Origin: Nitrospirae bacterium MYbin3
Lineage (GTDB): Bacteria > Nitrospirota > Thermodesulfovibrionia > Thermodesulfovibrionales > Dissulfurispiraceae
NCBI GenBank assembly: GCA_002753335.1
Contig: PEAD01000004.1
Location: 62,001 to 126,000 of the forward strand
Length of the DNA stretch: 64,000 bases
Reading direction: 5' to 3'
Made by a program: the position numbers and the translations under genes. The notes below the pieces were generated by a model. The model worked only from the letters and a program-made list of their open reading frames with translations, did no database searches and had not been told where the DNA came from. Positions 1-64,000 of the stretch are shown one piece after another; positions within the stretch are counted from its first letter, which is position 1, and each line of letters opens with the position of its first letter.

Positions 1-2
1 AG

Positions 3-1442
3 AAAAGACAGGGCAGCAAAACTATAGTGGTGGGCGCGGGCCATACAGGAGAGATGATTCTTAGGGATATTCTGGGACGTGCTTCTTCCTCCCTGAACCC
101 TATAGGGCTTCTTGATGATGATGCTAATAAAACAGGAACTTACATACACGGCGTGAGAGTCTTAAATACTATCGCAGGCCTTGAGTATGAGATTAGGAAA
201 AATGATGTAGAAGTTGTGATAATCGCAATTCCTTCCCTAGATCACAAAAACATAAGACAAATATACGACTCTGCAAAGACCGCCGGTGCCGCAAGGATAA
301 AGATCGTTCCCCGGATATATGATTTTCAAGGTTCTAAAGTCAATTTGCAGGATTTGGAGGACATAAGCATCGAGGACCTAATCGGCAGGCAGAAGATAAG
401 CGTTGATTATCTTGAGATAGGAGAATTTCTAAAAAACAGAACAATACTTCTTACAGGCGCCGGAGGCTCTATAGGCTCCGAGATCGCCCTGCAGGTCAGC
501 GGTTTCGAACCTAAAAAGATCATACTTTTCGATATTGATGAAACGGGTCTGCACAATATCGGGTTGAAGATCAAAAGGACCTTTCCGCAGATGATCGACA
601 GTATCGTTTTTGTTGTTGGTGATATAAAGGAGAAAAGCAAGGTCAGAGAAGTTTTTGATTCTATGAAACCTGAGATTGTTTTCCATGCTGCTGCGTACAA
701 GCATGTTCCTATGATGGAATACAACCCTGCTGAGGCGGTGAAGGTAAATGTTTTCGGCACTTTTAATCTGGCCGAAGCTGCTGCTATCTATGATGTGAAT
801 AAATTTATCATGATATCAACAGACAAGGCGGTTAGGCCCACGAGCGTAATGGGAGCAACAAAAAAAGTGGCCGAATATATCTGCAATTCTTTCAACGGTT
901 CTGGCAACACTAGTTTTGCTTCGGTGCGGTTTGGGAACGTACTGGGAAGCAGGGGAAGCGTGCTTCCGCTTTTTATGGAGCAGCTGAAGCATGGTGGTCC
1001 GCTTACAGTAACCCACAAAGAGATGCAGAGATATTTTATTACTATTCCCGAGGCTGTATCCCTTGTTTTGCAGGCGTCTGTTCTAGCTTCAGGAGGACAG
1101 GTGCTTGTGCTTGATATGGGGGAACCTGTAAAGATAGTAAGGCTTGCCGAAGAGTTGATAAGGATACACGGCCTTGAGCCTTACCGCGATATTGGGATAG
1201 AATTTGTGGGGATGAGGCCGGGTGAAAAGCTGTTCGAAGAGATTCTAACGGCTGAAGAGGGTACTGTCCCTGGCAAACATGAGAAGATTTTTGTGGCTAA
1301 CAGCAGCGACAGCCATTCTATTGATGAGATAAAGTTTGTTCTATCACAATTTGCTAATGTTCTTAATGCAGCTCCTGATGCTCGCGACTCGATGATAAGG
1401 GATTTGCTCAGGAAACATGTCAAGCATTTCGCGGATGTTTAA
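3..1442 (+). CDS. Nucleoside-diphosphate sugar dehydratase/epimerase, CapD/PglF/WbpM family (5'-partial)
   Basis: TGAGGSIG, HAAAYKHVP, STDKAV, MGATK, VRFGNVLGSRGSV and RPGEKL motifs; frame is open back to position 3. Confidence 0.92.
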   Translation, partial: KRQGSKTIVVGAGHTGEMILRDILGRASSSLNPIGLLDDDANKTGTYIHGVRVLNTIAGLEYEIRKNDVEVVIIAIPSLDHKNIRQIYDSAKTAGAARIKIVPRIYDFQGSKVNLQDLEDISIEDLIGRQKISVDYLEIGEFLKNRTILLTGAGGSIGSEIALQVSGFEPKKIILFDIDETGLHNIGLKIKRTFPQMIDSIVFVVGDIKEKSKVREVFDSMKPEIVFHAAAYKHVPMMEYNPAEAVKVNVFGTFNLAEAAAIYDVNKFIMISTDKAVRPTSVMGATKKVAEYICNSFNGSGNTSFASVRFGNVLGSRGSVLPLFMEQLKHGGPLTVTHKEMQRYFITIPEAVSLVLQASVLASGGQVLVLDMGEPVKIVRLAEELIRIHGLEPYRDIGIEFVGMRPGEKLFEEILTAEEGTVPGKHEKIFVANSSDSHSIDEIKFVLSQFANVLNAAPDARDSMIRDLLRKHVKHFADV

Positions 1443-2464
1443 ACTGCAGGTTCTTCTTCTAGGATTTCTTGCAGGCCTTTAAAAACCGCCTCAACGCTTA
1501 CATCCCCCGCTTTTTTGCTTTTGTCCTGAAGTATAAGATGTCTTGTTCCCCACGGCCTCCACCTATCCTGCCTAGTTGATCCCCAAATAGTAACAATCGA
1601 TTTCCCGAGCGCCGCAGCTATATGCATAGCGCCTCCGTCACAGCAGACCACAAGATTGCTTGCGCTGAGCGCAGCTATTAATTCGCTCAGGTTTTTGGTC
1701 TTATAAGCGGTGGCTTTTGCCCCAAGTGCAGCAGTAAAAACCTCGGCCTTTTCATCGTCTCCGGGGTGGTATACATTGCTTTCGCTGCCTGGAGACCAGA
1801 GAAGAAGAATAGAGGCTTTCAGGTTTTTTGAGACAAGGTTCCCGAGCGCAATGAAATTTTCTATTGACCATCTATTGTCTTTTTTTCTGCTGCTTATGTG
1901 GAATGCTATAACAGGCCGCTTTACGCCTGATGCCGACAGAAAAGTTTCGACCTTTTTTCTTTCTTTATCCGAAGGATAAACTTTCATTGCAGGTGGCGAG
2001 CCGCTTATTCCAAGTTTCGAAAGAAGCCCAAAGGTGCGCTCCACCTCGTGCAATGGGCCGTCGGATTCAATAACCGCGGCATTGTATCCTGAGTGTTTCA
2101 ATCCCTCTCTGCTATATCCTACTCGCATTGCAGCCCCTGTGAGCCTTGTGTAACGTTCAAGCCGTTTCGAACAAGAACCGCAGGCTATCGCCACATCAAA
2201 ACGCTCTCTACGTATTTTCATAAGCAGGCGCATATTGTCGAAAGCAACCGTGATTTTATTTTTCGAGGAGTGTTTTGCTTTTTCGTAAACATAGATATCG
2301 TCAATATCAGAATTGCCCAGGAGTGCATCGGCATTGTAGGTGTTTACGAGCACGCATATCTTTGCCTGAGGAAAATGTTCTCGCGCCACATGTATTGCCG
2401 GAGTGGTGCAGATAAGGTCTCCGATATTGTCACGCCGTATAAAGAGTATTTTTTTGATCATCAA
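1439..2464 (-). CDS. Glycosyltransferase family 9 (heptosyltransferase-like)
   Basis: IRRDNIGD N-terminus and DGGAMHIAAALG C-terminal GT9 motif. Confidence 0.88.
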   Translation of the reverse strand: MMIKKILFIRRDNIGDLICTTPAIHVAREHFPQAKICVLVNTYNADALLGNSDIDDIYVYEKAKHSSKNKITVAFDNMRLLMKIRRERFDVAIACGSCSKRLERYTRLTGAAMRVGYSREGLKHSGYNAAVIESDGPLHEVERTFGLLSKLGISGSPPAMKVYPSDKERKKVETFLSASGVKRPVIAFHISSRKKDNRWSIENFIALGNLVSKNLKASILLLWSPGSESNVYHPGDDEKAEVFTAALGAKATAYKTKNLSELIAALSASNLVVCCDGGAMHIAAALGKSIVTIWGSTRQDRWRPWGTRHLILQDKSKKAGDVSVEAVFKGLQEILEEEPAV

Positions 2465-3741
2465 ACTCTGTTCTCGTCCGATTTTTGAAGCCTGTATGCC
2501 AAGGCCGCACCCATGCCTAATAAGACCATAAAGAGCAGCTTTGAGTCGCCTGCATCAAAACTGCCGAAAAAGTTGTTGACCCAGTATCCGGACATCATAG
2601 CAAGCAATGCGCCGGCAAAGCAGTGTCCCAGACTGTTTTTTTCAGCAACGGTTTTCTTCCAGACCAGTGCGATAAAAAAAGCCAGCGATAAAATCATATA
2701 TAGGAAAACCGCCAATCCTTGAAGTCCGAGCTCGAATGCCATACCGATAAAGGTGTTATGCACCTGAGCATAAATGAAATCTTTATTGCTTTCGTTCCTT
2801 ACTGTTCTCCCGAATAGAAACCGTCCGTAGCCGTGTGGCTTAAAAGGTTCCTCAGAAATCCTGTCCAGAGCTGTTTTCCACATGGCCAAGCGATGACCGG
2901 TGCCTGTTCTTTCTTCCTGAGCGAATTTTAAGGCTATCTCTGTGGGGGGCATTTTCATGAACTCAGAAGCTGTGGGGAAGGTGACGCCTTTGAATGTAAT
3001 ATTTGCCAATAATACTATAGAGATCAGGACTAATATTGCTGATGGTGCCAGGTGTTTAGAGAAACGTTTCTCTGAGATAAAAAGCAGCAGAATCACAAAT
3101 GCCTCAACCCCCAAAGCTAGATATGACGCTCTTGTAAATGTTATATACAAGGCTAAGGTATTTATAATCAAAAGAGCGGCAAGCGCTAATTTGTGTATGC
3201 TCTCCTTTGCGTACAAGAGGGCGAAGAAAACAAACGGTATTATGGTGGTGTGATAAAGACCTGCTGCAGCTCCACCGCCTGGGTCTCTCAGGCCACCTGC
3301 TCTGTATGTAGATGTGGCCCATGTTCCATCATGAATATGAAAGTCTATGAACGAATAAAGGCTGAATATTAGGCTTCCAATAAAAAGAACCTTCATTATG
3401 GTTGTGACATCTTTTTCGTTTTTAATCGCGTAATAAATTGTGTAAAAGACCGCAACAGGAGTCAAAAACTCTCTCCATAATTCTTTCAAGCTTTTATGGA
3501 TGTCTACCGAAGTAGGCAGTGATGCGATTATTGCTATGAAGAACAAGAGAAATGGCAATTCAAACGGGGTCTTGATATAACGGAAGTCTCTGGATAGGTA
3601 GTACCGCCCTAAAACAGCTGCAATCGTTATGCCGATGGCAAAGGAACGCACTGTGATGGTGTGTGCTATGGGCAGAACGAATACCAGTACGCAGAGGCAA
3701 AAAAGCGCAGTATGTTCGAGCCTATGAATGTTTATATTCAT
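2461..3741 (-). CDS. waaL: O-antigen ligase family protein
   Basis: Polytopic membrane protein with TFTRAS, RLAMW, HGYG and HNTF (Wzy_C) motifs; LPS context. Confidence 0.8.
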   Translation of the reverse strand: MNINIHRLEHTALFCLCVLVFVLPIAHTITVRSFAIGITIAAVLGRYYLSRDFRYIKTPFELPFLLFFIAIIASLPTSVDIHKSLKELWREFLTPVAVFYTIYYAIKNEKDVTTIMKVLFIGSLIFSLYSFIDFHIHDGTWATSTYRAGGLRDPGGGAAAGLYHTTIIPFVFFALLYAKESIHKLALAALLIINTLALYITFTRASYLALGVEAFVILLLFISEKRFSKHLAPSAILVLISIVLLANITFKGVTFPTASEFMKMPPTEIALKFAQEERTGTGHRLAMWKTALDRISEEPFKPHGYGRFLFGRTVRNESNKDFIYAQVHNTFIGMAFELGLQGLAVFLYMILSLAFFIALVWKKTVAEKNSLGHCFAGALLAMMSGYWVNNFFGSFDAGDSKLLFMVLLGMGAALAYRLQKSDENRV

Positions 3742-3755
3742 TAGGAGGCAGTGGA

Positions 3756-4415
3756 CTAAGGTTGTTTTGCAGTTTTTCGGCCTACCGCAAAATAACCGAT
3801 GCTGTGGTCGCTTGTATCGATCTTTTCGTCAACCCATTCAGCGAGGAGCTCTAAGGGCCGTATTATTTTTCCCAGTTTTCGCCTCCACCATTTCGATTTC
3901 AGCTCGATCAATCGCATAGGATACCAAACAAGAAAAGTGCAGACCCCCCCGTTTGGAATAAGCTCGATCATTTCAACTCCGTTTTTTTCGAACAGATGCC
4001 GAAACCCGTCCTTGCTAAAGCGGAAATAATCGAGAGGCTCTTTGTGATAAGGCGCCATCCACCCGGTTGCGAGGAATATATGCCCGTTTGATTTGCATAC
4101 TCTTGCGAGTTCTGCCATAAGCTCTCCCGGTTCAGGCACATGCTCTATTACCTGAGAGCATATTACGGTTTCGGCTGCGCCAGACTTTAGAGGTATATTC
4201 ATCACGTTGCCGATGAAGCCTATATGGGCAGGAACTTTATCTCCAAACTGCCGTGCACTGCTTAAATTATCGAAGCCTATATAATCTGTCGCATATTTTT
4301 TTATAAGCCCGGCGTATTTCCCGCTGCCCGCCCCGACATCCAGAGTAAGCCCTCTGCAATAAAATGGAAGCACTCTTTTGAGAATGCTTATCGTGTATGA
4401 TTTAGGTTCGCGCAT
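3756..4415 (-). CDS. Class I SAM-dependent methyltransferase
   Basis: LDVGAGSG, SQVIEHV and HKEPLDYFRF motifs typical of glycan-locus methyltransferases. Confidence 0.85.
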   Translation of the reverse strand: MREPKSYTISILKRVLPFYCRGLTLDVGAGSGKYAGLIKKYATDYIGFDNLSSARQFGDKVPAHIGFIGNVMNIPLKSGAAETVICSQVIEHVPEPGELMAELARVCKSNGHIFLATGWMAPYHKEPLDYFRFSKDGFRHLFEKNGVEMIELIPNGGVCTFLVWYPMRLIELKSKWWRRKLGKIIRPLELLAEWVDEKIDTSDHSIGYFAVGRKTAKQP

Positions 4416-5551
4416 ATTCCGGCTATTTTATCACAATCAGCATTTTTGATTATCTTAGCTGCAGCGCCGAATATCTCTTCGGCAGAAACGCTTTCTATGC
4501 ATTCGCGTGTGCCTAAAGCGCAGTGGTAAGGGCTTTTAAAGGAGTGTGAGCAGGGCGCACAGGCAATGTTTTTTTGTATTATTGCGCAGTTGTCGCCTGT
4601 AGGTCTCTGGTCTTCCATGTCAGAGGGTCCCGCAATATCAATAACCGGTATCCCGAGCGCATCGGCCATATAAGCGATCCCTGTGTCAACACTTATGAAT
4701 AAAGAAAGTCTTGCGATGAGTGAGGGCAGTTCTCTCAACTTCAGTTTGCCTACTGCATCGGTTACCATATTTTTTCTTATTATCGAGGCGATAATTGCAT
4801 CTGCTGTCTGTTTTTCATCGAAGGCGCCGACCAGAACTATATTAGCATTCATCTTGTCGAGCAGTATATTTACAACCTCTGCAAACTTCCCGGCTCCGAG
4901 CTCTTTAAGCTTATTGCCGCTGCTAACTCCAATTCCTATTAGAGGTTTATTAATATTTTGCAAGATTTCTGATGCCTTGGATGCTGCATCGTTGTTTATA
5001 AAAATATCTTTTTTAGTATCTATGCTTTCGATTCCAATTTTTTTAAGCATTCTCAAATATGTTTCTGATGTTAGTCTGCCCTGTATGTGTTTTTCTGTTC
5101 CGCTGAAAAGATATGATGCGATTTGGAAGGTAAGTCCGCAGAAATTCGGGAATATGGTCAGGCGCACCGGCACAAGCCCCCAAAAAAGTGCGAGGCTAAA
5201 AAGAGTATTCGGATTAAGGCAGACGGCCGCATCATAGTGTCCCTCGCGTATCAAGGCCGCAAGTTTCAGTTTGCCCCCAAGTCCGGAATATTCTTCAGTT
5301 TTAATCGAAACTATTTCATCAACATTAGGGTTGTCCGAAATAATTTCGATGGTTGATGGAGCTGCAAAAACGGTCAAATGCGCTGTAGGATATTTTCTCT
5401 TTATCTCCCTGAACACCGGCGTGGAACATATCATATCTCCGATTTTTGCGGTCTGTATCACCAAAATTTTATTCAGGCCATGCCGTTTTCTTATGGAAAG
5501 GATCAGATTGATAAACGGCAATGCTATATAGGCAAGAAAGATATTTATCAA
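4388..5551 (-). CDS. Glycosyltransferase family 9
   Basis: IQTAKIGD, DTGIAYMADALG and CAPC motifs. Confidence 0.87.
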   Translation of the reverse strand: MINIFLAYIALPFINLILSIRKRHGLNKILVIQTAKIGDMICSTPVFREIKRKYPTAHLTVFAAPSTIEIISDNPNVDEIVSIKTEEYSGLGGKLKLAALIREGHYDAAVCLNPNTLFSLALFWGLVPVRLTIFPNFCGLTFQIASYLFSGTEKHIQGRLTSETYLRMLKKIGIESIDTKKDIFINNDAASKASEILQNINKPLIGIGVSSGNKLKELGAGKFAEVVNILLDKMNANIVLVGAFDEKQTADAIIASIIRKNMVTDAVGKLKLRELPSLIARLSLFISVDTGIAYMADALGIPVIDIAGPSDMEDQRPTGDNCAIIQKNIACAPCSHSFKSPYHCALGTRECIESVSAEEIFGAAAKIIKNADCDKIAGICANLNHTR

Positions 5552-6753
5552 TGCCCCAACACCTCAGAAAAGACTTCTTCTACGCCTGATATATATTTTC
5601 CGGCCGAGAATTCTTCTATTGCCCTTTTTTTCGCTTTCTGTCCCATGCTTTTCCGAAGGTGGCTGTCATTTGCAAGCTTCAGAATTGCCGCAGCTATCGC
5701 AGCAGGCTGAGATACAGGTACGAGATATCCAGTTTCGTCGTTTTGAATAACCTCGGAGGTGCCTGTTACACGGGTAGCCACTACCGGCTTTTCCATAAGC
5801 ATGGCTTCAAGTATGCTTCTCGGCAGGCCTTCCTGTTCGGAGGTCAGCACAAAAATATCCATGACGTTTGTATATGAAACGGCATCGTTTTGAAATCCGG
5901 CAAATATTATTCTGTCCGAAAGGTTTTTTGCTTGCATAAGTTCTTCAAGTTTCTTTCTTTCAGGCCCGTCGCCAACGATAACACATTTTATAGGCAGGGA
6001 TGAGTCGTGTGCAATTATGGACATAGCTTTTATAAGGTCTTCCACCCTCTTGAGCCTGATAAGCGAGCAGACGGTCCCGATTAGAATCTCATCTGTCGTG
6101 ATTTTCAGCTCATCCCTGATTCTTTCGGGCGCTGTCTGAGGTTTCGTTTCGGCATCTATTCCATTGTAAACAACCGTGCATTTTGATGCATCCACGCCTT
6201 GGCTGACAAGGCTTTCTTTTATGCCTGTAGAAACGCAGATGATTTTTTTTACGACTCTATTTGCAAGAGCAGTTTCTGCAGAATTCAGTTTGGGTTCTTT
6301 TCTGCAGTGCTGCACAGCCGGAATGCCGGTCTTGTCCGACGCTATAATACCCTCAAAATTAGAGGAAAGCTGATTATTCATATAGAGCAAATCCGCATTC
6401 ATGTTTTTCAAGAGCACCGATATTCTGTTTGCGTCTTCTTTGATTCTGAATCGGTAGTCAATAAGGAACACCAGTTTGCGCAGCATCCCTTTGTTCCAGA
6501 AAAAAGTGGCTCGCAATAGCTCCTTGAGTATTTTAGCCGCAGCAGGCTGTTTGTATTGCGGCATAAGCATTACATCAACTCCGAGTTTTTTGAGCTCTGT
6601 TTCGATGTCTATGCCACCGCTTTTTTTGTAGTTATGGTAAAAGAGGGCTGTAAAATGGTATCTGCTTTTATCGATTCTTTTGAGAAGCTCGATCAGGCTG
6701 TTGGTACCGCCTCCCCACTCCTTGCCGGTATCGAGGATCAGTATTTCTTTCAT
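5548..6753 (-). CDS. Glycosyltransferase family 4
   Basis: WGGG, VVYNGID, IVGDGP and EGLPRSILEAM motifs. Confidence 0.9.
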   Translation of the reverse strand: MKEILILDTGKEWGGGTNSLIELLKRIDKSRYHFTALFYHNYKKSGGIDIETELKKLGVDVMLMPQYKQPAAAKILKELLRATFFWNKGMLRKLVFLIDYRFRIKEDANRISVLLKNMNADLLYMNNQLSSNFEGIIASDKTGIPAVQHCRKEPKLNSAETALANRVVKKIICVSTGIKESLVSQGVDASKCTVVYNGIDAETKPQTAPERIRDELKITTDEILIGTVCSLIRLKRVEDLIKAMSIIAHDSSLPIKCVIVGDGPERKKLEELMQAKNLSDRIIFAGFQNDAVSYTNVMDIFVLTSEQEGLPRSILEAMLMEKPVVATRVTGTSEVIQNDETGYLVPVSQPAAIAAAILKLANDSHLRKSMGQKAKKRAIEEFSAGKYISGVEEVFSEVLGH

Positions 6754-6787
6754 CGAAGCTTTTTAGCGTGTTGTCTAAATAGAGCCT

Positions 6788-7168
6788 CTACCACGGGTTC
6801 TCGATATCCTTGGCTTCGAATTTATGATTTCTGGTAACCCAGCAGGTTTCTAAGCCCTCTTTGCGTTTCTTTAGACCCATGAAGTCGCCTTTGAAAAAAC
6901 GATAGAGCAGCGCAATAGGCGTCAATATGAGAAAAAATACGAGGGAAAGTATGATACGGCTGTTGAAGCTTCCCACAACTTCTGCAAACTTCAGCCAAGC
7001 ATTCGAAATTTTATTCGAAAGTGCCTTGAAGAACAGGCCTATAACCAAGAGGCACAAGGCTGCATAGATAAATAAGTTGCTTTTAAAAAGCAGCGCCGCT
7101 ACTAGCGAGGCGGCTGCCAGAACAGCAAGCGTCTCCAAATTTTTATTGCCGGTTTTGTCTTTTCGCAT
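6788..7168 (-). CDS. SxtJ-family small membrane protein
   Basis: Re-called start at MRKDK (7168), 2 nt after the stop of the upstream peptide; AWLKFAEVVGSFNSRIILSLVFFLILTPIALLYR matches SxtJ-like proteins found beside NodU carbamoyltransferases. Confidence 0.75.
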   Translation of the reverse strand: MRKDKTGNKNLETLAVLAAASLVAALLFKSNLFIYAALCLLVIGLFFKALSNKISNAWLKFAEVVGSFNSRIILSLVFFLILTPIALLYRFFKGDFMGLKKRKEGLETCWVTRNHKFEAKDIENPW

Positions 7169-7170
7169 TT

Positions 7171-7320
7171 TTAAAATATGGTGTATATGAACGGAGCTAT
7201 CGCTGAGCCGCTCGACATAACTATAATTATTCCGAACAGCAACAGCACTATAATCATCGGCAGAAGCCACCATTTTTTGCGCTCTTTTAAAAAGCCCCAC
7301 AAATCTTTTATTAAAGACAT
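7171..7320 (-). CDS. 49-aa single-TM peptide, DUF5989/SxtK-like (missing from ORF track)
   Basis: Manual translation MSLIKDLWGFLKERKKWWLLPMIIVLLLFGIIIVMSSGSAIAPFIYTIF*; fills the operon gap; RKKWWLLP...APFIYTxF is the family signature. Confidence 0.88.
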   Translation of the reverse strand: MSLIKDLWGFLKERKKWWLLPMIIVLLLFGIIIVMSSGSAIAPFIYTIF

Positions 7321-7336
7321 CTTCTCGACCCCCTTG

Positions 7337-8437
7337 TTATATCCAACCCTTGGATTCTAAATATTTCTTCAATTCCTGCGCCACAAACCTGTTGCCGGAC
7401 GCTGACATGTGCCAGACAAACAGCTTGCTGTATTGGTCCGGATCGGTTGTTTTCATTTTTGCAAGCGCAGGAAGCAGGTCTAATGTTTCGACATTTGCAT
7501 CAGAGGCGCATTTGATCAGCCGTGCCGACTTGTCAATATTCTTCTGAGGGGTTTTTGCCTGATACTGCGCAAGCACAAGTGTTTTTACACCTGTTCTAAT
7601 TGAAAATTCCTTTAATCTGTTCATCAGAAGGCAGGCCACTTTTTCGGGGTCTTCTCCGGTTTTTTTCCAGTATTGGGTTGTCCCATAATACCAGATGGTC
7701 GGCGCATTTTTGGACATCACGCGATGCGCAAAAAAACTGTATCCGAAGATATTTCTCAGTGAGTCGAAGATTGGATGCGGATTTGTGACGGCCAAGTCTG
7801 TTATATGCGAAGTATTCAATATGAGTTTGTCATCTTTGATTCTGAAATAAGGCTTTGGCGTGTTGGTTCGGTTTTCGAGCTCACACCTGCCTATGCCATC
7901 AGCAAAGAAGCTTACAATTAAGATGTCCGGTTTGTATTTTTCATAGAGCATCTCGGCCCTTACGATCATCTGGTCCAGCCCATATCCAAAAACCCCGCCG
8001 TTTAAGGTTTTTGTCTTTGTCATGGATTCGAGATATGCAGGCCATGTTTCGTTGTTTTCAACCTCATCCCCGAAGGTGAACGAATCACCCACAGCCAAGA
8101 TGAGAGGCGCTTTGTTTTTGAGCGGAACATTATTGCCGTTGCTTCTTATCCCGTCTTCGATTATTGTCACTTTTTTGTTCCAGATATTTTCTGAGCTGTC
8201 AAAACCCGGTTTAGGAATGTAGCCGAGTTGTCTGTCAAATTGTGCAGGATAGGATGATTTGAGCAGCGACGAATCTCTTTTTATGTAAAACTGCAGGGTG
8301 AACTCTTTGTGATAGAGCCGCATTATTATTTCGGTCAGAAAGAATCCGGCTATTATAAAAATCAGGATCAAAAAGGTGGTGGTTTTTTTAGGATTCTGCT
8401 CGAACCATGTTTTTTTTGTTTCAGGGATTTCAGTCAA
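7337..8437 (-). CDS. Membrane-anchored SGNH/GDSL-fold protein (SxtL-like)
   Basis: Likely TTG start at 8437 behind a GGAGGAG RBS, overlapping the carbamoyltransferase stop; N-terminal TM helix, AVGDSFTFG, NGGVFGYG and WHMSASGN motifs. Confidence 0.8.
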   Translation of the reverse strand: MTEIPETKKTWFEQNPKKTTTFLILIFIIAGFFLTEIIMRLYHKEFTLQFYIKRDSSLLKSSYPAQFDRQLGYIPKPGFDSSENIWNKKVTIIEDGIRSNGNNVPLKNKAPLILAVGDSFTFGDEVENNETWPAYLESMTKTKTLNGGVFGYGLDQMIVRAEMLYEKYKPDILIVSFFADGIGRCELENRTNTPKPYFRIKDDKLILNTSHITDLAVTNPHPIFDSLRNIFGYSFFAHRVMSKNAPTIWYYGTTQYWKKTGEDPEKVACLLMNRLKEFSIRTGVKTLVLAQYQAKTPQKNIDKSARLIKCASDANVETLDLLPALAKMKTTDPDQYSKLFVWHMSASGNRFVAQELKKYLESKGWI

Positions 8438-10292
8438 GCTGGTACTCCTCCCGCCAGTCTCTCTCTTCTGCCCATGCCGCCTGATGTTTTTTCTCGAATA
8501 TGTTGTTGCCCAGAACAAGATAATCCATTTCGGTTCTCATAAAGCATTTGTAGGCATCTTCGGGGGTGCAGACTATAGGCTCTCCGCGAACATTGAAGCT
8601 TGTGTTTACCAAAAGGGCATAGCCTGTCCTCTCTTTGAATTTATCTATCAATGCCCAGTAGCGGGGATTGGTTTCCTTGTGCACTGTCTGCACCCTTGCC
8701 GAGTAATCAATGTGCGTTACGGATGGGATTTCTGAACGTATGTGATAAAGCATCTCTTTCAATGTCAGAGAATGGTAATTCGGCGGAAGCGGTTTTCTTA
8801 TGCTGTCTTTCACCGGCGCCACCAAAAGCATGTAGGGCGAGTCGGTCGCCAATTTGAAATATTTTTGCGACTCCTCTGCCTGCACAGAAGGTGCAAAGGG
8901 GCGGAAGCCCTCCCTGAATTTTATCTTGAGGTTCAGCTTTTTCTGCATTTCGCTGTTTCTGGCGTCAGCCAGAATGCTTCTGTTTCCGAGTGCGCGCGGA
9001 CCAAATTCCATACGACCCTGAAACCATCCAACCACATTCCCATCGGCAAGTATTCCAGCTGTTTTTTCGAATAGTTCGTTTGAATCGGCATAATGCGTAT
9101 AGACTGCTTTGTATTTTTTTGCAGTTTTCTGAATTTCGATATCCGAATATTCTGGACCGAGATAGGAGCCTTTCATCATATCCGCTTTTTCTGTGGCGGT
9201 ACGGGCGTTGTTGAAGTAAGTGTGATAGGCGCAGTAGGCGGCTCCCAACGCGCCCCCGGCATCTCCTGCAGCCGGTTGGATCCATATCTCGTCGAAAATG
9301 CCCTTTAATAACAACTTGCCGTTTGCAACACAGTTTAAAGCAACGCCTCCTGCAAGACAGATGCGCTTTGATCCGGTAATCTTGCGGGCTTCGGCAGCCA
9401 TTTTTAAAACTATCTCTTCTGTTATTTTTTGTATTGCAACTGCGAGGTCGCAATGCTCGGGCAGAAGTTCAGCCTCAGGCGAACGCCTAGTCATTCCGAA
9501 GAGTCCGGACCACTTTTCATCGCTGGTCATTTTTAGTCCAGTCGCATAATCGAAATAATCCTGATCGAGCCATATTGAACCGTCATCCTTTATATCGACA
9601 AGATGGGTTTTGATAATTTCGATATAGCGTGCGGTTCTTTCTGAATCTGCATTTCCATAAGGCGCAAGCCCCATGAGTTTGTATTCGCCCGAATTTACCT
9701 TGAAGCCCAAATAGTATGTAAAGGCAGAATATAAAAGCCCCAGAGAGTGCGGGAAGCGCAGTTCCTTTAGTATTGATATTTTGCTGTCCTGTCCATGGCA
9801 TATAGAAGCGGTTGCCCATTCTCCAACCCCGTCTATGGTGAGTATTGCCGCTTCATCAAAAGGCGAGGGGTAAAAGGCGCTTGCTGCGTGGGACAGATGG
9901 TGTTCGGGGAAAAGCAGCCTGATTTTGTCTTTGTCAAAATCTTCGATTTCTGCCAACCCGTCTAGAATCATTTTTTTCAGCATCAATTTTTCTTTTATCC
10001 ATACAGGCATAGCTGCTGTGAAGGATTTGAGGCCTGCAGGCGCAAAGGCATAATATGTTTCTAGCAGTCTTTCGAATTTAATAAAAGGCTTATCGTAAAA
10101 GGCCACGGCCGATAGCTCTTCTATCTGCACCCCGGCTTCATCAAGGCAGAACCTGATAGCGTTTGCAGGGAATGAAGCATCATGTTTTTTGCGCGTAAAA
10201 CGCTCTTCCTGAGCAGCTGCAACGATTTGTCCGTTGTGCAGCAGCGCTGCAGCCGAATCATGATAGAATGCGGCCAGCCCCAAAATATACAC
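8430..10292 (-). CDS. O-carbamoyltransferase, NodU/CmcH/SxtI family
   Basis: YHDSAAAL, EERFTRKKH, EHHLSHAASAF, GEYKLMGLAPYG, AGGVALN, EFGPRALGNRS, NTSFNVRGEP. Confidence 0.95.
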   Translation of the reverse strand: MYILGLAAFYHDSAAALLHNGQIVAAAQEERFTRKKHDASFPANAIRFCLDEAGVQIEELSAVAFYDKPFIKFERLLETYYAFAPAGLKSFTAAMPVWIKEKLMLKKMILDGLAEIEDFDKDKIRLLFPEHHLSHAASAFYPSPFDEAAILTIDGVGEWATASICHGQDSKISILKELRFPHSLGLLYSAFTYYLGFKVNSGEYKLMGLAPYGNADSERTARYIEIIKTHLVDIKDDGSIWLDQDYFDYATGLKMTSDEKWSGLFGMTRRSPEAELLPEHCDLAVAIQKITEEIVLKMAAEARKITGSKRICLAGGVALNCVANGKLLLKGIFDEIWIQPAAGDAGGALGAAYCAYHTYFNNARTATEKADMMKGSYLGPEYSDIEIQKTAKKYKAVYTHYADSNELFEKTAGILADGNVVGWFQGRMEFGPRALGNRSILADARNSEMQKKLNLKIKFREGFRPFAPSVQAEESQKYFKLATDSPYMLLVAPVKDSIRKPLPPNYHSLTLKEMLYHIRSEIPSVTHIDYSARVQTVHKETNPRYWALIDKFKERTGYALLVNTSFNVRGEPIVCTPEDAYKCFMRTEMDYLVLGNNIFEKKHQAAWAEERDWREEYQLD

Positions 10293-10387
10293 AGATATTC
10301 ACCTATGGTTTTATAAAATTTACAACTGATTATTATAAAATACGAATATATGAATTTGACAGAGCAAGAAGAGGGGAACCTCGCAGC

Positions 10388-11353
10388 ATGAAAGAATGTC
10401 GAGTTTGCGGCAACATCCGGAACAACCAAACTCATATCGCTTGTGAGATGATGTTTGGTTCTAGAGATGAATTTAATTATATAGAATGCGCTGTTTGCGG
10501 CTGCCTGCAGCTTGATAATATCCCGAGTGATATTTCAGGGTATTATCCGTCGGACTATTATTCTTTGCAGCCGGCTTTTGAAAAGAAGTCCAATAAGCTG
10601 GCCGGATATTTTAAACGCAGATACGCCGCGCATATTCTCGGCGACGAGAATCTTATAGGAAAAATTTATCTAAAGGCACATGGTATAGAAAGGCATTTTG
10701 AATGGCTTAGTCGTGCTGGCGCAGGATTAAATAGCGGTATTCTTGAGGTTGGGTGCGGCGCCGGGAAAATGCTTTTGAAGCTTTCGGTATTTGGTTTTAA
10801 GAATCTTACAGGCATAGACCCTTTTATCGTTTCGGATATATATTATCGCAACGGTGTGAAGGTATTGAAGCGGACATTGAGTGAAGCTGACGGTCTTTTT
10901 TCTTTTGTGATGCTGCATCATGCTTTTGAACATATCCTCGACCCGCTTGACGCATTAAAACAGCTAAACAGGCTTATGCTGCCGGACGGTGTTGCGCTTA
11001 TCCGTATTCCTGTTGCTGATTCTTACTCTTGGGAACATTATGGCATCGACTGGGTTCAGCTTGATGCGCCGCGCCACACGTTTATCCATACGCGCAAAAG
11101 CATGGAAATCCTTGCGGATAAGGCCGGATTTAAGATCATGGATGTTCTCTGCGACTCAACCGCATTTCAATTTTATGGAAGCGAGCAGTACATAAACAAC
11201 ATACCTTTGCGGGATCCTCGCTCGTACTCCGTAAGCGCCGAAAATTCTATATTTACGAAAGAGCAGATTAAACGGTTCGAAGAGAAGGCAAAAAAACTGA
11301 ACTCCGAAGACCGGGGCGATCAGGCCTGCTTTTATTTAAGGAAGGTTACATAG
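10388..11353 (+). CDS. Class I SAM-dependent methyltransferase with N-terminal CxxC...CxxC knuckle
   Basis: MKECRVC...CAVCG, LEVGCGAG, HHAFEH, DAPRH; start re-called at ATG 10388. Confidence 0.85.
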   Translation: MKECRVCGNIRNNQTHIACEMMFGSRDEFNYIECAVCGCLQLDNIPSDISGYYPSDYYSLQPAFEKKSNKLAGYFKRRYAAHILGDENLIGKIYLKAHGIERHFEWLSRAGAGLNSGILEVGCGAGKMLLKLSVFGFKNLTGIDPFIVSDIYYRNGVKVLKRTLSEADGLFSFVMLHHAFEHILDPLDALKQLNRLMLPDGVALIRIPVADSYSWEHYGIDWVQLDAPRHTFIHTRKSMEILADKAGFKIMDVLCDSTAFQFYGSEQYINNIPLRDPRSYSVSAENSIFTKEQIKRFEEKAKKLNSEDRGDQACFYLRKVT

Positions 11354-12394
11354 GTTTGAATAAGACGTGATAATATTTTCGACAACATTATCGTAAGTGT
11401 GATGTGTTACTACCTGATTGTAAGCATTTAGTGCGATTTCTTTTCTTTCGGCCTCATTCGAAAGATAATATGAGAGTTTGTTCCTGAAATCTTCTAAGTC
11501 TTTATAAACTCCGATATGTGTATTTTGGGGCAGTATTTTTTCGATATCTCCTGATTCGTCCGAAAGCAGAAAGGCTCCGCAGGCTGGAGCTTCAAACACC
11601 CTAAGCGTCATGCCTCCACGCGTTGAGCCATCTCCCCAGTTGGTGCTGTTTAAAACAATTTTGCTCCGGTTGTACAGCTTTACCAGCTCTTCACTTTCGA
11701 TGAAATCGGCCTTTATCGAATTGAGCATTTTAGGATTGCCAGAGTTGTTTTTGCGCCAGCGCGGGCCGTAGATCGCTACTTTTTCGGTGAGCGAGACTGC
11801 CTGCTCAATAATCCTCTGCCGTTTATCGCTCCAACCACCCACAAAGCAGCAGTCATAAACAGGCTTGATATCATCAATCGGCCGGAACAGCGATGAGTCA
11901 ACAGCCTGATACATAAGGCTTGTATTTTTATGTCCATGCGCTATTGCGGTGTCAACACTGTTGGAGCTTATCGCGAAAAAATGGTCGTAAAAGGCAATCT
12001 CGTCGAGAACCGAGTCGAACTTGTCCTCTTTTTCTATCCACCAGCCCATCACCTTTGTTTTGCGTCTTATGTTCTTAATAGATTGCTCTGTAATCCTCCA
12101 TCCTCGAATGAGTAAAAACAGGTCGGGTTTAAAAGAATCCACAAGATTTTCTATTAGCTCACTTCTGTAACGGAGATGGGAAAGAGGATGATTATCAAAC
12201 GCGCTCTTGCCCTTGGCCAAAAGTTTAAGGTTCCACAACTGCTTGTCCACATTATGGATTATGAATCTGTCGAACCAGTGGTTCGTCTCCATAACAAAAG
12301 TTTTCACCTCAATTCCTCTTTTCTCGAACGCTATTTTCAGGTAGTCCATGAGCGGCGGGAATTGGTGATATGCGATGAGGACTCGCTTAAGCAT
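11336..12394 (-). CDS. Glycosyltransferase, CgeB/Glyco_trans_1_2 type
   Basis: LYNRSKIVLN, MTLRVFEAPACGAF and HTY motifs. Confidence 0.8.
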   Translation of the reverse strand: MLKRVLIAYHQFPPLMDYLKIAFEKRGIEVKTFVMETNHWFDRFIIHNVDKQLWNLKLLAKGKSAFDNHPLSHLRYRSELIENLVDSFKPDLFLLIRGWRITEQSIKNIRRKTKVMGWWIEKEDKFDSVLDEIAFYDHFFAISSNSVDTAIAHGHKNTSLMYQAVDSSLFRPIDDIKPVYDCCFVGGWSDKRQRIIEQAVSLTEKVAIYGPRWRKNNSGNPKMLNSIKADFIESEELVKLYNRSKIVLNSTNWGDGSTRGGMTLRVFEAPACGAFLLSDESGDIEKILPQNTHIGVYKDLEDFRNKLSYYLSNEAERKEIALNAYNQVVTHHTYDNVVENIITSYSNLCNLP

Positions 12395-12487
12395 TGCATA
12401 TTATAACAGCACAGTTTCTATCCTTGCCTGCAAACCTTTATCTATGCTATTTTACAGGCACTCAGAACAAGGGAAGGCTCACCAGCT

Positions 12488-13036
12488 ATGGTAAAAAACG
12501 ATAAATGGATTAGGGAGATGGCGGCCAAAGGCATGATAGAGCCTTTCGGCAATACTCAGAAGCGAGAAGGAGTCATATCTTTCGGAACAAGCTCTTACGG
12601 CTATGATATGCGCATCTGCGATGAGTTCAAGATGTTCACCAGCACCAACTCAACCGTGGTTGACCCCAAGAATTTCGATTTCAAAAGTTTTGTTGATTTT
12701 AAGGGCAGCGTTTGCGTAATCCCTCCTCACTCTTTTGTGCTTGCGCGGTCGCTCGAATATTTCAGGATTCCAAGGGATGTGGTGGTAATCTGTTTTGGCA
12801 AGTCAACTTATGCCCGCTGCGGCATCGTTGTAAATGTTACTCCGCTTGAGCCTGAATGGGAGGGCTATGTAACGATTTCGATTTCGAATACCGGCCCGCT
12901 GCCGGCAAAGATTTATGCTGACGAGGGCATTGCGCAGCTTCTTTTTATTCAGGCCGCAGAATTATGCGAAACCTCCTACAAGGATAAGGCAGGCAAATAT
13001 CAGGCTCAGAAGGAAATAACTTTACCGAGGATGTGA
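12488..13036 (+). CDS. dcd: dCTP deaminase
   Basis: [29 protein letters not shown]. Confidence 0.96.
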
Positions 13037-13037
13037 T

Positions 13038-13757
13038 ATGGCTTGGAAAGACAAACTCATAATCGCTCTTGACGTTTCGGACGCTGACAAGGCGCTTGGC
13101 ATTGTTGATATGCTTTCGGAAAGCTGCGATATCTTCAAGGTTGGGTTTGAGCTTTTCGTAACTACAGGGCCGTCAATAGTTGATAAAATTCATGCAAAAG
13201 GCAAAAGAGTATTTCTAGACCTTAAGTTCCATGACATTCCGAATACCGTCTCTAAAGCGGCTGTTGCGGCTGCTCGGCTCGGAGTTTATATGTTCAATAT
13301 GCACACCTCTGGCGGACTTGATATGATGAAGCGCTGCAGGTACGATGTGGCCGGTTTTTGCGAAAAGAACGGAGTACAAAAACCGAAGATGATAGGTGTT
13401 ACGGTGCTTACAAGTCTTGAAAGCGAGATGCTTAAAAATGAGCTTTGCATTCAGCACACTGTTAAAAATCAGGTAAAGCATCTTGCGCTGCTGGCACAAA
13501 AAGCAGGACTTGACGGGGTTGTTGCATCACCTCAGGAGGTTGCTCTCATAAAGAAAAGCTGCGGCGATAATTTTCTTGTTGTCACCCCTGGGATAAGGCC
13601 CTCATGGACGCTGCCGGACGACCAGATGCGCACAGCCACACCTCGTGCTGCTTTGCACGATGGTGCAGACTACATTGTTATGGGTCGCGGTATACTGAAG
13701 CAGGAAGATCCTGTTAAGGCGATAGAACTCATAGCACTCGAAATACTCACCGCCTAA
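13038..13757 (+). CDS. pyrF: Orotidine-5'-phosphate decarboxylase
   Basis: IIALD, FLDLKFHDIPNT, VTVLTS, VTPGIR. Confidence 0.97.
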   Translation: MAWKDKLIIALDVSDADKALGIVDMLSESCDIFKVGFELFVTTGPSIVDKIHAKGKRVFLDLKFHDIPNTVSKAAVAAARLGVYMFNMHTSGGLDMMKRCRYDVAGFCEKNGVQKPKMIGVTVLTSLESEMLKNELCIQHTVKNQVKHLALLAQKAGLDGVVASPQEVALIKKSCGDNFLVVTPGIRPSWTLPDDQMRTATPRAALHDGADYIVMGRGILKQEDPVKAIELIALEILTA

Positions 13758-13803
13758 AAGAAGGCATCTTATGGATAATTTTTGTTCGTAAGATTCGTTT
13801 TGA

Positions 13804-15429
13804 ATGCCTAACTCAAAGATTAATATTTCAAAGAAAGATTTTTTGAGTATTGTTTCCAAATGCGGCATTCCACCGCTTTACCGCGAGATTCCATATAGTA
13901 ATTCGGCCGTGCTCTATGAAGCGTTTGCCCCGAACTCGAACAGTCTGCTTTTCGAGAGCCTCAAAGGCGGCATTCCACCGCTTTACCGCGAGATTCCATA
14001 TAGTAATTCGGCCGTGCTCTATGAAGCGTTTGCCCCGAACTCGAACAGTCTGCTTTTCGAGAGCCTCAAAGGCGGCCAGAAGATTGCGGGATATTCTTTT
14101 TTTGCATTTGAACCGTATATCACGTTTTCGGCTAAAAACGGCGAGGTTAGCGTGGCATCTAAATCCGGCAGCTCGGTCTCGTTCAGGCCGCCGCTTGAAC
14201 GCTTGAAAGAACTCATATTTTCTTACCCTCAGCTTCCCAACGCCGAATTGCCGCCGTTTCAGGGGGGGGCGGCAGGGATGTTAAGTTACGACTTTGTTAG
14301 GCATATCGAGAAGATACCTCATAATGCTGTTGACGATCTGGATTTGCCTGATGCCCATTTTATGCTTTTCGACAAGGTGGCTGCTTTTGATCACAAGATC
14401 CAAAAGGCATGGTTTATAATCTGCCCCGGCGCAAGGGAAATGGAACTCGGCTACAGGGACATCGCTCAGATTGACTGGGGTGCCGCCTATGATGAAGCGC
14501 TTGATAATCTCAACAAATGCTGTGCTATTGCGGAACAAGCAAGCCGGACTGTTGAAGTTTCACCTGCAAGGCCTTTGCAACGGGCATGTGAGATTAGACA
14601 TGAAATGGGCAAAGAGCAGTACATGAGAATTGTAAGCAGGGCAAAGGAATATATTTCTGCGGGCGATATTTTTCAGGCCAATCTTTCCCAGCGTATTTCT
14701 GCTGATGTGTCGGGTATAAGACCCTGGGAGATTTATAAAGTGCTTCGCTCCATCAATCCATCTCCTTTTGCGGCTTTTATGAATTTTGGAAATTACCAGA
14801 TTGTCAGCTCTTCACCAGAGCGGCTTGTAAATGTCTGCGAAGGTATAGTCGAGACTAGACCGATAGCAGGCACAAGACCGCGCGGCATAAATACAGGAGA
14901 AGATGAGACGCTGAGGGCAGATCTTTTGCTGAATGAAAAGGAGAGGGCGGAGCATATCATGCTTATAGATCTTGAAAGAAACGACATGGGCAGGGTCTGC
15001 GAGTACGGCAGCGTAAGCGTTGACGAATTGATGATAACTGAGGACTATTCACATGTCATCCATATTGTTTCAAATGTCAAAGGCATTCTGCGAAAAGACA
15101 ACACCTGCTTTGACGTTATAAATGCCAGGTTCCCCGGAGGCACTATAACCGGTGTTCCTAAGGTCAGGTGTATGGAAATAATTGATGAGCTTGAGCCTGT
15201 GGCCCGCGGCCCTTATACCGGCTCGCTCGGCTACATAGGATTTTCTCAAAATATGGATCTGAATATTATTATCAGGACTTTTGTAATCAAAGACGGTACA
15301 GCTTATGTGCAGGCAGGGGCTGGCATTGTTGCTGATTCTGATCCTGAAAGGGAATATTACGAAACTCTCAAGAAGGCCGAAGCTTTGCTTAAGACTCTCG
15401 ATTCGTTTTCAGGTCAAATAAAAGCCTGA
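13804..15429 (+). CDS. pabB: Aminodeoxychorismate/anthranilate synthase component I family, probably PabB
   Basis: SSSPERL, RPIAGTR, ERAEHIMLIDLERND, FPGGTITGVPK (PabB-like rather than TrpE FPAGTxSG), RGPYTG; carries a 35-aa internal duplication. Confidence 0.72.
   Translation: MPNSKINISKKDFLSIVSKCGIPPLYREIPYSNSAVLYEAFAPNSNSLLFESLKGGIPPLYREIPYSNSAVLYEAFAPNSNSLLFESLKGGQKIAGYSFFAFEPYITFSAKNGEVSVASKSGSSVSFRPPLERLKELIFSYPQLPNAELPPFQGGAAGMLSYDFVRHIEKIPHNAVDDLDLPDAHFMLFDKVAAFDHKIQKAWFIICPGAREMELGYRDIAQIDWGAAYDEALDNLNKCCAIAEQASRTVEVSPARPLQRACEIRHEMGKEQYMRIVSRAKEYISAGDIFQANLSQRISADVSGIRPWEIYKVLRSINPSPFAAFMNFGNYQIVSSSPERLVNVCEGIVETRPIAGTRPRGINTGEDETLRADLLLNEKERAEHIMLIDLERNDMGRVCEYGSVSVDELMITEDYSHVIHIVSNVKGILRKDNTCFDVINARFPGGTITGVPKVRCMEIIDELEPVARGPYTGSLGYIGFSQNMDLNIIIRTFVIKDGTAYVQAGAGIVADSDPEREYYETLKKAEALLKTLDSFSGQIKA
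13862..14076 (+). repeat. Exact 105-bp tandem duplication inside pabB
   Basis: 13862-13966 is identical to 13967-14071, with a GCGGC microhomology at the junctions; protein repeats GIPPLYREIPY...FESLKG. Confidence 0.95.
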
Positions 15430-15502
15430 GTTATGATAAACTTTATGGTATGCATCGCAGCCGGACGGCTGTCTGAAATCTGATTTGTTGTAGGAGGTTT
15501 TT

Positions 15503-16597
15503 ATGGCAAGGGGAATGAAGATAGCGATAAATACTGGCGGAGGGGATGCCCCCGGGCTTAACGCTGTTATAGAAGCTGTGGTTATGTCTGCCTACCACCG
15601 GGGATGGGAGGTTTACGGCATCAAGAACGGATACACAGGCCTTCTGAACACAGACGAGATAATTCCGCTTACGCCCGAAAGAGTTAGGGGAATTTCGAGC
15701 ATTGGAGGGACCATAATCGGCACCACCAACAAAGGCAACCCTTTTCAGATGCCGATAACCAACATGGCGGGCGAGACCGAGATACGCGATGTTTCGGACA
15801 AGGTTGTTGAGAATTTTAAAAGACTGAGATTCGATTGTCTCGTGGCTGTAGGAGGGGACGGGAGTCTAAAAATTGCCCACGACCTTTACAGCAAAGGCAT
15901 CCCTGTAATCGGTGTGCCGAAAACCATAGATAATGACCTTAAGGCGACTGTTATCACTTTTGGATTTGATACTGCTGTGAGCATAGCGACAGAGGCTATA
16001 GACAGGCTTCATTCAACCGCAAAATCTCATGAGCGCATAATGGTTGTTGAAGTTATGGGCAGGCACGCAGGTTGGATAGCTCTGAACAGCGGCATTTCGG
16101 GCTCTGCTTCCGTGATATTGATACCCGAAATACCTTTTGACATGGACAAAATCTGCGAGCACATAATGGAGCGCGATATAAAAGGCGAGCGTTACGCGAT
16201 TGTTGTTGCGGCAGAAGGAGCAGCTCCCAAAGGGGGTAGGGCAATTGACAAGGGCTCAGGAGAAGTCGGCAGACAGGATGTTGTTCTGGGCGGTGTTGGA
16301 GAATATGTTGCGAAAGAAATAGCCAAAAAAACCGGCAAGGATACAAGGTCGCTGGTGCTAGGACATCTGCAGCGCGGCGGCTCCCCTACAACTTTCGATA
16401 GGCTGCTCTCGCTTCGCTTCGGCGCTGCTGCCGTAAGATTGATCGAAGAAAAACAGTTTGGGAAAATGGTCGCTCTTGTTCCCCCTGACGTTAAAGGCGT
16501 GCCGCTTGAAGATGCGATTGGCCATATAAAACTGGTCTCTCTTGAAAGTGATACGGTGAGAACTGCTAGGGATATAGGAATAAGCTTTGGCGATTAA
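15503..16597 (+). CDS. pfkA: 6-phosphofructokinase (PfkA family, GGDG + PKTIDND type)
   Basis: TGGGDAPGLN, GGDGS, PKTIDND, EVMGRHAG, LGHLQRGG. Confidence 0.95.
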   Translation: MARGMKIAINTGGGDAPGLNAVIEAVVMSAYHRGWEVYGIKNGYTGLLNTDEIIPLTPERVRGISSIGGTIIGTTNKGNPFQMPITNMAGETEIRDVSDKVVENFKRLRFDCLVAVGGDGSLKIAHDLYSKGIPVIGVPKTIDNDLKATVITFGFDTAVSIATEAIDRLHSTAKSHERIMVVEVMGRHAGWIALNSGISGSASVILIPEIPFDMDKICEHIMERDIKGERYAIVVAAEGAAPKGGRAIDKGSGEVGRQDVVLGGVGEYVAKEIAKKTGKDTRSLVLGHLQRGGSPTTFDRLLSLRFGAAAVRLIEEKQFGKMVALVPPDVKGVPLEDAIGHIKLVSLESDTVRTARDIGISFGD

Positions 16598-16609
16598 AAA
16601 GAGGAAAGA

Positions 16610-17455
16610 CTAAAGGCTGAATTCCATATTCTGAGAGACCGCAAGGCAGGAGAGCGTGGAGCCTTGAGCGGCAGCTATCGAGTTGCAGTCGTCAACCATC
16701 TTATCCATAATCTCATCGGTGTGGTCCTGATTGTGGTGGTATAGTCCGAATGTTTTTACTTTAGCTTCAAGCGCAAGACGAAGAGCGTCCGTATAAAGCG
16801 AATGCCCCCAAGTCTTCATGATTTTGTACTCGTTCTCCAGGTACTCAGAGTCGTGGATTAAGAGATCTGCGCCTTTTGAGAAGTTCATGTAATCGCTGTA
16901 ATCAAGACCACCAGAATGCTTGAAAGCAAGCTCGTTGTCAGTAAGAAATACAAAGGTCTTGCCGTCTTCTTCAAACTTAAATCCAAGACCTCTATTAGGG
17001 TGGCTGAGCGCTATGGGAGTAATTCTCACAGAGTCTATCTGATAGTGCTCTCTGCAAGAATCATCATTTTCAAATGTAAGCTTTGCCTTGACCTCATTAA
17101 AGCTTACAGGGAAATGGGGCGGGCTCATTATATCTCCCAGCAGTTTCTGAAGAGAGCCTTGCGCAATAGGGCATCCGAATATCTGTATGTTTGTTTTTTT
17201 CGAGTAAATCGGCTTGAAGAAAGGGAATCCTATTATATGGTCCCAGTGGGAATGCGTAAATATCATAGTAAAGTTGAAACGGCCCTCTTTTATTAGATTA
17301 TTGCCGAGCCTTCTTATTCCTGAGCCTGCATCAATGATTATTATTTCATCATTCTTTGTTCTTATCTCGATGCAGGGCGTGTCTCCACCGTATTTTACGT
17401 ATTCGCTTCCAGAAACAGGAATCGAGCCCCTAGCCCCCCAACACCTTATAAGCAT
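16610..17455 (-). CDS. MBL-fold metallo-hydrolase
   Basis: WGARGSIP, YGGDTPC, DAGSG, THSHWDH, WGHS. Confidence 0.9.
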   Translation of the reverse strand: MLIRCWGARGSIPVSGSEYVKYGGDTPCIEIRTKNDEIIIIDAGSGIRRLGNNLIKEGRFNFTMIFTHSHWDHIIGFPFFKPIYSKKTNIQIFGCPIAQGSLQKLLGDIMSPPHFPVSFNEVKAKLTFENDDSCREHYQIDSVRITPIALSHPNRGLGFKFEEDGKTFVFLTDNELAFKHSGGLDYSDYMNFSKGADLLIHDSEYLENEYKIMKTWGHSLYTDALRLALEAKVKTFGLYHHNQDHTDEIMDKMVDDCNSIAAAQGSTLSCLAVSQNMEFSL

Positions 17456-17562
17456 TCTTTCTCCATCAAGTTGATAATCTCTGGAATTATAACAGCAACG
17501 TGCCTAAAAAAAAAACCGGATGCGGCAGGCTTTAAACCAGGTTTTAAAGACAGAAAAATGTG

Positions 17563-18642
17563 CTATTTGCCGAACGGGCAGACCGGATACCTGCAGACCT
17601 CACAGTTCAGACATAGCCCTCCATGTCCAAGTTCGGCGAGTTCCATTCTCCCAATATGCTCTCCGGCCAGTATTCTCGGCAGTACAAGGTCAAAAACAGT
17701 TGTTTTGTGGTACATTCCGCAGGCCGGAATGCCCAAGATAGGAATATTCTGTGTGGTCTCATTTTCAGTGTTAAGGTATGCCACCATAAACATAGCTCCC
17801 GGCAGCACTGCGGAGCCATAAGTGATATCAGTCGCACCGAGCTTTCTTATCGCAAACCTTGTAACATCGTCAGGATCCACCGACATTCCACCGGTTGTAA
17901 TAAGCAGGTCTGCACCGGCATCCAAAAGCTCTCTGAGCCTTGTTTCTATATGTTCCTGATCGTCCGGAGCGTAGTATGTGCCGATTATTTCTCCTCCGAA
18001 CTCATCGATTTTCTTGGTTATGACCGGGGCAAAGGCATCCTGAATTTTTCCGTAATACACCTCGTTGCCTGTTATTACAACGCCGGTTTTGGGTTTTCGC
18101 AGGGCTTTTACATTTATGACTCCGCCCGGCACTTTGCATAAATGCTCCGCCTGCTCAACAACCTCTTTTTTAGCTATCAAGGGTATTGCGCGGGTGCCTG
18201 CAACCAACTGTCCTTTTTTTACTACGGTGTTGTCATGTGTGGTTGCGCACATTATGTCTCCGAGCATATTGAAATCCAGCAGGGCGGCTTCGTTGATTTT
18301 TAGCAGCCCATCCCTGTCTGCGATTATGTTTATCTTGCCCTCGCGGGGAGAACCCTGCATGCATACGCCTTCGCCCATCAACGCGTTTGCAAGCCTGTAT
18401 GCGGCTTCATCCTCATGAAGTTCATCCTCAGAAACGCTTAGAACGTAAAGATGCTCCTTTCCAAGCCTCTGCAGTCGGCAGACATCTTCAGCCTGTATGA
18501 TATGCCCTTTTCTGAAGGCGCAGCCTTTGAACTCGCCTGTCCTGATCTCGGTTATGTCATGGGCCAGAACCGTTCCCACCGCATCGCTTACAGGCAGTGT
18601 CTTCATTCCTGAATGATGTTTTTCATTTAGGGTTTCACACAT
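17563..18642 (-). CDS. Molybdopterin-binding protein (MoeA/MoCF_biosynth domain) with C-terminal Cys cluster
   Basis: LAHDIT, ITGNEV, TGGMSVDPDD, GIPAC and C-terminal GGLCLNCEVCRYPVCPFGK. Confidence 0.85.
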   Translation of the reverse strand: MCETLNEKHHSGMKTLPVSDAVGTVLAHDITEIRTGEFKGCAFRKGHIIQAEDVCRLQRLGKEHLYVLSVSEDELHEDEAAYRLANALMGEGVCMQGSPREGKINIIADRDGLLKINEAALLDFNMLGDIMCATTHDNTVVKKGQLVAGTRAIPLIAKKEVVEQAEHLCKVPGGVINVKALRKPKTGVVITGNEVYYGKIQDAFAPVITKKIDEFGGEIIGTYYAPDDQEHIETRLRELLDAGADLLITTGGMSVDPDDVTRFAIRKLGATDITYGSAVLPGAMFMVAYLNTENETTQNIPILGIPACGMYHKTTVFDLVLPRILAGEHIGRMELAELGHGGLCLNCEVCRYPVCPFGK

Positions 18643-18663
18643 AGATACCTCCGGATATATTCA

Positions 18664-19020
18664 TCATTTGCCAGAAAATATTTTCTCGAATCTCTCGTCA
18701 ACCATTTCTCGTATCCTATTTTCGAGCGACTCGTATTTTTTTATGAAATGCCTTGCATCATCGGTAAGCGTTGCGCCTCCTCCGTTTTTGCCGCCTGTCC
18801 TGCAGTCAACAAGCTTTATCCCAAGCCGTTCTTCCATAGCCTTTATATGGCTCCACGCCTTTCTGTAAGAGATATTCACATCTTTGGCCGCCTGATTTAC
18901 CGAGCCGTAGCGGTCTATGGCTTCGAGCAAAAACCTGCGGCCTCTGCCGAATACCGGCTCTCCGTTAACCTCAAGCCAGAGCTTTGATTTGATTTCTATA
19001 TCGTTATGACTTTTCTGCAT
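18664..19020 (-). CDS. modE: ModE-family winged-helix regulator (DNA-binding domain only)
   Basis: FGRGRRFLLEAI...GSVNQAAK...ISYRKAW...GGKNGGGATLT. Confidence 0.88.
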   Translation of the reverse strand: MQKSHNDIEIKSKLWLEVNGEPVFGRGRRFLLEAIDRYGSVNQAAKDVNISYRKAWSHIKAMEERLGIKLVDCRTGGKNGGGATLTDDARHFIKKYESLENRIREMVDERFEKIFSGK

Positions 19021-19024
19021 AGCG
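19002..19024. promoter_or_regulatory. Putative ModE box overlapping the modE start codon
   Basis: Imperfect palindrome CGTTATG-ACTTTTCTG-CATAGCG resembling CGTTAT-N~12-ATAACG ModE operators. Confidence 0.55.
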
Positions 19025-19028
19025 CATT

Positions 19029-19640
19029 TTAATAAAAAAGTTTTTGCTCATTAGAGATAACTTCGTAATAACCTTCCCCGCCGCACTGTTTGCAGACCGT
19101 TTTCCCATTGTGGGTTGTTTCTCTCTTGTCCTGAACATGCTCTCCGCAGATTTCGCAACGGATACGGCTTAAAGGCCGTCCGGGCATATCTTCCGGTTTG
19201 ATATTCACCGTCACTTCCATGCAATCGAAAAGCTCTTTGTCGGACATTATTTTATACGCCTCGGTTTGTGCCGCGTATTTGTTTTCTATCTCAGGAAAAT
19301 ATTTTTTTGCCTCTTCTTTTGAATCTTCTTTTGCGAGAACTCGCACAGCCTTATTTGTTTTTATATTCACAAATGTCGCAGCCATCTTGCCGTAATCCAT
19401 AAACTTCATTGTCCTGTGGCCGAGGCTGCATCCTGTGACAGACTGGACTGCGTCCGTAGCGCATCTGTCCATCTCCACAAAAACGATTATGCTTTTTCTG
19501 TCTTTGCCTTTTGGGTCTTCAACTCCTGCCAATTTAAGGCCGAGCATAGACATCCTGACACCTAGCACCTGTCCGGGGCATAGGTGGCCGTGAATTCTTA
19601 CAGATTCGTCGAGCAGGGCTTGAAAATCCAATGGATTCAT
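19029..19640 (-). CDS. FmdE-family protein with C-terminal Zn finger
   Basis: HGHLCPGQVLG, DRCATDAVQ, GKMAATF, CEICGE...CKQC. Confidence 0.9.
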   Translation of the reverse strand: MNPLDFQALLDESVRIHGHLCPGQVLGVRMSMLGLKLAGVEDPKGKDRKSIIVFVEMDRCATDAVQSVTGCSLGHRTMKFMDYGKMAATFVNIKTNKAVRVLAKEDSKEEAKKYFPEIENKYAAQTEAYKIMSDKELFDCMEVTVNIKPEDMPGRPLSRIRCEICGEHVQDKRETTHNGKTVCKQCGGEGYYEVISNEQKLFY

Positions 19641-19683
19641 TGAAATATTATATCTCCGAAAAATGTAAATTTGTTGTTAAGAA

Positions 19684-19710
19684 GCAGAAGGGGCTTTATG
19701 CCCCTTCTGC
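19684..19710 (-). terminator. Hairpin downstream of the molybdoenzyme gene
   Basis: GCAGAAGGGGC-N5-GCCCCTTCTGC, perfect 11-bp stem just after the stop codon. Confidence 0.65.
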
Positions 19711-19720
19711 CTAAAAAAAC

Positions 19721-22700
19721 CTAAGCCTTTACAAGCTTCACCTTCGTATCATAAAACGACACGCTTCCGCCTACAGGATCGAGCATGCAGGTATTTTTTA
19801 GATGCGGATCAATCCACATAGCAGCATTGGCATGAACGCCTGTTGCCCTGCGCGGGTCCCCTTTAATCACCTTGCCGTCAATCGTAACATCAGCAGCGCC
19901 TGTTGCCCAATGGCCGTGTCCGAGCGTAAAGGTGATGACACCCGGCATGATCGTCTCTGTAACTTTCACTTTCCCGACCATAGGTTTTTTGGTGCCGTTT
20001 TTCAGATCATAGACGCCATCGAGGTTTGTTGCAGAAACAACCTTCACTCTGTCGCCATCCTTAAGCTTCAGCTTCTTGGCATCGTCTGCGTTGATGATTA
20101 TCTCGTTTTCGGGCTTAATCGCCAAGAGCCAGTAATCAACGACGGTCCTCGATTTTGTGTGAAGTATGTCCCTCTGTGTAAGCAGGTGCAACGGATAACC
20201 GTCTTCAAGACCGGACTCTTTAGGAGTTTTTCCGATTGTGGTACAAACCGGAACATAAGTTGCGTAGCCCGGATTGGACTTTCCGGTGAAGGCGTTTTTT
20301 GTGCCTGCCGTCTTTTCCTGATAAAGGTTGATGAGCTTCTTGTACTGGTTGGCAAGGTAGTCGCCCTTGTAAATGTCCTTGTGCTCCTGAAAGCGTCCGC
20401 CGCGATTGAGAACATAGACAACCTTTTTCCAGTTTGCGCCTGTTATCTTCTGCCATCTTTCAGGATCAAAAACTGTCTTGGGCAGATGCTTTCTCGATTC
20501 AAGGAAAAGCTTGACCTCATCATCGCTTGCATCAGGCACAGGGGTTCCGTCTGTAGCGACATTGGCTACCATTCTGATGTAGAAATCATCCGGTCTTGTA
20601 AAGTCCTGCCCCTCGCCAAAGCCATTTTTGCCGTAGCCTTTCATGCCGAGCTTCTCGGCAAGCGCAAGCTGGAGCGCTTCGTATGAGCAGGGCATTTCTT
20701 CACCAAAGACCTTAACGGTCTCGGGTATCGGAGCGATAACAGGCTGCCTGACAGGCTGAACCTTAACAGGCATGTTCGGATGCGAGCCGTGCATCTCCCA
20801 CCTTTCGAGATAGCTGAGGTCGGGGAAGATGTAGTCTGCGTACATAGAAGTTGTGCCTATCAGAATGTCCGAGCAGAAATAAAGCGGGACCTTGTTCACA
20901 TCCGCAAGTATCTCTATGTTGGTATGCCCGGCAGGCAACGCATAAACTGGGGTTCCCATGTAGCTGAAAAGGGCCTTAACCGGATACGGGTATGCGTCGC
21001 CGATTGAAGGTACAATCTCTTCATAGATGTCGCTCGAAAGCGGCCACCAGTTTCTCTTTGCGGGATAGCCGTTGAAGATCGAGGAATCCTCGTATTTTAT
21101 ATCGTGCCTGATAATGCTGATGCCGAACCTTGATGTCTTGCCCGGCTTTGCCTTGCCAAGATCAAAAGGCTGTCCCTCCTTGCCTCCGCCGGTATTGAAG
21201 GTAGATGGGGCTATCATCCCGCCCTTCCAGTCGAAGTTGCCGAGAAGCAGGTTAATGGTCATTGCGGATGTGACATTGTAAAAACCATTAGTATGCTGGG
21301 CTATGCCTCTATGGACGTCAACTACGGATTTTTTGCCGTACTTTGCAAGATCGGCCGCGACATTCTCAATGTCCTTAACGCTTATACCGCAAATCTTCGA
21401 CCATTCATCGGGCTTCTTTAAGTTTGCAGCATCAGCGATTATCTGAAGTGCGCTCTTTACCTTGACGTCGCCTATGGATGTTGACACAAGAAGATCGCCT
21501 GTTACAGCATTTTTCTCGTCGTTCGGATCGATCGCGACAGGCTTGCCGTTTTTCATTGCCACGAGGTATTCAAAGTCGTGCTCCTTACCGTCCTTGTCTT
21601 TTCTCTTCTCAACTTGAGCAAGACCTATCTCATGCGCCCTTAAGAACTTTCCGGGTTTGCCGTCCTTGTCGAGTTTGACCAAAAGAGCGGCATTTGTCCA
21701 TGTCGGCTCTTTTGCCTCTTTAGCCGCGGCCTTATTCGCGCAGGACAGGTACTTTGCGTCGTATTTTTTGTTGTTTACCATCCATTGAATTATTCCGGTA
21801 AAAAACGCTCCGTCGGTTCCGGGTTTAATAGGCAGATACTTAGTCGCTTTTGCCGCAGACTTGTTGAAGCGCGGGTCAACGACGGTCATCTTAACCTTTC
21901 CATCTGTAAGTCTCGGCACAAGCCTTACGGTTCTATTAGTAGGACCGTAGTTGGCATCAAAAAGATTCGAACCTACAGAGAGTATATACTCCGCATTCTC
22001 GAAATCGCCCTGCCAGTAGAATTTATTGCCGCCGCTGAACTTATTGTAGTCGTACTGTTCGCTCATCGCCTTGCAGGTAAAGTACAGAGACCCCTGGCAG
22101 ACTGTAGTGTGGCCGTGTGTGTTGGCTGTGCCGAAGTAATCGCCAAAAAATCTCCCTGAAAAATCTCCTCTGCCGCCCTTCTTTCTGCCCCACATATAAA
22201 CAAGCTGATTGTTTTTCGGGCCGAAATCAGGATGGTCCGGGTCGATAAGATATTTAAGATTAGCGGCATGTTTTGACTTGAACTCATCGATAGCTTTTTT
22301 CTTGTCCTTTGCTTTTGCAATTGCACTGGCGTCTGCAGCCATCTCTTTTGCGATCTTTATGTCTCTCAGGGCATAAATATCCTTAAGTCCGGTCACTTCC
22401 CTGTTTTCTTCACCCTGCACACTACTGAACAGTTTGCCGCCGTTTACTATCTCATCTATAGCCTTATCAAACGGGATGCTTTTCCATTTTCCTTCTCCCC
22501 GTTTGCCGTCACGCTTCAACACCTTCGATATTCTGTAGGGATCATATACCGACTGAATGCCTGCCTGTCCCTTAGGACATACGGCCCGGTCAACCGTATT
22601 AACCTCGGAAGGCGAGGACTTATAAGGTATGTGCGGCACTGAAGTAAAGGGGTTATAAGGATTGCCGTCAATTTTAAGGGCAATCGCTTTGCCGTCTTTT

Positions 22701-22942
22701 CTGAAAAACTTAACCTTAATCCCGCAGCCTGTGTTGCATTGCAAACAGACTGTATAAAGAGTATTTTCGGCCTTGATCAATTCGTATGCCTCCTCAGACG
22801 TAAGCATGCCTGCCTCAGCTCTTTTCATCAGGTCGGTGGCCCACTCCAGTTGTGATGCGAGCATGGCGCCCCCTAAAACAGCAGAACACCTGATAAAATC
22901 CCTTCTACTGAATCCGTTACCGTTATTTTTAGTTTCTTCCAT
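19721..22942 (-). CDS. Tat-exported molybdopterin oxidoreductase catalytic subunit, tetrathionate/selenate reductase (TtrA/SrdA)-like
   Basis: SRRDF twin-arginine signal, CLQCNTGC...C FS0 cluster, IDGNPYNP, GHTTVCQGS (Cys Mo ligand), GHGHWA; 1073 aa. Confidence 0.85.
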   Translation of the reverse strand: MEETKNNGNGFSRRDFIRCSAVLGGAMLASQLEWATDLMKRAEAGMLTSEEAYELIKAENTLYTVCLQCNTGCGIKVKFFRKDGKAIALKIDGNPYNPFTSVPHIPYKSSPSEVNTVDRAVCPKGQAGIQSVYDPYRISKVLKRDGKRGEGKWKSIPFDKAIDEIVNGGKLFSSVQGEENREVTGLKDIYALRDIKIAKEMAADASAIAKAKDKKKAIDEFKSKHAANLKYLIDPDHPDFGPKNNQLVYMWGRKKGGRGDFSGRFFGDYFGTANTHGHTTVCQGSLYFTCKAMSEQYDYNKFSGGNKFYWQGDFENAEYILSVGSNLFDANYGPTNRTVRLVPRLTDGKVKMTVVDPRFNKSAAKATKYLPIKPGTDGAFFTGIIQWMVNNKKYDAKYLSCANKAAAKEAKEPTWTNAALLVKLDKDGKPGKFLRAHEIGLAQVEKRKDKDGKEHDFEYLVAMKNGKPVAIDPNDEKNAVTGDLLVSTSIGDVKVKSALQIIADAANLKKPDEWSKICGISVKDIENVAADLAKYGKKSVVDVHRGIAQHTNGFYNVTSAMTINLLLGNFDWKGGMIAPSTFNTGGGKEGQPFDLGKAKPGKTSRFGISIIRHDIKYEDSSIFNGYPAKRNWWPLSSDIYEEIVPSIGDAYPYPVKALFSYMGTPVYALPAGHTNIEILADVNKVPLYFCSDILIGTTSMYADYIFPDLSYLERWEMHGSHPNMPVKVQPVRQPVIAPIPETVKVFGEEMPCSYEALQLALAEKLGMKGYGKNGFGEGQDFTRPDDFYIRMVANVATDGTPVPDASDDEVKLFLESRKHLPKTVFDPERWQKITGANWKKVVYVLNRGGRFQEHKDIYKGDYLANQYKKLINLYQEKTAGTKNAFTGKSNPGYATYVPVCTTIGKTPKESGLEDGYPLHLLTQRDILHTKSRTVVDYWLLAIKPENEIIINADDAKKLKLKDGDRVKVVSATNLDGVYDLKNGTKKPMVGKVKVTETIMPGVITFTLGHGHWATGAADVTIDGKVIKGDPRRATGVHANAAMWIDPHLKNTCMLDPVGGSVSFYDTKVKLVKA

Positions 22943-22956
22943 CAGTCCTCACCTCC

Positions 22957-23799
22957 TTATGGCAGTATGTAATAAACTCTGGGTTTGGTTTTTGATTTAT
23001 CCGAGAAGACAGGAGTGGTTCCCGGATACGCTATTGCGGCCGAAATTACCCCCGGGGTTTTTCCTTTAAGCTCATCGTTCTTGAGCTTGGTCTCTCCGGC
23101 GCCCTTAACCTCGGACAGCACCTTAATTTTATTGTCTTTCATGACCTTGTAAATTAGGCTTCCCTTATCTTCAGGGTCTCCAAAATAATTTGCCCTCGAT
23201 ATGCAGGTGCTTACGCACATCGGCACCATCCCGTTTTTAAGCCTGTGGTAGCAGAAGTGGCATTTCCTTGCGTTGTTGATAGGGATATGATGTTTTTCTC
23301 TTGGCCATTTTTTGCTGTACTCCCATGTGGGGGCCTTATCGTACTCCTGTATCGCTGGTGTGCCTTCGGTATGTAAATAGCCTGCGTCAAGCGCGCGCGC
23401 TTTGTACGGGCAGGCGATTACGCAGCGGCCGCAGCCTATGCACTTTTCGTAATTTATCATTACGATGCCGGAACTCACGCCTTTTGAGCTCTTCCATGTG
23501 GCCTTGCCTTCGCCCTTGTTGGGGCATGCCTCAACGCATGGAGGATCGTCGCACTGCTGGCATGGCCTCGGAGTAAACAACCGCTTTACGGCAGGAAATT
23601 TGCCACTCTCTTCCTCATAAACCGGCCGGTATATAATGCCCGGAGGACTCTTCTGCTCGGCAACGCAGCCTGCGGTGCAGGCCTTGCACGCGGTGCATCT
23701 GCGCAGATCGATAAGCATGGCCCACTTAGAGCCCGGCTTGCCGAGGGCCCTTTTTATGTCTTCCTGTATTATTTCGAGTTCATCGCGTCCTTCGAACAT
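22957..23799 (-). CDS. 4Fe-4S electron-transfer subunit (TtrB/DmsB family)
   Basis: CTACKAC..C, CQQCDDPPCVEACP, CIGCGRCVIACP, KCHFC...PMCVSTC; C-terminal TKPRVYY; no own signal peptide. Confidence 0.9.
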   Translation of the reverse strand: MFEGRDELEIIQEDIKRALGKPGSKWAMLIDLRRCTACKACTAGCVAEQKSPPGIIYRPVYEEESGKFPAVKRLFTPRPCQQCDDPPCVEACPNKGEGKATWKSSKGVSSGIVMINYEKCIGCGRCVIACPYKARALDAGYLHTEGTPAIQEYDKAPTWEYSKKWPREKHHIPINNARKCHFCYHRLKNGMVPMCVSTCISRANYFGDPEDKGSLIYKVMKDNKIKVLSEVKGAGETKLKNDELKGKTPGVISAAIAYPGTTPVFSDKSKTKPRVYYILP

Positions 23800-24117
23800 T
23801 TATTTCACCTCCTTTTTATGGCATACGTAACAGTTTGCTGAGAGGTCAAACGCTTTCTTTCCGTTATGGCATGCGCCGCAAGATGTGGCCTGACGCTTGT
23901 GCGACATCCTCAGGCTCTTGTGTTTCTCCCTGCTTTCAAAAATGGATGGATGGCACTCGGTACAGCTAAACCCCATTGTTTCGACATGGGTATCGTGGTG
24001 GAATGTCACATTGCCTATGTGTTTGACCTCATAGGTAATGTCGCCTCCTCCAACCCTTGCCGAAACAACAGATGCCGCAATTAGAGCCAAAACAACGCTG
24101 ATCAACAGATATCTCAT
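23800..24117 (-). CDS. Periplasmic triheme c7-type cytochrome
   Basis: Signal peptide, FHHDTH, and CTECH, CGACH, CYVCH. Confidence 0.9.
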   Translation of the reverse strand: MRYLLISVVLALIAASVVSARVGGGDITYEVKHIGNVTFHHDTHVETMGFSCTECHPSIFESREKHKSLRMSHKRQATSCGACHNGKKAFDLSANCYVCHKKEVK

Positions 24118-24141
24118 ATGTTTTCTCCTTTTGTCCGGAAT

Positions 24142-24456
24142 CTATTTCTTGTGGCAGATATAGCAATTGCTGCTGACATCAAACGCGTTTTTGCCGTTAT
24201 GGCAAATACCGCAGGCCTTCTTTGACCGCATGTCCGACATCTTGCGCTTTTTTTCGGCATCCCTTTTCATCGCAAATATCGAAGGATGGCAGTCATCGCA
24301 CTTAAAGTTCCTGTCGGTCACATGAGAGTCGTGGCTAAAAGTGACATCTCCCGAATGCTTTACTTTGTAAACGATGTTTCCGCCTCCTACAGATGCTGCA
24401 TAAACAACAGGAACCGAGATAAGAACAGCCAGCACAACCAACAATAATCGTTTCAT
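24142..24456 (-). CDS. Periplasmic triheme c7-type cytochrome (paralog of adjacent gene)
   Basis: Signal peptide, FSHDSH, and CDDCH, CGICH, CYICH; shares VGGG.I.Y.VKH and CHPSIF with its neighbour. Confidence 0.9.
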   Translation of the reverse strand: MKRLLLVVLAVLISVPVVYAASVGGGNIVYKVKHSGDVTFSHDSHVTDRNFKCDDCHPSIFAMKRDAEKKRKMSDMRSKKACGICHNGKNAFDVSSNCYICHKK

Positions 24457-24536
24457 CTTTTTTCACCCCCTTGTTTGGTTTTTGTTTTCACAATCAAAAA
24501 TTAAAAGATATACCGGATTAAGCTGTTTGTCAAATT

Positions 24537-24932
24537 TTAAAAGCCTACGCACTCCGCGTATTCTGGCTCAACTTTTTTTTTGACACCGCATAGGTCCTCA
24601 ATCAAGGAGCTAACTTTATCCAGATTAAACGGTTTTTCCAAAAAAACATCTATGCCTGCTGCAGCCAACTCAGAATTAGTTGAGTCGCAACATGCCGACA
24701 TAAGAATTATTCTGCCATCATAACCTGTTGCTCTTATCTTTTTTGCAGCCTCTATACCGTTAGTCGGCACCATCTTGTAGTCTGTGATTATCACATCAAA
24801 AATAGCCGGGTTCATTGCAGATAATGCGTCTTTAGGTGAACTTACAGAAACAATATTGTGTCCTTTGTTTGACAAGTAATTGCTAAGCATTACTCCAACT
24901 AACGGCTCATCATCAATGACCAGAATCCTCAT
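24537..24932 (-). CDS. Single-domain response regulator (receiver)
   Basis: MRILVIDDE, ITDYKM, LMSA, EKPF; start re-called at the ATGA overlap with the upstream ORF. Confidence 0.85.
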   Translation of the reverse strand: MRILVIDDEPLVGVMLSNYLSNKGHNIVSVSSPKDALSAMNPAIFDVIITDYKMVPTNGIEAAKKIRATGYDGRIILMSACCDSTNSELAAAGIDVFLEKPFNLDKVSSLIEDLCGVKKKVEPEYAECVGF

Positions 24933-25258
24933 GCATCCCCCATGTTTATTGTGATCGTAATCTCCTGATCCCAAAAAATGCCTTTAAGTGGAGAAAGCAG
25001 CCCTTTAACTGTGTTCTGAACAAGCTGTTTCGCAAATTCTCTTTCTATAACAATTTTATTGCCGTTTGAGTAAATGCCCGCAAAATTCTCATCGATGTGG
25101 ACAGTAACAAAATTCGATATATCCCCAAAAGACTTGGCAACAGCCATTACCACATTAGCAATATATTTTTGGGTAAATGCATTAAGCGGAATCTGATTGC
25201 CTTTGCATATCAAGACAGTTTTTATTGTATCGTTTTTTGTGGAAGATGTAGTTATCAT
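24929..25258 (-). CDS. Hypothetical protein, two repeats resembling the MobB C-terminal extension domain
   Basis: KGNQIPLNAFTQKYIANVV and SNGNKIVIEREFAKQLVQNTVKGLLSPLKG; family match from recall, unverified. Confidence 0.55.
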   Translation of the reverse strand: MITTSSTKNDTIKTVLICKGNQIPLNAFTQKYIANVVMAVAKSFGDISNFVTVHIDENFAGIYSNGNKIVIEREFAKQLVQNTVKGLLSPLKGIFWDQEITITINMGDA

Positions 25259-25273
25259 TTTAAATCTAATAGT

Positions 25274-25289
25274 ATCAACTTTTATGCCA
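25274..25289 (-). promoter_or_regulatory. Putative sigma54 -24/-12 promoter (variant -12) for the reductase operon
   Basis: Minus strand TGGCATAAAAGTTGAT (GG-N10-GA); upstream boxes at 25332-25349 and 25421-25438. Confidence 0.5.
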
Positions 25290-25420
25290 TTTGTAGCTTG
25301 TTGAAATATAAAGAATTGACCATGAAGTTGCTGTTACCTTAAATAAACAATAGACATGTCATATTCTCTTAACTATGCTTAGAATAAAAGAAATTCAAAA
25401 TGTGCTTCCGTCAAAAGAAA

Positions 25421-25438
25421 TGTTACGAACAGGTAACA
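25421..25438. promoter_or_regulatory. Palindromic enhancer-like box TGTTAC-N6-GTAACA
   Basis: TGTTACGAACAGGTAACA with perfect arms; related copies at 25332, 31694 and 31787. Confidence 0.6.
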
Positions 25439-27339
25439 CTAATAGATTCGTCTTTCGCCGGTCTATTTTTTACAATATCTTTTTGTTCGTAAACCCCGAC
25501 CTCTGCAGTGAAATAAAAAATGCTGCCGCTTCCTTCATCGCTGTCAACCCAGATGCTTCCTTTCATAAGCTTGACCAGCTCTCTACAGATGCTAAGACCG
25601 AGTCCAGTGCCTCCATACTTCCTTGTCATTGAAGCATCAGCTTGGCTAAAGTTTTCAAATATAATGCAGTGTTTATCGCGTGGAATGCCGATACCCGTGT
25701 CACGCACAGAAAAAAGCAGATCTATAAGCCCGGCCTTCTTGCTCCAATCGCTGTCTTCGCTATTCAGCACAGATACGAATATTTCAATTTTTCCTTGCTC
25801 TGTAAATTTCATCGCATTGGATATAAGATTGGTCATTACCTGTCTAATCCTGTGAGGATCACCCCTAAGTTTTAACGGAACGTCCGGAGCAATATAATAG
25901 TCCAGCGAAAGCCCTTTGTTCCGGGCTTGGGCAGAAAACAGGTGGACGGTTGCCTGAACAATGTCATGCAGGTTAAAGTTTATGGTTTCAAGTTCCAGCC
26001 TGCCCGATTCGACTTTTGAGATATCGAGTATGTCGTTGAGCAGACAAAGGAGTGCTTCGGAGGAAAATCTTACAGTTTCGAGTTGCTTTCGTTGTTGCGC
26101 CGTCAATTCCGTTTCGAGTGTTAGCTCTGTCATGCCCATTATGGCATTCATAGGCGTGCGTATTTCGTGGCTCATGTTGGCGAGGAAACGGCTTTTAGCC
26201 AATGTAGCCTCTTCGGCAATCCGCTTAGCCGCCTTCAACTCTGACTCAGTATCTTTCAGGCGTGTTATGTCTATCAGAGAAACAAGATGCGATGGCTCGC
26301 CCTGCCAATCAAGCGCTACTGAACGCATTTCGATTGTATGTCTGGCGTCTGAAGGAAAAGTGATGACAATTTCCGATTGATCCGAAAAAACGAAGCTTTT
26401 TCCGATAACCTCTTCTACGCCTTGTTTAAAAAGTGTTTCTGCAGCAGGATTCATGTAGCGCACAATATTTTTCCTGTCCACAATTACTATGCCAATCGGC
26501 ATATTAGATATCATCGAGATTTTTTCGACTATGTGCTCCTCATCCATCATGGTCTCATGTTTCTTGACAGCAGCTACCATCATATTGAACTTGCCTGATA
26601 GTTCGGCAACCTCGTCTTGTCCCTTAAGTTCCAATAAACTGTCCCGTCCTCCTTCTGCGACTTCGGACATTTTGCGCAGCAATCCCATTATCGGATTGCC
26701 GACCAGCCGGTTGAAAAGTGTCATGATCAGCGTTGTTGAGATGAAAAAGATCACTATTACTGCGGCTATCATAATCTTCCTGTTTTTGGATATTAGTGCA
26801 TCCGCGTCTTTCATCGTGACGGCCACATATATTTTCCCCACGAAACGATTGCCTACCGAATGGCATTTGCGGCATTCATCACTGTTCTTGATAAGCCTGA
26901 TATTCAATAGCGTCCTCTCCCCATTGTCTTTTGTGAACAGAGCTGAGAGGTTTTCTTTTCCGGGCAGCTTTCCGTTATGGCATTTACGGCAGTTCTCGGC
27001 GCTGCTTATGTCTGCGACATTTCCTATTTCGGCATTATTTTTTGCCCATTTGATTTTCCCGTCCAGAGACATTATCTTTATGTCTTCGATCATATGCTCT
27101 TGGCCTACGGCGTTTACTGCAGCATTCATCCGCCCTTTCTCATCTTTCAGCATGGCCTCAACAAGGCTTTTCTCCAGAACATCTATTATTCTTTTCGACT
27201 CATTTTCGGCCATCTCCAAAAGGCCTTTTTCGGTATATGAGAGGGACAGGTGCAAAAACAGGCTCAATACCGCGAAAAGTCCCAGCGCTGAAGCGACAGC
27301 TATTTTAAAGCCTATGCTTTTGGTGAATTTTAATATCAT
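25423..27339 (-). CDS. Sensor histidine kinase with di-heme-c periplasmic sensor, HAMP and PAS
   Basis: Two TM helices flank two CRKCH motifs; FLANMSHEIRTP, NLISNAMKFT, DTGIG, GGTGLGL. Confidence 0.9.
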   Translation of the reverse strand: MILKFTKSIGFKIAVASALGLFAVLSLFLHLSLSYTEKGLLEMAENESKRIIDVLEKSLVEAMLKDEKGRMNAAVNAVGQEHMIEDIKIMSLDGKIKWAKNNAEIGNVADISSAENCRKCHNGKLPGKENLSALFTKDNGERTLLNIRLIKNSDECRKCHSVGNRFVGKIYVAVTMKDADALISKNRKIMIAAVIVIFFISTTLIMTLFNRLVGNPIMGLLRKMSEVAEGGRDSLLELKGQDEVAELSGKFNMMVAAVKKHETMMDEEHIVEKISMISNMPIGIVIVDRKNIVRYMNPAAETLFKQGVEEVIGKSFVFSDQSEIVITFPSDARHTIEMRSVALDWQGEPSHLVSLIDITRLKDTESELKAAKRIAEEATLAKSRFLANMSHEIRTPMNAIMGMTELTLETELTAQQRKQLETVRFSSEALLCLLNDILDISKVESGRLELETINFNLHDIVQATVHLFSAQARNKGLSLDYYIAPDVPLKLRGDPHRIRQVMTNLISNAMKFTEQGKIEIFVSVLNSEDSDWSKKAGLIDLLFSVRDTGIGIPRDKHCIIFENFSQADASMTRKYGGTGLGLSICRELVKLMKGSIWVDSDEGSGSIFYFTAEVGVYEQKDIVKNRPAKDESISVTCS

Positions 27340-27346
27340 AAGAGGC

Positions 27347-29029
27347 TCATATGAGAGCGTTATAATCCTGCAATTTATCCGGTTGTTCCGCAGGCATTGT
27401 TAATGTTACACATGTACCCTTGCCCGGTGCGCTGTCGAACTTTATCTTGCCGCCATGACCTTCTACAATGCCGTTGGCGATAGACAGTCCTAGACCTGTA
27501 TGAGCGTTCTTTGACTTAGTGGTGAAAAATGGGTCAAGAACCTTGCTCAGGTCTGTTTCTTCAATTCCATAGCCTGTATCGGCAAAGCTTAGTTCTACAA
27601 AATTATCCTTTATCTGTTGGAAGCTCACGGTAATAATCCCTCCATCGGGCATGGCCTCTATCGCATTTTCGATGATATTGAAAAAAACCTGCCCCATATG
27701 CTTCGTGTCCACTTTTATCATAGGCAGGCCCTTGCCGAATTGCCGGACAACCTTAATATGTTTCAATTTTAGCTGACTATCCACGAGCATCAACACATCT
27801 TCAACGAACAATGCAAGATCGATCTTTTCAAGCTTAAAAGATATCTGTCGTGAGAAAACTCTTAAGCCCTTAACTATTCTGTCGGCACGGAAAACCGCGC
27901 CTTTTACTTGGTTGATCACATCAAGAAGAGGTGGATTGTCCGATAATGAAGGTTTTAAGAACTCTACGCCCTGCTGTATTATCATAAGAGGATTTTTTAT
28001 TTCGTGGGCGACTGCGGTTGCCATTGTGCCTAAGGATGCCATTTTTTCAGAATGTATCAACTGTTTTTGAAGCTCAAGTATTTCTCGCAAATCCCTCGCT
28101 ACAAAAACTATGCCGTTGACTTTTTTTAATCCCTCATTATCTTTGTACATTACGGAAGCATGAAGGCTCACAGGTATCTTTTCCCCTTGTTTGGTTTTGA
28201 ATGATGTCTGGTGGTCTCTGATAAACCCATCCTCTATCAATTTAAGCAATGTGCCTGTGAGAAATGCCTCATCAACAAGAAGCATGTCTAAAGCAAGTCC
28301 TTTCAGCTCATCTTCCTTGTATCCGAGCATTAAGCATAGCGCACGATTAACAGTGTTTATCGTAGCATCAGGATTGACCACAACAAGCGCGTCAGCCATA
28401 GAAAAGATTATGCTGTCCGTATAATCTTTCGCTTCTGTTAGTAGCGCTTCCGCTTTTCTGCGTTTATTCGCGTAATACACAAATAGTTGTATGATGATTG
28501 TCACCATGCAAATAAAAACAACAGTTGCGGTAGCCATAAAAATATTGATGTTTAAGACAGCCTTATTGTAATTGTTTTTATGTGCATCTAATAGAAGCAC
28601 GATTTTTTCATTCATTTGGGATGAACTTTTTTCAAGTTCGTTCAGACGCTTTCTGCCTTCATCCAGCCTTTTTTCGAGAAACATTGAATTGATAGAGGTA
28701 AGTTTTGCGTAATAGTCAATGTATTGCTGTTTCAGCTTGTCTGCTTCAGCAGGATGTTGTTTGGAAAGTTGCTCAAAGCTGTCAAACAAGATAAGCGAGC
28801 GTTTAGCAGCATGAATGGCATACTTGTCATCAAGGGCCAGAATGCCGCTTTGTACGGTACTGTTGATTTCTTTTATGTCACTCTCGATACCGTGCAGCAG
28901 CCTGCTTGTCTCGGTTATGCGATGCAGTTGGTAATTATGGAAGAAAAATATCCCTCCAAAGGAGGAAAAAACAAAAAAGGCTATCAACACAAGCGGCAGG
29001 ATTATTATAGCTTTCTCTGAAAGTTTCAT
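27347..29029 (-). CDS. Membrane PAS sensor histidine kinase (NtrB-like)
   Basis: Two TM helices, PAS, AHEIKNPL, NAIEAM, DPFFTTK, GLGL. Confidence 0.9.
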   Translation of the reverse strand: MKLSEKAIIILPLVLIAFFVFSSFGGIFFFHNYQLHRITETSRLLHGIESDIKEINSTVQSGILALDDKYAIHAAKRSLILFDSFEQLSKQHPAEADKLKQQYIDYYAKLTSINSMFLEKRLDEGRKRLNELEKSSSQMNEKIVLLLDAHKNNYNKAVLNINIFMATATVVFICMVTIIIQLFVYYANKRRKAEALLTEAKDYTDSIIFSMADALVVVNPDATINTVNRALCLMLGYKEDELKGLALDMLLVDEAFLTGTLLKLIEDGFIRDHQTSFKTKQGEKIPVSLHASVMYKDNEGLKKVNGIVFVARDLREILELQKQLIHSEKMASLGTMATAVAHEIKNPLMIIQQGVEFLKPSLSDNPPLLDVINQVKGAVFRADRIVKGLRVFSRQISFKLEKIDLALFVEDVLMLVDSQLKLKHIKVVRQFGKGLPMIKVDTKHMGQVFFNIIENAIEAMPDGGIITVSFQQIKDNFVELSFADTGYGIEETDLSKVLDPFFTTKSKNAHTGLGLSIANGIVEGHGGKIKFDSAPGKGTCVTLTMPAEQPDKLQDYNALI

Positions 29030-29904
29030 TTGGCCTTTTCTTTTTTTGCGGTAATAAATCCAAACTCTTCGACAACCTTCTGGCCTTGGGCGCTCAGAAA
29101 AATATTGATATACTCGTTGACTCGTGTATAGCCCCTTATGTAAACAAGATTAAGTTCGCGGATAATTGGATATTTCCCTGACAATACGGTCTCTTTTGTT
29201 GCCGCGATACCATCTATAGTCAACATTTTTATTGGCATGCCTTGTCTTATTAACGACTGGGCTGTGCCCAGAGAAACATAGCCTATTGTATTCGGCATTC
29301 CTCCCACCAATGTCGCTGCTTCTAGGTTAGAGCCTATTTCATAAGCATCTCTGGTGATAATTTCATCCGCTTTGAAAGATGTTTTGTTGTTGGATTTAGA
29401 AAAATGCCTGAGTCCGCTGTAGTTTTCAAACAACTCTAGAGTTGATCTGCCCGGTTGCTTTGACACAATAACCACCGGCATGTTCCATGTGGTTATTAAA
29501 CCCCAGTTTTTAATGCGCCCGTTAAAGAGGCCTATCAAAGCATCTTTCTTTATGTCGGTTAGCGGATTATTTTTGCTCACAATTATGGCAACGGCATCGT
29601 AGCCAACTGTAGTTTGCTTTAGTCTCACTTTTTCTTCAGGCTTTAAAGCTCTCGAAACCATACCTATATCAGAGGCTCCGGAAAGCCCGTCTTTTATTCC
29701 TTTTGCAGACCCGCCTCCGCGAACTACAACTTTTTCTCCGAATTCCTTTGTATGTATTTCAGCAATCTTTTCTGCCAGCGGTTGTATGGTGCTTGCGCCG
29801 GATATCCATAAAGTCTGTTTCGCCGCTCCCCCATATGCAACAGGCAGTACAAAAAAGAAAGGCAACGAAAAAAGTAGCACTATAAACAGGCTTTTTTTAG
29901 TCAT
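29026..29904 (-). CDS. PstS-like phosphate/oxyanion-binding periplasmic protein
   Basis: SGASTIQP, GGGSAKGI, DIGMVSR, GYDAVAI, IGYVS, SGKYPIIR. Confidence 0.8.
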   Translation of the reverse strand: MTKKSLFIVLLFSLPFFFVLPVAYGGAAKQTLWISGASTIQPLAEKIAEIHTKEFGEKVVVRGGGSAKGIKDGLSGASDIGMVSRALKPEEKVRLKQTTVGYDAVAIIVSKNNPLTDIKKDALIGLFNGRIKNWGLITTWNMPVVIVSKQPGRSTLELFENYSGLRHFSKSNNKTSFKADEIITRDAYEIGSNLEAATLVGGMPNTIGYVSLGTAQSLIRQGMPIKMLTIDGIAATKETVLSGKYPIIRELNLVYIRGYTRVNEYINIFLSAQGQKVVEEFGFITAKKEKAK

Positions 29905-31544
29905 GGTAACCTGTCCAGAGAGTTTCTTATTTTCAATAGCAGGCCAGCGGGATCAACAGGCTTTGATAAAAAATCAAAGCTTTCATGTAAGACTCCCTTT
30001 GTTCTGATTATGCTGTCCGTATATCCGCTCATATATAACACTCTCATGTCAGGCCTAATGAGCTTAATATCTTCGTAGGCGTCTATTCCGTTTTTAAACG
30101 GCATTATCACATCCAGAAGGAGAAGAGAAATCTTATCAGGATTTTTCTTGAACTTTTCAACCGCTTCCATTCCGTTTTCGGCCTCTATTGTTTTGTACCC
30201 ATATTCCTGAAGATGCATTTTGATTATTTCTCTGACCTGCTGGTCATCTTCCGCTATCAGTATCGTCTCTCCACCGCCTAAAGGCATAGACTTAGCAGGC
30301 TCGTTTGTTTCTTTATAATCAAGTTTTTTTGTTAGCGGCAGATATATTCTGAAAGTTGTACCCATCCCCAATTCGCTGTAAACATTAATGTTACCGTCAT
30401 GCTGTTTGATTATTCCGTATGCCATAGCCAAACCAAGCCCTGTTCCTTTGCCGACTTCCTTTGTGGTAAAAAACGGTTCAAAAATGTTTTCCCTTGTTTT
30501 TATGTCCATTCCTTTTCCTGTGTCCGACACCGTCAGCACCGCATAGTTGCCTACACTTTCGAAAAGATGGGCCTCAGCATAGCATCTGTCAATAGTCACA
30601 ACAGCTGTTTCTATGAGCAGATGTCCTCCTTCAGGCATTGCATCCCTGGCATTTGCAACAAGGTTCATAACCACCTGCTCTATCTGACCTGCATCAACCT
30701 TTACCATTATATCGCTGCTGAATAAATCTATTTTTAGTTCTATGTCCTCTTCTATAAGCCTGCGGAGCATCTTTTTCATGTTGGTGATTATTCTGTTTAA
30801 ATCTTGTGTTTGTGGAATTATTACCTGTTGTCTGCTAAAGGCAAGAAGCCCATGCGTCAGTTCAGCCGCCCGCTTTGCACTGGCAAGTATCTCTTCTATG
30901 AACCCTATTGTTTCTTCATCGTCTTTAATCTTCTTCTTTGCCATCACCCCGAAGCCGATAATTGCTTGGAGTATATTATTGAAATCATGCGCCACCCCAC
31001 CGGCAAGTGTCCCTACGGCCTCCATTTTATGAGCCTGCCGGAGTTGGTCTTCGAGTTTTTTCTTTTCTGTAATATCGATAACTATTTCTATTGCTGAAGT
31101 AACTTTGCCGCTATGGTCTTTAGATAGTGGGTATGCTTTTGTTTCTACATATACAGGATTCCCTTTCTGATCATAATGGGTATGTATGGCTTTTTTGTGT
31201 TTTCCTGTTTCAAATACATGTTTCACCGTGCAGGGATGGGATGATGCGTATTCATAGCAGGGTTTAGGGAAATGATGTGATATCTCATAACAATGCTTGC
31301 CGATTATATTCTCGATTGGTATCTTGACCATGTTCGAATAAGACCTGTTAGCGCACATAATCTTAAAATCACGGTCTATGATTATAAATCCCTCATCTAT
31401 GGTCTCGAGAATATGTTTTATTAACTCCTTCATATCCTCAAAGTTCTCGGAGATGGAAATGAAAAAACTATGGGGCGTTGCGCAGTCCTGCTTTGGCAAA
31501 TTTGGATTCAAATATGAATCGCCTTTCAACTCTTTAGTAATCAT
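29901..31544 (-). CDS. Cytoplasmic hybrid histidine kinase (Cys/His-rich PAS-HisKA-HATPase-REC)
   Basis: [40 protein letters not shown]-terminal receiver. Confidence 0.9.
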
Positions 31545-31636
31545 TAAGCAACCTCACATTTTTTCAAGATAGCATGATAATAAGACCTGCCCTAAGCAAT
31601 GCCGTTCTTTAAACAAAAAAATCTCTTGAAATATAA

Positions 31637-31652
31637 TGCAATTTGGATGCCG
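31637..31652 (-). promoter_or_regulatory. Sigma54 -24/-12 promoter for the kinase/PstS-like operon
   Basis: Minus strand CGGCATCCAAATTGCA (GG-N10-GC); upstream TGTTAC-N6-GAAAC boxes at 31694-31711 and 31787-31804. Confidence 0.7.
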
Positions 31653-31936
31653 CTTGTAACATTATGATTTTGTTGGATTTATGTTTGCCGATGTGTTACA
31701 TAAATGAAACATGTAAGGCTGAAAATAGTCATTGTTTTTAGGTGAATATCAGTGTGTAGATTGGTATTTATAAAGAAAATAGGTAGTGTTACGTTTGCGA
31801 AACTGTCACAAAAGGGCGGGAAGCTTTTTAAAAGGCTAAAGGCAAGGCATGTTGTACATGAAATTGCGGTAATTAATCAACGGCACTAGCTTTTAAACGA
31901 TGAGCTTCCGGATTATCCGATTTGTACGAATTGTTT

Positions 31937-32203
31937 TTATCCAAAAATATCGGCATGGCTGCCGGTGCGTATGAAAGTAACCGTCTGTGCCTCTTTGTCT
32001 ATGCGATAGATCAAGACCCAATCCGGCTCAATATGGCAGTCCCTGTGACCTTTCCAGTTGCCTGTCAAAGGGTGTTTTGTATCGAGTGGCTCCTGATTGA
32101 ACAGCTTTTGCATAACAGCCTGCAACTTAGCATCATCCCATCGTTGTTTTTTTACAAGTTTGTAGTCACGCTCAAACTGGTTTGTAGTTTTGAATTTCAG
32201 CAC
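31937..32203 (-). CDS. yafQ: Type II toxin, YafQ family
   Basis: HPLTGNWKGHRDCHIEPDWVLIY and RTGSHADIF. Confidence 0.9.
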   Translation of the reverse strand: MLKFKTTNQFERDYKLVKKQRWDDAKLQAVMQKLFNQEPLDTKHPLTGNWKGHRDCHIEPDWVLIYRIDKEAQTVTFIRTGSHADIFG

Positions 32204-32463
32204 TATGAATTCATCTTTCTGAAAAATTCATGAAGACTATCGTAACTGTGCAGAGTTGTCCCTTCCTCAGCATCCCGCATAGCTTTCAGGGTTGTCTTGT
32301 TGGGAATCTTTACAGCAAAAGGAAGTCCTTTCTGCAAACGTACCTGCGTGAGGAAAAGGCTTATTGCGTCGGTTGTGCTTATTCCCAGCTTTTTCAACAC
32401 CTTCTCAGCGTCAGCCTTTAAAGAAGGCTCTATTCTTGCCGTTATCATTGCCGTCTTTGCCAT
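32203..32463 (-). CDS. dinJ: Type II antitoxin, RelB/DinJ family
   Basis: ITARIEPSLK..AE..L..LGIS.TDAI..FL...GLPF...IPNKTT; overlaps toxin start. Confidence 0.9.
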   Translation of the reverse strand: MAKTAMITARIEPSLKADAEKVLKKLGISTTDAISLFLTQVRLQKGLPFAVKIPNKTTLKAMRDAEEGTTLHSYDSLHEFFRKMNS

Positions 32464-32487
32464 ACAACACCCCCTTGGATAAAACTA

Positions 32488-32509
32488 TTGTATCACAAAT
32501 GACATACAA
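32488..32509. promoter_or_regulatory. Probable antitoxin operator overlapping the TA promoter
   Basis: TTGTAT-N10-ATACAA palindrome ~25 bp upstream of dinJ, overlapping a minus-strand TGATACAAT extended -10. Confidence 0.55.
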
Positions 32510-32531
32510 ATACCTTATCGCACCACAAACC

Positions 32532-34415
32532 CTATTTCTGCAACAGCGCCTGTACCGTAGGGAACTGGTTCATGTCTGTATGCGGAAGGAAGAGCGCCGA
32601 CATATACTCGTCCATAAAGTTTCTCGAAACCGAAAGCTCTATGTAGGTCATTTTGGATGCGATATCTTCGGCCTCGCGCCTTAAATCCTCAGAAAGAAGA
32701 CAGAGGTAAGTACCTGTAACCGATGTGTTGCCCATAAACACAAATCGGTCCAAAGGCATATCAGGCAGCATGCCGAGTATTATCGCCCTTTCGATGTTGA
32801 TATAGTTTCCGAACCCTCCGGCTATATAAACTTTTTCTACAGAGTCAAGAGTAAAACCCACCTCACCCAACAGCGTTGTCACCCCGGCATATATCGCGGC
32901 CTTGGCCCTTAGCAGGTTCTCGATATCCACTTCTGTCAGGACTATATCCCTGTTGAGTTTTTCATCGTGGTAAAAAACAAACTCCGGCCCTTCTTCCCCG
33001 TCCTTGATCTTCGATGATTTTTCTTTAACGAATTTGCCTTTTTGATTCAATACTCCGGTAAGAAACATTTCGGAAACCGCATCAATCATGCCGGAGCCGC
33101 AGATGCCCATAGGATGGCCGCCGCCTATAACGCCGATAGTTGCTTCATAGGTTTGCGGGTCTATCTTGACCGACTCTATCGCTCCGGGAGTGGCCCTCAT
33201 TCCGCACCTTATGCCGCTGCCCTCAAAACAGGGGCCTGCAGAACATGCTGCGGTCATGAGCCATTCGTTGTTGCCTATCGCTATTTCGCCATTCGTGCCT
33301 ATGTCCATAAAAAGCGCAACCTCAGCATTCCTGTGCATCTTTGACGCCAGCACGCCCGCAACTATGTCGCCTCCCACATAACTAGCCACACACGGCACAG
33401 TGTAAAGAGGCGCCTGTTTGTTTATCTCGATCTTTGCTGTGCCTGCTTTCCAGAGCGGAAATTTATTGAGGGTCGGAATGTACGGCTCTTCGCGGATGGT
33501 CGCAGGATTAAGGCCCCAAAAAATATGCGCCATCGTCGTGTTTCCTGCAACCGCAGCGGTTTCTATTTCGCAAGTTTCTATGCGATGTTTTTCTTTCAGA
33601 GAATTCACTATCGTGTTTATGTCGCCGACAACTGCATCGCGCAGCTCATCGAGGCCTCCGCCCTCGGTGGCATAGACTATTCTGGTTATAACGTCATCGC
33701 CGTACCGCATCTGAGAATTATAAGTCGAGCCCACATCAACAATCTGGCCTGTCAGCAGATTTATCAGATAAACGACAACTGTTGTTGTGCCTATGTCCAC
33801 AGCAATTCCATAGCGCTTATAGCAAAACTCTTTCGAAGTGAGAAATATCGCTTCATTATAAATAACATCTCCGGTTACATATGTCAGCTCCACCTTCCAG
33901 TTAGAGTATCTAAGGGCCTCTACAGCTGTGGAGGTGAATCCATGCGAAAAACGCATATTGGTGATGCCCTTTTCTTCGAGCGCCCGCTGAATCCTTTCGA
34001 GGTCTCCGATGTTGTCGCTTATAGACGGATGGGGAAGGTCGAGCGCAACGCTCTTGATGGTCAAAGAAATATCAACACCGTAGGACCTTAGGTATTCGGC
34101 GAGATCTTTGGTTTTTGCTATGGATATTTTATCGCCGACTATTAGCCTCGATTCTTTCGGAATCTCGACAAGAAGATCATTGATAGGAAAGGTGGCGCAG
34201 GCGAGAGAAATGCCTGCTTCTTTATCTTTTGCGGTAAGCTTGCCCTGAGACGTAATATTGACGCCGCCTTCAAGCACCTTTACCCTGCACTTGCCGCAGG
34301 TGCCTTTGCCGCCGCAGGAAGCGGTCAAGTATATGCCGGACCGTTTAAGAGCCGCATAAATGCTCTCGCCCTGATTAACCTCAATAACTTCGTCTGATGT
34401 AAGTCTCAGTTTCAT
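32532..34415 (-). CDS. ASKHA-domain corrinoid reductive activator (RACo/AcsV, DUF4445) with N-terminal 2Fe-2S
   Basis: CGGKGTCGKC...LAC, DIGTTT, GDDVITRI, DIGTNGE, ACSAGPCFEG, GICGSG, AGGFG; start re-called at MKLRL 34415. Confidence 0.88.
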   Translation of the reverse strand: MKLRLTSDEVIEVNQGESIYAALKRSGIYLTASCGGKGTCGKCRVKVLEGGVNITSQGKLTAKDKEAGISLACATFPINDLLVEIPKESRLIVGDKISIAKTKDLAEYLRSYGVDISLTIKSVALDLPHPSISDNIGDLERIQRALEEKGITNMRFSHGFTSTAVEALRYSNWKVELTYVTGDVIYNEAIFLTSKEFCYKRYGIAVDIGTTTVVVYLINLLTGQIVDVGSTYNSQMRYGDDVITRIVYATEGGGLDELRDAVVGDINTIVNSLKEKHRIETCEIETAAVAGNTTMAHIFWGLNPATIREEPYIPTLNKFPLWKAGTAKIEINKQAPLYTVPCVASYVGGDIVAGVLASKMHRNAEVALFMDIGTNGEIAIGNNEWLMTAACSAGPCFEGSGIRCGMRATPGAIESVKIDPQTYEATIGVIGGGHPMGICGSGMIDAVSEMFLTGVLNQKGKFVKEKSSKIKDGEEGPEFVFYHDEKLNRDIVLTEVDIENLLRAKAAIYAGVTTLLGEVGFTLDSVEKVYIAGGFGNYINIERAIILGMLPDMPLDRFVFMGNTSVTGTYLCLLSEDLRREAEDIASKMTYIELSVSRNFMDEYMSALFLPHTDMNQFPTVQALLQK

Positions 34416-34592
34416 TAAGCACCTCTCAATAATTATGAAGAAACCTATTTGCCTGAATATTTTATCAGCTTTGAAGATTTTGTTGCGATACGCCCAATTT
34501 GAGCAAAAAAAAAACGCAACTAGTAGCAATTATAATGATATAATTGTATTTTATACATTAGCACATGATATATGAGGGGAAGAATTTAGGAA

Positions 34593-36878
34593 ATGGCCAC
34601 ATCGGCAAATTCAAACGACAACAAACTAGATCTCTCCAATATTGTGGGCTTGACCTCCGACCTGCTGTGCATAGCCCACACCGACGGATATTTCAAAAAA
34701 CTTAATAAGGCATGGACCGATATTCTCGGATATTCCATAGACGAGATGCTTTCAAAACCTATTTTTGATTTCATACATCCGGACGACCACGACACAACAG
34801 CAAAGGAAATCGGAAACCAGACAAAAGGGAAAACTACGCTGAATTTCATTAATCGCTACCGTGCAAAAGACGGCTCGTATCGATGGTTTGAATGGCGCGC
34901 AACGCCTGCCGATGCTGATGGATATTTGTTCGCCGCCGCAAGAGATATCAGCGAGCGGGTCCTCGCAGAAACTGCTTTGCGTGAAAATGAGGCCCGTCTG
35001 CGCGTAATATTCGATACATCTATAGCAGGAATTATTCTCGTTAGCCCTCAAGGCATCATAACCCTTGCCAATAATTTTATGTCAGATATGTTCGGATATA
35101 GCGCTGAGGAGATAATAGGTTTGCCATATACGGCTCTCATACATCCTGAAGAAAAATCCAGAGGCGACACGAAAATGCGCATGCTCATAAACCGGGAAAT
35201 AGACTTTGTGAACCTTGAACGGCACTATATACGCAAAGACGGAACAGATTTCTGGGGAAATTTAAGCGGCCGTCGTCAGGAGGACGAGAACGGCAAGCTG
35301 CTTAATCTTGTAGGCATTATCACCGACATAACCGAGCGCAAGAAAACAGAAAAGGCGCTCATATCGTCAGAAAAACGGTTCAGAGATCTGCTCGAAAATG
35401 TTCAATTAATAGCGGTTATACTTGATGATAAAGGCAACATCACCTTCTGCAATGACTATTTACTGAGACTGACAGGATGGTCGAGGGATGAGGTCATCAA
35501 CAAAAGCTGGTTCGAAATCTTTCTGCCCCATAATGTCAGGAATTCGGTCAAAACTATTTTCGATTCTGCAATAAAGGCTTCCAATATACCCACTCATTAT
35601 GAAAATCCGCTAATCACCCGCCAGGGAGCAGAATTAGATGTTGTTTGGGACAATGCTGCTATGCTGGACGGGCATGGCAGATGCATAGGTACAGCAAGCA
35701 TAGGCATAGACGTGACCGAACACCGAAAGGTCGAAGCACAGCTGAGGCAATCCCAGAAAATGGAGGCTGTCGGCCATCTGGCCGGAGGAGTAGCACATGA
35801 CTTCAACAATCTGCTGACAGCCATAATAGGGTATGCCGGACTTCTGAAAAACAAAATACTCTCCTCTGACAATACGCTGCATGATTATGTGCTGCAAATC
35901 CTTGCCGCATCGCAAAAGGCGGCCGACCTTACGCAAAGCCTTCTTGCTTTCAGCAGAAAGCAGATGTTGAACCCCAAGACTATAGACATAAATGAAATTA
36001 TTGGCAGCCTGCAAAAAATATTGATAAGGGTGATTGGTGAGGATATTGAACTAAAAGTGAACCGTACGAGCGCTAAACTGATCGTTAAGGCGGATCAAGG
36101 CCAAATAGAGCACGCGCTTATGAATCTGGCCACCAATGCCCGTGACGCAATGTCCAATGGAGGAATACTAACGATAACCTCAGAGCTCGGCAAAATAGAC
36201 AACCTTTTTGTACAAACACACGGATACGGTGATGGTGGTGCATATGCAGTAATTTCTGTTTCGGATACCGGCTCAGGCATGTCCGAAACCGTCAAACAGC
36301 ATATCTTCGAGCCATTTTTTACTACCAAAGAAGTGGGCAGAGGCACCGGTCTTGGTTTAGCTATGGTCTATGGAACAGTAAAACAGCATAACGGGTTTAT
36401 CATAGTAAACAGCGAACAGGGCAAAGGTTCCACTTTCAAAATATATCTGCCTTTGGTTGAAAAAGAATCAGAAATATCCCAGAAGCCGCAGGATTCCAAA
36501 ATAATCTTAGGCAGCGAGACTATCCTTCTCATAGAAGATGACGCATTTGTGCGGGATGTAACCTCAGCCTTGCTGCAAGAGCTCGGTTATACCGTGATAG
36601 AAGCAAACGGAGGAGAAGAAGCAAAAAAACTTTTTAACGAGAACAAAGACAGTATAGAGCTTGTCATATCTGATGTCATCATGCCCGGACAAAGCGGGAA
36701 AGAAGTGCATGAAGAACTGCTAAAAATCAAACCTGATCTAAAAATATTATTTATAAGCGGCTACGCAGCCCAATTTCTTTCTGAAAAAGGCATTTTAGAC
36801 AAAGGAATAAGCCTAATATCAAAACCGTTCAGATCCGATACCCTTTCGAGAAAAATCCGCGAGGTATTGGCTAAGTAG
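34593..36878 (+). CDS. Multi-PAS hybrid histidine kinase
   Basis: Three PAS/PAC repeats, GGVAHDFNN, HATPase, C-terminal receiver. Confidence 0.92.
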
Positions 36879-36909
36879 GTTAGTCGCATACAAGGGGGGA
36901 AAAACCCAA

Positions 36910-38655
36910 ATGCACCTAGAACAGGAAGAAATAAGCGACGTAATCCGTTGGCTTATAAAACTCCGCTGGATTGGATGCGTTGGTGTATTAATAGCAACTT
37001 TTATCGTGAGGGATATTTCGGGGCTCGACTTCTCGATTATTCCGGCAATAATAATCTTATGTTTTGTCGCTTCATACAACCTGTTCTTCGATTACCTCTA
37101 CAGAAGCCGCCATCAATGGCGCAACCGCTTTACCTTAGCACAGATAGGGCTTGACTATATTGCGCTGGCTGCAGCGGTCTATTTCTCGGGCGGAATCGGC
37201 AGCCCCCTTCTGTATTTCTATGTCTTTCATGTTGTTATCAGCGGAATAGTTTTACCCTCTAACTGGATATTCAGGGTGGTCATGACAGGAATAGCTCTGC
37301 CCTTGATTGTAGAATTTATGTCAGCAACAGGAATCTTGCCGGCATCCCCAGAATTCAGGTTCAGATTTTTTGAAACCAACCCCTCTATTGCTGTTGCCTG
37401 CGGAGCTGTTTTTGTCTGCACAATGATTCTAACCGCATATTTCCTGCTTTACCTTGTGACCAGACTTCACAAGAGGCAGGACAAGTTGAACAAATACTAC
37501 CAGCTTGCAGAAAGCCTCAAGTCCACTATAGTTATGGATGAGATAATAGGCATCATTAAAGAAGATTTTTTGTCTCTGGCCTCCATAACAAATATATGCT
37601 ATATGCGCTTTAACCACAAAACCATCGCCTTAGAGTATAAGAAACCTGAAGCAGAAAGACAGGCAGGCATTGAAGAAAGTGTAATAAGCATGCCGCTTAC
37701 CGAACAGAATCCACTCACAGAGACATTCTTATCCTGTATTGCCTGTGTTCTTTATGCAAACAATGCCGAGACCGCTGCAGAAAAACAGCTCTTTGCGCAG
37801 ATGATGAAAAATGCAAAAGAAGTTGTGGTATTGCCTGTCTGGTCAACCTTTGCAAAAAAATGTTATGAGTTCTTTCACTGCACCTCAGATAAAAACTGTC
37901 CCGCTTACAACAGTCCCGACCCGAGATGCTGGACCATGCCCGGAACTATGTGCAAAGGAACAAAAAAAGACAGCCTTGAGGAAAAACTGAAAGACTGCGC
38001 AGATTGTGACATGTTTATGCCTGAAGGCTTATTTATTCTGGATGTCACACGCCACAGGGATGATAAAGAGGCCTTTGATTTAGATGTCTGCATAGGCTTG
38101 CTGGACACCGCCAGCTTAGCAATATCCAACGCCAAGCTATACGAAAAAACAGTAAAGCTGTCACAAACAGACAGCTTGACAGGCTTTAAAAACCGCAGGA
38201 CTTTTTTCGCGCTGATGGATGCCGAAATAAACCGCTCGAAGAGGTATGAAAAGAAATTCGGACTTATGATGCTGGATATAGACCATTTTAAAAACTATAA
38301 CGACACCAACGGACATCCTGAAGGAGACGCTCTGCTAAGAAGCCTAGCCGAAGTCCTTAACTCAGCCACGAGAGGGAGCGATATAATCGGAAGATACGGC
38401 GGGGAAGAGTTCATAGTTCTTTTCACAGAAACCACCAAGGATGCGGTTCTAATGGTTGCTGAGCGTATGCGTGCTGCGGTTGAAGCCCATCCTTTCCCCC
38501 ACAGAGAAAAGCAGCCTCAAGGGAAGTTGACCATAAGCATCGGGGTGTCGGTATTCCCAGAAAATGGCAATGATACTGAGCAGCTATTGCAGGCTGCCGA
38601 TGCCGCCCTTTATGCCGCAAAAAAGAATGGAAGAAATCGTGTTGTGGCAGCTTAA
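36910..38655 (+). CDS. Membrane diguanylate cyclase with Cys-rich insertion
   Basis: N-terminal TM bundle, RYGGEEF with RxxD I-site (RGSD), CYEFFHC..CPAY..CW..CKG..CADC segment. Confidence 0.88.
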   Translation: MHLEQEEISDVIRWLIKLRWIGCVGVLIATFIVRDISGLDFSIIPAIIILCFVASYNLFFDYLYRSRHQWRNRFTLAQIGLDYIALAAAVYFSGGIGSPLLYFYVFHVVISGIVLPSNWIFRVVMTGIALPLIVEFMSATGILPASPEFRFRFFETNPSIAVACGAVFVCTMILTAYFLLYLVTRLHKRQDKLNKYYQLAESLKSTIVMDEIIGIIKEDFLSLASITNICYMRFNHKTIALEYKKPEAERQAGIEESVISMPLTEQNPLTETFLSCIACVLYANNAETAAEKQLFAQMMKNAKEVVVLPVWSTFAKKCYEFFHCTSDKNCPAYNSPDPRCWTMPGTMCKGTKKDSLEEKLKDCADCDMFMPEGLFILDVTRHRDDKEAFDLDVCIGLLDTASLAISNAKLYEKTVKLSQTDSLTGFKNRRTFFALMDAEINRSKRYEKKFGLMMLDIDHFKNYNDTNGHPEGDALLRSLAEVLNSATRGSDIIGRYGGEEFIVLFTETTKDAVLMVAERMRAAVEAHPFPHREKQPQGKLTISIGVSVFPENGNDTEQLLQAADAALYAAKKNGRNRVVAA

Positions 38656-38680
38656 TCCTGAACAAAAACAAAAAAGCGTT

Positions 38681-39241
38681 TTATCTGCCTTCAAGCAGTC
38701 TTCTAAAACAGGCGTACTTTCTAAGGTTGTCGTAGGTCTTTGATGTTTTTATATAGTGCCAATTGTTGTAGCCGTGTTCAATAGCTAATTTAAGCCATTT
38801 GCAGGCCTCTTCGGATTCATTCCTAGCGCTAAACAGTTCGGACATGCTGTTCAATGCATAGATGTTGTCAGGGCTTAATTCGAGGGCTTTTTTTATGTCG
38901 TTTTCTGCATCTTCGTATTTGCCCATAAGTATATAAGTGAAGCCCCTGTTGTTGTAGGCCATCCCATTTTGAGGGTTAAGCTCTATGGCCTTGTTGAAGT
39001 CGACCACAGAAAGATCGTATTTGCCCACCTCCTGAAACACATTGCCTCTGTTTATAAGGGCAGAGTCAAATGAGGGGTTTATCTCTATCGCTTTATTGAA
39101 ATCATATATCGAGAGATCGTACTCGCCTTTTTTTTCATGCGCGATGCCCCTGTTGTTGTAGGCTCTGTAGTCAGTCGGGTTCTGCTCTATCGCCTTCGTG
39201 TATTTGGCGACCGTGGCATCATATTTCCATTTTTTTGACAT
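38681..39241 (-). CDS. Tetratricopeptide repeat protein
   Basis: Repeated AYNNRG...FNKAIEINP units. Confidence 0.9.
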   Translation of the reverse strand: MSKKWKYDATVAKYTKAIEQNPTDYRAYNNRGIAHEKKGEYDLSIYDFNKAIEINPSFDSALINRGNVFQEVGKYDLSVVDFNKAIELNPQNGMAYNNRGFTYILMGKYEDAENDIKKALELSPDNIYALNSMSELFSARNESEEACKWLKLAIEHGYNNWHYIKTSKTYDNLRKYACFRRLLEGR

Positions 39242-39315
39242 AAGCTCTTTGTGCTCTCCGGTGAAACGCTTTTGAATATACTAACAGATAACCGGTAATC
39301 AAAAAAACTTCAAAA

Positions 39316-40986
39316 TCAGCTTTCAAGCAGTTCGGCAGCATGCTTGAGTGAATTGTCAGTTATATTGCCGCTCAGCATACGGGCTATTTCTGTCTTGCGC
39401 TCATCTTTAGAAAGCTTTTTAACAGATACTTTTACACCATCTTTCCCTGTTGATTTCTCGACCCTTAAATGCGTTGAGGCCATGGCCGCTATCTGCGGAA
39501 GGTGTGTTATGCAAAGCACCTGATAGGCTTCTGCTATTGCGCGCAGTCTTCTGCCCACATGCTGCGCTGTAACGCCGCCTATGCCCGAATCCACTTCGTC
39601 AAATATCAATGTTTTAAGCCCGGCAGACCCTTTGTTTTTTTTCTTGCCGGACATGCGCTGGATTTCGATGCATTTCAAGGCAAGCATAATACGCGAAAGT
39701 TCGCCGCCTGATGCCACTTTGTACAGCGGTCTTGCGGGTTCGCCAGGGTTGGCAGAAAAAAGAAACTCCACATCATCCTGCCCCGTGTCCGACACCTCGG
39801 TCTTTTCTGATATATCAACACCGAATTCTGCCTTCGGAAATCCGAGCTGGTGCAGCTCTTCAACAGTCGCTGTCTCTACCTTCTTGGCAGCATCCCTTCT
39901 TTTTCCCGAGAGTTTGCGCGCCGATGCGTTGAGCCGTTCTTCATAAGCCGCAAGCCTCTCCGCAAGAGATTCAAGCCTGTCTTCTATTTGGGTAAGACCT
40001 TCTAATTCTGCCGCAGCCTTTTCGCGGAACGCAAGAATCTCATCAGTTCCGGGGCCGTATTTCTTTGCTAGCTTTTTAAGAAGGTCGAGCCGCTCTTCAA
40101 GGATATCGAGTTTCTTGGGGTCAATATCGTATTTGTCCTTTATATCTCTTATTAAACTTGAGGCGTCTTTAATCAAGGGCGCAGCAGCTTCAAGAAGCTG
40201 TCTGAATTCAGCAGCATCACTGTCTATCTGAGATATATCTTTAGCGCATGACAGAGCTGCGGCTAGCTGAGAAGAGCAGTCATTGTCTCCGCCGTAAAGC
40301 ATAACATAAGCATTTTCGGATAGCTCTTTTAATTTACCTGCATTAAGCAGTATGCGACGCTCTTCCTCTATCGACTCTTTCTCTCCATCTTTTAGACCTG
40401 CGGCATCGATCTCATTTATCTGAAAATTCAGGAACTCTATCCTCTGACTTCTCTCTTGTATCTTAGTTTTCAGAATTTGGAGTTCGTTTCTGATCTCGGT
40501 AGCTTCGGCATAAAGCAGCCGATGCTTTTCCACCTCCCCCAAAATGCCTGCGAATGAATCGAGGAACTGCAGATGCGTCTCTTTTTTGAGCAACCCCTGC
40601 TGATCATGCTGTCCATGTATGTCAACTAATTTCCTGCCGATATTCAAGAGGGTCTGAATGCTTACAGACAGATCGTTTGCGTAGGATTTTCCTTTGCCTT
40701 GAGATGAAAGATTTCTGCGAAGCGCAAGCCCAGCCTCGCTTTCTATCGATAGTTCCAGAAGTTCCGGAAGTTCGGACTCATCAAAAGAGGCCTCTATAAC
40801 CGCCTCTTTAGCGCCGGACTTTATCATGTCCTGAGATGCCTTGCCGCCTAAGAGCAGCCCAATAGCATCCACCACAATAGATTTGCCTGCGCCGGTCTCT
40901 CCGGTAAGGACATTGAATCCCTCTTCAAACCGCAGAGATATGTCGTCAATTATTGTAAAATTTTTAATGTACAGCTCTCGAAGCAT
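39316..40986 (-). CDS. recN: DNA repair protein RecN
   Basis: TGETGAGKS, IHGQHD, ASGGELSR, IFDEVDSG, CITHLPQIA, EIARML. Confidence 0.97.
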   Translation of the reverse strand: MLRELYIKNFTIIDDISLRFEEGFNVLTGETGAGKSIVVDAIGLLLGGKASQDMIKSGAKEAVIEASFDESELPELLELSIESEAGLALRRNLSSQGKGKSYANDLSVSIQTLLNIGRKLVDIHGQHDQQGLLKKETHLQFLDSFAGILGEVEKHRLLYAEATEIRNELQILKTKIQERSQRIEFLNFQINEIDAAGLKDGEKESIEEERRILLNAGKLKELSENAYVMLYGGDNDCSSQLAAALSCAKDISQIDSDAAEFRQLLEAAAPLIKDASSLIRDIKDKYDIDPKKLDILEERLDLLKKLAKKYGPGTDEILAFREKAAAELEGLTQIEDRLESLAERLAAYEERLNASARKLSGKRRDAAKKVETATVEELHQLGFPKAEFGVDISEKTEVSDTGQDDVEFLFSANPGEPARPLYKVASGGELSRIMLALKCIEIQRMSGKKKNKGSAGLKTLIFDEVDSGIGGVTAQHVGRRLRAIAEAYQVLCITHLPQIAAMASTHLRVEKSTGKDGVKVSVKKLSKDERKTEIARMLSGNITDNSLKHAAELLES

Positions 40987-40992
40987 CGAAGA

Positions 40993-42240
40993 CTAGCCGA
41001 GGACTCCTTTGAATTGGTCCTCTTTGACCGGGCCTAGCACCGCCGCACTCATAGTTCCTTTATTGATAAGCCTGTCAGCAAGGTTTTTTACCTGCGCAAG
41101 CGTTACGGATTCAACCTCCCGCATAATCTCTTCCTGGGTAAAATATTTGCCGTAATAAATCTGCTGCCGTGCTATGCTCTGCATCCTGCTGCTGGTTGAT
41201 TCCATTCCTAGTATCAGCGTGCCTTTGACCTGGTCCTTTGCTCTTCTTAATTCTATGTCGGTAACAGTATCGCGCAGCCCCTGCATTTCATGGATAATAA
41301 GTTCGGTAACAGGCATAATCTTGTTCTTGCCTGTGCCTGCATACACAGCCCAGTACCCGGCATCGTGGTACGAAGATGTAAAAGAGTAAATGGAGTAGGC
41401 ATATCCTTTTTTCTCGCGTATCTCCTGAAAAAGCCTAGAACTTACGCTTGAGCCGAGTATCGAATTCAGCAATGCGCTTGCATAACGCTCTTCGCTCGCA
41501 AACGAGATTCCTTCAACACCAAGGCAAAGATGCACCTCAGACAGATCTTTCTTGTAAACCGCAACATCTTTTCTGAAGGATGACGGATGCAGGGTCTTCG
41601 GCTCAGAGCCGCGCCTGAGCCCGCCTAAATGCTGATTGAGAAGGCCCATAACATGGTCAGGCTCAAAATTACCGGCGCAAGAAACAACAGTATCAGCTGT
41701 TCCGTAATATTTTTTTACGTGGTTAGTAAGGTCTGTTCTGGTAAAAGTCTTTATCGTCTCGCGCTTTCCAAGCACCGGCTGGCCTATGCCTTTCTCACCC
41801 CAAACAGTCTTGCTGAAGAGATCGTGTATGTAATCGTCCGGCGTGTCCTCGACCATCTTTATTTCTTCTTTGATCACGCCTTTCTCTTTTTCGATCTCAT
41901 CCTCAGCAAAGGTTGAATGCAGGAATATGTCCGTCAGCAGTTCGGCGCCTCGGTCTATGTATTCGTCAAGAACCTTGACATAGAAAGCGGTATTCTCACG
42001 GGATGTAAATGCATTCAGGTCTCCTCCGAGAGAATCGATCTCTATGGCGATATCCTTTGCGGTGCGTTTTTTGGTGCCTTTGAAAAACATATGCTCCAGA
42101 AAATGCGATATGCCGTTTTTGTCAGGAGTTTCGTGGCGCGCCCCGACCTTTATCCATATGCCTAAAATACAGGAGCGGACATTTTTTATCTGCTCCATCA
42201 CAACAGGTATGCCGTTATCAAGATGTAGTTTTTTGAACAT
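40993..42240 (-). CDS. M16 (pitrilysin-family) zinc peptidase
   Basis: HFLEHMFFKGT, LNAFT, SRLFQEIREK; conserved position after pnp. Confidence 0.93.
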   Translation of the reverse strand: MFKKLHLDNGIPVVMEQIKNVRSCILGIWIKVGARHETPDKNGISHFLEHMFFKGTKKRTAKDIAIEIDSLGGDLNAFTSRENTAFYVKVLDEYIDRGAELLTDIFLHSTFAEDEIEKEKGVIKEEIKMVEDTPDDYIHDLFSKTVWGEKGIGQPVLGKRETIKTFTRTDLTNHVKKYYGTADTVVSCAGNFEPDHVMGLLNQHLGGLRRGSEPKTLHPSSFRKDVAVYKKDLSEVHLCLGVEGISFASEERYASALLNSILGSSVSSRLFQEIREKKGYAYSIYSFTSSYHDAGYWAVYAGTGKNKIMPVTELIIHEMQGLRDTVTDIELRRAKDQVKGTLILGMESTSSRMQSIARQQIYYGKYFTQEEIMREVESVTLAQVKNLADRLINKGTMSAAVLGPVKEDQFKGVLG

Positions 42241-42262
42241 TTTGGTCCTTTATAAATGAATA

Positions 42263-42288
42263 CCCCTAAATCCGAAAAGATTTAGGGG
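42263..42288 (-). terminator. Hairpin between pnp and the M16 peptidase gene
   Basis: CCCCTAAATC-CGAAAA-GATTTAGGGG, 10-bp stem. Confidence 0.55.
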
Positions 42289-42327
42289 CTTATTTTTAAA
42301 ACGGCACAGAGAACAAAATCTATGCTT

Positions 42328-44460
42328 TTACTGTTTGCCCCCGTCAGCCTGTTTTTCTCTCATCGCCTCTTTGCGGCTAAGCCTGATCTTGCCCTGTCCG
42401 TCTATCTCGATAACCTTTACCAGGACTTCATCTCCCATATTCAGAACGTCGGTTACCTTTGCGATCCTCTGTTCCGCAATCTGCGAGATATGAAGCAGCC
42501 CATCAGTGCCGGGCATAATCTCCACAAACGCTCCGAAATCGGCAATCCTTACGACCTTGCCAAGATATATCTTATGAAGTTCGGCTTCTGCAACTATCCC
42601 GTTGATAATATCTATAGCTTTCTGTGCCGAGACGCCGTCTGCCGAGGCTATGTTTATGGTGCCGTCATCATTTATGTCTATTTTGACTCCGGTCTTCTCG
42701 ACTATGCCTCTGACAACCTTGCCTCCGCTTCCGATAACCTCGCGGATCTTTTCCTGCTTAATCTTCATCGTGTATATGCGCGGTGCATAAGGGGAAAGCT
42801 CAGTTTTAGGCGTTGAAATGGCTTCGTTCATTTTCGAAAGAATATGAAGTCTTCCGGTTCTGGCCTGTTCAAGAGCGGTTTCCATAATCGCACGGCTTAC
42901 TCCGCTTATCTTTACATCCATCTGAAATGCGGTGATGCCTTTTTCTGAGCCTGCAACCTTAAAGTCCATATCGCCCAAATGGTCTTCAAGTCCGAGTATA
43001 TCGGTAAGAACAACCACCTTGTCGCCTTCCTTTATCAGCCCCATCGCAATTCCTGCTACAGGCGCTATTATCGGCACTCCTGCATCCATCAGAGAAAGTG
43101 TTCCGCCGCATACCGAAGCCATAGACGATGAACCGTTGGATTCGAGAATATCCGAAACTATTCTTATGGTGTAAGGGAAGTTCTCTTTTGAAGGGATAAT
43201 ATACTTCAAGGCCCTTTCCGCAAGCGCTCCGTGTCCAATCTCTCTTCTGCCGGGTGAGCGTAGCGGCTTAACTTCGCCTACGCTGAACGGCGGGAAATTG
43301 TAATGAAGCATAAAGGTTTTGTACATCTCGCCATCGAGAGAATCTATCTTCTGCTCATCATCGGCAGTGCCAAGCGTTGTCACAACAAGAGACTGAGTCT
43401 CGCCGCGTACAAACAGGGCGGAACCATGAACTCTCGGCAAGATTCCGATATGGCTGTTTATAGCCCTTACCTCATCCGGTCTTCTTCCGTCTGCGCGTTT
43501 GTTTTCGTTTATTATCATAGTTCTGACAACATTCTTTTCGTAGTTGTCAAAAATATTCGCAATCTCTCTTGTTAGATTTTTCTGGGGATCCGAGAAAAAC
43601 TTCTCGGCGTTTTCGGTTGTATTGAACTTTTTTATGGCTTCTTCGAGTATGATGTCTAGAGCTCCCTGTCTCTGATGCTTGCCCGGTATGGTTATAGCAT
43701 CGTTGACCCTGTCTGCGACAAAGCTGCTGACCATTTTCTTGAGTTCTTCAGACTCAACCGGAGGCGTTACAGGCCGCTTTTCTTTGCCCGCCAACTTCTT
43801 CAGTTCATTCTGGAGAGCAACTATTTTTTTAATCTCTTTATGCGCAAAATCGATAGCCTCTATGACAACCGCTTCAGAAACCTCGGCGCCTCCGCCCTCT
43901 ACCATAATGACCGACTCATCTGTTCCGGCCACAACAAGGTTGAGATCGAGAGATTCGTATTCTGACATCTCAGGGTTTGCGATAAATTCCCCGTTTAATC
44001 TTCCTACCCTTACGGCGCCTACAGGGCCGCCGAATGGTATGTCCGATATATGGACAGCAGCCGACATGCCGATAATTCCGAGCATATCCGCTATATTTTC
44101 ATTTCCATAGGAGAGGACCGAGGCTATTCCCTGTGTTTCATGATAAAAACCTTTGGGGAATAACGGCCTGAGAGGCCTGTCTATAAGCCGGGAGGTGAGG
44201 ATCTCTTTTTCTGACGGCCTCCCTTCTCTTTTGAAGAAACCTCCGGGTATCTTGCCAGCCGCATAAGTCCTCTCCTGATAGTCTATTGTGAGGGGAAAGA
44301 AATCCAGCCCCTCTTTCTTTCTTTTGTCCGCAACTGCCGTGGCAAGCACAACTGTGTCTCCGTATTTTACGATCACAGAACCGCCCGACTGCCTTGCCAT
44401 CTGCCCTGTTTCGAGTATAAGCTTTCTGCCTTTTAGCTCAAGTTCTACAATATTAGTCAA
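42328..44460 (-). CDS. pnp: Polyribonucleotide nucleotidyltransferase
   Basis: FFPLT, GKIPGGFFKRE, RREIGHG, ESNGSSSMAS, GDMDFKVAG, KH and S1 domains; TTG start. Confidence 0.98.
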   Translation of the reverse strand: MTNIVELELKGRKLILETGQMARQSGGSVIVKYGDTVVLATAVADKRKKEGLDFFPLTIDYQERTYAAGKIPGGFFKREGRPSEKEILTSRLIDRPLRPLFPKGFYHETQGIASVLSYGNENIADMLGIIGMSAAVHISDIPFGGPVGAVRVGRLNGEFIANPEMSEYESLDLNLVVAGTDESVIMVEGGGAEVSEAVVIEAIDFAHKEIKKIVALQNELKKLAGKEKRPVTPPVESEELKKMVSSFVADRVNDAITIPGKHQRQGALDIILEEAIKKFNTTENAEKFFSDPQKNLTREIANIFDNYEKNVVRTMIINENKRADGRRPDEVRAINSHIGILPRVHGSALFVRGETQSLVVTTLGTADDEQKIDSLDGEMYKTFMLHYNFPPFSVGEVKPLRSPGRREIGHGALAERALKYIIPSKENFPYTIRIVSDILESNGSSSMASVCGGTLSLMDAGVPIIAPVAGIAMGLIKEGDKVVVLTDILGLEDHLGDMDFKVAGSEKGITAFQMDVKISGVSRAIMETALEQARTGRLHILSKMNEAISTPKTELSPYAPRIYTMKIKQEKIREVIGSGGKVVRGIVEKTGVKIDINDDGTINIASADGVSAQKAIDIINGIVAEAELHKIYLGKVVRIADFGAFVEIMPGTDGLLHISQIAEQRIAKVTDVLNMGDEVLVKVIEIDGQGKIRLSRKEAMREKQADGGKQ

Positions 44461-44521
44461 ATTAATTCACTTCTCCTTCTGTAATTTTCTGTTTCGGTTT
44501 CAGGTTTGGGGAAAGTAGATT

Positions 44522-44791
44522 CTACTTCCTGATCTGCAGCCGCTCCATGACGATGTCATAACGCTTTCTGTCTGATTCCTTCAGATAGCCGATAAGTCTT
44601 TTCCTTTGTGCTACGAGCGTAAGAAGCCCTCTTCTGGAATGGTGGTCCTTCTTGTGGGTCTTAAAATGCTCGGTAAGATAGGTTATCCTCTCTGTGAGAA
44701 GAGCTATCTGCACCTCAGGCGATCCGGTATCCTGCTCATGTATCTTGTATGAGGAGATTATCTCCTTCTTCTTTGCCAAGTTCAGAGCCAT
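44522..44791 (-). CDS. rpsO: 30S ribosomal protein S15
   Basis: [24 protein letters not shown]; 89 aa. Confidence 0.98.
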
Positions 44792-44993
44792 GTTTCTTCA
44801 CCTCCTTAAAATATTTTCTTATTTACGGTCTGTTTCACAGCAAAACCATTCTTTATATTTGGATTTCTGCGAATTACCCTCTATAAAACAGAGTGTTTAG
44901 ATTAGCACATGCTTTTTGCTTCTGTAAAGGCTTCGAATTGCCTCTTTTTTCAACTTAGCATTATCTGGTTTCGCTAAGCGACAGAGGCATCCG

Positions 44994-46331
44994 CTACCCG
45001 ATCCCGTAGGCGTTCATCTTTTCCCACAGAGTTTTCCTGCTGATGCCGAGCAGTTCGGCGGCGCGTGTTTTATTATTGTTCGTTGAGTTCAATACTCTGA
45101 TGATATATTCTTTCTCGGCCTCTGCAGCAACGACCGAAAGGGCATGTTTTTTTTCTCCGACCGCTTTTGCCGAAATACCCGGCGGCAGGTCGTCCAAGCC
45201 TATCACCTCCGACGGGCAGAGCGTTACGCACCTTTCGATGATGTTTTCGAGCTCCCTCACATTGCCGGGGTAGTCGTACTTTAACAAGGCCTCCACCGCA
45301 TCTTTTGAAAGACGAACATTTCTCGAAGACCTTGAGTTGTACCGTTCAAGGAAAAAACTGACAAAAAGCGGCGCATCCTCTTTGCGCTCGCGCAAAGCAG
45401 GCATAGTTATTGGTATTACATTAAGCCGGTAATAAAGGTCTTCCCTGAAAGCGCCGCGCTTTACCTCCTCTTCGAGGTTCTTGTTGGTGGCTGCCAATAC
45501 TCTGACATCCGCATTTATCGTTTCTACGCCCCCAACCCTTTCAAAGGTTTTTTCCTGTATTATGCGCAGCAGTTTCGCCTGTGTAGAAGTGGGGATGTCG
45601 CCTATCTCATCCAGAAATATCGTGCCGCCATTTGCAAGCTCAAACCTGCCGGGCTTTCTTTTCATTGCTCCGGTGAAAGCGCCTTTTTCATAACCGAACA
45701 GTTCGCTCTCGATAAGGCTTTCAGGAAGAGCTGCACAGTTGACCTTAATTAAGGGTTTGTCTTTTCTCTTGCTCTGGTAATGAATAGTGGTTGCTACGAG
45801 TTCCTTGCCTGTACCGCTCTCTCCCATAATCAGAACCGTAGAATCCGAGGCAGAGACCCTTTCTATCAAAGCAAAGACCTTTTTTATAGCCGCGCTTTCG
45901 CCTATTATGTTCGGAAAACCATAGCAGGTTGTAAGGTCTCTTTTAAGCCTTATATTCTCCTCTTTCAGCTTTTTGACCTCCAGAGCCCTTTCAACAAGCA
46001 GCAGGAATTCATCGAGAGAAAAAGGCTTGGTTATGTAATCGAATGCTCCGAGCCGCATGGCTTCAACCGCATCTTTTATGGTGCCGAAGGCGGTCATAAC
46101 AATTACTTGCGTTGTGTTTGTCTTCATCAATTCTTTCAGAATGTCCAGACCGTTCATGTCCGGAAGCTTCACATCAGTGACCACCAAGGCAAAGTCTGAT
46201 TCGCCAAAGGCCTTAACAGCCTCGGCCCCGTTTTCAAAGGAGGAAACCGCATAACCTGCCGCAATCAGGGCGTCCTCAATAGTAATCCTCATTATCTTTT
46301 CGTCTTCTATAAGCAGGATCGTTTCTTTCAT
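44994..46331 (-). CDS. Sigma54-dependent response regulator (NtrC/AioR type)
   Basis: REC, GESGTGKE, ESELFG, GAFTGA, DLYYRLNV, PGNVREL, Fis-type HTH. Confidence 0.95.
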   Translation of the reverse strand: MKETILLIEDEKIMRITIEDALIAAGYAVSSFENGAEAVKAFGESDFALVVTDVKLPDMNGLDILKELMKTNTTQVIVMTAFGTIKDAVEAMRLGAFDYITKPFSLDEFLLLVERALEVKKLKEENIRLKRDLTTCYGFPNIIGESAAIKKVFALIERVSASDSTVLIMGESGTGKELVATTIHYQSKRKDKPLIKVNCAALPESLIESELFGYEKGAFTGAMKRKPGRFELANGGTIFLDEIGDIPTSTQAKLLRIIQEKTFERVGGVETINADVRVLAATNKNLEEEVKRGAFREDLYYRLNVIPITMPALRERKEDAPLFVSFFLERYNSRSSRNVRLSKDAVEALLKYDYPGNVRELENIIERCVTLCPSEVIGLDDLPPGISAKAVGEKKHALSVVAAEAEKEYIIRVLNSTNNNKTRAAELLGISRKTLWEKMNAYGIG

Positions 46332-47788
46332 AAAGTTTTTTTCACCCCGTTTATCGGAAAGCTGACGGTAAAAACAGAACCCTCGCCGGGCTCGCTCTTT
46401 GCGGAAATGTCTCCATTGTAGTTTCTTACAATCTCATAGGTCAACCAAAGGCCGAGCCCTGTGCCTTCTCCTGTCGGTTTGGTCGTGTAGAACGGGTCGA
46501 ATATCCTTCCTATGTTCTCAGCCTCTATTCCGCAGCCGTTATCTATAACCTCTATTTTAACGGCAGCTCCGGCCTCATACCCCCGCACCTTAAGGACTCC
46601 GCCATCCGGCATGGCATGAAGCGCGTTAATGAACAGATTGAGAAGCATCTGCTGGAAATCATGCATATCGACGAATATAAACAGATTCTCGCTAATCTCG
46701 GCTGAAAACTCAACCTCGGCTTTTTTGAATTTGTACTCAAGGAAGGCGTAAACACTATCTACAGCGCTCCTTACATTAACCTGAACCGGAGAGTGGTCCG
46801 TCTTTTTCGACATCCACAAGAGCTTGTTCACAGTATTTTCTATCCTGTCGAGGCCCTCGTTTATCAGCGAGAGATATTTCTCCCTGAACTCAGGATTGTC
46901 GCCGTTTTGCCTGAGCATCTGAATGCAGTTAAACAGGCCGCCGAGCGGATTGTTTATCTCGTGGGCAACGCCTGACGCTAGTATGCCTATGGATGCGAGC
47001 TTTTCGGACTGAACGAGTTTTTCATGTGTCTTTCTGATCTCTTCATTTGCCTGTTTGATCCTTTCGATCATGCTGTTGAACCGCTCTCCGAGAACAGCAA
47101 GTTCGTCGTCCCCCTTTATCTCGACCTTTGCATCAAGGTAATCCGCGCCGGTCTTTTCCATTGTGTTGGCAAGCTGCGTTATAGGGCTTATAAAACGCCT
47201 GCTTAAAAAGAGAATTATTACGAAGCCGAACCCTATCAAAAATAGCGTCAGCAGGAATATTTTTTTTACCGTAGAGATGATTTCATGCTCGACCTTTTCG
47301 AGGGAAATTCCGAACTTGAGCGTGCCCCAGCGTTTTTTGCCTATAGAAAGAGGCACTCCGAAATCGAGGGCGTCGTGATCATTTTTTGAAAATTGCTGTA
47401 CCAAGGTATTATCGGCCTTAATATATTTTTGTGTTAAGGGATCCGTGTACACCTTGCCGTACTCGGTAATATCGTTGTGCGAAACCACTCTGCCCTCTTC
47501 GTCCAAAATAGCTATATACAAAAGATCGACATCTTTCCTGTTAAAAACCTCAAGGATATAGTTGTCAATAAGTCCGCCCTCCTCTACAAGTCCGAGCCTT
47601 TCATATATCAGGTCATTTATTATGGGTATGGCAAGAGTTTCTCCGAGCAGTTGCCCTTCCCGTTCGACTTCGGCACGCAGGATGTTCTTTTCCCTTTGAA
47701 CCGACGCGTATCCCATTATGGTCATGAATACGATAATCGCAATAGTTGTGATAAAAACAAATTTTGATTGTAGGCTTAGTCCTTTCAT
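46328..47788 (-). CDS. HAMP sensor histidine kinase
   Basis: Two TM helices, HAMP, AHEINNPL, DPFYTTK, GTGLGL; coupled to both neighbours by ATGA overlaps. Confidence 0.92.
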   Translation of the reverse strand: MKGLSLQSKFVFITTIAIIVFMTIMGYASVQREKNILRAEVEREGQLLGETLAIPIINDLIYERLGLVEEGGLIDNYILEVFNRKDVDLLYIAILDEEGRVVSHNDITEYGKVYTDPLTQKYIKADNTLVQQFSKNDHDALDFGVPLSIGKKRWGTLKFGISLEKVEHEIISTVKKIFLLTLFLIGFGFVIILFLSRRFISPITQLANTMEKTGADYLDAKVEIKGDDELAVLGERFNSMIERIKQANEEIRKTHEKLVQSEKLASIGILASGVAHEINNPLGGLFNCIQMLRQNGDNPEFREKYLSLINEGLDRIENTVNKLLWMSKKTDHSPVQVNVRSAVDSVYAFLEYKFKKAEVEFSAEISENLFIFVDMHDFQQMLLNLFINALHAMPDGGVLKVRGYEAGAAVKIEVIDNGCGIEAENIGRIFDPFYTTKPTGEGTGLGLWLTYEIVRNYNGDISAKSEPGEGSVFTVSFPINGVKKTL

Positions 47789-49509
47789 AGTGTTATTGGG
47801 GGATGACAGCCTTTTCCGCAGGTCTGCGGCACTGCGTTTATCTTTGCGCGTATCCCCTCATAATCCTTGTCAGAGGCTTCTGTAAAACCGTTTCTAATGT
47901 CGTCATCGAACTTTCTTAAAATTTTTTCATGGGCCGGATTCTTAGGATCCAGCTCCAGCAACGCCTTCTTTATATTTTCGGTCACAGAAGAAGCAGTACC
48001 CGTATTTGCGGTAATCGGTCCTATCGGTATAATCTCGGATTCTGCCACTACCTCAATTCCCAGCTTTATATATTTCTTAACCACCGAATCCCTTACAGCT
48101 CCGGCATTATACTGTCCTTTGAGCACCGCTTTTACAACACTATCATGATAATCAAAGTTCGCGTAATTCCCGAGATCGCTTAGATGTATGCCCGAGTTCG
48201 CGAAAAGATACCTTGCCATAAGGTTGCCGGATGTTGATTTCGATGCGGCAAAAGCTACGCTCTTTCCTCTTAACTGGGAGATTTCTTTGAGCGGCGACCC
48301 TTTCTTTCTTATGATAACGCTCCGGTAGGTAGCTGTGCCGTCAGCGCCCTTAGGCTTTAAAATGCTGACAGCACCGAACTTTGAGTGGGCTTCAAGGTAT
48401 GTAAGCGGACCGAGGAGGGCTATGTCTATTTCCCTGCTGCCGATGGCATTCACCGTCTCTTCATAGTTTTTCTTTATCACCAGCTCATAGGCATAAGGCG
48501 TCTTTTCCGAGAGGTAATCGAGCAGAGGCTGGTACTTCTCATAAAGAATGCGCGGGTTGTCGCGCGGGATAACGCCGAAATATATGGTCTGTTTGCCCTT
48601 CTCATTTTTAGCAACAGTTTGGCCGGACGCAACGGCCCGCTCCATCTTTCTAATAGAGTCGTAGGCTTTATCGGATATCTGCACAAAGCCGTCTATCATC
48701 ATCGCATCCAGTATCTGCCTGCCTTTGGCAGACTTGTTCATATTCAGAAAAGCGTCTTTTATCTTTTTCTTCAAGGCAGGGTCTATGTCTTTGGTAACAA
48801 CAATAGGCGGGATGCCGAAGGGTTCGGAGCGTTTTATTACTTTGGTTTGCGATGCGTATGGAGAGCCTTTTTTATACATGTATTTGTAAACAATGCTGTC
48901 CACGGCCGCAGCGTCCACAACTTTTTTTGCGACCAGCTCGACCGATTTGTTGTGGCTGTAGCTGTACATATGCTTTTTAAAGAACTTGCCCGAAGTATGT
49001 CCCATACCCTTTAACATGTATTCGGGATATAGCTTTCCGGTATTTGATTTGGGGTCGGTGAAGGCAAAAGTCTTGCCCTTCAACTCAGTGAACGATCCCA
49101 TAGGACTGTCTTTATGGACGATTATGTAAGAGTGGTATTCGGCCTTGCCGTTTACGCTCGGCGCGGCTATGAGTTCGACCCCGAACTGCTCGCGGTTTTT
49201 AACATACGGCGCGGAGCAGATAAACGCAACCTTGACCTTGCCTGTTTCGAGCAAAGAGTCCATCTCTTCGTATGTCCTCCTGTGCACCATCTGCACCGGC
49301 TGCTTTATCTGCTCGCCGACATAATCGATTATCTCCTGATAGTATTTGACAGCATCGACAGGGGTTATCATAGAGGCGACGCCGATTTTGACAGAGCTTG
49401 CGGGTTGCGAGAAAGCCACATGAGGGTTGCAGATTAAAAGGAGCAAGATCAGCAGATACAATAACAAGTAGTTCCTGCAAGAGGATACGATTCCCATCAT
49501 TCGCTTCAT
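47785..49509 (-). CDS. Tandem two-domain PhnD/AioX-like periplasmic oxyanion-binding protein
   Basis: Signal peptide; two PhnD-like repeats ([14 protein letters not shown] / [14 protein letters not shown]); domain 1 has AFICSAPY. Confidence 0.8.
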
Positions 49510-50564
49510 TCCAATTCAATCCTGAAATAAATCTTACGGAAATGAAGCGCCACATTAACCAGCCCTATCAATACAGGCACTTCGACAAGCGGGCCTATGA
49601 CCGCGGCAAAGGCCGCGCCTGAATTGATTCCGAATACAGCAACAGCAACGGCAATAGCGAGTTCAAAGTTATTGCTCGCGGCAGTAAATGACAGTGTGGC
49701 GGTTTTTGGATAGTCCGCTCCGATTTTTCTTCCAAGATAAAACGACACAAGAAACATAACTACAAAATAAATAAGAAGAGGAATAGCTATGCGGACTACA
49801 TCAAGCGGAAGCCTGACAATGTAATTGCCTTTAAGCGAGAACATGACAAGGATCGTGAAGAGCAGGAAGATGAGAGTAATCGGGCTTATCTTAGGGATAA
49901 AAACCTTCTCATACCACTCACGGCCTTTAACCTTGAGCAGGCTGAAGCGCGTCAGCATCCCGGCGATAAAGGGAATGCCGAGGTAGATGAAGACGCTCTC
50001 TGCTATCTGTCCCATCGTAATATCCACCGCAACACCTTTAAGGCCGAACCATGCGGGCAGGACGGTTATGAAGACATAGGAATAAACCGAGAAAAATAGC
50101 ACCTGAAAGATGGAGTTGAACGCTACAAGTCCTGCTGCGTATTCGGAATCGCCGCAGGCGAGTTCATTCCAGACAATGACCATAGCGATGCAGCGGGCAA
50201 GGCCGATCATGATAAGGCCCACCATGTATTCGGGATAATCACGGAGGAAGAAGACGGCAAGAAAGAACATCAAAACCGGGCCAATGATCCAGTTCTGGAT
50301 TAGCGATAATCCCAGCACTTTTTTGTTTTTGAAGACCTCGCTAAGCTCCTCGTACTTGACCTTGGCAAGAGGCGGATACATCATCAGAATAAGACCGATG
50401 GCAATAGGAATATTGGTTGTTCCGATTTGGAATTGATTGATGAACGCCTCGGTGCCGGGAATGAAATAGCCGGTTCCCACGCCGGCCGCCATCGCCGCAA
50501 ATATCCATAGCGTCAAATAGCGGTCGAGAAATGAGAGTTTTTTTGAAGTTTGATTCATGGTCAA
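49506..50564 (-). CDS. acr3: Arsenite efflux transporter, ACR3 family
   Basis: [52 protein letters not shown]. Confidence 0.95.
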
Positions 50565-50688
50565 TTTCTCCTAAATATAGCTTTTAGACGGCAATTCTCA
50601 TTACGTACGCTTGTGTTGCTGCATCTTATTTCAATGCATCACCGTATAAAATCGTATCACAAAAAGCACAAAATGCTAAAATGTTTTT

Positions 50689-51354
50689 ATGGAAAAACTG
50701 ATCTTGCGTCCGCAACCAAACAGAGAAAGCTTTTACAGATGGGCGAACGGTCTTGCGCTGATCACGATTTTCTATAACATGATTGAAGGAATTATTTCAG
50801 TATGGTTTGGATATGAAGACGGCACGGTCGCGCTCTTCGGCTTTGGTGTTGACTCGTTCGTTGAGGTCATATCAGGGGTCGGCATCTGGCACATGATACG
50901 CAGGATGAGAAAAAATGGCAGAGAAGATCATGATGCGTTTGAAAAGACCGCGCTTAAGGTTACAGGCACAGCATTTTATATCCTGACCGCAGGATTAACC
51001 GCCACAGCCGCGCTCAATCTCTACAAAGGCTCAAAACCGGAAACTACTTTCTGGGGCATTGTTGTGGCAGGCGTTTCGATACTCTCCATGTGGCTGCTGA
51101 TTCATTACAAACTGAAGATCGGCAGACAGTTTAATTCTCAGGCCTTGATCGCGGATGCGAATTGCACAAGGGCCTGCATGTACCTTTCGGTGGTGCTCCT
51201 CGCCGCAAGCATAGGCTACGAACTTACCGGCTTGGGCATGCTCGACTCAATCGGCGCAATCGGCATAGCAGCTTTATCTTTCAAAGAAGGGCGCGAGGCG
51301 TTCGATAAGGCTAAGGGCAAGGAATGTTGCTGTGCGGGGAACTGCGGAAATTAG
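50689..51354 (+). CDS. Cation diffusion facilitator-like transporter (membrane domain only)
   Basis: YNMIEG, ALFGFGVDSFVE, ALIADA, LDS...KEGREA; C-terminal ECCCAGNC. Confidence 0.8.
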   Translation: MEKLILRPQPNRESFYRWANGLALITIFYNMIEGIISVWFGYEDGTVALFGFGVDSFVEVISGVGIWHMIRRMRKNGREDHDAFEKTALKVTGTAFYILTAGLTATAALNLYKGSKPETTFWGIVVAGVSILSMWLLIHYKLKIGRQFNSQALIADANCTRACMYLSVVLLAASIGYELTGLGMLDSIGAIGIAALSFKEGREAFDKAKGKECCCAGNCGN

Positions 51355-51389
51355 TCAACGACCCTCACCTTGGCAATAAAAGACTGCTT

Positions 51390-52250
51390 TCATCTGCCTG
51401 TTTTTACCGATGCAGTTTCCTCAACAAACTCCGAAATCGAAGCGCTTGCTTTGCTTCCGGATTTCGCTTTAAGTTTAACTCCTCTTGATTTTGTGCTTAT
51501 ATCCTTGGCGCTTGTCTTTACCTGATAAACACTGCCCTCGTCCTGCAAATCTATTTCTCCCAGCGACGCGGTGCTTGCATACACAATCACATTTTCTTCA
51601 CCGAAGGGCGGGCTTACCTCGAGTTCAAATCTATCGTTGCCGGAAGGTATTTCATAAACCACGCCGCCGTTGAAATAGTTGTCTGTCCTATAAGGATTGG
51701 GCAGCAACTGCACCATGCTTCCCTTAACATCTTTATACAGCACACGGGCATAGAACGGTTTGTTGCCCTTTATATAAACTTTTATTTTCTCGTTTTTTGT
51801 ATATTCTTTCTTGTCGGTCCAGAGCTTTACTGTCAAAGGCGCGGAAGGATCATCTGTCGCCTGCTCTGCTTTTGATATTTTTGCTATCGCTTTTTCGTCA
51901 GGCAAAACCTCTGCCTTGATCTTTACTTTGTAGCAGTCACCTGTTGAGGCCTCCTTGTACCAGCCTTTTTCTATCTCCTGAATTACTTTGACCGTGGCGT
52001 TAGCGTAAGCCGATACAAGGTCTTTCTCAAGCTCCATGTCTTTGATATGGGTCTCGCTCTTAATGTAGGTAACGGCAAATTCTGTAGCCTTTCGTTTTGC
52101 ATCTGCCATAGCCAACTGCTCGGTCTGCTTTCTGGATTTGTCATCGCCCATACATGCATATCCTTCAGATTCGGTTATGGTGGATTGTGCAGCGTATAGA
52201 TTGGTGGAGGACAAAAGAAAAATAAAAAAACATACAAGAAGATAGGCCAT
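51390..52250 (-). CDS. Exported protein with C-terminal DUF4384-like domain
   Basis: Signal peptide; LWTDKKEY..E.I, QLLPNPY, V.PPFG.E motifs. Confidence 0.65.
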   Translation of the reverse strand: MAYLLVCFFIFLLSSTNLYAAQSTITESEGYACMGDDKSRKQTEQLAMADAKRKATEFAVTYIKSETHIKDMELEKDLVSAYANATVKVIQEIEKGWYKEASTGDCYKVKIKAEVLPDEKAIAKISKAEQATDDPSAPLTVKLWTDKKEYTKNEKIKVYIKGNKPFYARVLYKDVKGSMVQLLPNPYRTDNYFNGGVVYEIPSGNDRFELEVSPPFGEENVIVYASTASLGEIDLQDEGSVYQVKTSAKDISTKSRGVKLKAKSGSKASASISEFVEETASVKTGR

Positions 52251-52424
52251 AAGACCTCCTTTTTATGAAAATTATGCACAAACACACGCTACTATGCAAG
52301 GTAATTTTCACATTATCTGTTTGCCTTTTTCTATGCTGTTGTTATGTTTGACAAACTATTTTCTGAAATTTTAAAATTTAGGTTCAAATTTTTCCCATTT
52401 TATTGGCAAAAGAGGTTTACGACT

Positions 52425-53534
52425 ATGTGCAGACTTGCTGCGATAACATCCGGAAGTTATTTTTCGCCTATGGAGCCGGTTCTGGCGCTCGAAACAATGA
52501 AAGAAGGGCATGACGGATCAGGCCTCGGCCTTACCATGAAAGACCTTGGCGGCAGCTTCGAGTCCCTGAAAAAATACCCTATTCTTTCGGGTATAAGCTC
52601 AAAAGCAGGAGCAAAGGTTCTTGATGCCTACATGAAGCAGGCAGGCTTTAAGCTGAAACATCTCTGGACCCCGAAAATAAAAGCGGTAAAAGGCATTGAA
52701 GCAAGAGAGCATTATTTTGCTCGGGCTTACGAATATCCTCCCGCTTACAAAAACAGCAGCATGGCCGAAAAAGAAACTCTTCTTATGAACACACGCTTGG
52801 CAATTAGAAAAATTGGAGAGCCGGACCAGTCGATATTTGTGTTCTCTTTCTATCCGGATGTGCTCACATTAAAAGAGGTTGGGGACCCGCTCGAAGTGGC
52901 AGAATTTTTCGGCCTCGACAAAGACAATATCAAAGCAAAGATTATTTTAGCGCAGGGAAGGCAGAACACAAACTACGCCATCTACCTGTACGCCTGCCAT
53001 CCTTTTTTCATTCAAGGTTACTGTACGATGACAAACGGCGAAAATACAGCCTTCGTGCCTATACGCGAGTTCCTCTCTGGCCGGGGCTTTCCCGGATACA
53101 TGGGATACAACAGCGATAGCGAGGTCTTTACTCATATACTTCACTACACAGCAAGGCAGCTGAATTTCCCGCTCAAATATTATAAGGATGTAATAACCCC
53201 GATGAAGGATGCCGAAATCGCAAAACGCAGCGATGCCGAGGCTGTAAGGCTTATAAAGAAAACCATGCGGCCGCTCTGTATTGACGGCCCCAACATGGTG
53301 ATAGGCTTTACCCCTGACGGAACCTGCTTTATGGTTCAGGACTCGAAAAAACTCAGGCCCGGCGTAGTGGGCGGAGTAAAAGGCAAATATGCGCTGATGT
53401 CCGAAGAATGCGGGGTTGACAGCGCAGTGCCTAAGCGGGACAGGGCAACAGATATATTCCCGATGAAATACGACATGGTTATAATTTCCCCGCAGGCAAA
53501 GGAGGTCAAGGTATGGAATCAGCTGCACGGTTAG
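52425..53534 (+). CDS. Glutamate synthase glutamine-amidotransferase subunit (class II GATase, GltB domain 1)
   Basis: Start re-called at MCRL (N-terminal nucleophile Cys), GRQNTN, HPF, NGEN, SDSEV, KLRP. Confidence 0.88.
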   Translation: MCRLAAITSGSYFSPMEPVLALETMKEGHDGSGLGLTMKDLGGSFESLKKYPILSGISSKAGAKVLDAYMKQAGFKLKHLWTPKIKAVKGIEAREHYFARAYEYPPAYKNSSMAEKETLLMNTRLAIRKIGEPDQSIFVFSFYPDVLTLKEVGDPLEVAEFFGLDKDNIKAKIILAQGRQNTNYAIYLYACHPFFIQGYCTMTNGENTAFVPIREFLSGRGFPGYMGYNSDSEVFTHILHYTARQLNFPLKYYKDVITPMKDAEIAKRSDAEAVRLIKKTMRPLCIDGPNMVIGFTPDGTCFMVQDSKKLRPGVVGGVKGKYALMSEECGVDSAVPKRDRATDIFPMKYDMVIISPQAKEVKVWNQLHG

Positions 53535-55174
53535 ACAGCAACCATAAGCTCACCCTAAAAGAGCTTCCATATATAATCCGCTGGCGCGACGACAGGTGCA
53601 AACGCTGCGGCAGATGTACTGCGGTGTGTCCTGTAAAAGCGATCGCCCCGGCAGTAAGAGTGCAGCGCTCTGTGCGCTCAGAAGGCGCAGTTCCCACACC
53701 GACAGCAAAAAGGACGATAGTGCATGTAGTGGAACAGGTTGCGGATATAGAAAAATACTGCACCGGCTGCGGAACCTGCAGCCTTGTCTGCCCAAACGAA
53801 GCCATAGAACCGGAATACAATCCTAATAATAAATTCCTTCATTTTAAAAACAAAGGCGGCGACGCCTACAAAAGAGGCGGCAGAAGAAACGACCCGCTGG
53901 TCTCAACGCTGGACAAACTCAAGTTTACAAGAATATCTATGCTTACAGACCCTGCTCTTGATGCTGGCAGGCATGAGTTCAGAGTAAGGACACTTCTCGG
54001 CAGGGTTCTACCTCCGGAAGAAATGCCGCTGACCCTCGTTAACGGAGAGCTTGTTGTGGATAAAAACAGCGGGAAGTTCATTCCTCCTGTGCGCGAGATT
54101 TATCCGATAATGATAGGCAGCATGTCGGTCGGCGCGCTTTCGCCTCCGATGTGGGAAGGGCTCGCAATGGGCATCTCATATCTGAACGAGGTTGAGGGCA
54201 TGCCTGTTGTGATGTGCTCGGGCGAAGGCGGAATGCCGCCGAGACTTCTTAGATCAAAGTATCTTAAATATTTCATCATACAGATCGCGTCGGGCTATTT
54301 CGGCTGGGACGAAATAATCCATTCGCTTCCGCACATGGTCGAAGACCCGGCAGCCATAGAGATAAAATACGGACAGGGTGCAAAGCCGGGAGACGGCGGA
54401 CTGCTTATGGCGCAAAAAGTGCTTAAGCTCATATCCGGAATCCGCGGTGTGCCGCAGTTTGTGGATTTGGCATCGCCACCTACGCACCAGACCAAATACT
54501 CGATCGAAGAAGCGGTTGCCAAGATGATACAGTCCATGTCTATGGCATGGGGCTTCAGGGTTCCGGTCTATCCGAAAATTTCGGGCACAAAAACAGCAAA
54601 GGCTGTTCTGAACAACCTTGCCAGAAACCCTTATGCAGCGGCGCTTTCGATTGACGGAGAAGACGGCGGAACAGGCGCGGCCTATAATGTTTCTATGGAC
54701 AAGATGGGACATCCGATAGCATCAAACCTGCGCGAATGCTACCTTGACCTAGTAAAGCAGGGCAAGCAGAACGAACTTCCTCTAATCGCGGCAGGCGGTG
54801 TGGGCAAAAAAGGGAATCTCGCTGCTAATGCGGCGGCGCTCATAATGCTCGGCGCATCTGCGGTATCGATCGGGAAATACATAATGCAGGCGGCGGCTGA
54901 TTGCTTAGGCGACGAGCACAACCGCTGCAACCTCTGCAATACAGGCAAATGTCCGCGCGGCATAACCACTCAGGATTCGAAACTTTACAGAAGGCTTGAC
55001 AGCGACAAAGTGGCCGAGCGGGTAGTAGAAGTGTTCAAGTCCGCAGACGTTGAGCTTAAAAAAATATTCGCTCCTATGGGTAGAAGCACCGAACTGCCTA
55101 TAGGCATGTCAGACGGCCTGAGTATTGACGACAAGGCCATAGCGGAAAGGTTGGGTATAAGCTATGCCTGCTAA
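53513..55174 (+). CDS. Glutamate synthase FMN-binding subunit with 2x4Fe-4S domain (GltB domain 2)
   Basis: Two CxxCxxC motifs, MSVGALS, SGEGG, QIASGYFG, EIKYGQGAKPGDGG, CNTGKCPRGITTQ. Confidence 0.9.
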   Translation: MESAARLDSNHKLTLKELPYIIRWRDDRCKRCGRCTAVCPVKAIAPAVRVQRSVRSEGAVPTPTAKRTIVHVVEQVADIEKYCTGCGTCSLVCPNEAIEPEYNPNNKFLHFKNKGGDAYKRGGRRNDPLVSTLDKLKFTRISMLTDPALDAGRHEFRVRTLLGRVLPPEEMPLTLVNGELVVDKNSGKFIPPVREIYPIMIGSMSVGALSPPMWEGLAMGISYLNEVEGMPVVMCSGEGGMPPRLLRSKYLKYFIIQIASGYFGWDEIIHSLPHMVEDPAAIEIKYGQGAKPGDGGLLMAQKVLKLISGIRGVPQFVDLASPPTHQTKYSIEEAVAKMIQSMSMAWGFRVPVYPKISGTKTAKAVLNNLARNPYAAALSIDGEDGGTGAAYNVSMDKMGHPIASNLRECYLDLVKQGKQNELPLIAAGGVGKKGNLAANAAALIMLGASAVSIGKYIMQAAADCLGDEHNRCNLCNTGKCPRGITTQDSKLYRRLDSDKVAERVVEVFKSADVELKKIFAPMGRSTELPIGMSDGLSIDDKAIAERLGISYAC

Positions 55175-57572
55175 GAAAAAACAAGTCAGAAGTCAAAAAG
55201 CGGCAGTGAAAACTAAAAAGAAAGAAGAACAGATTATAGAGATAACTGGAACAAAGGCTGTTATTCGCGGAAATGTCAACGGCAGCAGAGTGCCGTCTCG
55301 CATACTTGAAGAGCATATTCAACTGGCTGTGCAGGAAGGCGCAAGAGAGCTTCACATTCAGGCTGCCGGACAGCACGGGATAGGCGGAAGAATATGGCCT
55401 AAAGATGAAACCGTAAAATTTTATGTTGAAGGCCCTGCAGGGCAGAGGCTCGGAAGCATGGGCATGCCCGGAACCGAGATTATACTGAAGAACAGCGCTT
55501 CGGACGATGTGGGCTGGATAAACTGCGGGGCAAAGATAACAGTTTTGGGAGATGTCACAAACGGCGCCTTCAACGCGGCAGCTCAGGGAACCCTTTATGT
55601 TCAGGGCGGCGGCGGCGCAAGATGCGAAACAATGACAAAAAGAAACCCTCGCTTTGAACCGCCTCAGTCATGGTATTTCAGAAACGTGGGCGATTCTTTC
55701 GCTGAGTTCAAAGCTGGTGGCATCGCGGTTGTATGCGGTGTTGATTCTAGAAACCCCGAAAATATCCTCGGTTATCGTCCTTGCGTCGGAATGGTCGGCG
55801 GCACAATATATTTCAGGGGACCGATTCAGGGCTACAGCGAGCGCGACGTAAAACTGCTCGAACTCACTCCTCAGGATTGGGAATGGCTCACAACTAATAT
55901 GAAGCCGTACCTCGAAGCAATAGACAGAATGTCCTATTACAAAGAGCTTACACGCTCCATGGACGACTGGAAGAAGCTCATAGCATACACGCCGCAGGAA
56001 AAAGCAAAGAAAAAACCTTTAAAGATAAGCGCGACAGAGTTCAGGAAGAACCACTGGGAAAAGGCTGTAGGCCAAGGCGGTATATTTGCAGAATACCTTG
56101 ACCATGACCTGACTGTGCTTCCATATATCACGACCGGCAAATTCAGAAGAAACAAGCCGGTATGGGCGAATGAAAAATATGCACCCCCCTGCGCTTACGC
56201 CTGTCCGACATATATACCGTCGCACAAACGAGCAACGCTTATCAGGGAAGGCAAGCTGAATGAGGCGCTCGAACTTGTGCTTCAGTACAGCCCGCTTCCT
56301 GCAACGGTTTGCGGAGAGATATGCCCCAACCTCTGCATGAATAGCTGCACGAGAGGTCAGCTCGACAGGCCCCTTGCGATAGACAAATTAGGAAAGCTCT
56401 CGTTAGATATGCCCGCCCCTAAAAAAGCAGCAGCAACAAACCATAAAATCGCCGTAATCGGAGGCGGCCCCGGCGGCATGAGCGCTGCGTGGCAGTTGGC
56501 GATAAAAGGACACACCGTAAATCTTTACGAGGCATCAGCCAAACTCGGAGGCAAGCTCGAACTCTGCATCCCGCATGAGAGGTTGCCTAGAGAAATTATA
56601 GACAAAGAAACCGAAAGGTTCCGGCAGCTAGGAATTAATCTTCATCTGAACACAAAGGTCACAAAAGAGCTGTTCGATAAAATATACAAAGACCATGAAG
56701 TGGTTGTTCTTGCCTGCGGCGCGCACCAGCCAAGAAAGGTTTCGTTCCCCGGCTCGGACGAGATAGCTTCAGCTTACGAGTTCCTCAGAGACATAAACCT
56801 CGGCAAACACCCGGATTTAAAGGGCAAGAAGGTTGTAATTATCGGGGCAGGTAATGTGGGCATGGATGTCGCATCAGAAGCGTACAACTACGGCGCCGAA
56901 TCTGTGACTGCGGTGGATATTCAGAAACCGGCCGCCTTCGGCAAAGAGATGGATATAGCAAAGGCAAAGGGCACACAGATAGCTTGGCCTAAATTCACAG
57001 ACAGGTTCGACAAAAAAGAAAGAAAGATCATCTTTAAAGATGGATCATTCCTCGATGCGGATGTGGTGATAATGTCGATAGGCGATGTGCCGCAGCTCGA
57101 TTTTCTTCCGGCAAGTGTGCATAGCGAGCGCGGCTGGCTGACTGTAAATGACGAATTCCAGACCTCCGACGTAAAGGTTTATGCGATAGGCGATGTCACT
57201 GGACTCGGACTTGTAACGCATGCTATCGGACATGGGCGATTGATGGCCGAAAACATACATTATCAGTTGATGCACGCGCCGAGACAGCCCGAAGCAAAAC
57301 AGGTTGTGCCCTACGAAAAAATAAAGACCGAATACTACGAGGCCTGCAAAACAGCCTTTACTCCACAGGAAGAAGGCAACAGATGCATGTCCTGCGCAAC
57401 TTGCCGCGATTGCCATATGTGCGAAGTCAGTTGCTATTGGGGGGCAATAACCCGCAATGATCTCGGCAACGGCAGGTACGAGTATGTTACTGACGATGAG
57501 AAATGCATCGGCTGCGGCTTCTGCGCCGGAATCTGTCCTTGCGGTGTTTGGGAGATGACAGAGAATATTTAA
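55164..57572 (+). CDS. Glutamate synthase GltB domain 3 (GXGXG) + GltD-like FAD/NAD(P)H oxidoreductase + ferredoxin fusion
   Basis: GQHGIGG, GQRLG, AEFKAGG, PPC..ACP, IGGGPGG, IGAGNVG, C-terminal CIGCGFCAGICP. Confidence 0.88.
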   Translation: MPAKKKQVRSQKAAVKTKKKEEQIIEITGTKAVIRGNVNGSRVPSRILEEHIQLAVQEGARELHIQAAGQHGIGGRIWPKDETVKFYVEGPAGQRLGSMGMPGTEIILKNSASDDVGWINCGAKITVLGDVTNGAFNAAAQGTLYVQGGGGARCETMTKRNPRFEPPQSWYFRNVGDSFAEFKAGGIAVVCGVDSRNPENILGYRPCVGMVGGTIYFRGPIQGYSERDVKLLELTPQDWEWLTTNMKPYLEAIDRMSYYKELTRSMDDWKKLIAYTPQEKAKKKPLKISATEFRKNHWEKAVGQGGIFAEYLDHDLTVLPYITTGKFRRNKPVWANEKYAPPCAYACPTYIPSHKRATLIREGKLNEALELVLQYSPLPATVCGEICPNLCMNSCTRGQLDRPLAIDKLGKLSLDMPAPKKAAATNHKIAVIGGGPGGMSAAWQLAIKGHTVNLYEASAKLGGKLELCIPHERLPREIIDKETERFRQLGINLHLNTKVTKELFDKIYKDHEVVVLACGAHQPRKVSFPGSDEIASAYEFLRDINLGKHPDLKGKKVVIIGAGNVGMDVASEAYNYGAESVTAVDIQKPAAFGKEMDIAKAKGTQIAWPKFTDRFDKKERKIIFKDGSFLDADVVIMSIGDVPQLDFLPASVHSERGWLTVNDEFQTSDVKVYAIGDVTGLGLVTHAIGHGRLMAENIHYQLMHAPRQPEAKQVVPYEKIKTEYYEACKTAFTPQEEGNRCMSCATCRDCHMCEVSCYWGAITRNDLGNGRYEYVTDDEKCIGCGFCAGICPCGVWEMTENI

Positions 57573-57593
57573 TTTTAAAGCGATTTGATTTTA

Positions 57594-57626
57594 AATGGGC
57601 GGTGAATTGGATATTCACCGCCCATT
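57594..57626. terminator. Probable bidirectional intrinsic terminator
   Basis: AATGGGCGGTGAAT-TGGAT-ATTCACCGCCCATT, perfect 14-bp stem between the glt operon and the displaced tRNA 3' end. Confidence 0.8.
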
Positions 57627-57633
57627 GTTTATT

Positions 57634-57667
57634 ATGGTGCCGGTGGGGAGGGTCGAACTCCCACGAG
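57634..57667 (-). repeat. att site: 34-bp duplicate of the tRNA-Leu 3' end
   Basis: ATGGTGCCGGTGGGGAGGGTCGAACTCCCACGAG identical to 58800-58833. Confidence 0.92.
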
Positions 57668-57908
57668 AGAGGTGTCCGGGTTTGTTTGGATACTTTGAAA
57701 CGATTTTTAAGTGGTAAACTGCTCTGCCTCATGCCGCTACCTCTATCTTCGGTAGTGTAGTCCAGTAAATCTCATTCGGCGTTCTGCCGTCAAGTCCTTG
57801 ATGCCGTCGCCGACTGTTGTAAAACTCAAAATAAGTTGCAAGCCCAATTCTGGCCTCTGATATAGAAACATAAGCCTTTAGATAAATATCTTCGTACTTC
57901 ACACTACG
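57668..57908 (-). mobile_element. IS3-family remnant (transposase C-terminus and right end)
   Basis: RSVKYEDIYLKAY...YFEFYNSRRRHQGLDGRTP followed by CACTTAAAA...TCCAAACAAACCCGGACACCTCT, resembling IS3 right ends. Confidence 0.75.
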
Positions 57909-58750
57909 CGAAGTAACAGAAAGTCTCTCGACCGCGCTGAACTTAGTGTTGATCATTTAAAACTATGCTTTGCGGGATGGCGACAAATGAAATAACAACA
58001 AATAATATTAACAAATACATCGACAACAGGCAGAAAAATGGGGCAAATGCCACAATAAACCGTGAACTTGCTGCACTCAAAAGGATGTTTTCTATAGGTT
58101 TTAACCAGACACCACACAAAATAATACGAATTCCTTCTTTAACTGAACACAATGTTCGCACAGGCTATTTTGAGCATCATGAATATCTTAAAATGTGTGA
58201 TGTTTTGCCTAGCCATATTAAACCGGTATTTATTATGGGTTATCGCACAGGTATGAGGATTTCAGAAATTCTTTCTCTTAATTGGGAAACAGTAAATATA
58301 TTTGATCGGAGGATAACGTTGGTGAATACAAAAAATAATGAGCCACGGATTATACCTCTTGTTGGGGAATTGTTTGATACGATTCTGAAGCAGAAGGTTC
58401 TCTGTGATAGTAGTTATTCAAAATTTCCATATGTTTTTTCCAGAAATCGAAAGCAGATTAAAGATTTCCGAGGGGTTTGGAACGCTGCATTTGAGAAAGC
58501 CGCGATAGAGCGCAAATTGTTTCATGACTTGAGGAGGACTGCTGTTAGAAATATGGTAAGGGCTGGGGTTGCTGAGAAGGTGTCAATGCAAATCTCAGGA
58601 CACAAAACCCGTGATGTTTTTGAGCGATACCATATTGTAAACGAAGATGATTTGAAGCTTGCTTTTCAAAAAGTTGACAGCATGCATGCTGAAACTGAAA
58701 AAGCTGTTGAGAAAGAAAACAGCGGGCACAAAACAGGCACAATCGGATAA
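57909..58750 (+). pseudogene. Tyrosine integrase, 5'-truncated and frameshifted
   Basis: ATINRELAALKRMF, RTGMRISE, TKN, FHDLRR, SGHKT, Y; the upstream segment RKSLDRAELSVDHLKLCFAG lies in another frame and is cut by the IS fragment. Confidence 0.8.
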
Positions 58751-58800
58751 AGGAGGAAATTTATGAAAAAAACAAAACAAGCCAAGTCTCTGTTTTTCAA

Positions 58801-58887
58801 TGGTGCCGGTGGGGAGGGTCGAACTCCCACGAGGTTGCCCTCACCGGATTTTGAGTCCGGCGCGTCTGCCAGTTCCACCACACCGGC
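58801..58887 (-). tRNA. tRNA-Leu(CAA)
   Basis: GCCGGTG acceptor, D-loop TGGCAGAC, anticodon arm CCGGA-CTCAAAA-TCCGG, long variable arm, GTTCGA T-loop, encoded CCA. Confidence 0.97.
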
Positions 58888-59037
58888 TGTGGAAATTATC
58901 TTAGAGCATCAACGAGTTGCAGAATATTGTAGCCTATCACAAAGTATTCGTTAGTGTCAAAACTAGCGGTATGCTTTAATCTCTGACAATGCTTATTAAT
59001 CAAAAACGTACTTGACAAGAATCAAAAACTTACTTGC

Positions 59038-59066
59038 TTGACAAGAAAATAATTTTGTTTTATCGT
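59038..59066 (+). promoter_or_regulatory. Putative sigma70 promoter upstream of the YeiH-family gene
   Basis: TTGACA-N17-TATCGT, embedded in direct repeats. Confidence 0.45.
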
Positions 59067-59145
59067 TTTAGTCAAAGGGGGTTAGCTGTAACGTTTAATA
59101 ATTTTTACACATCCATTAAAGCTGGAAAAAAATACTATTGCGGAG

Positions 59146-60687
59146 GTGTTTTATATGGCCCCAAAAGGAAGTAGCCTGTCGGATTTGTGGAAAAATGAGG
59201 ACTGGCTTGCTGTCTGGATAGGTTTTTTCATAATCGCTATGGTACTCATTTTTAACCAGTGGAGCATAATAGACTTAAAAAAGGTGTCGCCCGGGCACAA
59301 ATGGGCAACTGATGGTCAGATAGCCTCGCGTGTTGAAAAATGGAATGCCGCTATAGACCCTCTAATGAAAGATGCCGAGGCAAAAGGTGAACAGGGAGCT
59401 GTGGTGCGCTTGCAGGGCTTGAAAGAGACATTGCAGAAAGGCGATAGGAAATCGATTGCTGAAGCTGCAGGCAGAGTTGAGCGTATGGGCGGATTGGTTG
59501 GTGAGCTTGGCAAGGAGGTTGGTGCACACGCAAAGGCAGAGCCGGCTAAGCTATTTACTGCTGACAATCTAACAAGAGGTTTTAAAATATGCGTGGCTTT
59601 TATGATTATAGCTACGATTGGCCTCAAGATGATGGGTAGTGTGAACCTAGGCAAGTTTGTTTTAGGTTTCCCAATTGTATTTATTCTTGCATGGCTTGCC
59701 CGTTTAATTGCAGGCAATGCAGCTCCGGGTGATTGGGGCATAGAATATGTGGTATTTTCACTTGCAATAGGCCTGATACTCAGCAATCTCATAGGGCTTC
59801 CAGCATGGCTTATGGAGGCTGTGAGAACCGAATATTACATCAAATCAGGGCTTGTTATTCTTGGCGCCGGGCTTCTTTTTTTCGAGATATTGCAGGCTGG
59901 CGCGCTTGGTATAATGCAGGCCATAGGTGTAGTTTTTGTGGTGTGGTATGCCTGTTATTGGCTTGCAAAGAAGCTTAAGGTTGATGATGAATTTGCGGTT
60001 ATGCTGTCAAGCGCAGTGTCGATATGCGGAGTTTCAGCCGCAATCGCAACATGCGGAGCAATTGAGGGCGACAAGAAAAAACTGTCTTATGTTACTTCAC
60101 TCGTTCTGATAGTGGCTGTGCCTATGATGGTGATAATGCCTTGGGCTGTAAAGGCCTTTGGAATTCCGGATATAGTCGGCGGGGCATGGCTGGGCGGCAC
60201 GCTCGATACGAGCGGTTCTGTTGTTGCTGCAGGCGCGCTGATAAGCGAGGCTGCGATGAAAACAGGGGTTATCGTTAAGTTTTCGCAAAATGCGCTCATC
60301 GGTGTTGCTGCATTTATACTTTCGATATGGTGGACATGCAAAAAAGGAGCTGAATGCGGCGAAAAGCCTACTGCTCGTATAATATGGGATCGTTTCCCCA
60401 AATTCGTGCTTGGCTTTATAGTCGCTTCGGTCTTTTTCTCTTTCTTTCTGCATATAGATACGGTAAACGCCACTAAAAGTCTTCTCGGAGACTTAAGGAC
60501 ATGGTGGTTCGCACTTGCTTTCGTATCTATCGGCCTCGAAACGCGCTTTGTAGATATAGCTAAGATGGAGGGCGGCAGGCCCGCACTGGCCTTTATTGCT
60601 GCGCAGACGTTTAATGTTATATGGACTCTGATTTTAGCGTACATACTGTTTGGAGGGTATATATTCCCGGTGCCTGATATAAAATAA
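59146..60687 (+). CDS. YeiH/UPF0324 (putative sulfate exporter) family transporter
   Basis: NEDWLAVWIG, EYYIKSGLVILG, SICGVSAAIA, WLGGTLDT, FPKFVLGF, LAFVSIGL; GTG 59146 or ATG 59155 start. Confidence 0.88.
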   Translation: MFYMAPKGSSLSDLWKNEDWLAVWIGFFIIAMVLIFNQWSIIDLKKVSPGHKWATDGQIASRVEKWNAAIDPLMKDAEAKGEQGAVVRLQGLKETLQKGDRKSIAEAAGRVERMGGLVGELGKEVGAHAKAEPAKLFTADNLTRGFKICVAFMIIATIGLKMMGSVNLGKFVLGFPIVFILAWLARLIAGNAAPGDWGIEYVVFSLAIGLILSNLIGLPAWLMEAVRTEYYIKSGLVILGAGLLFFEILQAGALGIMQAIGVVFVVWYACYWLAKKLKVDDEFAVMLSSAVSICGVSAAIATCGAIEGDKKKLSYVTSLVLIVAVPMMVIMPWAVKAFGIPDIVGGAWLGGTLDTSGSVVAAGALISEAAMKTGVIVKFSQNALIGVAAFILSIWWTCKKGAECGEKPTARIIWDRFPKFVLGFIVASVFFSFFLHIDTVNATKSLLGDLRTWWFALAFVSIGLETRFVDIAKMEGGRPALAFIAAQTFNVIWTLILAYILFGGYIFPVPDIK

Positions 60688-60739
60688 CAGGACCCCGGCA
60701 GAAAAAAATAAATACTATCTGGAAGGAGGTGAACTATCG

Positions 60740-61240
60740 ATGAGTAAACGTTTAATCGCTTTTGTTGTGGTTGTTTTCTTCATCGCAAGCGGCAGTATAG
60801 TTTTGGCTCAACAGTACTCTGCCAATGCTATGAAAAAAATCGAAGAGCTTAAGATTATGAGCAGAGATAAAAAAGATATGCCCGAGAGCATGCCTGGAGT
60901 CAAAAAGATCACTGCTGAAGAGCTAAAGAAATGGCTAGAAACAAACAAGAAGTTTGTGTTTCTCGACAACAGAGTGCCTGCTGATTTTGAAAAGGAACGG
61001 ATTGCTAAGGCTGTTCGGCTTTCTCCGGATGACCTGCTTGAAAAAGGGCCTAAAGCAGCAGAACAACTCGGGCTTAAAAAAGACGATACGATTGTCTTTT
61101 ACTGAAACGGCATTAAATGCTGGAGGTCTTCCGGCGCAATAATTCTGCTTCAGGATCTTGGGTATAAAAACATTTACTGGTATCGCGAAGGTATTCCGGA
61201 TTGGATAAAGAAAGGCTATCCGACTACCGAGGGCAAATAA
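60740..61240 (+). CDS. Exported rhodanese-domain selenoprotein (Sec at codon 122; 166 aa)
   Basis: Signal peptide; ORF track stops at IVFY-TGA (61103-61105) but the frame continues NGIKCWRS...GYKNIYWYREGIPDW..KGYP to TAA 61240, completing the rhodanese fold with UGA at the catalytic Cys. Confidence 0.9.
61119..61135 (+). promoter_or_regulatory. Bacterial SECIS-like hairpin
   Basis: GCTGGA-GGTCT-TCCGGC; AGGTCT begins 18 nt after the UGA, same apical hexamer as the E. coli fdhF SECIS. Confidence 0.75.
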
Positions 61241-61256
61241 GCAGCAATCGGAATCG

Positions 61257-61295
61257 CATAAGAGGGGTATGTCTTACACACATACCCCTCTTATG
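61257..61295 (+). terminator. Hairpin after the seleno-rhodanese gene
   Basis: CATAAGAGGGGTATGT-N7-ACATACCCCTCTTATG, 16-bp stem starting 17 nt after the read-through stop. Confidence 0.75.
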
Positions 61296-61367
61296 TATCT
61301 ATTTTTTATTTGCGAGGGAGACGATGTTTTTGATTGAGAATTATATAATGATAAGACAGGAACAGGC

Positions 61368-62111
61368 ATGGATTTAGGAATACTCGGCACTATAACTCTT
61401 GACTGGAATTTTGCATCGGCATTATTCAGCATAATTATTATAGACCTGATTCTTGCAGGCGATAATGCTGTTGTAATCGCTATGGCGGTGCGCTCTCTGC
61501 CCCATGAACAGCGAAAGAAAGGCATACTTTTTGGTGCCGGAGCCGCGGTGTTGTTGAGAGTTATTCTGACCTTTTTTGTTGCTCAATTGCTTCAGGTAAG
61601 CTTTATCAAGCTTGTCGGAGGCATTTTGATAACATGGATCGCGGTGAAACTTTTTATGGAAGGCGTGCCGGATGAGAGTATTGACAAAGAAGCCACAACC
61701 ATCGGGCAGGCTATTAAGCTGATTGTTATCGCGGATATAACGATGGCTACAGACAACATGCTTGCTGTGGGCGGGGCTTCGCAAGGCAACCTTTTTCTTT
61801 TGTTGTTTGGACTAGGGCTCAGCATTCCGTTTGTCGTATTCACAAGCAACCTGCTTTCTATGCTTATGGATAAATATCCGGCGATAATATATATAGGCGC
61901 TGCAATTCTCGGTAAGGTGGGCGGAGAGATGATAATTACGGACCCTTTTACCGAAAGACTGCTGGCTCCGGGCAAGGCTACTATTTATATGGTTGAAGCT
62001 GTTTTTGCAGCAGGAGTTATCGTTACCGGAAAACTTTTGCTTAAGTGGAAAATTGTAAGGGCTGCGAAAAAAGAACATATCCATGATGCTGATAAGCCGG
62101 AGGAGGATTAA
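61368..62111 (+). CDS. TerC family (YjbE-like) membrane protein
   Basis: IDLILAGDNAVVIA and IADITMATDNMLAV motifs. Confidence 0.9.
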   Translation: MDLGILGTITLDWNFASALFSIIIIDLILAGDNAVVIAMAVRSLPHEQRKKGILFGAGAAVLLRVILTFFVAQLLQVSFIKLVGGILITWIAVKLFMEGVPDESIDKEATTIGQAIKLIVIADITMATDNMLAVGGASQGNLFLLLFGLGLSIPFVVFTSNLLSMLMDKYPAIIYIGAAILGKVGGEMIITDPFTERLLAPGKATIYMVEAVFAAGVIVTGKLLLKWKIVRAAKKEHIHDADKPEED

Positions 62112-62914
62112 TGGCTATTTTAACCATATCGAGAGAGATCGGAAGCGGCGGGCGTGAAATAGGATATAAAATTGCCGACCTCATGGGATACGAGCTTATA
62201 ACCAAAGAAAGGCTTCTTTCAGATATTAAAGAGTGGGGCGCTAAATGGGAAAACTGGGGAAAGATTCTGGATGAGCACCATCCCACAGTATGGGAAAAAT
62301 ACGACTGGTCTTTTAAAGGTTTTTGTGCACTTATGCAAAACCAGATGCTGCAATACGCATTAAAAGACAAAGTTGTCTTGTTGGGAAGAGGCGGCAACTT
62401 TCTGTTTAACGACATACCTTATGCTCTCAGAATACGCATAATTGCGCCTGTAAAATATCGAGCAGAAAGAATAATGAAGCGTGATTCTGTTGATATAGAG
62501 ACGGCCCGATGGATTATAGAAAAAACCGACAAGGAAAGGTCGGGGTTTATCAGAGCCCTTTACGGAGAAGATTTGAATGCTCTGTCCGAATATGATATTA
62601 CATTCGATACAAGCACGCGTCCGCTTGAAGGGATAATAGCTTCGGTTAAAGCTGCGCTAGCAGACAAAGAAAGGTTTAATACACCTAATAACTGTGAAAA
62701 ACTGCGCCTGCACGCACTCGCTGCAAAGATAAAGGCGGTGATACTTACGGATCCGACATTCTTTATTCCCACGCTTGATATTGACGATGACGGAGAAGGC
62801 TTGATTCTTAAGGGCGTGATACACAATCCGAAAGAACACAAGCGCATCGAAGATACTGTGCAAAAACTGGCCGGAGATACAAAGGTTAGGTGCAAACTCC
62901 ATTACAGGAGTTAA
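62111..62914 (+). CDS. Cytidylate kinase-like protein with C-terminal BON-like domain
   Basis: ISREIGSGG, VLLGRGG, R.ERI, D.ER..F, YD; C-terminal LKGV segment. Confidence 0.75.
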   Translation: MAILTISREIGSGGREIGYKIADLMGYELITKERLLSDIKEWGAKWENWGKILDEHHPTVWEKYDWSFKGFCALMQNQMLQYALKDKVVLLGRGGNFLFNDIPYALRIRIIAPVKYRAERIMKRDSVDIETARWIIEKTDKERSGFIRALYGEDLNALSEYDITFDTSTRPLEGIIASVKAALADKERFNTPNNCEKLRLHALAAKIKAVILTDPTFFIPTLDIDDDGEGLILKGVIHNPKEHKRIEDTVQKLAGDTKVRCKLHYRS

Positions 62915-62918
62915 GTTT

Positions 62919-63434
62919 TTATCCGTTTTTTTCGATTGCGCGCAGTATCCCATTCAATATGGCTGCAGGATTGGGCGGACAGCCTGAAATGAAAACATCA
63001 ACAGGAATTACCCTATCTACTCCCCCGAGGGAAGCATAGCTTTCTCCAAAGATGCCGCCGTTGCAGCCGCAATCGCCAACAGCCACCACAAGCTTGGGGG
63101 CTGGGGTTGCATTGTAAGTCCTCTTTAACGCTACCTCCATATTTCTTGATACCGGGCCGGTTACAAGAAGCATATCAGCAAAGCGGGGCGATGCGGTGAA
63201 TTGAACGCCGAAGCGCTCGCAATCATATATAGGGTTGTTTATCGCATGTATTTCAAGTTCACAGCCATTGCAGGAGCCTGCATCCACTTCCCTAATGGTA
63301 AGGCTCCCGCGAAAATATTTCTTTACAGCTTCTTCCAGTTTTGCGCCGACAACTGTTATTTCATCTTTAACCACCTTAGGCAGCGGCTCAGTAACAATGC
63401 CGGTTCTGAATATCTGATGCAATATTCTCATCAT
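62919..63434 (-). CDS. NuoB-like small subunit of hydrogenase-4/Ehr complex
   Basis: DAGSCNGCELE, ASPRFAD, AVGDC, GCPP. Confidence 0.9.
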   Translation of the reverse strand: MMRILHQIFRTGIVTEPLPKVVKDEITVVGAKLEEAVKKYFRGSLTIREVDAGSCNGCELEIHAINNPIYDCERFGVQFTASPRFADMLLVTGPVSRNMEVALKRTYNATPAPKLVVAVGDCGCNGGIFGESYASLGGVDRVIPVDVFISGCPPNPAAILNGILRAIEKNG

Positions 63435-64000
63435 AGGTCATGCCCCGAATACGATTGATTGAAACTTTTGTTGCACAACGGGAAGTCGGGGACAATGTTT
63501 CCGGGAATCGCCTGTTCGAGTCCCAACCAATTAAGGCTGGAGGGGTCTCGAACCATGCAGCGGTTTATTTCGCCTTTAATGCCGGCCTGAACCCAATAGA
63601 TAATTTCGCCTCGCCAACCTTCAACTGCAGCAAACCCGGAGGTGTCGGAAGCTGGGCGGCCAATAGCAATAGAAATTTCTCCTTCAGGGATATTTTCAAG
63701 GATAAAGCGGATAATACGAATCGACTCTCTTATCTCTTCCACCCTAACCCATGCACGCGCATGCACGTCTCCTGAAATAAGCACAGGCACTTTTATCTCA
63801 AAACGGTCATACGGAGGGAATGGATTCTGGAGCCTGCAGTCAAGGTTTAATCCGCTTGCACGGGCGACTATGCCCACAGCACATAGACTCCTCGCTTTTT
63901 CAGGACTAAGCTCACCCGCATCCCTTACCCTATCTTCTAGCGATGCGCTTTCATCATAAATAGTTGCGAGTTTTTCAAATTCGGCGGATAGAATATCAAG
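63431..64000 (-). CDS. NuoD-like large subunit of hydrogenase-4/Ehr complex (5'-partial)
   Basis: ARASG, GDVHAR, VEGWRGE, RDPS, PDFPLCNKSFNQSYSGHDL; frame open to the window end. Confidence 0.88.
   Translation of the reverse strand, partial: LDILSAEFEKLATIYDESASLEDRVRDAGELSPEKARSLCAVGIVARASGLNLDCRLQNPFPPYDRFEIKVPVLISGDVHARAWVRVEEIRESIRIIRFILENIPEGEISIAIGRPASDTSGFAAVEGWRGEIIYWVQAGIKGEINRCMVRDPSSLNWLGLEQAIPGNIVPDFPLCNKSFNQSYSGHDL

Follow-up and report, generated by a model that had tools for sequence, protein, structure and literature searches.

The described systems closest to this locus are AioXSR and ArxXSR (Rhizobium NT-26 and Alkalilimnicola MLHE-1; PMC5908839) and ArrXSR of Chrysiogenes arsenatis (PDB 6X6B; PMC5908839), whose receptors AioX, ArxX and ArrX have a single binding domain of ~300 aa. 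AioXSR and ArxXSR combine a Cys-containing pocket with an AtoC-type activator, and in XSR systems an RpoN promoter, with an activator site upstream of it, precedes the cognate molybdoenzyme. ArrX binds arsenate with a Kd of 1 µM and does not bind arsenite, and it has the same conserved Cys; the ArrR of C. arsenatis is CitB-like and the epsilonproteobacterial one AtoC-like (PMC5908839). Two further systems can be likened by description. According to PMC5492636, ArrTSR of Melioribacter roseus consists of a PhnD-like receptor, a kinase and a regulator upstream of ttr, with a Ttr-type enzyme and ars genes as neighbours; transcripts of ttrA and psrA increase with arsenate, significantly only in the case of psrA. 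TtrA-clade molybdoenzymes of Anaeromyxobacter PSR-1 and Geobacter OR-1 are proposed, as cited in PMC11462812, to act in As(V) respiration. TtrA-like enzymes take their name from tetrathionate, and it is difficult to predict which substrate they use (PMC11462812).

The window, a stretch of 64,000 nucleotides from Nitrospirae bacterium MYbin3, contains a receptor–kinase–activator module that is a variant of ArrXSR/ArrTSR with a predicted ligand. We consider it probable that this ArrXSR-type module senses arsenate through the first domain of the receptor and would activate two promoters in the window, one of them driving an operon for a TtrA-like arsenate reductase (17563-25258). The module shares with ArrXSR the X–S–R gene order, the pocket residues, the short loop and, in many relatives, linkage to ArrA, but its receptor has an additional PhnD-like domain and ends in a CxxxCH tail, its activator is of the AtoC/sigma-54 type and its predicted target is TtrA-like and 20 kb away. 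With AioXSR and ArxXSR it has in common the Cys pocket, the AtoC-type activator and a predicted RpoN promoter with an upstream site; unlike them, it lacks the AioX loop insert and has no aio or arx genes beside it, and the ArrA-like enzymes linked to its relatives bear the reductase motif. The description of ArrTSR in the relevant sections of PMC5492636 includes neither a two-domain receptor nor a binding site.

Architecture of the module and its receptor

Four genes lie in a row on the reverse strand: an acr3 arsenite efflux transporter gene (49506..50564, with a likely start ATG at 50558; TIGR00832 470 bits, cut-off 283), a secreted two-domain receptor of 574 aa (47785..49509), a membrane histidine kinase (46328..47788; sCache_3_2, HAMP, HisKA and HATPase domains) and a sigma-54 activator of the AtoC/NtrC type (44994..46331; receiver, Sigma54_activat with GAFTGA, HTH_8). 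As the original prediction had it, they are chained by ATGA overlaps, and all three junctions are in-frame. Such overlaps are found at 186 of the 1628 co-directional ORF pairs in a crude ORF set for this genome, so that, taken by itself, the overlap with acr3 is a weak argument for coupling; the receptor also has two additional Met codons, at positions 4 and 5. The kinase follows the receptor directly in all 42 genome loci compared; the activator is present in 41, the remaining locus being cut by a contig end, and its recognition helix is conserved among cognate activators. No ABC permease or ATPase gene adjoins the module, in which the receptor's neighbours are the kinase and activator; this agrees with the earlier reading of a signalling receptor, and an ABC transport role was rejected. 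TtrSR, in which a PhnD-like domain is fused to the kinase, differs as well: here the two are separate genes, which give 41.5 and 92.4 bits for NF040750 against 750. Scans of positions 44400-51500 gave little information: 15 sigma-70 promoter-like sequences against 9.4 expected and 12 terminator-like sequences against 7.9.

The receptor comprises a predicted signal peptide, then domains 1 and 2, the two domains previously described, seen here as two PF12974 stretches, and the tail. It passes TIGR03431 (282 bits, cut-off 261) as a sum over the two domains. A structure model has a mean pLDDT of 85.8 and a pTM of 0.57, with the tail (pLDDT about 58–60) and the relative domain placement not fixed by the model; a predicted complex of receptor and kinase periplasmic domain scored 0.01.

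Domain 1 (residues ~40-290; 48640..49392) matches ArrX 6X6B with an E value of 7e-46 and a collinear loop. Its pocket is observed to be of the ArrX type (Y80, C98, Y125, S155, T157, H186 and D204), and it likewise keeps the AioX-family pocket (Y88, C106, Y131, S161, S163, H192 and D210) with a T/S exchange at 157. The Cys of AFICSAPY, as originally predicted, aligns with the AioX ligand: Cys98 (codon 49216-49218) corresponds to AioX Cys106. Y80, C98, Y125, S155 and H186 are kept in 62/62 receptors, and position 204 is Glu in 52 of the 62. These pocket residues do not decide between As(III) and As(V), and Cys98 does not imply arsenite because it is also conserved in the arsenate-binding ArrX. 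By sequence, domain 1 is nearer ArrX than AioX (160 versus 143 bits; by profile, 221 versus 178), and it aligns without gaps to 6X6B, which gives it the short loop; the three-residue insert of the long hydrophobic AioX loop (53-61) is missing by comparison with 6ESV. Asn156 agrees with AioX rather than ArrX, and Foldseek places two AioX structures marginally above ArrX. Domain 1 likely senses periplasmic arsenate. The earlier proposal of an AioX-like arsenite receptor is supported as to an arsenic-related X–S–R module, but not as to arsenite, since ArrX shares the Cys, domain 1 is nearer ArrX and the loop insert is absent. In the receptor tree, the window protein is sister (100/100) to the 86%-identical, Arr-linked receptor of the sister genome G198. 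Split receptors exist (domain 1 only in G231, domain 2 only in G220); the idea that they may represent the ancestral state was set aside.

Domain 2 (residues ~308-558; 47836..48588) is 30% identical to domain 1, and AFICSAPY aligns with ALLGPLTY, placing Gly367 opposite Cys98 as noted before. It shares the fold and the Gly and Thr pocket (Gly367 and Thr426, at both discriminating sites) with the ABC-transporter binding proteins PhnD and PtxB, the latter its best PDB match (E 3e-20); unlike those proteins, it adjoins no permease or ATPase and lacks the PtxB cap Tyr. The C-terminal Cys-x3-Cys-His motif (C564-H569; 47803..47820), overlooked in the original prediction, is present in all 120 homologues listed and in 42/42 loci, and may serve to carry haem, to bind a metal or to form a disulphide; CXXXCH counts as a haem motif (PMC11434368). 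Among distant relatives the pocket His is kept in 10/19 tailed versus 109/131 untailed proteins: the tail is the more persistent feature there. The most likely function of domain 2 is to bind a second oxyanion or to tune signalling, which is the weakest step of our explanation.

Predicted promoters and the TtrA-like operon

Downstream of the activator, relatives of the module have a sigma-54 promoter with paired TGTTAC-N6-GTAACA sites. A matrix trained on the relatives' paired sites was used to rank promoters genome-wide, and it puts two promoters of the window at the top of the genome. Paired enhancer sites and a sigma-54 element are seen directly at both. Promoter 1 (31636..31804, reverse strand) has enhancer sites at 31787-31804 and 31694-31711 (matrix scores 12.6 and 21.9) and a -24/-12 element at 31636-31653 with CGG for TGG, and is 76% identical to the promoter directly behind the activator in the sister locus. 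Promoter 2 (25273..25438, reverse strand) has sites at 25421-25438 and 25332-25349 (22.0, the best in the genome, and 14.7) and a sigma-54 element at 25273-25290 that scores 20.3 and reads GA at -12. Each window promoter differs by one base from a strict enhancer-plus-promoter pattern, which therefore matches nowhere in this genome; a composite scan gave 11 matches versus 3-6 in shuffled sequence. A 5-bp enhancer spacer had no matches; the spacer is 6. The half-site is not unique to the module: Pseudomonas CbrB uses it, this genome has a second activator with a similar recognition helix, and in genus g26 such sites precede another gene.

Behind promoter 1, on the reverse strand, lie genes for a PAS kinase-receiver (29901-31544), a PstS-like binding protein (29026-29904) and two kinases (27347-29029 and 25423-27339). 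Promoter 2 is followed by a conserved 109-aa gene without assigned function, a single receiver gene and two c7-type cytochromes (24142-24456 and 23800-24117), which together occupy 23800..25258; then, within 19721..23799, by a TtrB-like Fe-S subunit (22957-23799) and a TtrA-like Tat molybdoenzyme of 1073 aa (19721-22942); and finally by fmdE-family, modE-like and moeA-like genes (17563..19640), all on the reverse strand. The last group is common to the arr operon of G198 (82.6% DNA identity over 15070-19683). The cytochrome-ttrB-ttrA-like cassette occupies the exact slot of arrABD-fdx in G198, with matching flanks on both sides, a swap that is seen directly. The operon is displaced from the module by about 13-20 kb, and its TtrA-like and TtrB-like proteins are 77-83% identical to enzymes encoded directly behind the module in three other loci (L048, L057 and L062). 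Compared with enterobacterial TtrABC, the TtrA score is low (NF011567 450 bits, cut-off 1750) and no TtrC anchor or NrfD-type gene occurs in the operon; relative to the PSR-1 and OR-1 enzymes as cited in PMC11462812, c7 cytochromes replace the anchor. The TtrA-like protein had no close structural counterpart in a PDB search. We predict a non-Arr arsenate reductase; an Arx-type oxidase as target was rejected. It had been stated that the window holds no arr, aio or arx genes and that the target lies elsewhere. The former is literally true but left the operon at 17563-25258 unlinked, and the latter conflicts with predicted target promoters and an operon inside the window. A tblastn search of this 93.7%-complete genome found no arrA match, nor did it contain a match to PF01451 arsC; its three ArsR-family matches are all on other contigs, and the two with surroundings listed are not beside ars genes.

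Distribution of the module and the acr3 junction

A molybdoenzyme is linked to the module in 34/40 genome loci: ArrA in 16, a TtrA-like enzyme in nine (in one case located on a different contig after the same motif, in another known from the B subunit only), a PhsA-like enzyme in seven and a second TtrA-like clade in two. The reductase motif RGRY (PMC6549141) is present in 25/27 ArrA-like ORFs of the fetched loci. Across 65 module genomes, ArrA, the TtrA-like and the PhsA-like enzymes hardly ever occur together: 42 have one of them and only G223 has two, versus 7.9 expected under shuffling, counts that overstate co-occurrence because kin are not independent. None of the three was found with these queries in the other 23, and the module is missing from 13 of 26 TtrA-like genomes. 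Each of the three enzyme types has ars genes clustered with it; G208 has the order arsR-receptor-kinase-activator-ttrBA, and G152 carries a close orthologue of the TtrA-like enzyme in divergent orientation to acr3-metallophosphoesterase-arsR.

The acr3 gene was originally taken as belonging to the operon by design, and synteny with acr3 in relatives was to bear this out. The adjacency proved local: acr3 is immediately upstream in 1/42 genome loci and 0/80 metagenome loci. This is an outcome that the original prediction had itself named as refuting, and the standing of acr3 as a conserved module component was rejected. Which gene stands upstream differs widely between loci, and in L046 it is an unrelated one with a -4 overlap; within about 9 kb, acr3 occurs in 5/40 loci and core ars genes in 8/40. 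The window Acr3 is 92% identical to that of G198, and DNA homology stops at 49523; in this region G198 has arsR and about 14 kb extra. A CDF-family transporter gene (50689..51354, forward strand) diverges from acr3, the two being separated by an arsR gene in G198. The overlap likely stems from a deletion, acr3 being a putative remnant of an arsR-acr3-trx-arsP operon heading the same island. After the presumed loss of arsR and about 14 kb, transcription from the acr3 promoter probably continues into the module. The regions upstream of arsR genes, inspected by eye, yielded no operator that could be looked for at acr3. The acr3 coupling itself is of little importance.

Signal and mechanism

In the preferred explanation, modelled on the AioXSR paradigm, liganded receptor would contact the kinase Cache domain, the kinase would phosphorylate the activator, and the activator would bind the two TGTTAC-N6-GTAACA sites, which lie some 150 and 58 bp upstream of the sigma-54 element. 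The TtrA-like enzyme may then reduce periplasmic As(V), the c7 cytochromes supplying the electrons.

A sulphur or selenium oxyanion (tetrathionate, thiosulphate, thioarsenate or selenate) could be all or part of the signal, probably via domain 2, with the TtrA-like and PhsA-like targets doing sulphur or selenium chemistry. The best family matches of the targets (TtrA and PhsA), the extra conserved basic residues of domain 2 (R316, R320 and R473, without a cap residue), YeeE or rhodanese genes near some loci and the domain-2-only receptor of G220, which precedes a PhsA-like gene with the same kinase and activator types, point this way. We nevertheless consider it improbable: the 86%-identical receptor precedes ArrA in G198, the three enzymes exclude each other rather than co-occur, ars genes accompany all of them, and the TtrS model scores just 41.5 of 750 bits. 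Somewhat less probable still is that arsenite induces the circuit of the preferred explanation, with the same target, by binding to Cys98 and possibly to the cysteines of the tail; the operon would then be under feedback from the product of arsenate reduction. The invariant Cys98, the AioX-like Asn156, the Foldseek ranking and two invariant tail Cys would fit, but the AioX loop insert is missing, ArrX with the same Cys did not bind arsenite, and the linked ArrA-like enzymes bear a reductase motif.

The original model, an arsenite-versus-phosphate comparator in an operon built around the efflux pump with its target outside the window, is largely refuted by synteny and now very improbable. The acr3-receptor overlap is real and domain 2 has its PhnD-type Gly and Thr; against this, acr3 is hardly ever immediately upstream, the junction resembles a deletion and the genome's best enhancer sites lie inside the window. 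Returning to arsenate sensing through domain 1, a rather doubtful extension is that the receptor acts as a coincidence detector, with domain 2 and a covalent haem or redox-active Cys pair of the CxxxCH tail reporting periplasmic redox state or a second anion, and that the enhancer motif would mark three interchangeable clades of respiratory arsenate reductase (ArrA, anchorless TtrA-like and cytochrome-linked PhsA-like) across Thermodesulfovibrionia.

Which non-Arr molybdoenzymes respire arsenate is an open question, and arrA-only surveys may overlook much arsenic mobilisation (PMC11462812, PMC5492636). ArrA is absent from 22/42 module genomes with an identified target, which suggests that about half of them would escape arrA screens. 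In two sister genomes whose sensors are 86% identical, one slot behind a shared promoter holds arrABD in the one and a ttrBA-like cassette in the other, and this natural cassette swap points to specific enzymes and an 18-bp site as candidates for testing.

Receptor, kinase and activator

The four ORFs of the original prediction are present as described, namely acr3 (49506–50564), the receptor (47785–49509), the kinase (46328–47788) and the activator (44994–46331), with in-frame ATGA overlaps at all three junctions. Acr3 passes TIGR00832 in a profile search, and domain searches identify an sCache–HAMP–HisKA–HATPase kinase and a sigma-54 activator of receiver–AAA–HTH architecture. ATGA overlaps join 186 of 1628 co-directional ORF pairs in a crude ORF set of the genome. 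The receptor–kinase order is kept in 42/42 loci (the window and locus L004 included), with ATGA at the receptor–kinase junction in 29/42 and at the kinase–activator junction in 19/41.

As predicted, the receptor consists of a pair of PF12974 domains (30% mutual identity), and at the equivalent pocket site a cysteine is found only in the first, where Cys98 aligns opposite Gly367 of domain 2. Domain 1 matches ArrX best (E = 7e-46), with AioX behind, and a 62-sequence profile of the domain still places ArrX ahead (221 versus 178 bits). All 7/7 pocket positions listed in the accessible text of Badilla et al. (PMC5908839) are present, and Y80, C98, Y125, S155 and H186 are invariant in 62/62 sequences. 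The same portion of that paper describes a shorter loop in ArrX; here domain 1 aligns ungapped with ArrX and the AioX insert is absent. Domain 2 is nearest to PtxB/PhnD (E = 3e-20), with the PhnD-type Gly and Thr and conserved Arg residues, while the cap Tyr is absent in comparison with PtxB. The receptor structure model has a mean pLDDT of 85.8 (∼58–60 in the tail) and a pTM of 0.57.

A C-terminal CxxxCH tail is found in 42/42 loci and in 120/120 homologues among the matches listed (860 found). Of 150 distant representatives, 19 carry the tail and just 10 of these keep the pocket His. Two genomes of the class have single-domain receptors with a related kinase and activator: G231 has domain 1 only, and G220 (L095:9226–13117) has domain 2 only, with a CxxxCH tail and a pocket His-to-Gln change. 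In the latter locus (L095:9226–13117), enhancer sites precede cytochrome, Fe-S and PhsA-like genes. Five other proteins (P0166, P0176, P0192, P0199 and P0210) are chemoreceptors with a C-terminal, domain-2-like PF12974 after the signalling domain.

Predicted promoters and linked enzymes

Of the 300 other genomes in the class, 65 have the two-domain receptor according to the match list, short contig-end pieces excluded; the relatives are labeled Nitrospirota/Thermodesulfovibrionales. Loci of ∼20 kb were fetched for 40 of the 65. The activator gene in relatives is followed by two TGTTAC-N6-GTAACA sites ∼90 bp apart, with a sigma-54 element 58 bp past the second. This strict pattern occurs in 39/65 module genomes versus 13/235 others (reversed control, 9 genomes); among those 13, four have a kinase or activator cut at a contig end and six belong to a single genus, g26. 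Three of its loci (L106–L108), fetched from genomes without the module, show similar but differently spaced palindromes, ∼33 bp apart, ahead of a PF03601 (YeiH-like) gene close to the atp operon. The motif also stands ahead of ttrB/ttrA-like genes in G244, G210 and G279, each time on a contig other than that of the module. Nor are the half-sites unique: CbrB uses the same ones, according to the available part of PMC6296734, and elsewhere in the source genome (contig C21, 37192–41492) a sigma-54 activator beside a symporter–PAS kinase has a recognition helix resembling that of the module activator.

The strict pattern misses both window promoters. A matrix trained on 57 sites from relatives, with window sites excluded, finds just five sites of at least 14 bits in 2.93 Mb; three of these, including the top two, lie in the window, contrary to the original proposal that the target is elsewhere. 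The window's four sites form two predicted promoters (31636–31804 and 25273–25438) spaced as in relatives. As a caveat, a composite scan gives 11 matches where shuffles already give 3–6. The third-ranked enhancer-like site (contig C1, 34657; 16.5 bits) is single; the divergent genes on either side of it are separated by a region that also holds a sigma-54-like element. The promoter at 31636–31804 is 76% identical to the one directly after the activator in the sister genome G198, where the intervening 13-kb block of the window is mostly on a different contig. A RelB/YafQ toxin–antitoxin pair (31937–32463, minus strand) lies at the break between this promoter and the block.

A molybdoenzyme can be linked to the module in 34/40 loci: ArrA in 16, TtrA-like in 9, PhsA-like in 7 and a second TtrA-like clade in 2. 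Of the other six, two have Fe-S and NrfD genes alone in view and four have no visible target, most of these stopping at a contig end. Metagenome loci (best 80 of 169; contigs often short) have ArrA in 16, TtrA-like in 5 and PhsA-like in 2. The RGRY motif, given for ArrA in the accessible part of PMC6549141, is carried by 25/27 ArrA-like ORFs. Genome-wide, one or more of ArrA (20), TtrA-like (13) and PhsA-like (10) occur in 42/65 module genomes versus 35/235 others; G223 alone has two of the three, against 7.9 genomes expected under shuffling, counts that kinship inflates. In a receptor tree built from all 42 rows, the target type switches repeatedly; the sister of the window receptor there is the Arr-linked receptor of G198 (support 100/100). 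The PhsA-like enzyme with a small cytochrome c (L047:10751–13078, L114 and L045), found behind the same enhancer in 7/40 loci, is a candidate third type of arsenate reductase; in G021 its gene immediately follows an ars operon. In L046 and L051 the module is adjoined by a second PhnD-like protein and an HD-domain partner, a possible cyclic-nucleotide output; in L051 the pair follows the enhancer.

The arsenic island and the arr slot

The efflux pump had been proposed as built into the operon, yet acr3 is directly upstream of the module in the window only (1/42 loci) and in 0/80 metagenome loci (best 80 of 169). It lies within ∼9 kb in 5/40 loci, and core ars genes do so in 8/40. G198, a genome of the same genus, has the order CDF (divergent), arsR, acr3 (92% Acr3 identity), thioredoxin-like, arsP, ∼14 kb of other genes and module. 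Since the window lacks arsR and the ∼14 kb, and acr3 homology to G198 ends at 49523, just short of the overlap, the overlap is most simply read as a deletion junction inside an arsenic island. The overlap bears out the arsenic setting but is not a conserved design. By tblastn, arrA, arsA, arsD and arsP were not found in the source genome (93.7% complete), and ArsM-like methyltransferase gave weak matches only; PF01451 had no match there either. An integrase-family ORF (57965–58887) beside tRNA-Leu(CAA) is a possible remnant of an integrated element.

Behind the promoter at 25273–25438 lie a 109-aa gene, a receiver, two c7 cytochromes, ttrB-like, ttrA-like, fmdE, modE-like and moeA-like genes (17563–25258). 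G198 has the same promoter and 109-aa gene, then arrA, arrB, arrD and ferredoxin, then fmdE, modE-like and moeA-like. DNA identity between the two spans 24951–26005 (75%), 24527–24577 (82%) and 15070–19683 (83%); with both flanks matched, 19684–24526 thus occupies the arr slot of G198. In three other genomes, the enzymes encoded immediately after the module share 77–83% identity with the TtrA-like protein of the window. The 109-aa gene (24929–25258, minus strand) has no Pfam match and turns up repeatedly in arr, ttr and phs operons that are linked to the module.

Inducing ligand and signaling

The pocket Cys is common to arsenite-binding AioX/ArxX and arsenate-binding ArrX in the text available from Badilla et al. 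(PMC5908839). Foldseek ranks two AioX entries slightly above ArrX, and Asn156 of domain 1 is AioX-like; both count against an ArrX-type reading. Arsenite is an improbable inducer. A sulphur or selenium anion is somewhat less improbable, though still unlikely. The available sections on Melioribacter (Gavrilov et al., PMC5492636) place an ArrTSR system upstream of ttr and report a rise of ttrA and psrA transcripts with arsenate, significant for psrA only; a paddy-soil study (PMC11462812, in the part accessible) treats ttrA homologues as arsenate reductases and calls substrate prediction hard. The original model, a two-ligand receptor with a built-in pump and a target elsewhere, has the acr3–receptor overlap and the PhnD-type Gly and Thr of domain 2 in its favor and the acr3 and promoter results against it, and is very improbable.

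The literature searched, in which subscription journals are thinly covered, yielded no account of a two-domain receptor of this kind, of its CxxxCH tail or of the binding site. Our preferred reading, probable as a whole, is that domain 1 would bind arsenate and the receptor activate the kinase, whereupon the phosphorylated activator would open both window promoters and induce a soluble periplasmic TtrAB-like arsenate reductase. The way of working would be that of ArrXSR/ArrTSR, but the receptor here is not single-domain, and the module is therefore a variant of those systems.

Follow-up and report, generated by a model that had tools for sequence, protein, structure and literature searches.

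Results

Organization of the locus

Toward the end of the window (the whole 64,000-nucleotide stretch of MYbin3 DNA that was analyzed), a gene for a YeiH/UPF0324 transporter (59146 to 60687, forward strand, as are all features below) is followed, 52 nt after its stop, by the ATG of a second open reading frame. This frame (60740 to 61105) is preceded by a Shine-Dalgarno sequence, AGGAGGT (60724 to 60730), and encodes 121 aa before terminating at IVFY-TGA. If the TGA is read as selenocysteine (U), the frame runs on for 44 further codons, beginning U-N-G-I-K-C-W-R-S, to a TAA at 61238 to 61240. The full coding sequence (60740 to 61240) then specifies 166 aa, made up of a signal peptide, an extra N-terminal helix (residues 28-42) and a single rhodanese domain. 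The read-through product completes the Pfam Rhodanese profile (PF00581), covering profile positions 1-101 of 102 with a score of 62.2 bits against a cut-off of 22.2 in the profile search. Alignment to homologues places the TGA (61103 to 61105) at residue 122, the catalytic position of rhodaneses, and Cys127 (61118 to 61120), the second cysteine of a U-x4-C loop, is invariant in homologue alignments. An intrinsic terminator-like hairpin with a T-tract (61256 to 61311; 17 pairs at 61256 to 61296, z -7.16) lies beyond the TAA. An earlier note on this DNA had proposed that a UGA occupies the catalytic Cys site and that a 44-codon read-through completes the rhodanese fold; the reading frame and the Pfam profile bear this out, and the note's statements on the sequence (coordinates, intergenic gap, AGGTCT motif, terminator) were all correct.

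Decoding of the TGA codon

Public protein sets hold the 121-aa version, the truncated form that the earlier note had expected of standard annotation, and this would be in keeping with genuine termination at the TGA, with a pseudogene lesion or with an assembly error. The homologues argue strongly against that reading. Among the best 120, 65 are full length and every one has Cys at position 122 (65/65); 55 are short, and 54 of these end at Tyr121. At metagenome loci the codon is TGA in 47 of 66 and TGC or TGT in the other 19, and 44 of the 47 TGA frames meet a stop 44 or 51 codons further on, the remaining three leaving the end of the contig. TGA recurs at this codon in 42 distinct homologous genes, which is more than chance would produce; the family has switched between Sec and Cys at least nine times.

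A bacterial SECIS hairpin (61119 to 61135), with a 6-pair stem and a GGUCU loop, overlies the C-W-R-S-S-G codons. AGGTCT starts 18 nt 3′ of the UGA, and the AGGUCU apex is of what we take to be the fdhF type. Taken alone the hairpin has little strength (over 38 nt, z -1.84; over 58 nt, another fold is preferred), a point in favor of a true stop, and we accept it on comparative support. By a criterion chosen after inspection of the Sec set, the GGUC-capped hairpin is intact in 42/42 Sec genes versus 11/51 Cys genes; among independent Sec/Cys pairs, 6.3 of 9 differ in the same direction and none in the opposite one (median p 0.031). Fixation of the SECIS-restricted codons is confined to TGA genes.

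The MYbin3 genome encodes selA, selB, selC and selD, all above cut-off, and its selD itself carries an in-frame TGA. All eight TGA-bearing genomes checked have selA, and carriers without selA retain a Cys copy of the rhodanese together with YeiH. Given the conserved read-through in the 42 TGA genes, the SECIS codons confined to them and the presence of selA, a true stop or lesion is extremely improbable, and from the sequences the TGA almost certainly encodes selenocysteine at the rhodanese active site. The selenocysteine rhodanese with a U-x4-C loop and a SECIS element that the earlier note had put forward is supported; of the circumstances it had named as fatal, neither a genome lacking Sec machinery nor close relatives lacking conservation past the UGA was encountered. 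Reading of the TGA as Trp was also considered and is ruled out, because the homologues carry Cys there and selA, selB and aprA (the last also present in the MYbin3 genome) contain no internal TGA.

Export, fold and active-site loop

Residues ~1-23, ending VLA (60740 to 60808), form a predicted Sec-pathway signal peptide on inspection. Signal-like N-termini were found in 49 of 51 homologues by a crude script and inspection, and the script detected neither a lipobox nor a Tat motif among the 51. The rhodanese is very probably exported. Its predicted structure (pLDDT 85, low over residues 1-20) is a rhodanese fold that matches only distant rhodaneses in structure searches (13-29% identity; GlpE, E 1.4e-4; Sud, E 1.8e-4), and the ESM Atlas returned generic rhodanese clusters only. 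Classical PspE/GlpE-type sulfurtransferases have a six-residue active loop that begins with the nucleophile. The loop here, by HMM alignment, has eight residues (U-x6-R), a two-residue insertion relative to PspE and 6mxv, and so departs from the six residues expected of a classical PspE/GlpE-type thiosulfate sulfurtransferase. Because of this added length, classical sulfurtransferase activity is not assured and the chemistry may differ.

The YeiH transporter

The neighboring transporter belongs, by profile search, to a long, 513-aa subtype of PF03601. It has ~11 hydrophobic segments and a hydrophilic stretch at residues ~37-141, and its Cys294, in an S-I-C-G-V-S motif, is invariant in 47/47 long-subtype rows. 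The protein scores 148.9 bits against PF03601 (cut-off 24.5) and 73.2 against TIGR00698, below that subfamily's threshold of 232.6; since it is a divergent subtype falling under the TIGR00698 cut-off, its substrate is extrapolated. The earlier note's suggestion that YeiH carries sulfane sulfur or selenium finds no backing in the literature, which ties the family to sulfite resistance or export and not to uptake of those species: YeiH confers resistance to sulfite in Salmonella (PMC12880088), and in Hyphomicrobium and Paracoccus it has been proposed to export sulfite (PMC11582611).

Upstream of yeiH, TTGACA-17-TATCGT (59038 to 59066) matches the sigma-70 promoter by consensus only; six such sites occur in the region versus 7.4 expected by chance, which is no evidence of function. 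A sigma-54 promoter upstream of yeiH was rejected, the pattern being present in 1 of 27 loci, and no LysR gene adjoins yeiH in the window.

Gene neighborhood in relatives

YeiH lies within 4.5 kb of the rhodanese at 54 of 57 non-chemoreceptor loci and at 25 of 26 Sec loci, confirming a conserved neighborhood. The link is one-way: of 61 relatives, 51 have YeiH-family genes and only 15 a member of the exported-rhodanese family, and in 5 of 13 informative genomes the same YeiH subtype stands without the rhodanese. The earlier proposal of a dedicated carrier that receives sulfur or selenium from the enzyme is not supported. A one-way link is also what one would see if the rhodanese were a general periplasmic oxidoreductase that acts on thiol-disulfides or removes persulfides, sharing a cassette with YeiH for merely regulatory or historical reasons, and the U-x4-C pair with a MauE-like partner does resemble disulfide-handling systems. 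We consider this highly unlikely, given that the rhodanese gene stays next to yeiH across three or more deeply split YeiH subtypes and whichever of the two genes comes first.

The two-gene unit that had been proposed is consistent with the terminator in MYbin3, but relatives have the YeiH and rhodanese genes within a larger cassette that also holds genes for MauE, TerC, a CMK-like/BON protein, USPs and a tandem rhodanese. A MauE-like neighbor is found at 34 of 57 loci, and an exported tandem rhodanese at 12 of 57. Two cassette partners are present in MYbin3: a TerC/YjbE-family membrane protein (61368 to 62111; within 4.5 kb at 27 of 57 loci) and a cytidylate-kinase-like protein with a weak BON match (62111 to 62914; 21 of 57 loci). 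By tblastn, the MYbin3 genome (93.7% complete) contains no MauE-like, tandem-rhodanese or cluster-C6 homologue. No hidden Sec was seen in the MauE partner at 20 loci, the copies inspected reading CGCFG, and Rfam revealed no riboswitch before terC, only a tRNA being found near the locus.

The TerC neighbors, together with P-type ATPases at 11 of 57 loci, might indicate a module for reduction or detoxification of selenite, tellurite or metal(loid) oxyanions. The tandem rhodanese weakly matches ExtH (49.8 versus a cut-off of 200), and rhodanese-fold arsenate reductases have longer loops. TerC/YjbE is, however, a generic metal-transport family, carriers without selA keep their Cys copy beside YeiH, and no paper linking YeiH to selenium was found in the literature searched; this reading appears distinctly improbable.

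At nine further loci, all of the Cys type, the rhodanese gene adjoins a gene for an 817-aa chemoreceptor, in some cases within a che cluster, and eight of the nine have no YeiH nearby. These loci suggest that the protein could mainly bind or sense periplasmic sulfur species, the Sec/Cys loop being modified by sulfane sulfur and signaling to a transporter gate, a two-component kinase or a chemoreceptor. The extracellular part of the receptor resembles helical-bundle sensor domains (a lead only), some other loci adjoin sigma-54 two-component systems with Tll0287-like sensors and USPs, and the active loop is non-canonical. Yet the chemoreceptor-linked subclade is separate and entirely Cys, and catalysis better explains why Sec has been kept repeatedly. 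That binding or sensing is the protein's main role seems quite unlikely.

Discussion

It is likely, judging from sequence and gene context, that the exported seleno-rhodanese works with YeiH as a sulfite-handling module, and a role in sulfur-oxyanion metabolism linked to YeiH is, on the same grounds, somewhat favored. The sulfur setting points the same way, with dsrA in 40 of 42 carrier genomes (subject to the lineage effect noted below), aprA in MYbin3 and the exported tandem rhodanese at 12 of 57 loci. We propose, more tentatively and with rather less than even confidence in this particular direction and chemistry, that YeiH exports sulfite, which the selenoenzyme in the periplasm converts to thiosulfate by exchange with sulfane sulfur. 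Polysulfide or thiosulfate would donate the sulfane sulfur to Sec122; YeiH would export surplus sulfite arising in the Apr/Dsr pathway; and the rhodanese would pass its sulfane sulfur to the exported sulfite, reversibly, yielding thiosulfate. Cys127 and Sec122 could then close a selenenylsulfide that is re-reduced through the membrane, the reductant being perhaps the CGCFG-bearing MauE-like partner in relatives and some other one in MYbin3. Rhodanese and YeiH would be coupled metabolically, without the two proteins having to touch. There is a parallel for the redox pair in TsoB, which has U in both positions of the same loop and a DsbD-like fusion, and in two other MYbin3 rhodaneses, which have U in the second position.

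The module could also run in the opposite direction, a reading close to that of the earlier note, with the selenoenzyme cleaving thiosulfate or polysulfide by means of the U-x4-C pair and membrane electrons, and YeiH importing sulfite or sulfur species for DsrAB respiration or disproportionation. Carriers of the rhodanese have dsrA in 40 of 42 genomes, a figure that is confounded by lineage, the two carriers without dsrA being Burkholderiales. The MauE-like CxC membrane protein and the DsbD-like fusion of TsoB suggest a supply of reductant, and one report describes highly expressed periplasmic rhodaneses in Desulfurivibrio and cable bacteria (PMC13047784). Against import, the YeiH/SuyZ proteins characterized so far have been associated with export or resistance, a separate YeeE-type gene in the MYbin3 genome could serve as the thiosulfate importer, and an ISME J 2026 survey found SseA-type rhodaneses, a different subfamily, unlinked to disproportionation. 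We regard import as unlikely.

A more ambitious version is unlikely. It envisages a previously undescribed sulfur-trafficking module of Dsr-bearing Nitrospirota and some Desulfobacterota, in which the UxxxxC seleno-rhodanese would dock on the extra hydrophilic domain of the long YeiH, draw electrons from MauE and interconvert thiosulfate or polysulfide and sulfite right where the carrier opens. Sulfite respiration or disproportionation could then be entered without molybdenum, and chemoreceptors would have recruited the same domain as their periplasmic sulfur sensor.

The family is an addition to the selenoproteins whose members are cut short in public sets: of the 120 best homologues, 54 end one codon before Sec. 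With C-x4-U, U-x4-U and now U-x4-C, a single rhodanese loop series offers a natural test of the role of Sec at each position, and the Sec/Cys switches, combined with a SECIS that lies over conserved W-R-S codons, make a clean model of selenoprotein gain and loss. The tie to YeiH offers a starting point that can be put to the test, both for a transporter family of which little is understood and for the way sulfur is handled in the periplasm of Nitrospirota that reduce sulfate or disproportionate sulfur.

Comparison with Known Systems

Rhodaneses containing Sec are not new in themselves, and the finding is the less surprising for it. The May 2026 selenoprotein inventory lists 119 families and five Sec-rhodanese forms, none of them a stand-alone UxxxxC protein (PMC13188914); forms 1-4 comprise PF00581 proteins with UxxS, UxxG and UxxG, plus rhodanese_LYCAU (NF041203, form 3) with CxU, and form 5 is TsoB with UxxxxU (PMC13188914, Table 1). 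The stand-alone UxxxxC form is missing from both this inventory and NCBIfam 20.0. We found no published description of it or of its pairing with YeiH in a search that covered few subscription journals, and the main text of the deep-Sep paper mentions neither rhodanese nor YeiH.

TsoB (NF045694) is the best NCBIfam match. Its N-terminal rhodanese has the loop IVFY-U-x-G-x-x-U/C-x-R-S, with Sec at the first position, and is 30-35% identical to the MYbin3 protein over residues 53-161. TsoB, however, is ~570 aa long with a fused DsbD-like part and two Sec residues, whereas the MYbin3 rhodanese stands alone at 166 aa with one Sec and a Cys, and scores 65.8 bits against a TsoB cut-off of 805. The genomes of two relatives carry both families, at separate places, and TsoX was above cut-off in none of 41 genomes (MYbin3 and 40 relatives).

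Forms 1-4 share the rhodanese fold and a Sec in the active loop. U-N-G-I/V-K-C fits none of the motifs listed for forms 1, 2 and 4, from which the MYbin3 protein is set apart by those listed motifs only; against NF041203 it scores 51.4 (cut-off 115), reading U-N-G and not CxU. Form 1 may be the C-x4-U type, of which the MYbin3 genome has two examples, one reading U-R-L-S. TIGR03865, the PQQ-dependent catabolism-associated CXXCW motif protein, is likewise rhodanese-like with a C-x4-C-W loop and weakly matches residues 113-164, but at 50.9 bits versus a cut-off of 128; its context is PQQ alcohol uptake rather than YeiH, and it was above cut-off in 0/5 genomes tested. PspE, GlpE and the periplasmic Sud of Wolinella have the same fold and nucleophile position, and differ from the MYbin3 rhodanese in its loop longer by two residues, second cysteine, extra N-terminal helix and Sec. 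YeiE-YeiH of Salmonella and the PSE/SuyZ exporters share with the MYbin3 transporter the PF03601 family and an invariant Cys in an S-I-C-G motif; the MYbin3 protein is distinguished by its 513-aa length, its hydrophilic insertion and its pairing with an exported rhodanese.

Predicted Read-Through of the In-Frame TGA

The open reading frame at 60740–61105 (+) comprises 121 codons and ends at IVFY-TGA. When the TGA is read as U, 44 codons follow, up to a TAA at 61238–61240, and the continuation completes a rhodanese as the earlier note had claimed: the 166-aa product matches positions 1–101 of the 102 in Pfam Rhodanese (62.2 bits), with a predicted active loop of Y-U122-N-G-I-K-C127-W-R-S. The AlphaFold2 model (Cys at 122; 40 sequences as input) has a pLDDT of 85, and its structural matches are solved rhodaneses. 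The loop is longer by two residues than in PspE-type enzymes, with the nucleophile at the usual position, and Cys127 is invariant across the alignments. On inspection the N-terminus resembles a signal peptide of the Sec pathway; a crude script judged 49 of 51 homologues signal-like at the N-terminus, with neither lipobox nor Tat motif. A 513-aa PF03601/YeiH gene (59146–60687) precedes the rhodanese gene, its stop lying 52 nt before the start; AGGTCT begins 18 nt past the UGA, and a 17-pair hairpin with a T-tract lies 3′ of the TAA; the gap, the motif and the terminator are thus as that note described them.

Unusually strong comparative evidence indicates that the gene very probably represents a real, unannotated selenoprotein subfamily. 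Among the best 120 of the 134 homologues that passed (201 candidates), 65 run beyond site 122, and every one has Cys there and none U. The other 55 are short: 54, including MYbin3's own 121-aa record, stop at the Tyr preceding the site, and one stops sooner. A truncated public example is HSB31452.1. We also searched metagenomes with a pattern that put little constraint on the SECIS codons; of the 66 loci returned, 47 have TGA and 19 TGC or TGT. Beyond the TGA, 44 of the 47 loci stay open for a further 44 or 51 codons before they terminate, and the remaining three reach a contig end. A true stop at the TGA, as those truncated records would have it, has in our view a close to negligible probability.

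The decoding machinery is also in place. In the window's own genome (G000) selA, selB, tRNA-Sec and selD all score above their cut-offs, selD has an in-frame TGA of its own, and several further likely selenoproteins occur. All eight TGA-bearing genomes checked (G000, G023, G041, G270, G061–G063, G478) have selA, as do 33 of 36 carrier genomes of one survey; Cys alleles are found in the three carriers lacking it and in G064, which has a weak selA fragment only.

Other likely selenoproteins of G000 include an exported DsbA-like protein with U-P-H-C (C8, minus strand, near 36843), a small zinc-ribbon-like protein ending U-A-A-A-C-U (C1, plus strand, near 71952) and a short protein with P-G-C-U (C8, minus strand, near 10120). 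A membrane protein that is YeeE/YedE-like by eye (C46, minus strand, near 68012) is interrupted by in-frame TGA twice (G-R-Y-U and G-G-U-T-V-G); PMC13188914 gives one Sec for this family.

The SECIS Hairpin

Taken alone, the hairpin in the window is unremarkable (z −1.84), and another fold wins in a longer segment; it is comparison among homologues that is decisive for a SECIS element. The comparison covered 93 distinct ingroup genes (98 rows minus 5 outgroup rows; 119 loci prior to duplicate removal, short fragments left out). With intactness defined as a GCUGG stem, a GGUC loop and a CC(A/G)GC 3′ arm, the hairpin is intact in 42/42 Sec genes versus 11/51 Cys genes, the former figure being partly circular because the criterion was chosen after the Sec set had been viewed. 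Codon counts at the SECIS sites are free of this circularity. Sec genes use only AGG or CGG for R129, CCA for Pro131 (8/8) and TCC GGC for Ser-Gly (34/34); Cys genes use many codons at these sites, and the upstream Gly124 codon is unconstrained. With this restriction the stem is kept across an amino-acid change through a one-base register shift. Phylogenetically independent pairs went in the expected direction in 6.3 of 9 cases and never in the opposite one (median p 0.031, range 0.008–0.125). A careful tree, built on 147 columns only, requires 11 Sec/Cys changes, counted without direction, at least 9 of them forced by supported branches.

Association with YeiH

Our neighbourhood sample comprises 66 loci: the window itself, 20 genome regions, a further 16 loci on genome contigs, and 29 of the 66 metagenome loci, those 3.5 kb or longer, with one distant homologue dropped. 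It includes duplicates and close kin, and many loci are cut by contig ends. The suggestion that homologues stay beside YeiH genes held: YeiH lies within 4.5 kb of the rhodanese in 54 of 57 non-chemoreceptor loci, the three misses being short contigs. The partners belong to at least three deeply split subtypes and may be upstream or downstream. The link from rhodanese to YeiH is conserved yet one-way, and it does not hold as well in reverse: of 61 relatives, 51 have YeiH-family genes and 15 the rhodanese family (E below 1e-30). The window's YeiH subtype is carried by 15 genomes; the rhodanese is directly downstream in seven of them, about 1.5 kb upstream in one and absent within 1.5 kb in five, two being cut off. 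G000 has one YeiH gene only.

Other neighbours in the 57 loci are MauE/DoxX (34), TerC (27), CMK-like/BON (21), USP (17), radical SAM (14), an exported tandem rhodanese (12) and a P-type ATPase (11); homologues of the MauE-like and tandem-rhodanese proteins had no match in G000. With TerC and the P-type ATPase on this list, handling of Se/Te or metalloids might be considered, a proposal that we find doubtful.

In nine loci a Cys-type rhodanese adjoins an 817-aa chemoreceptor, with YeiH close by in only one. A binding or sensing role, which would suit such an arrangement, seems improbable for the window rhodanese. This Cys-only subclade (L201–L205, L052, L053, L055, L056) lies directly upstream of the long chemoreceptor gene, sometimes within a chemotaxis cluster that also encodes a periplasmic binding protein, and is possibly a sulfur-species chemotaxis module.

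Between the rhodanese and MauE genes of 11/66 loci (L186, L042, L079, L083, L090, L094, L102, L119, L127, L128, L140), a regular expression picked out a conserved ORF of about 48–59 codons for a single-transmembrane peptide, one that gene callers probably miss. A 190–200 aa protein without a Pfam or NCBIfam match (cluster C6; L188:4465–5058 and relatives) follows the rhodanese or YeiH in 14/57 loci. At L198 and L199, the rhodanese-YeiH cassettes are directly preceded by sigma-54 two-component systems whose sensor is Tll0287-like and has a heme motif.

In the window, a tRNA with anticodon CAA (58804–58887, minus strand) adjoins a phage-integrase-family ORF (57965–58750) and, by eye, a short transposase-like fragment (57729–57956); 57729–58887 is likely what is left of an integration site immediately 5′ of yeiH. 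Close upstream of the predicted yeiH −35 box, a 17-nt direct repeat occurs in two copies (58998–59036; 22 nt apart, one mismatch); not evident by eye upstream in relatives' loci, it is possibly a regulator site.

A Possible Role in Sulfur Metabolism

In Salmonella, sulfite resistance is reported to depend mainly on YeiH (PMC12880088), and the Hyphomicrobium protein, induced 526-fold by thiosulfate, is a proposed sulfite exporter (PMC11582611). Given these ties, our preferred model is that sulfite exits via YeiH and that the periplasmic selenoenzyme would reversibly make thiosulfate from it and sulfane sulfur. We infer each functional step, and hold the model tentatively, as something short of probable. 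Import-directed cleavage of thiosulfate or polysulfide would use the same two proteins in the other direction; it is harder to square with an exporter, and we think it unlikely.

The rhodanese family occurs in 28/301 sampled genomes in the window's phylum and in 5/301 in the phylum of G062, a further genome examined. Named close homologues are Nitrospirota and Thermodesulfobacteriota records, two Burkholderiales and one Thermoleophilia, and a Nitrospirota host is accordingly likely. G000 has aprA. Of 42 carrier genomes, 40 have dsrA, the two without it being the Burkholderiales; since kin are not independent, this co-occurrence is context rather than a test.

Comparison with Known Selenoproteins

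The invariant second Cys, the loop of TsoB with U twice and the G000 rhodaneses with U at the second position all point to U122/Cys127 as a Se-S redox pair that draws on the membrane for its recycling; in relatives, the MauE-like neighbour with its CGCFG motif is the candidate partner. An unrelated redox role would also accommodate two reactive residues; given the YeiH association, we rate it as quite unlikely. Of the two G000 proteins, both exported and with C-x4-U, one is single-domain and one multi-domain (C57:52739–53176 and C12:1778–3181); U is at their second loop position only, and at the first in the window rhodanese.

NCBIfam 20.0 has no model above cut-off on the window rhodanese, a term search of the main text of PMC12013277 did not return 'rhodanese', and 'YeiH' is absent from the main text of PMC13188914. 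The latter lists 119 selenoprotein families and five Sec-rhodanese forms (UxxS, UxxG, CxU, UxxG, UxxxxU), none of which, forms 1, 2 and 4 being compared by listed motif, matches a stand-alone UxxxxC protein. TsoB (form 5) has U at both positions of the same loop and a DsbD-like fusion, whereas the window rhodanese has U first and Cys second. Because PMC9312934 treats another Sec site or motif within the same domain as a separate subfamily, we rank the UxxxxC rhodanese as a distinct one.
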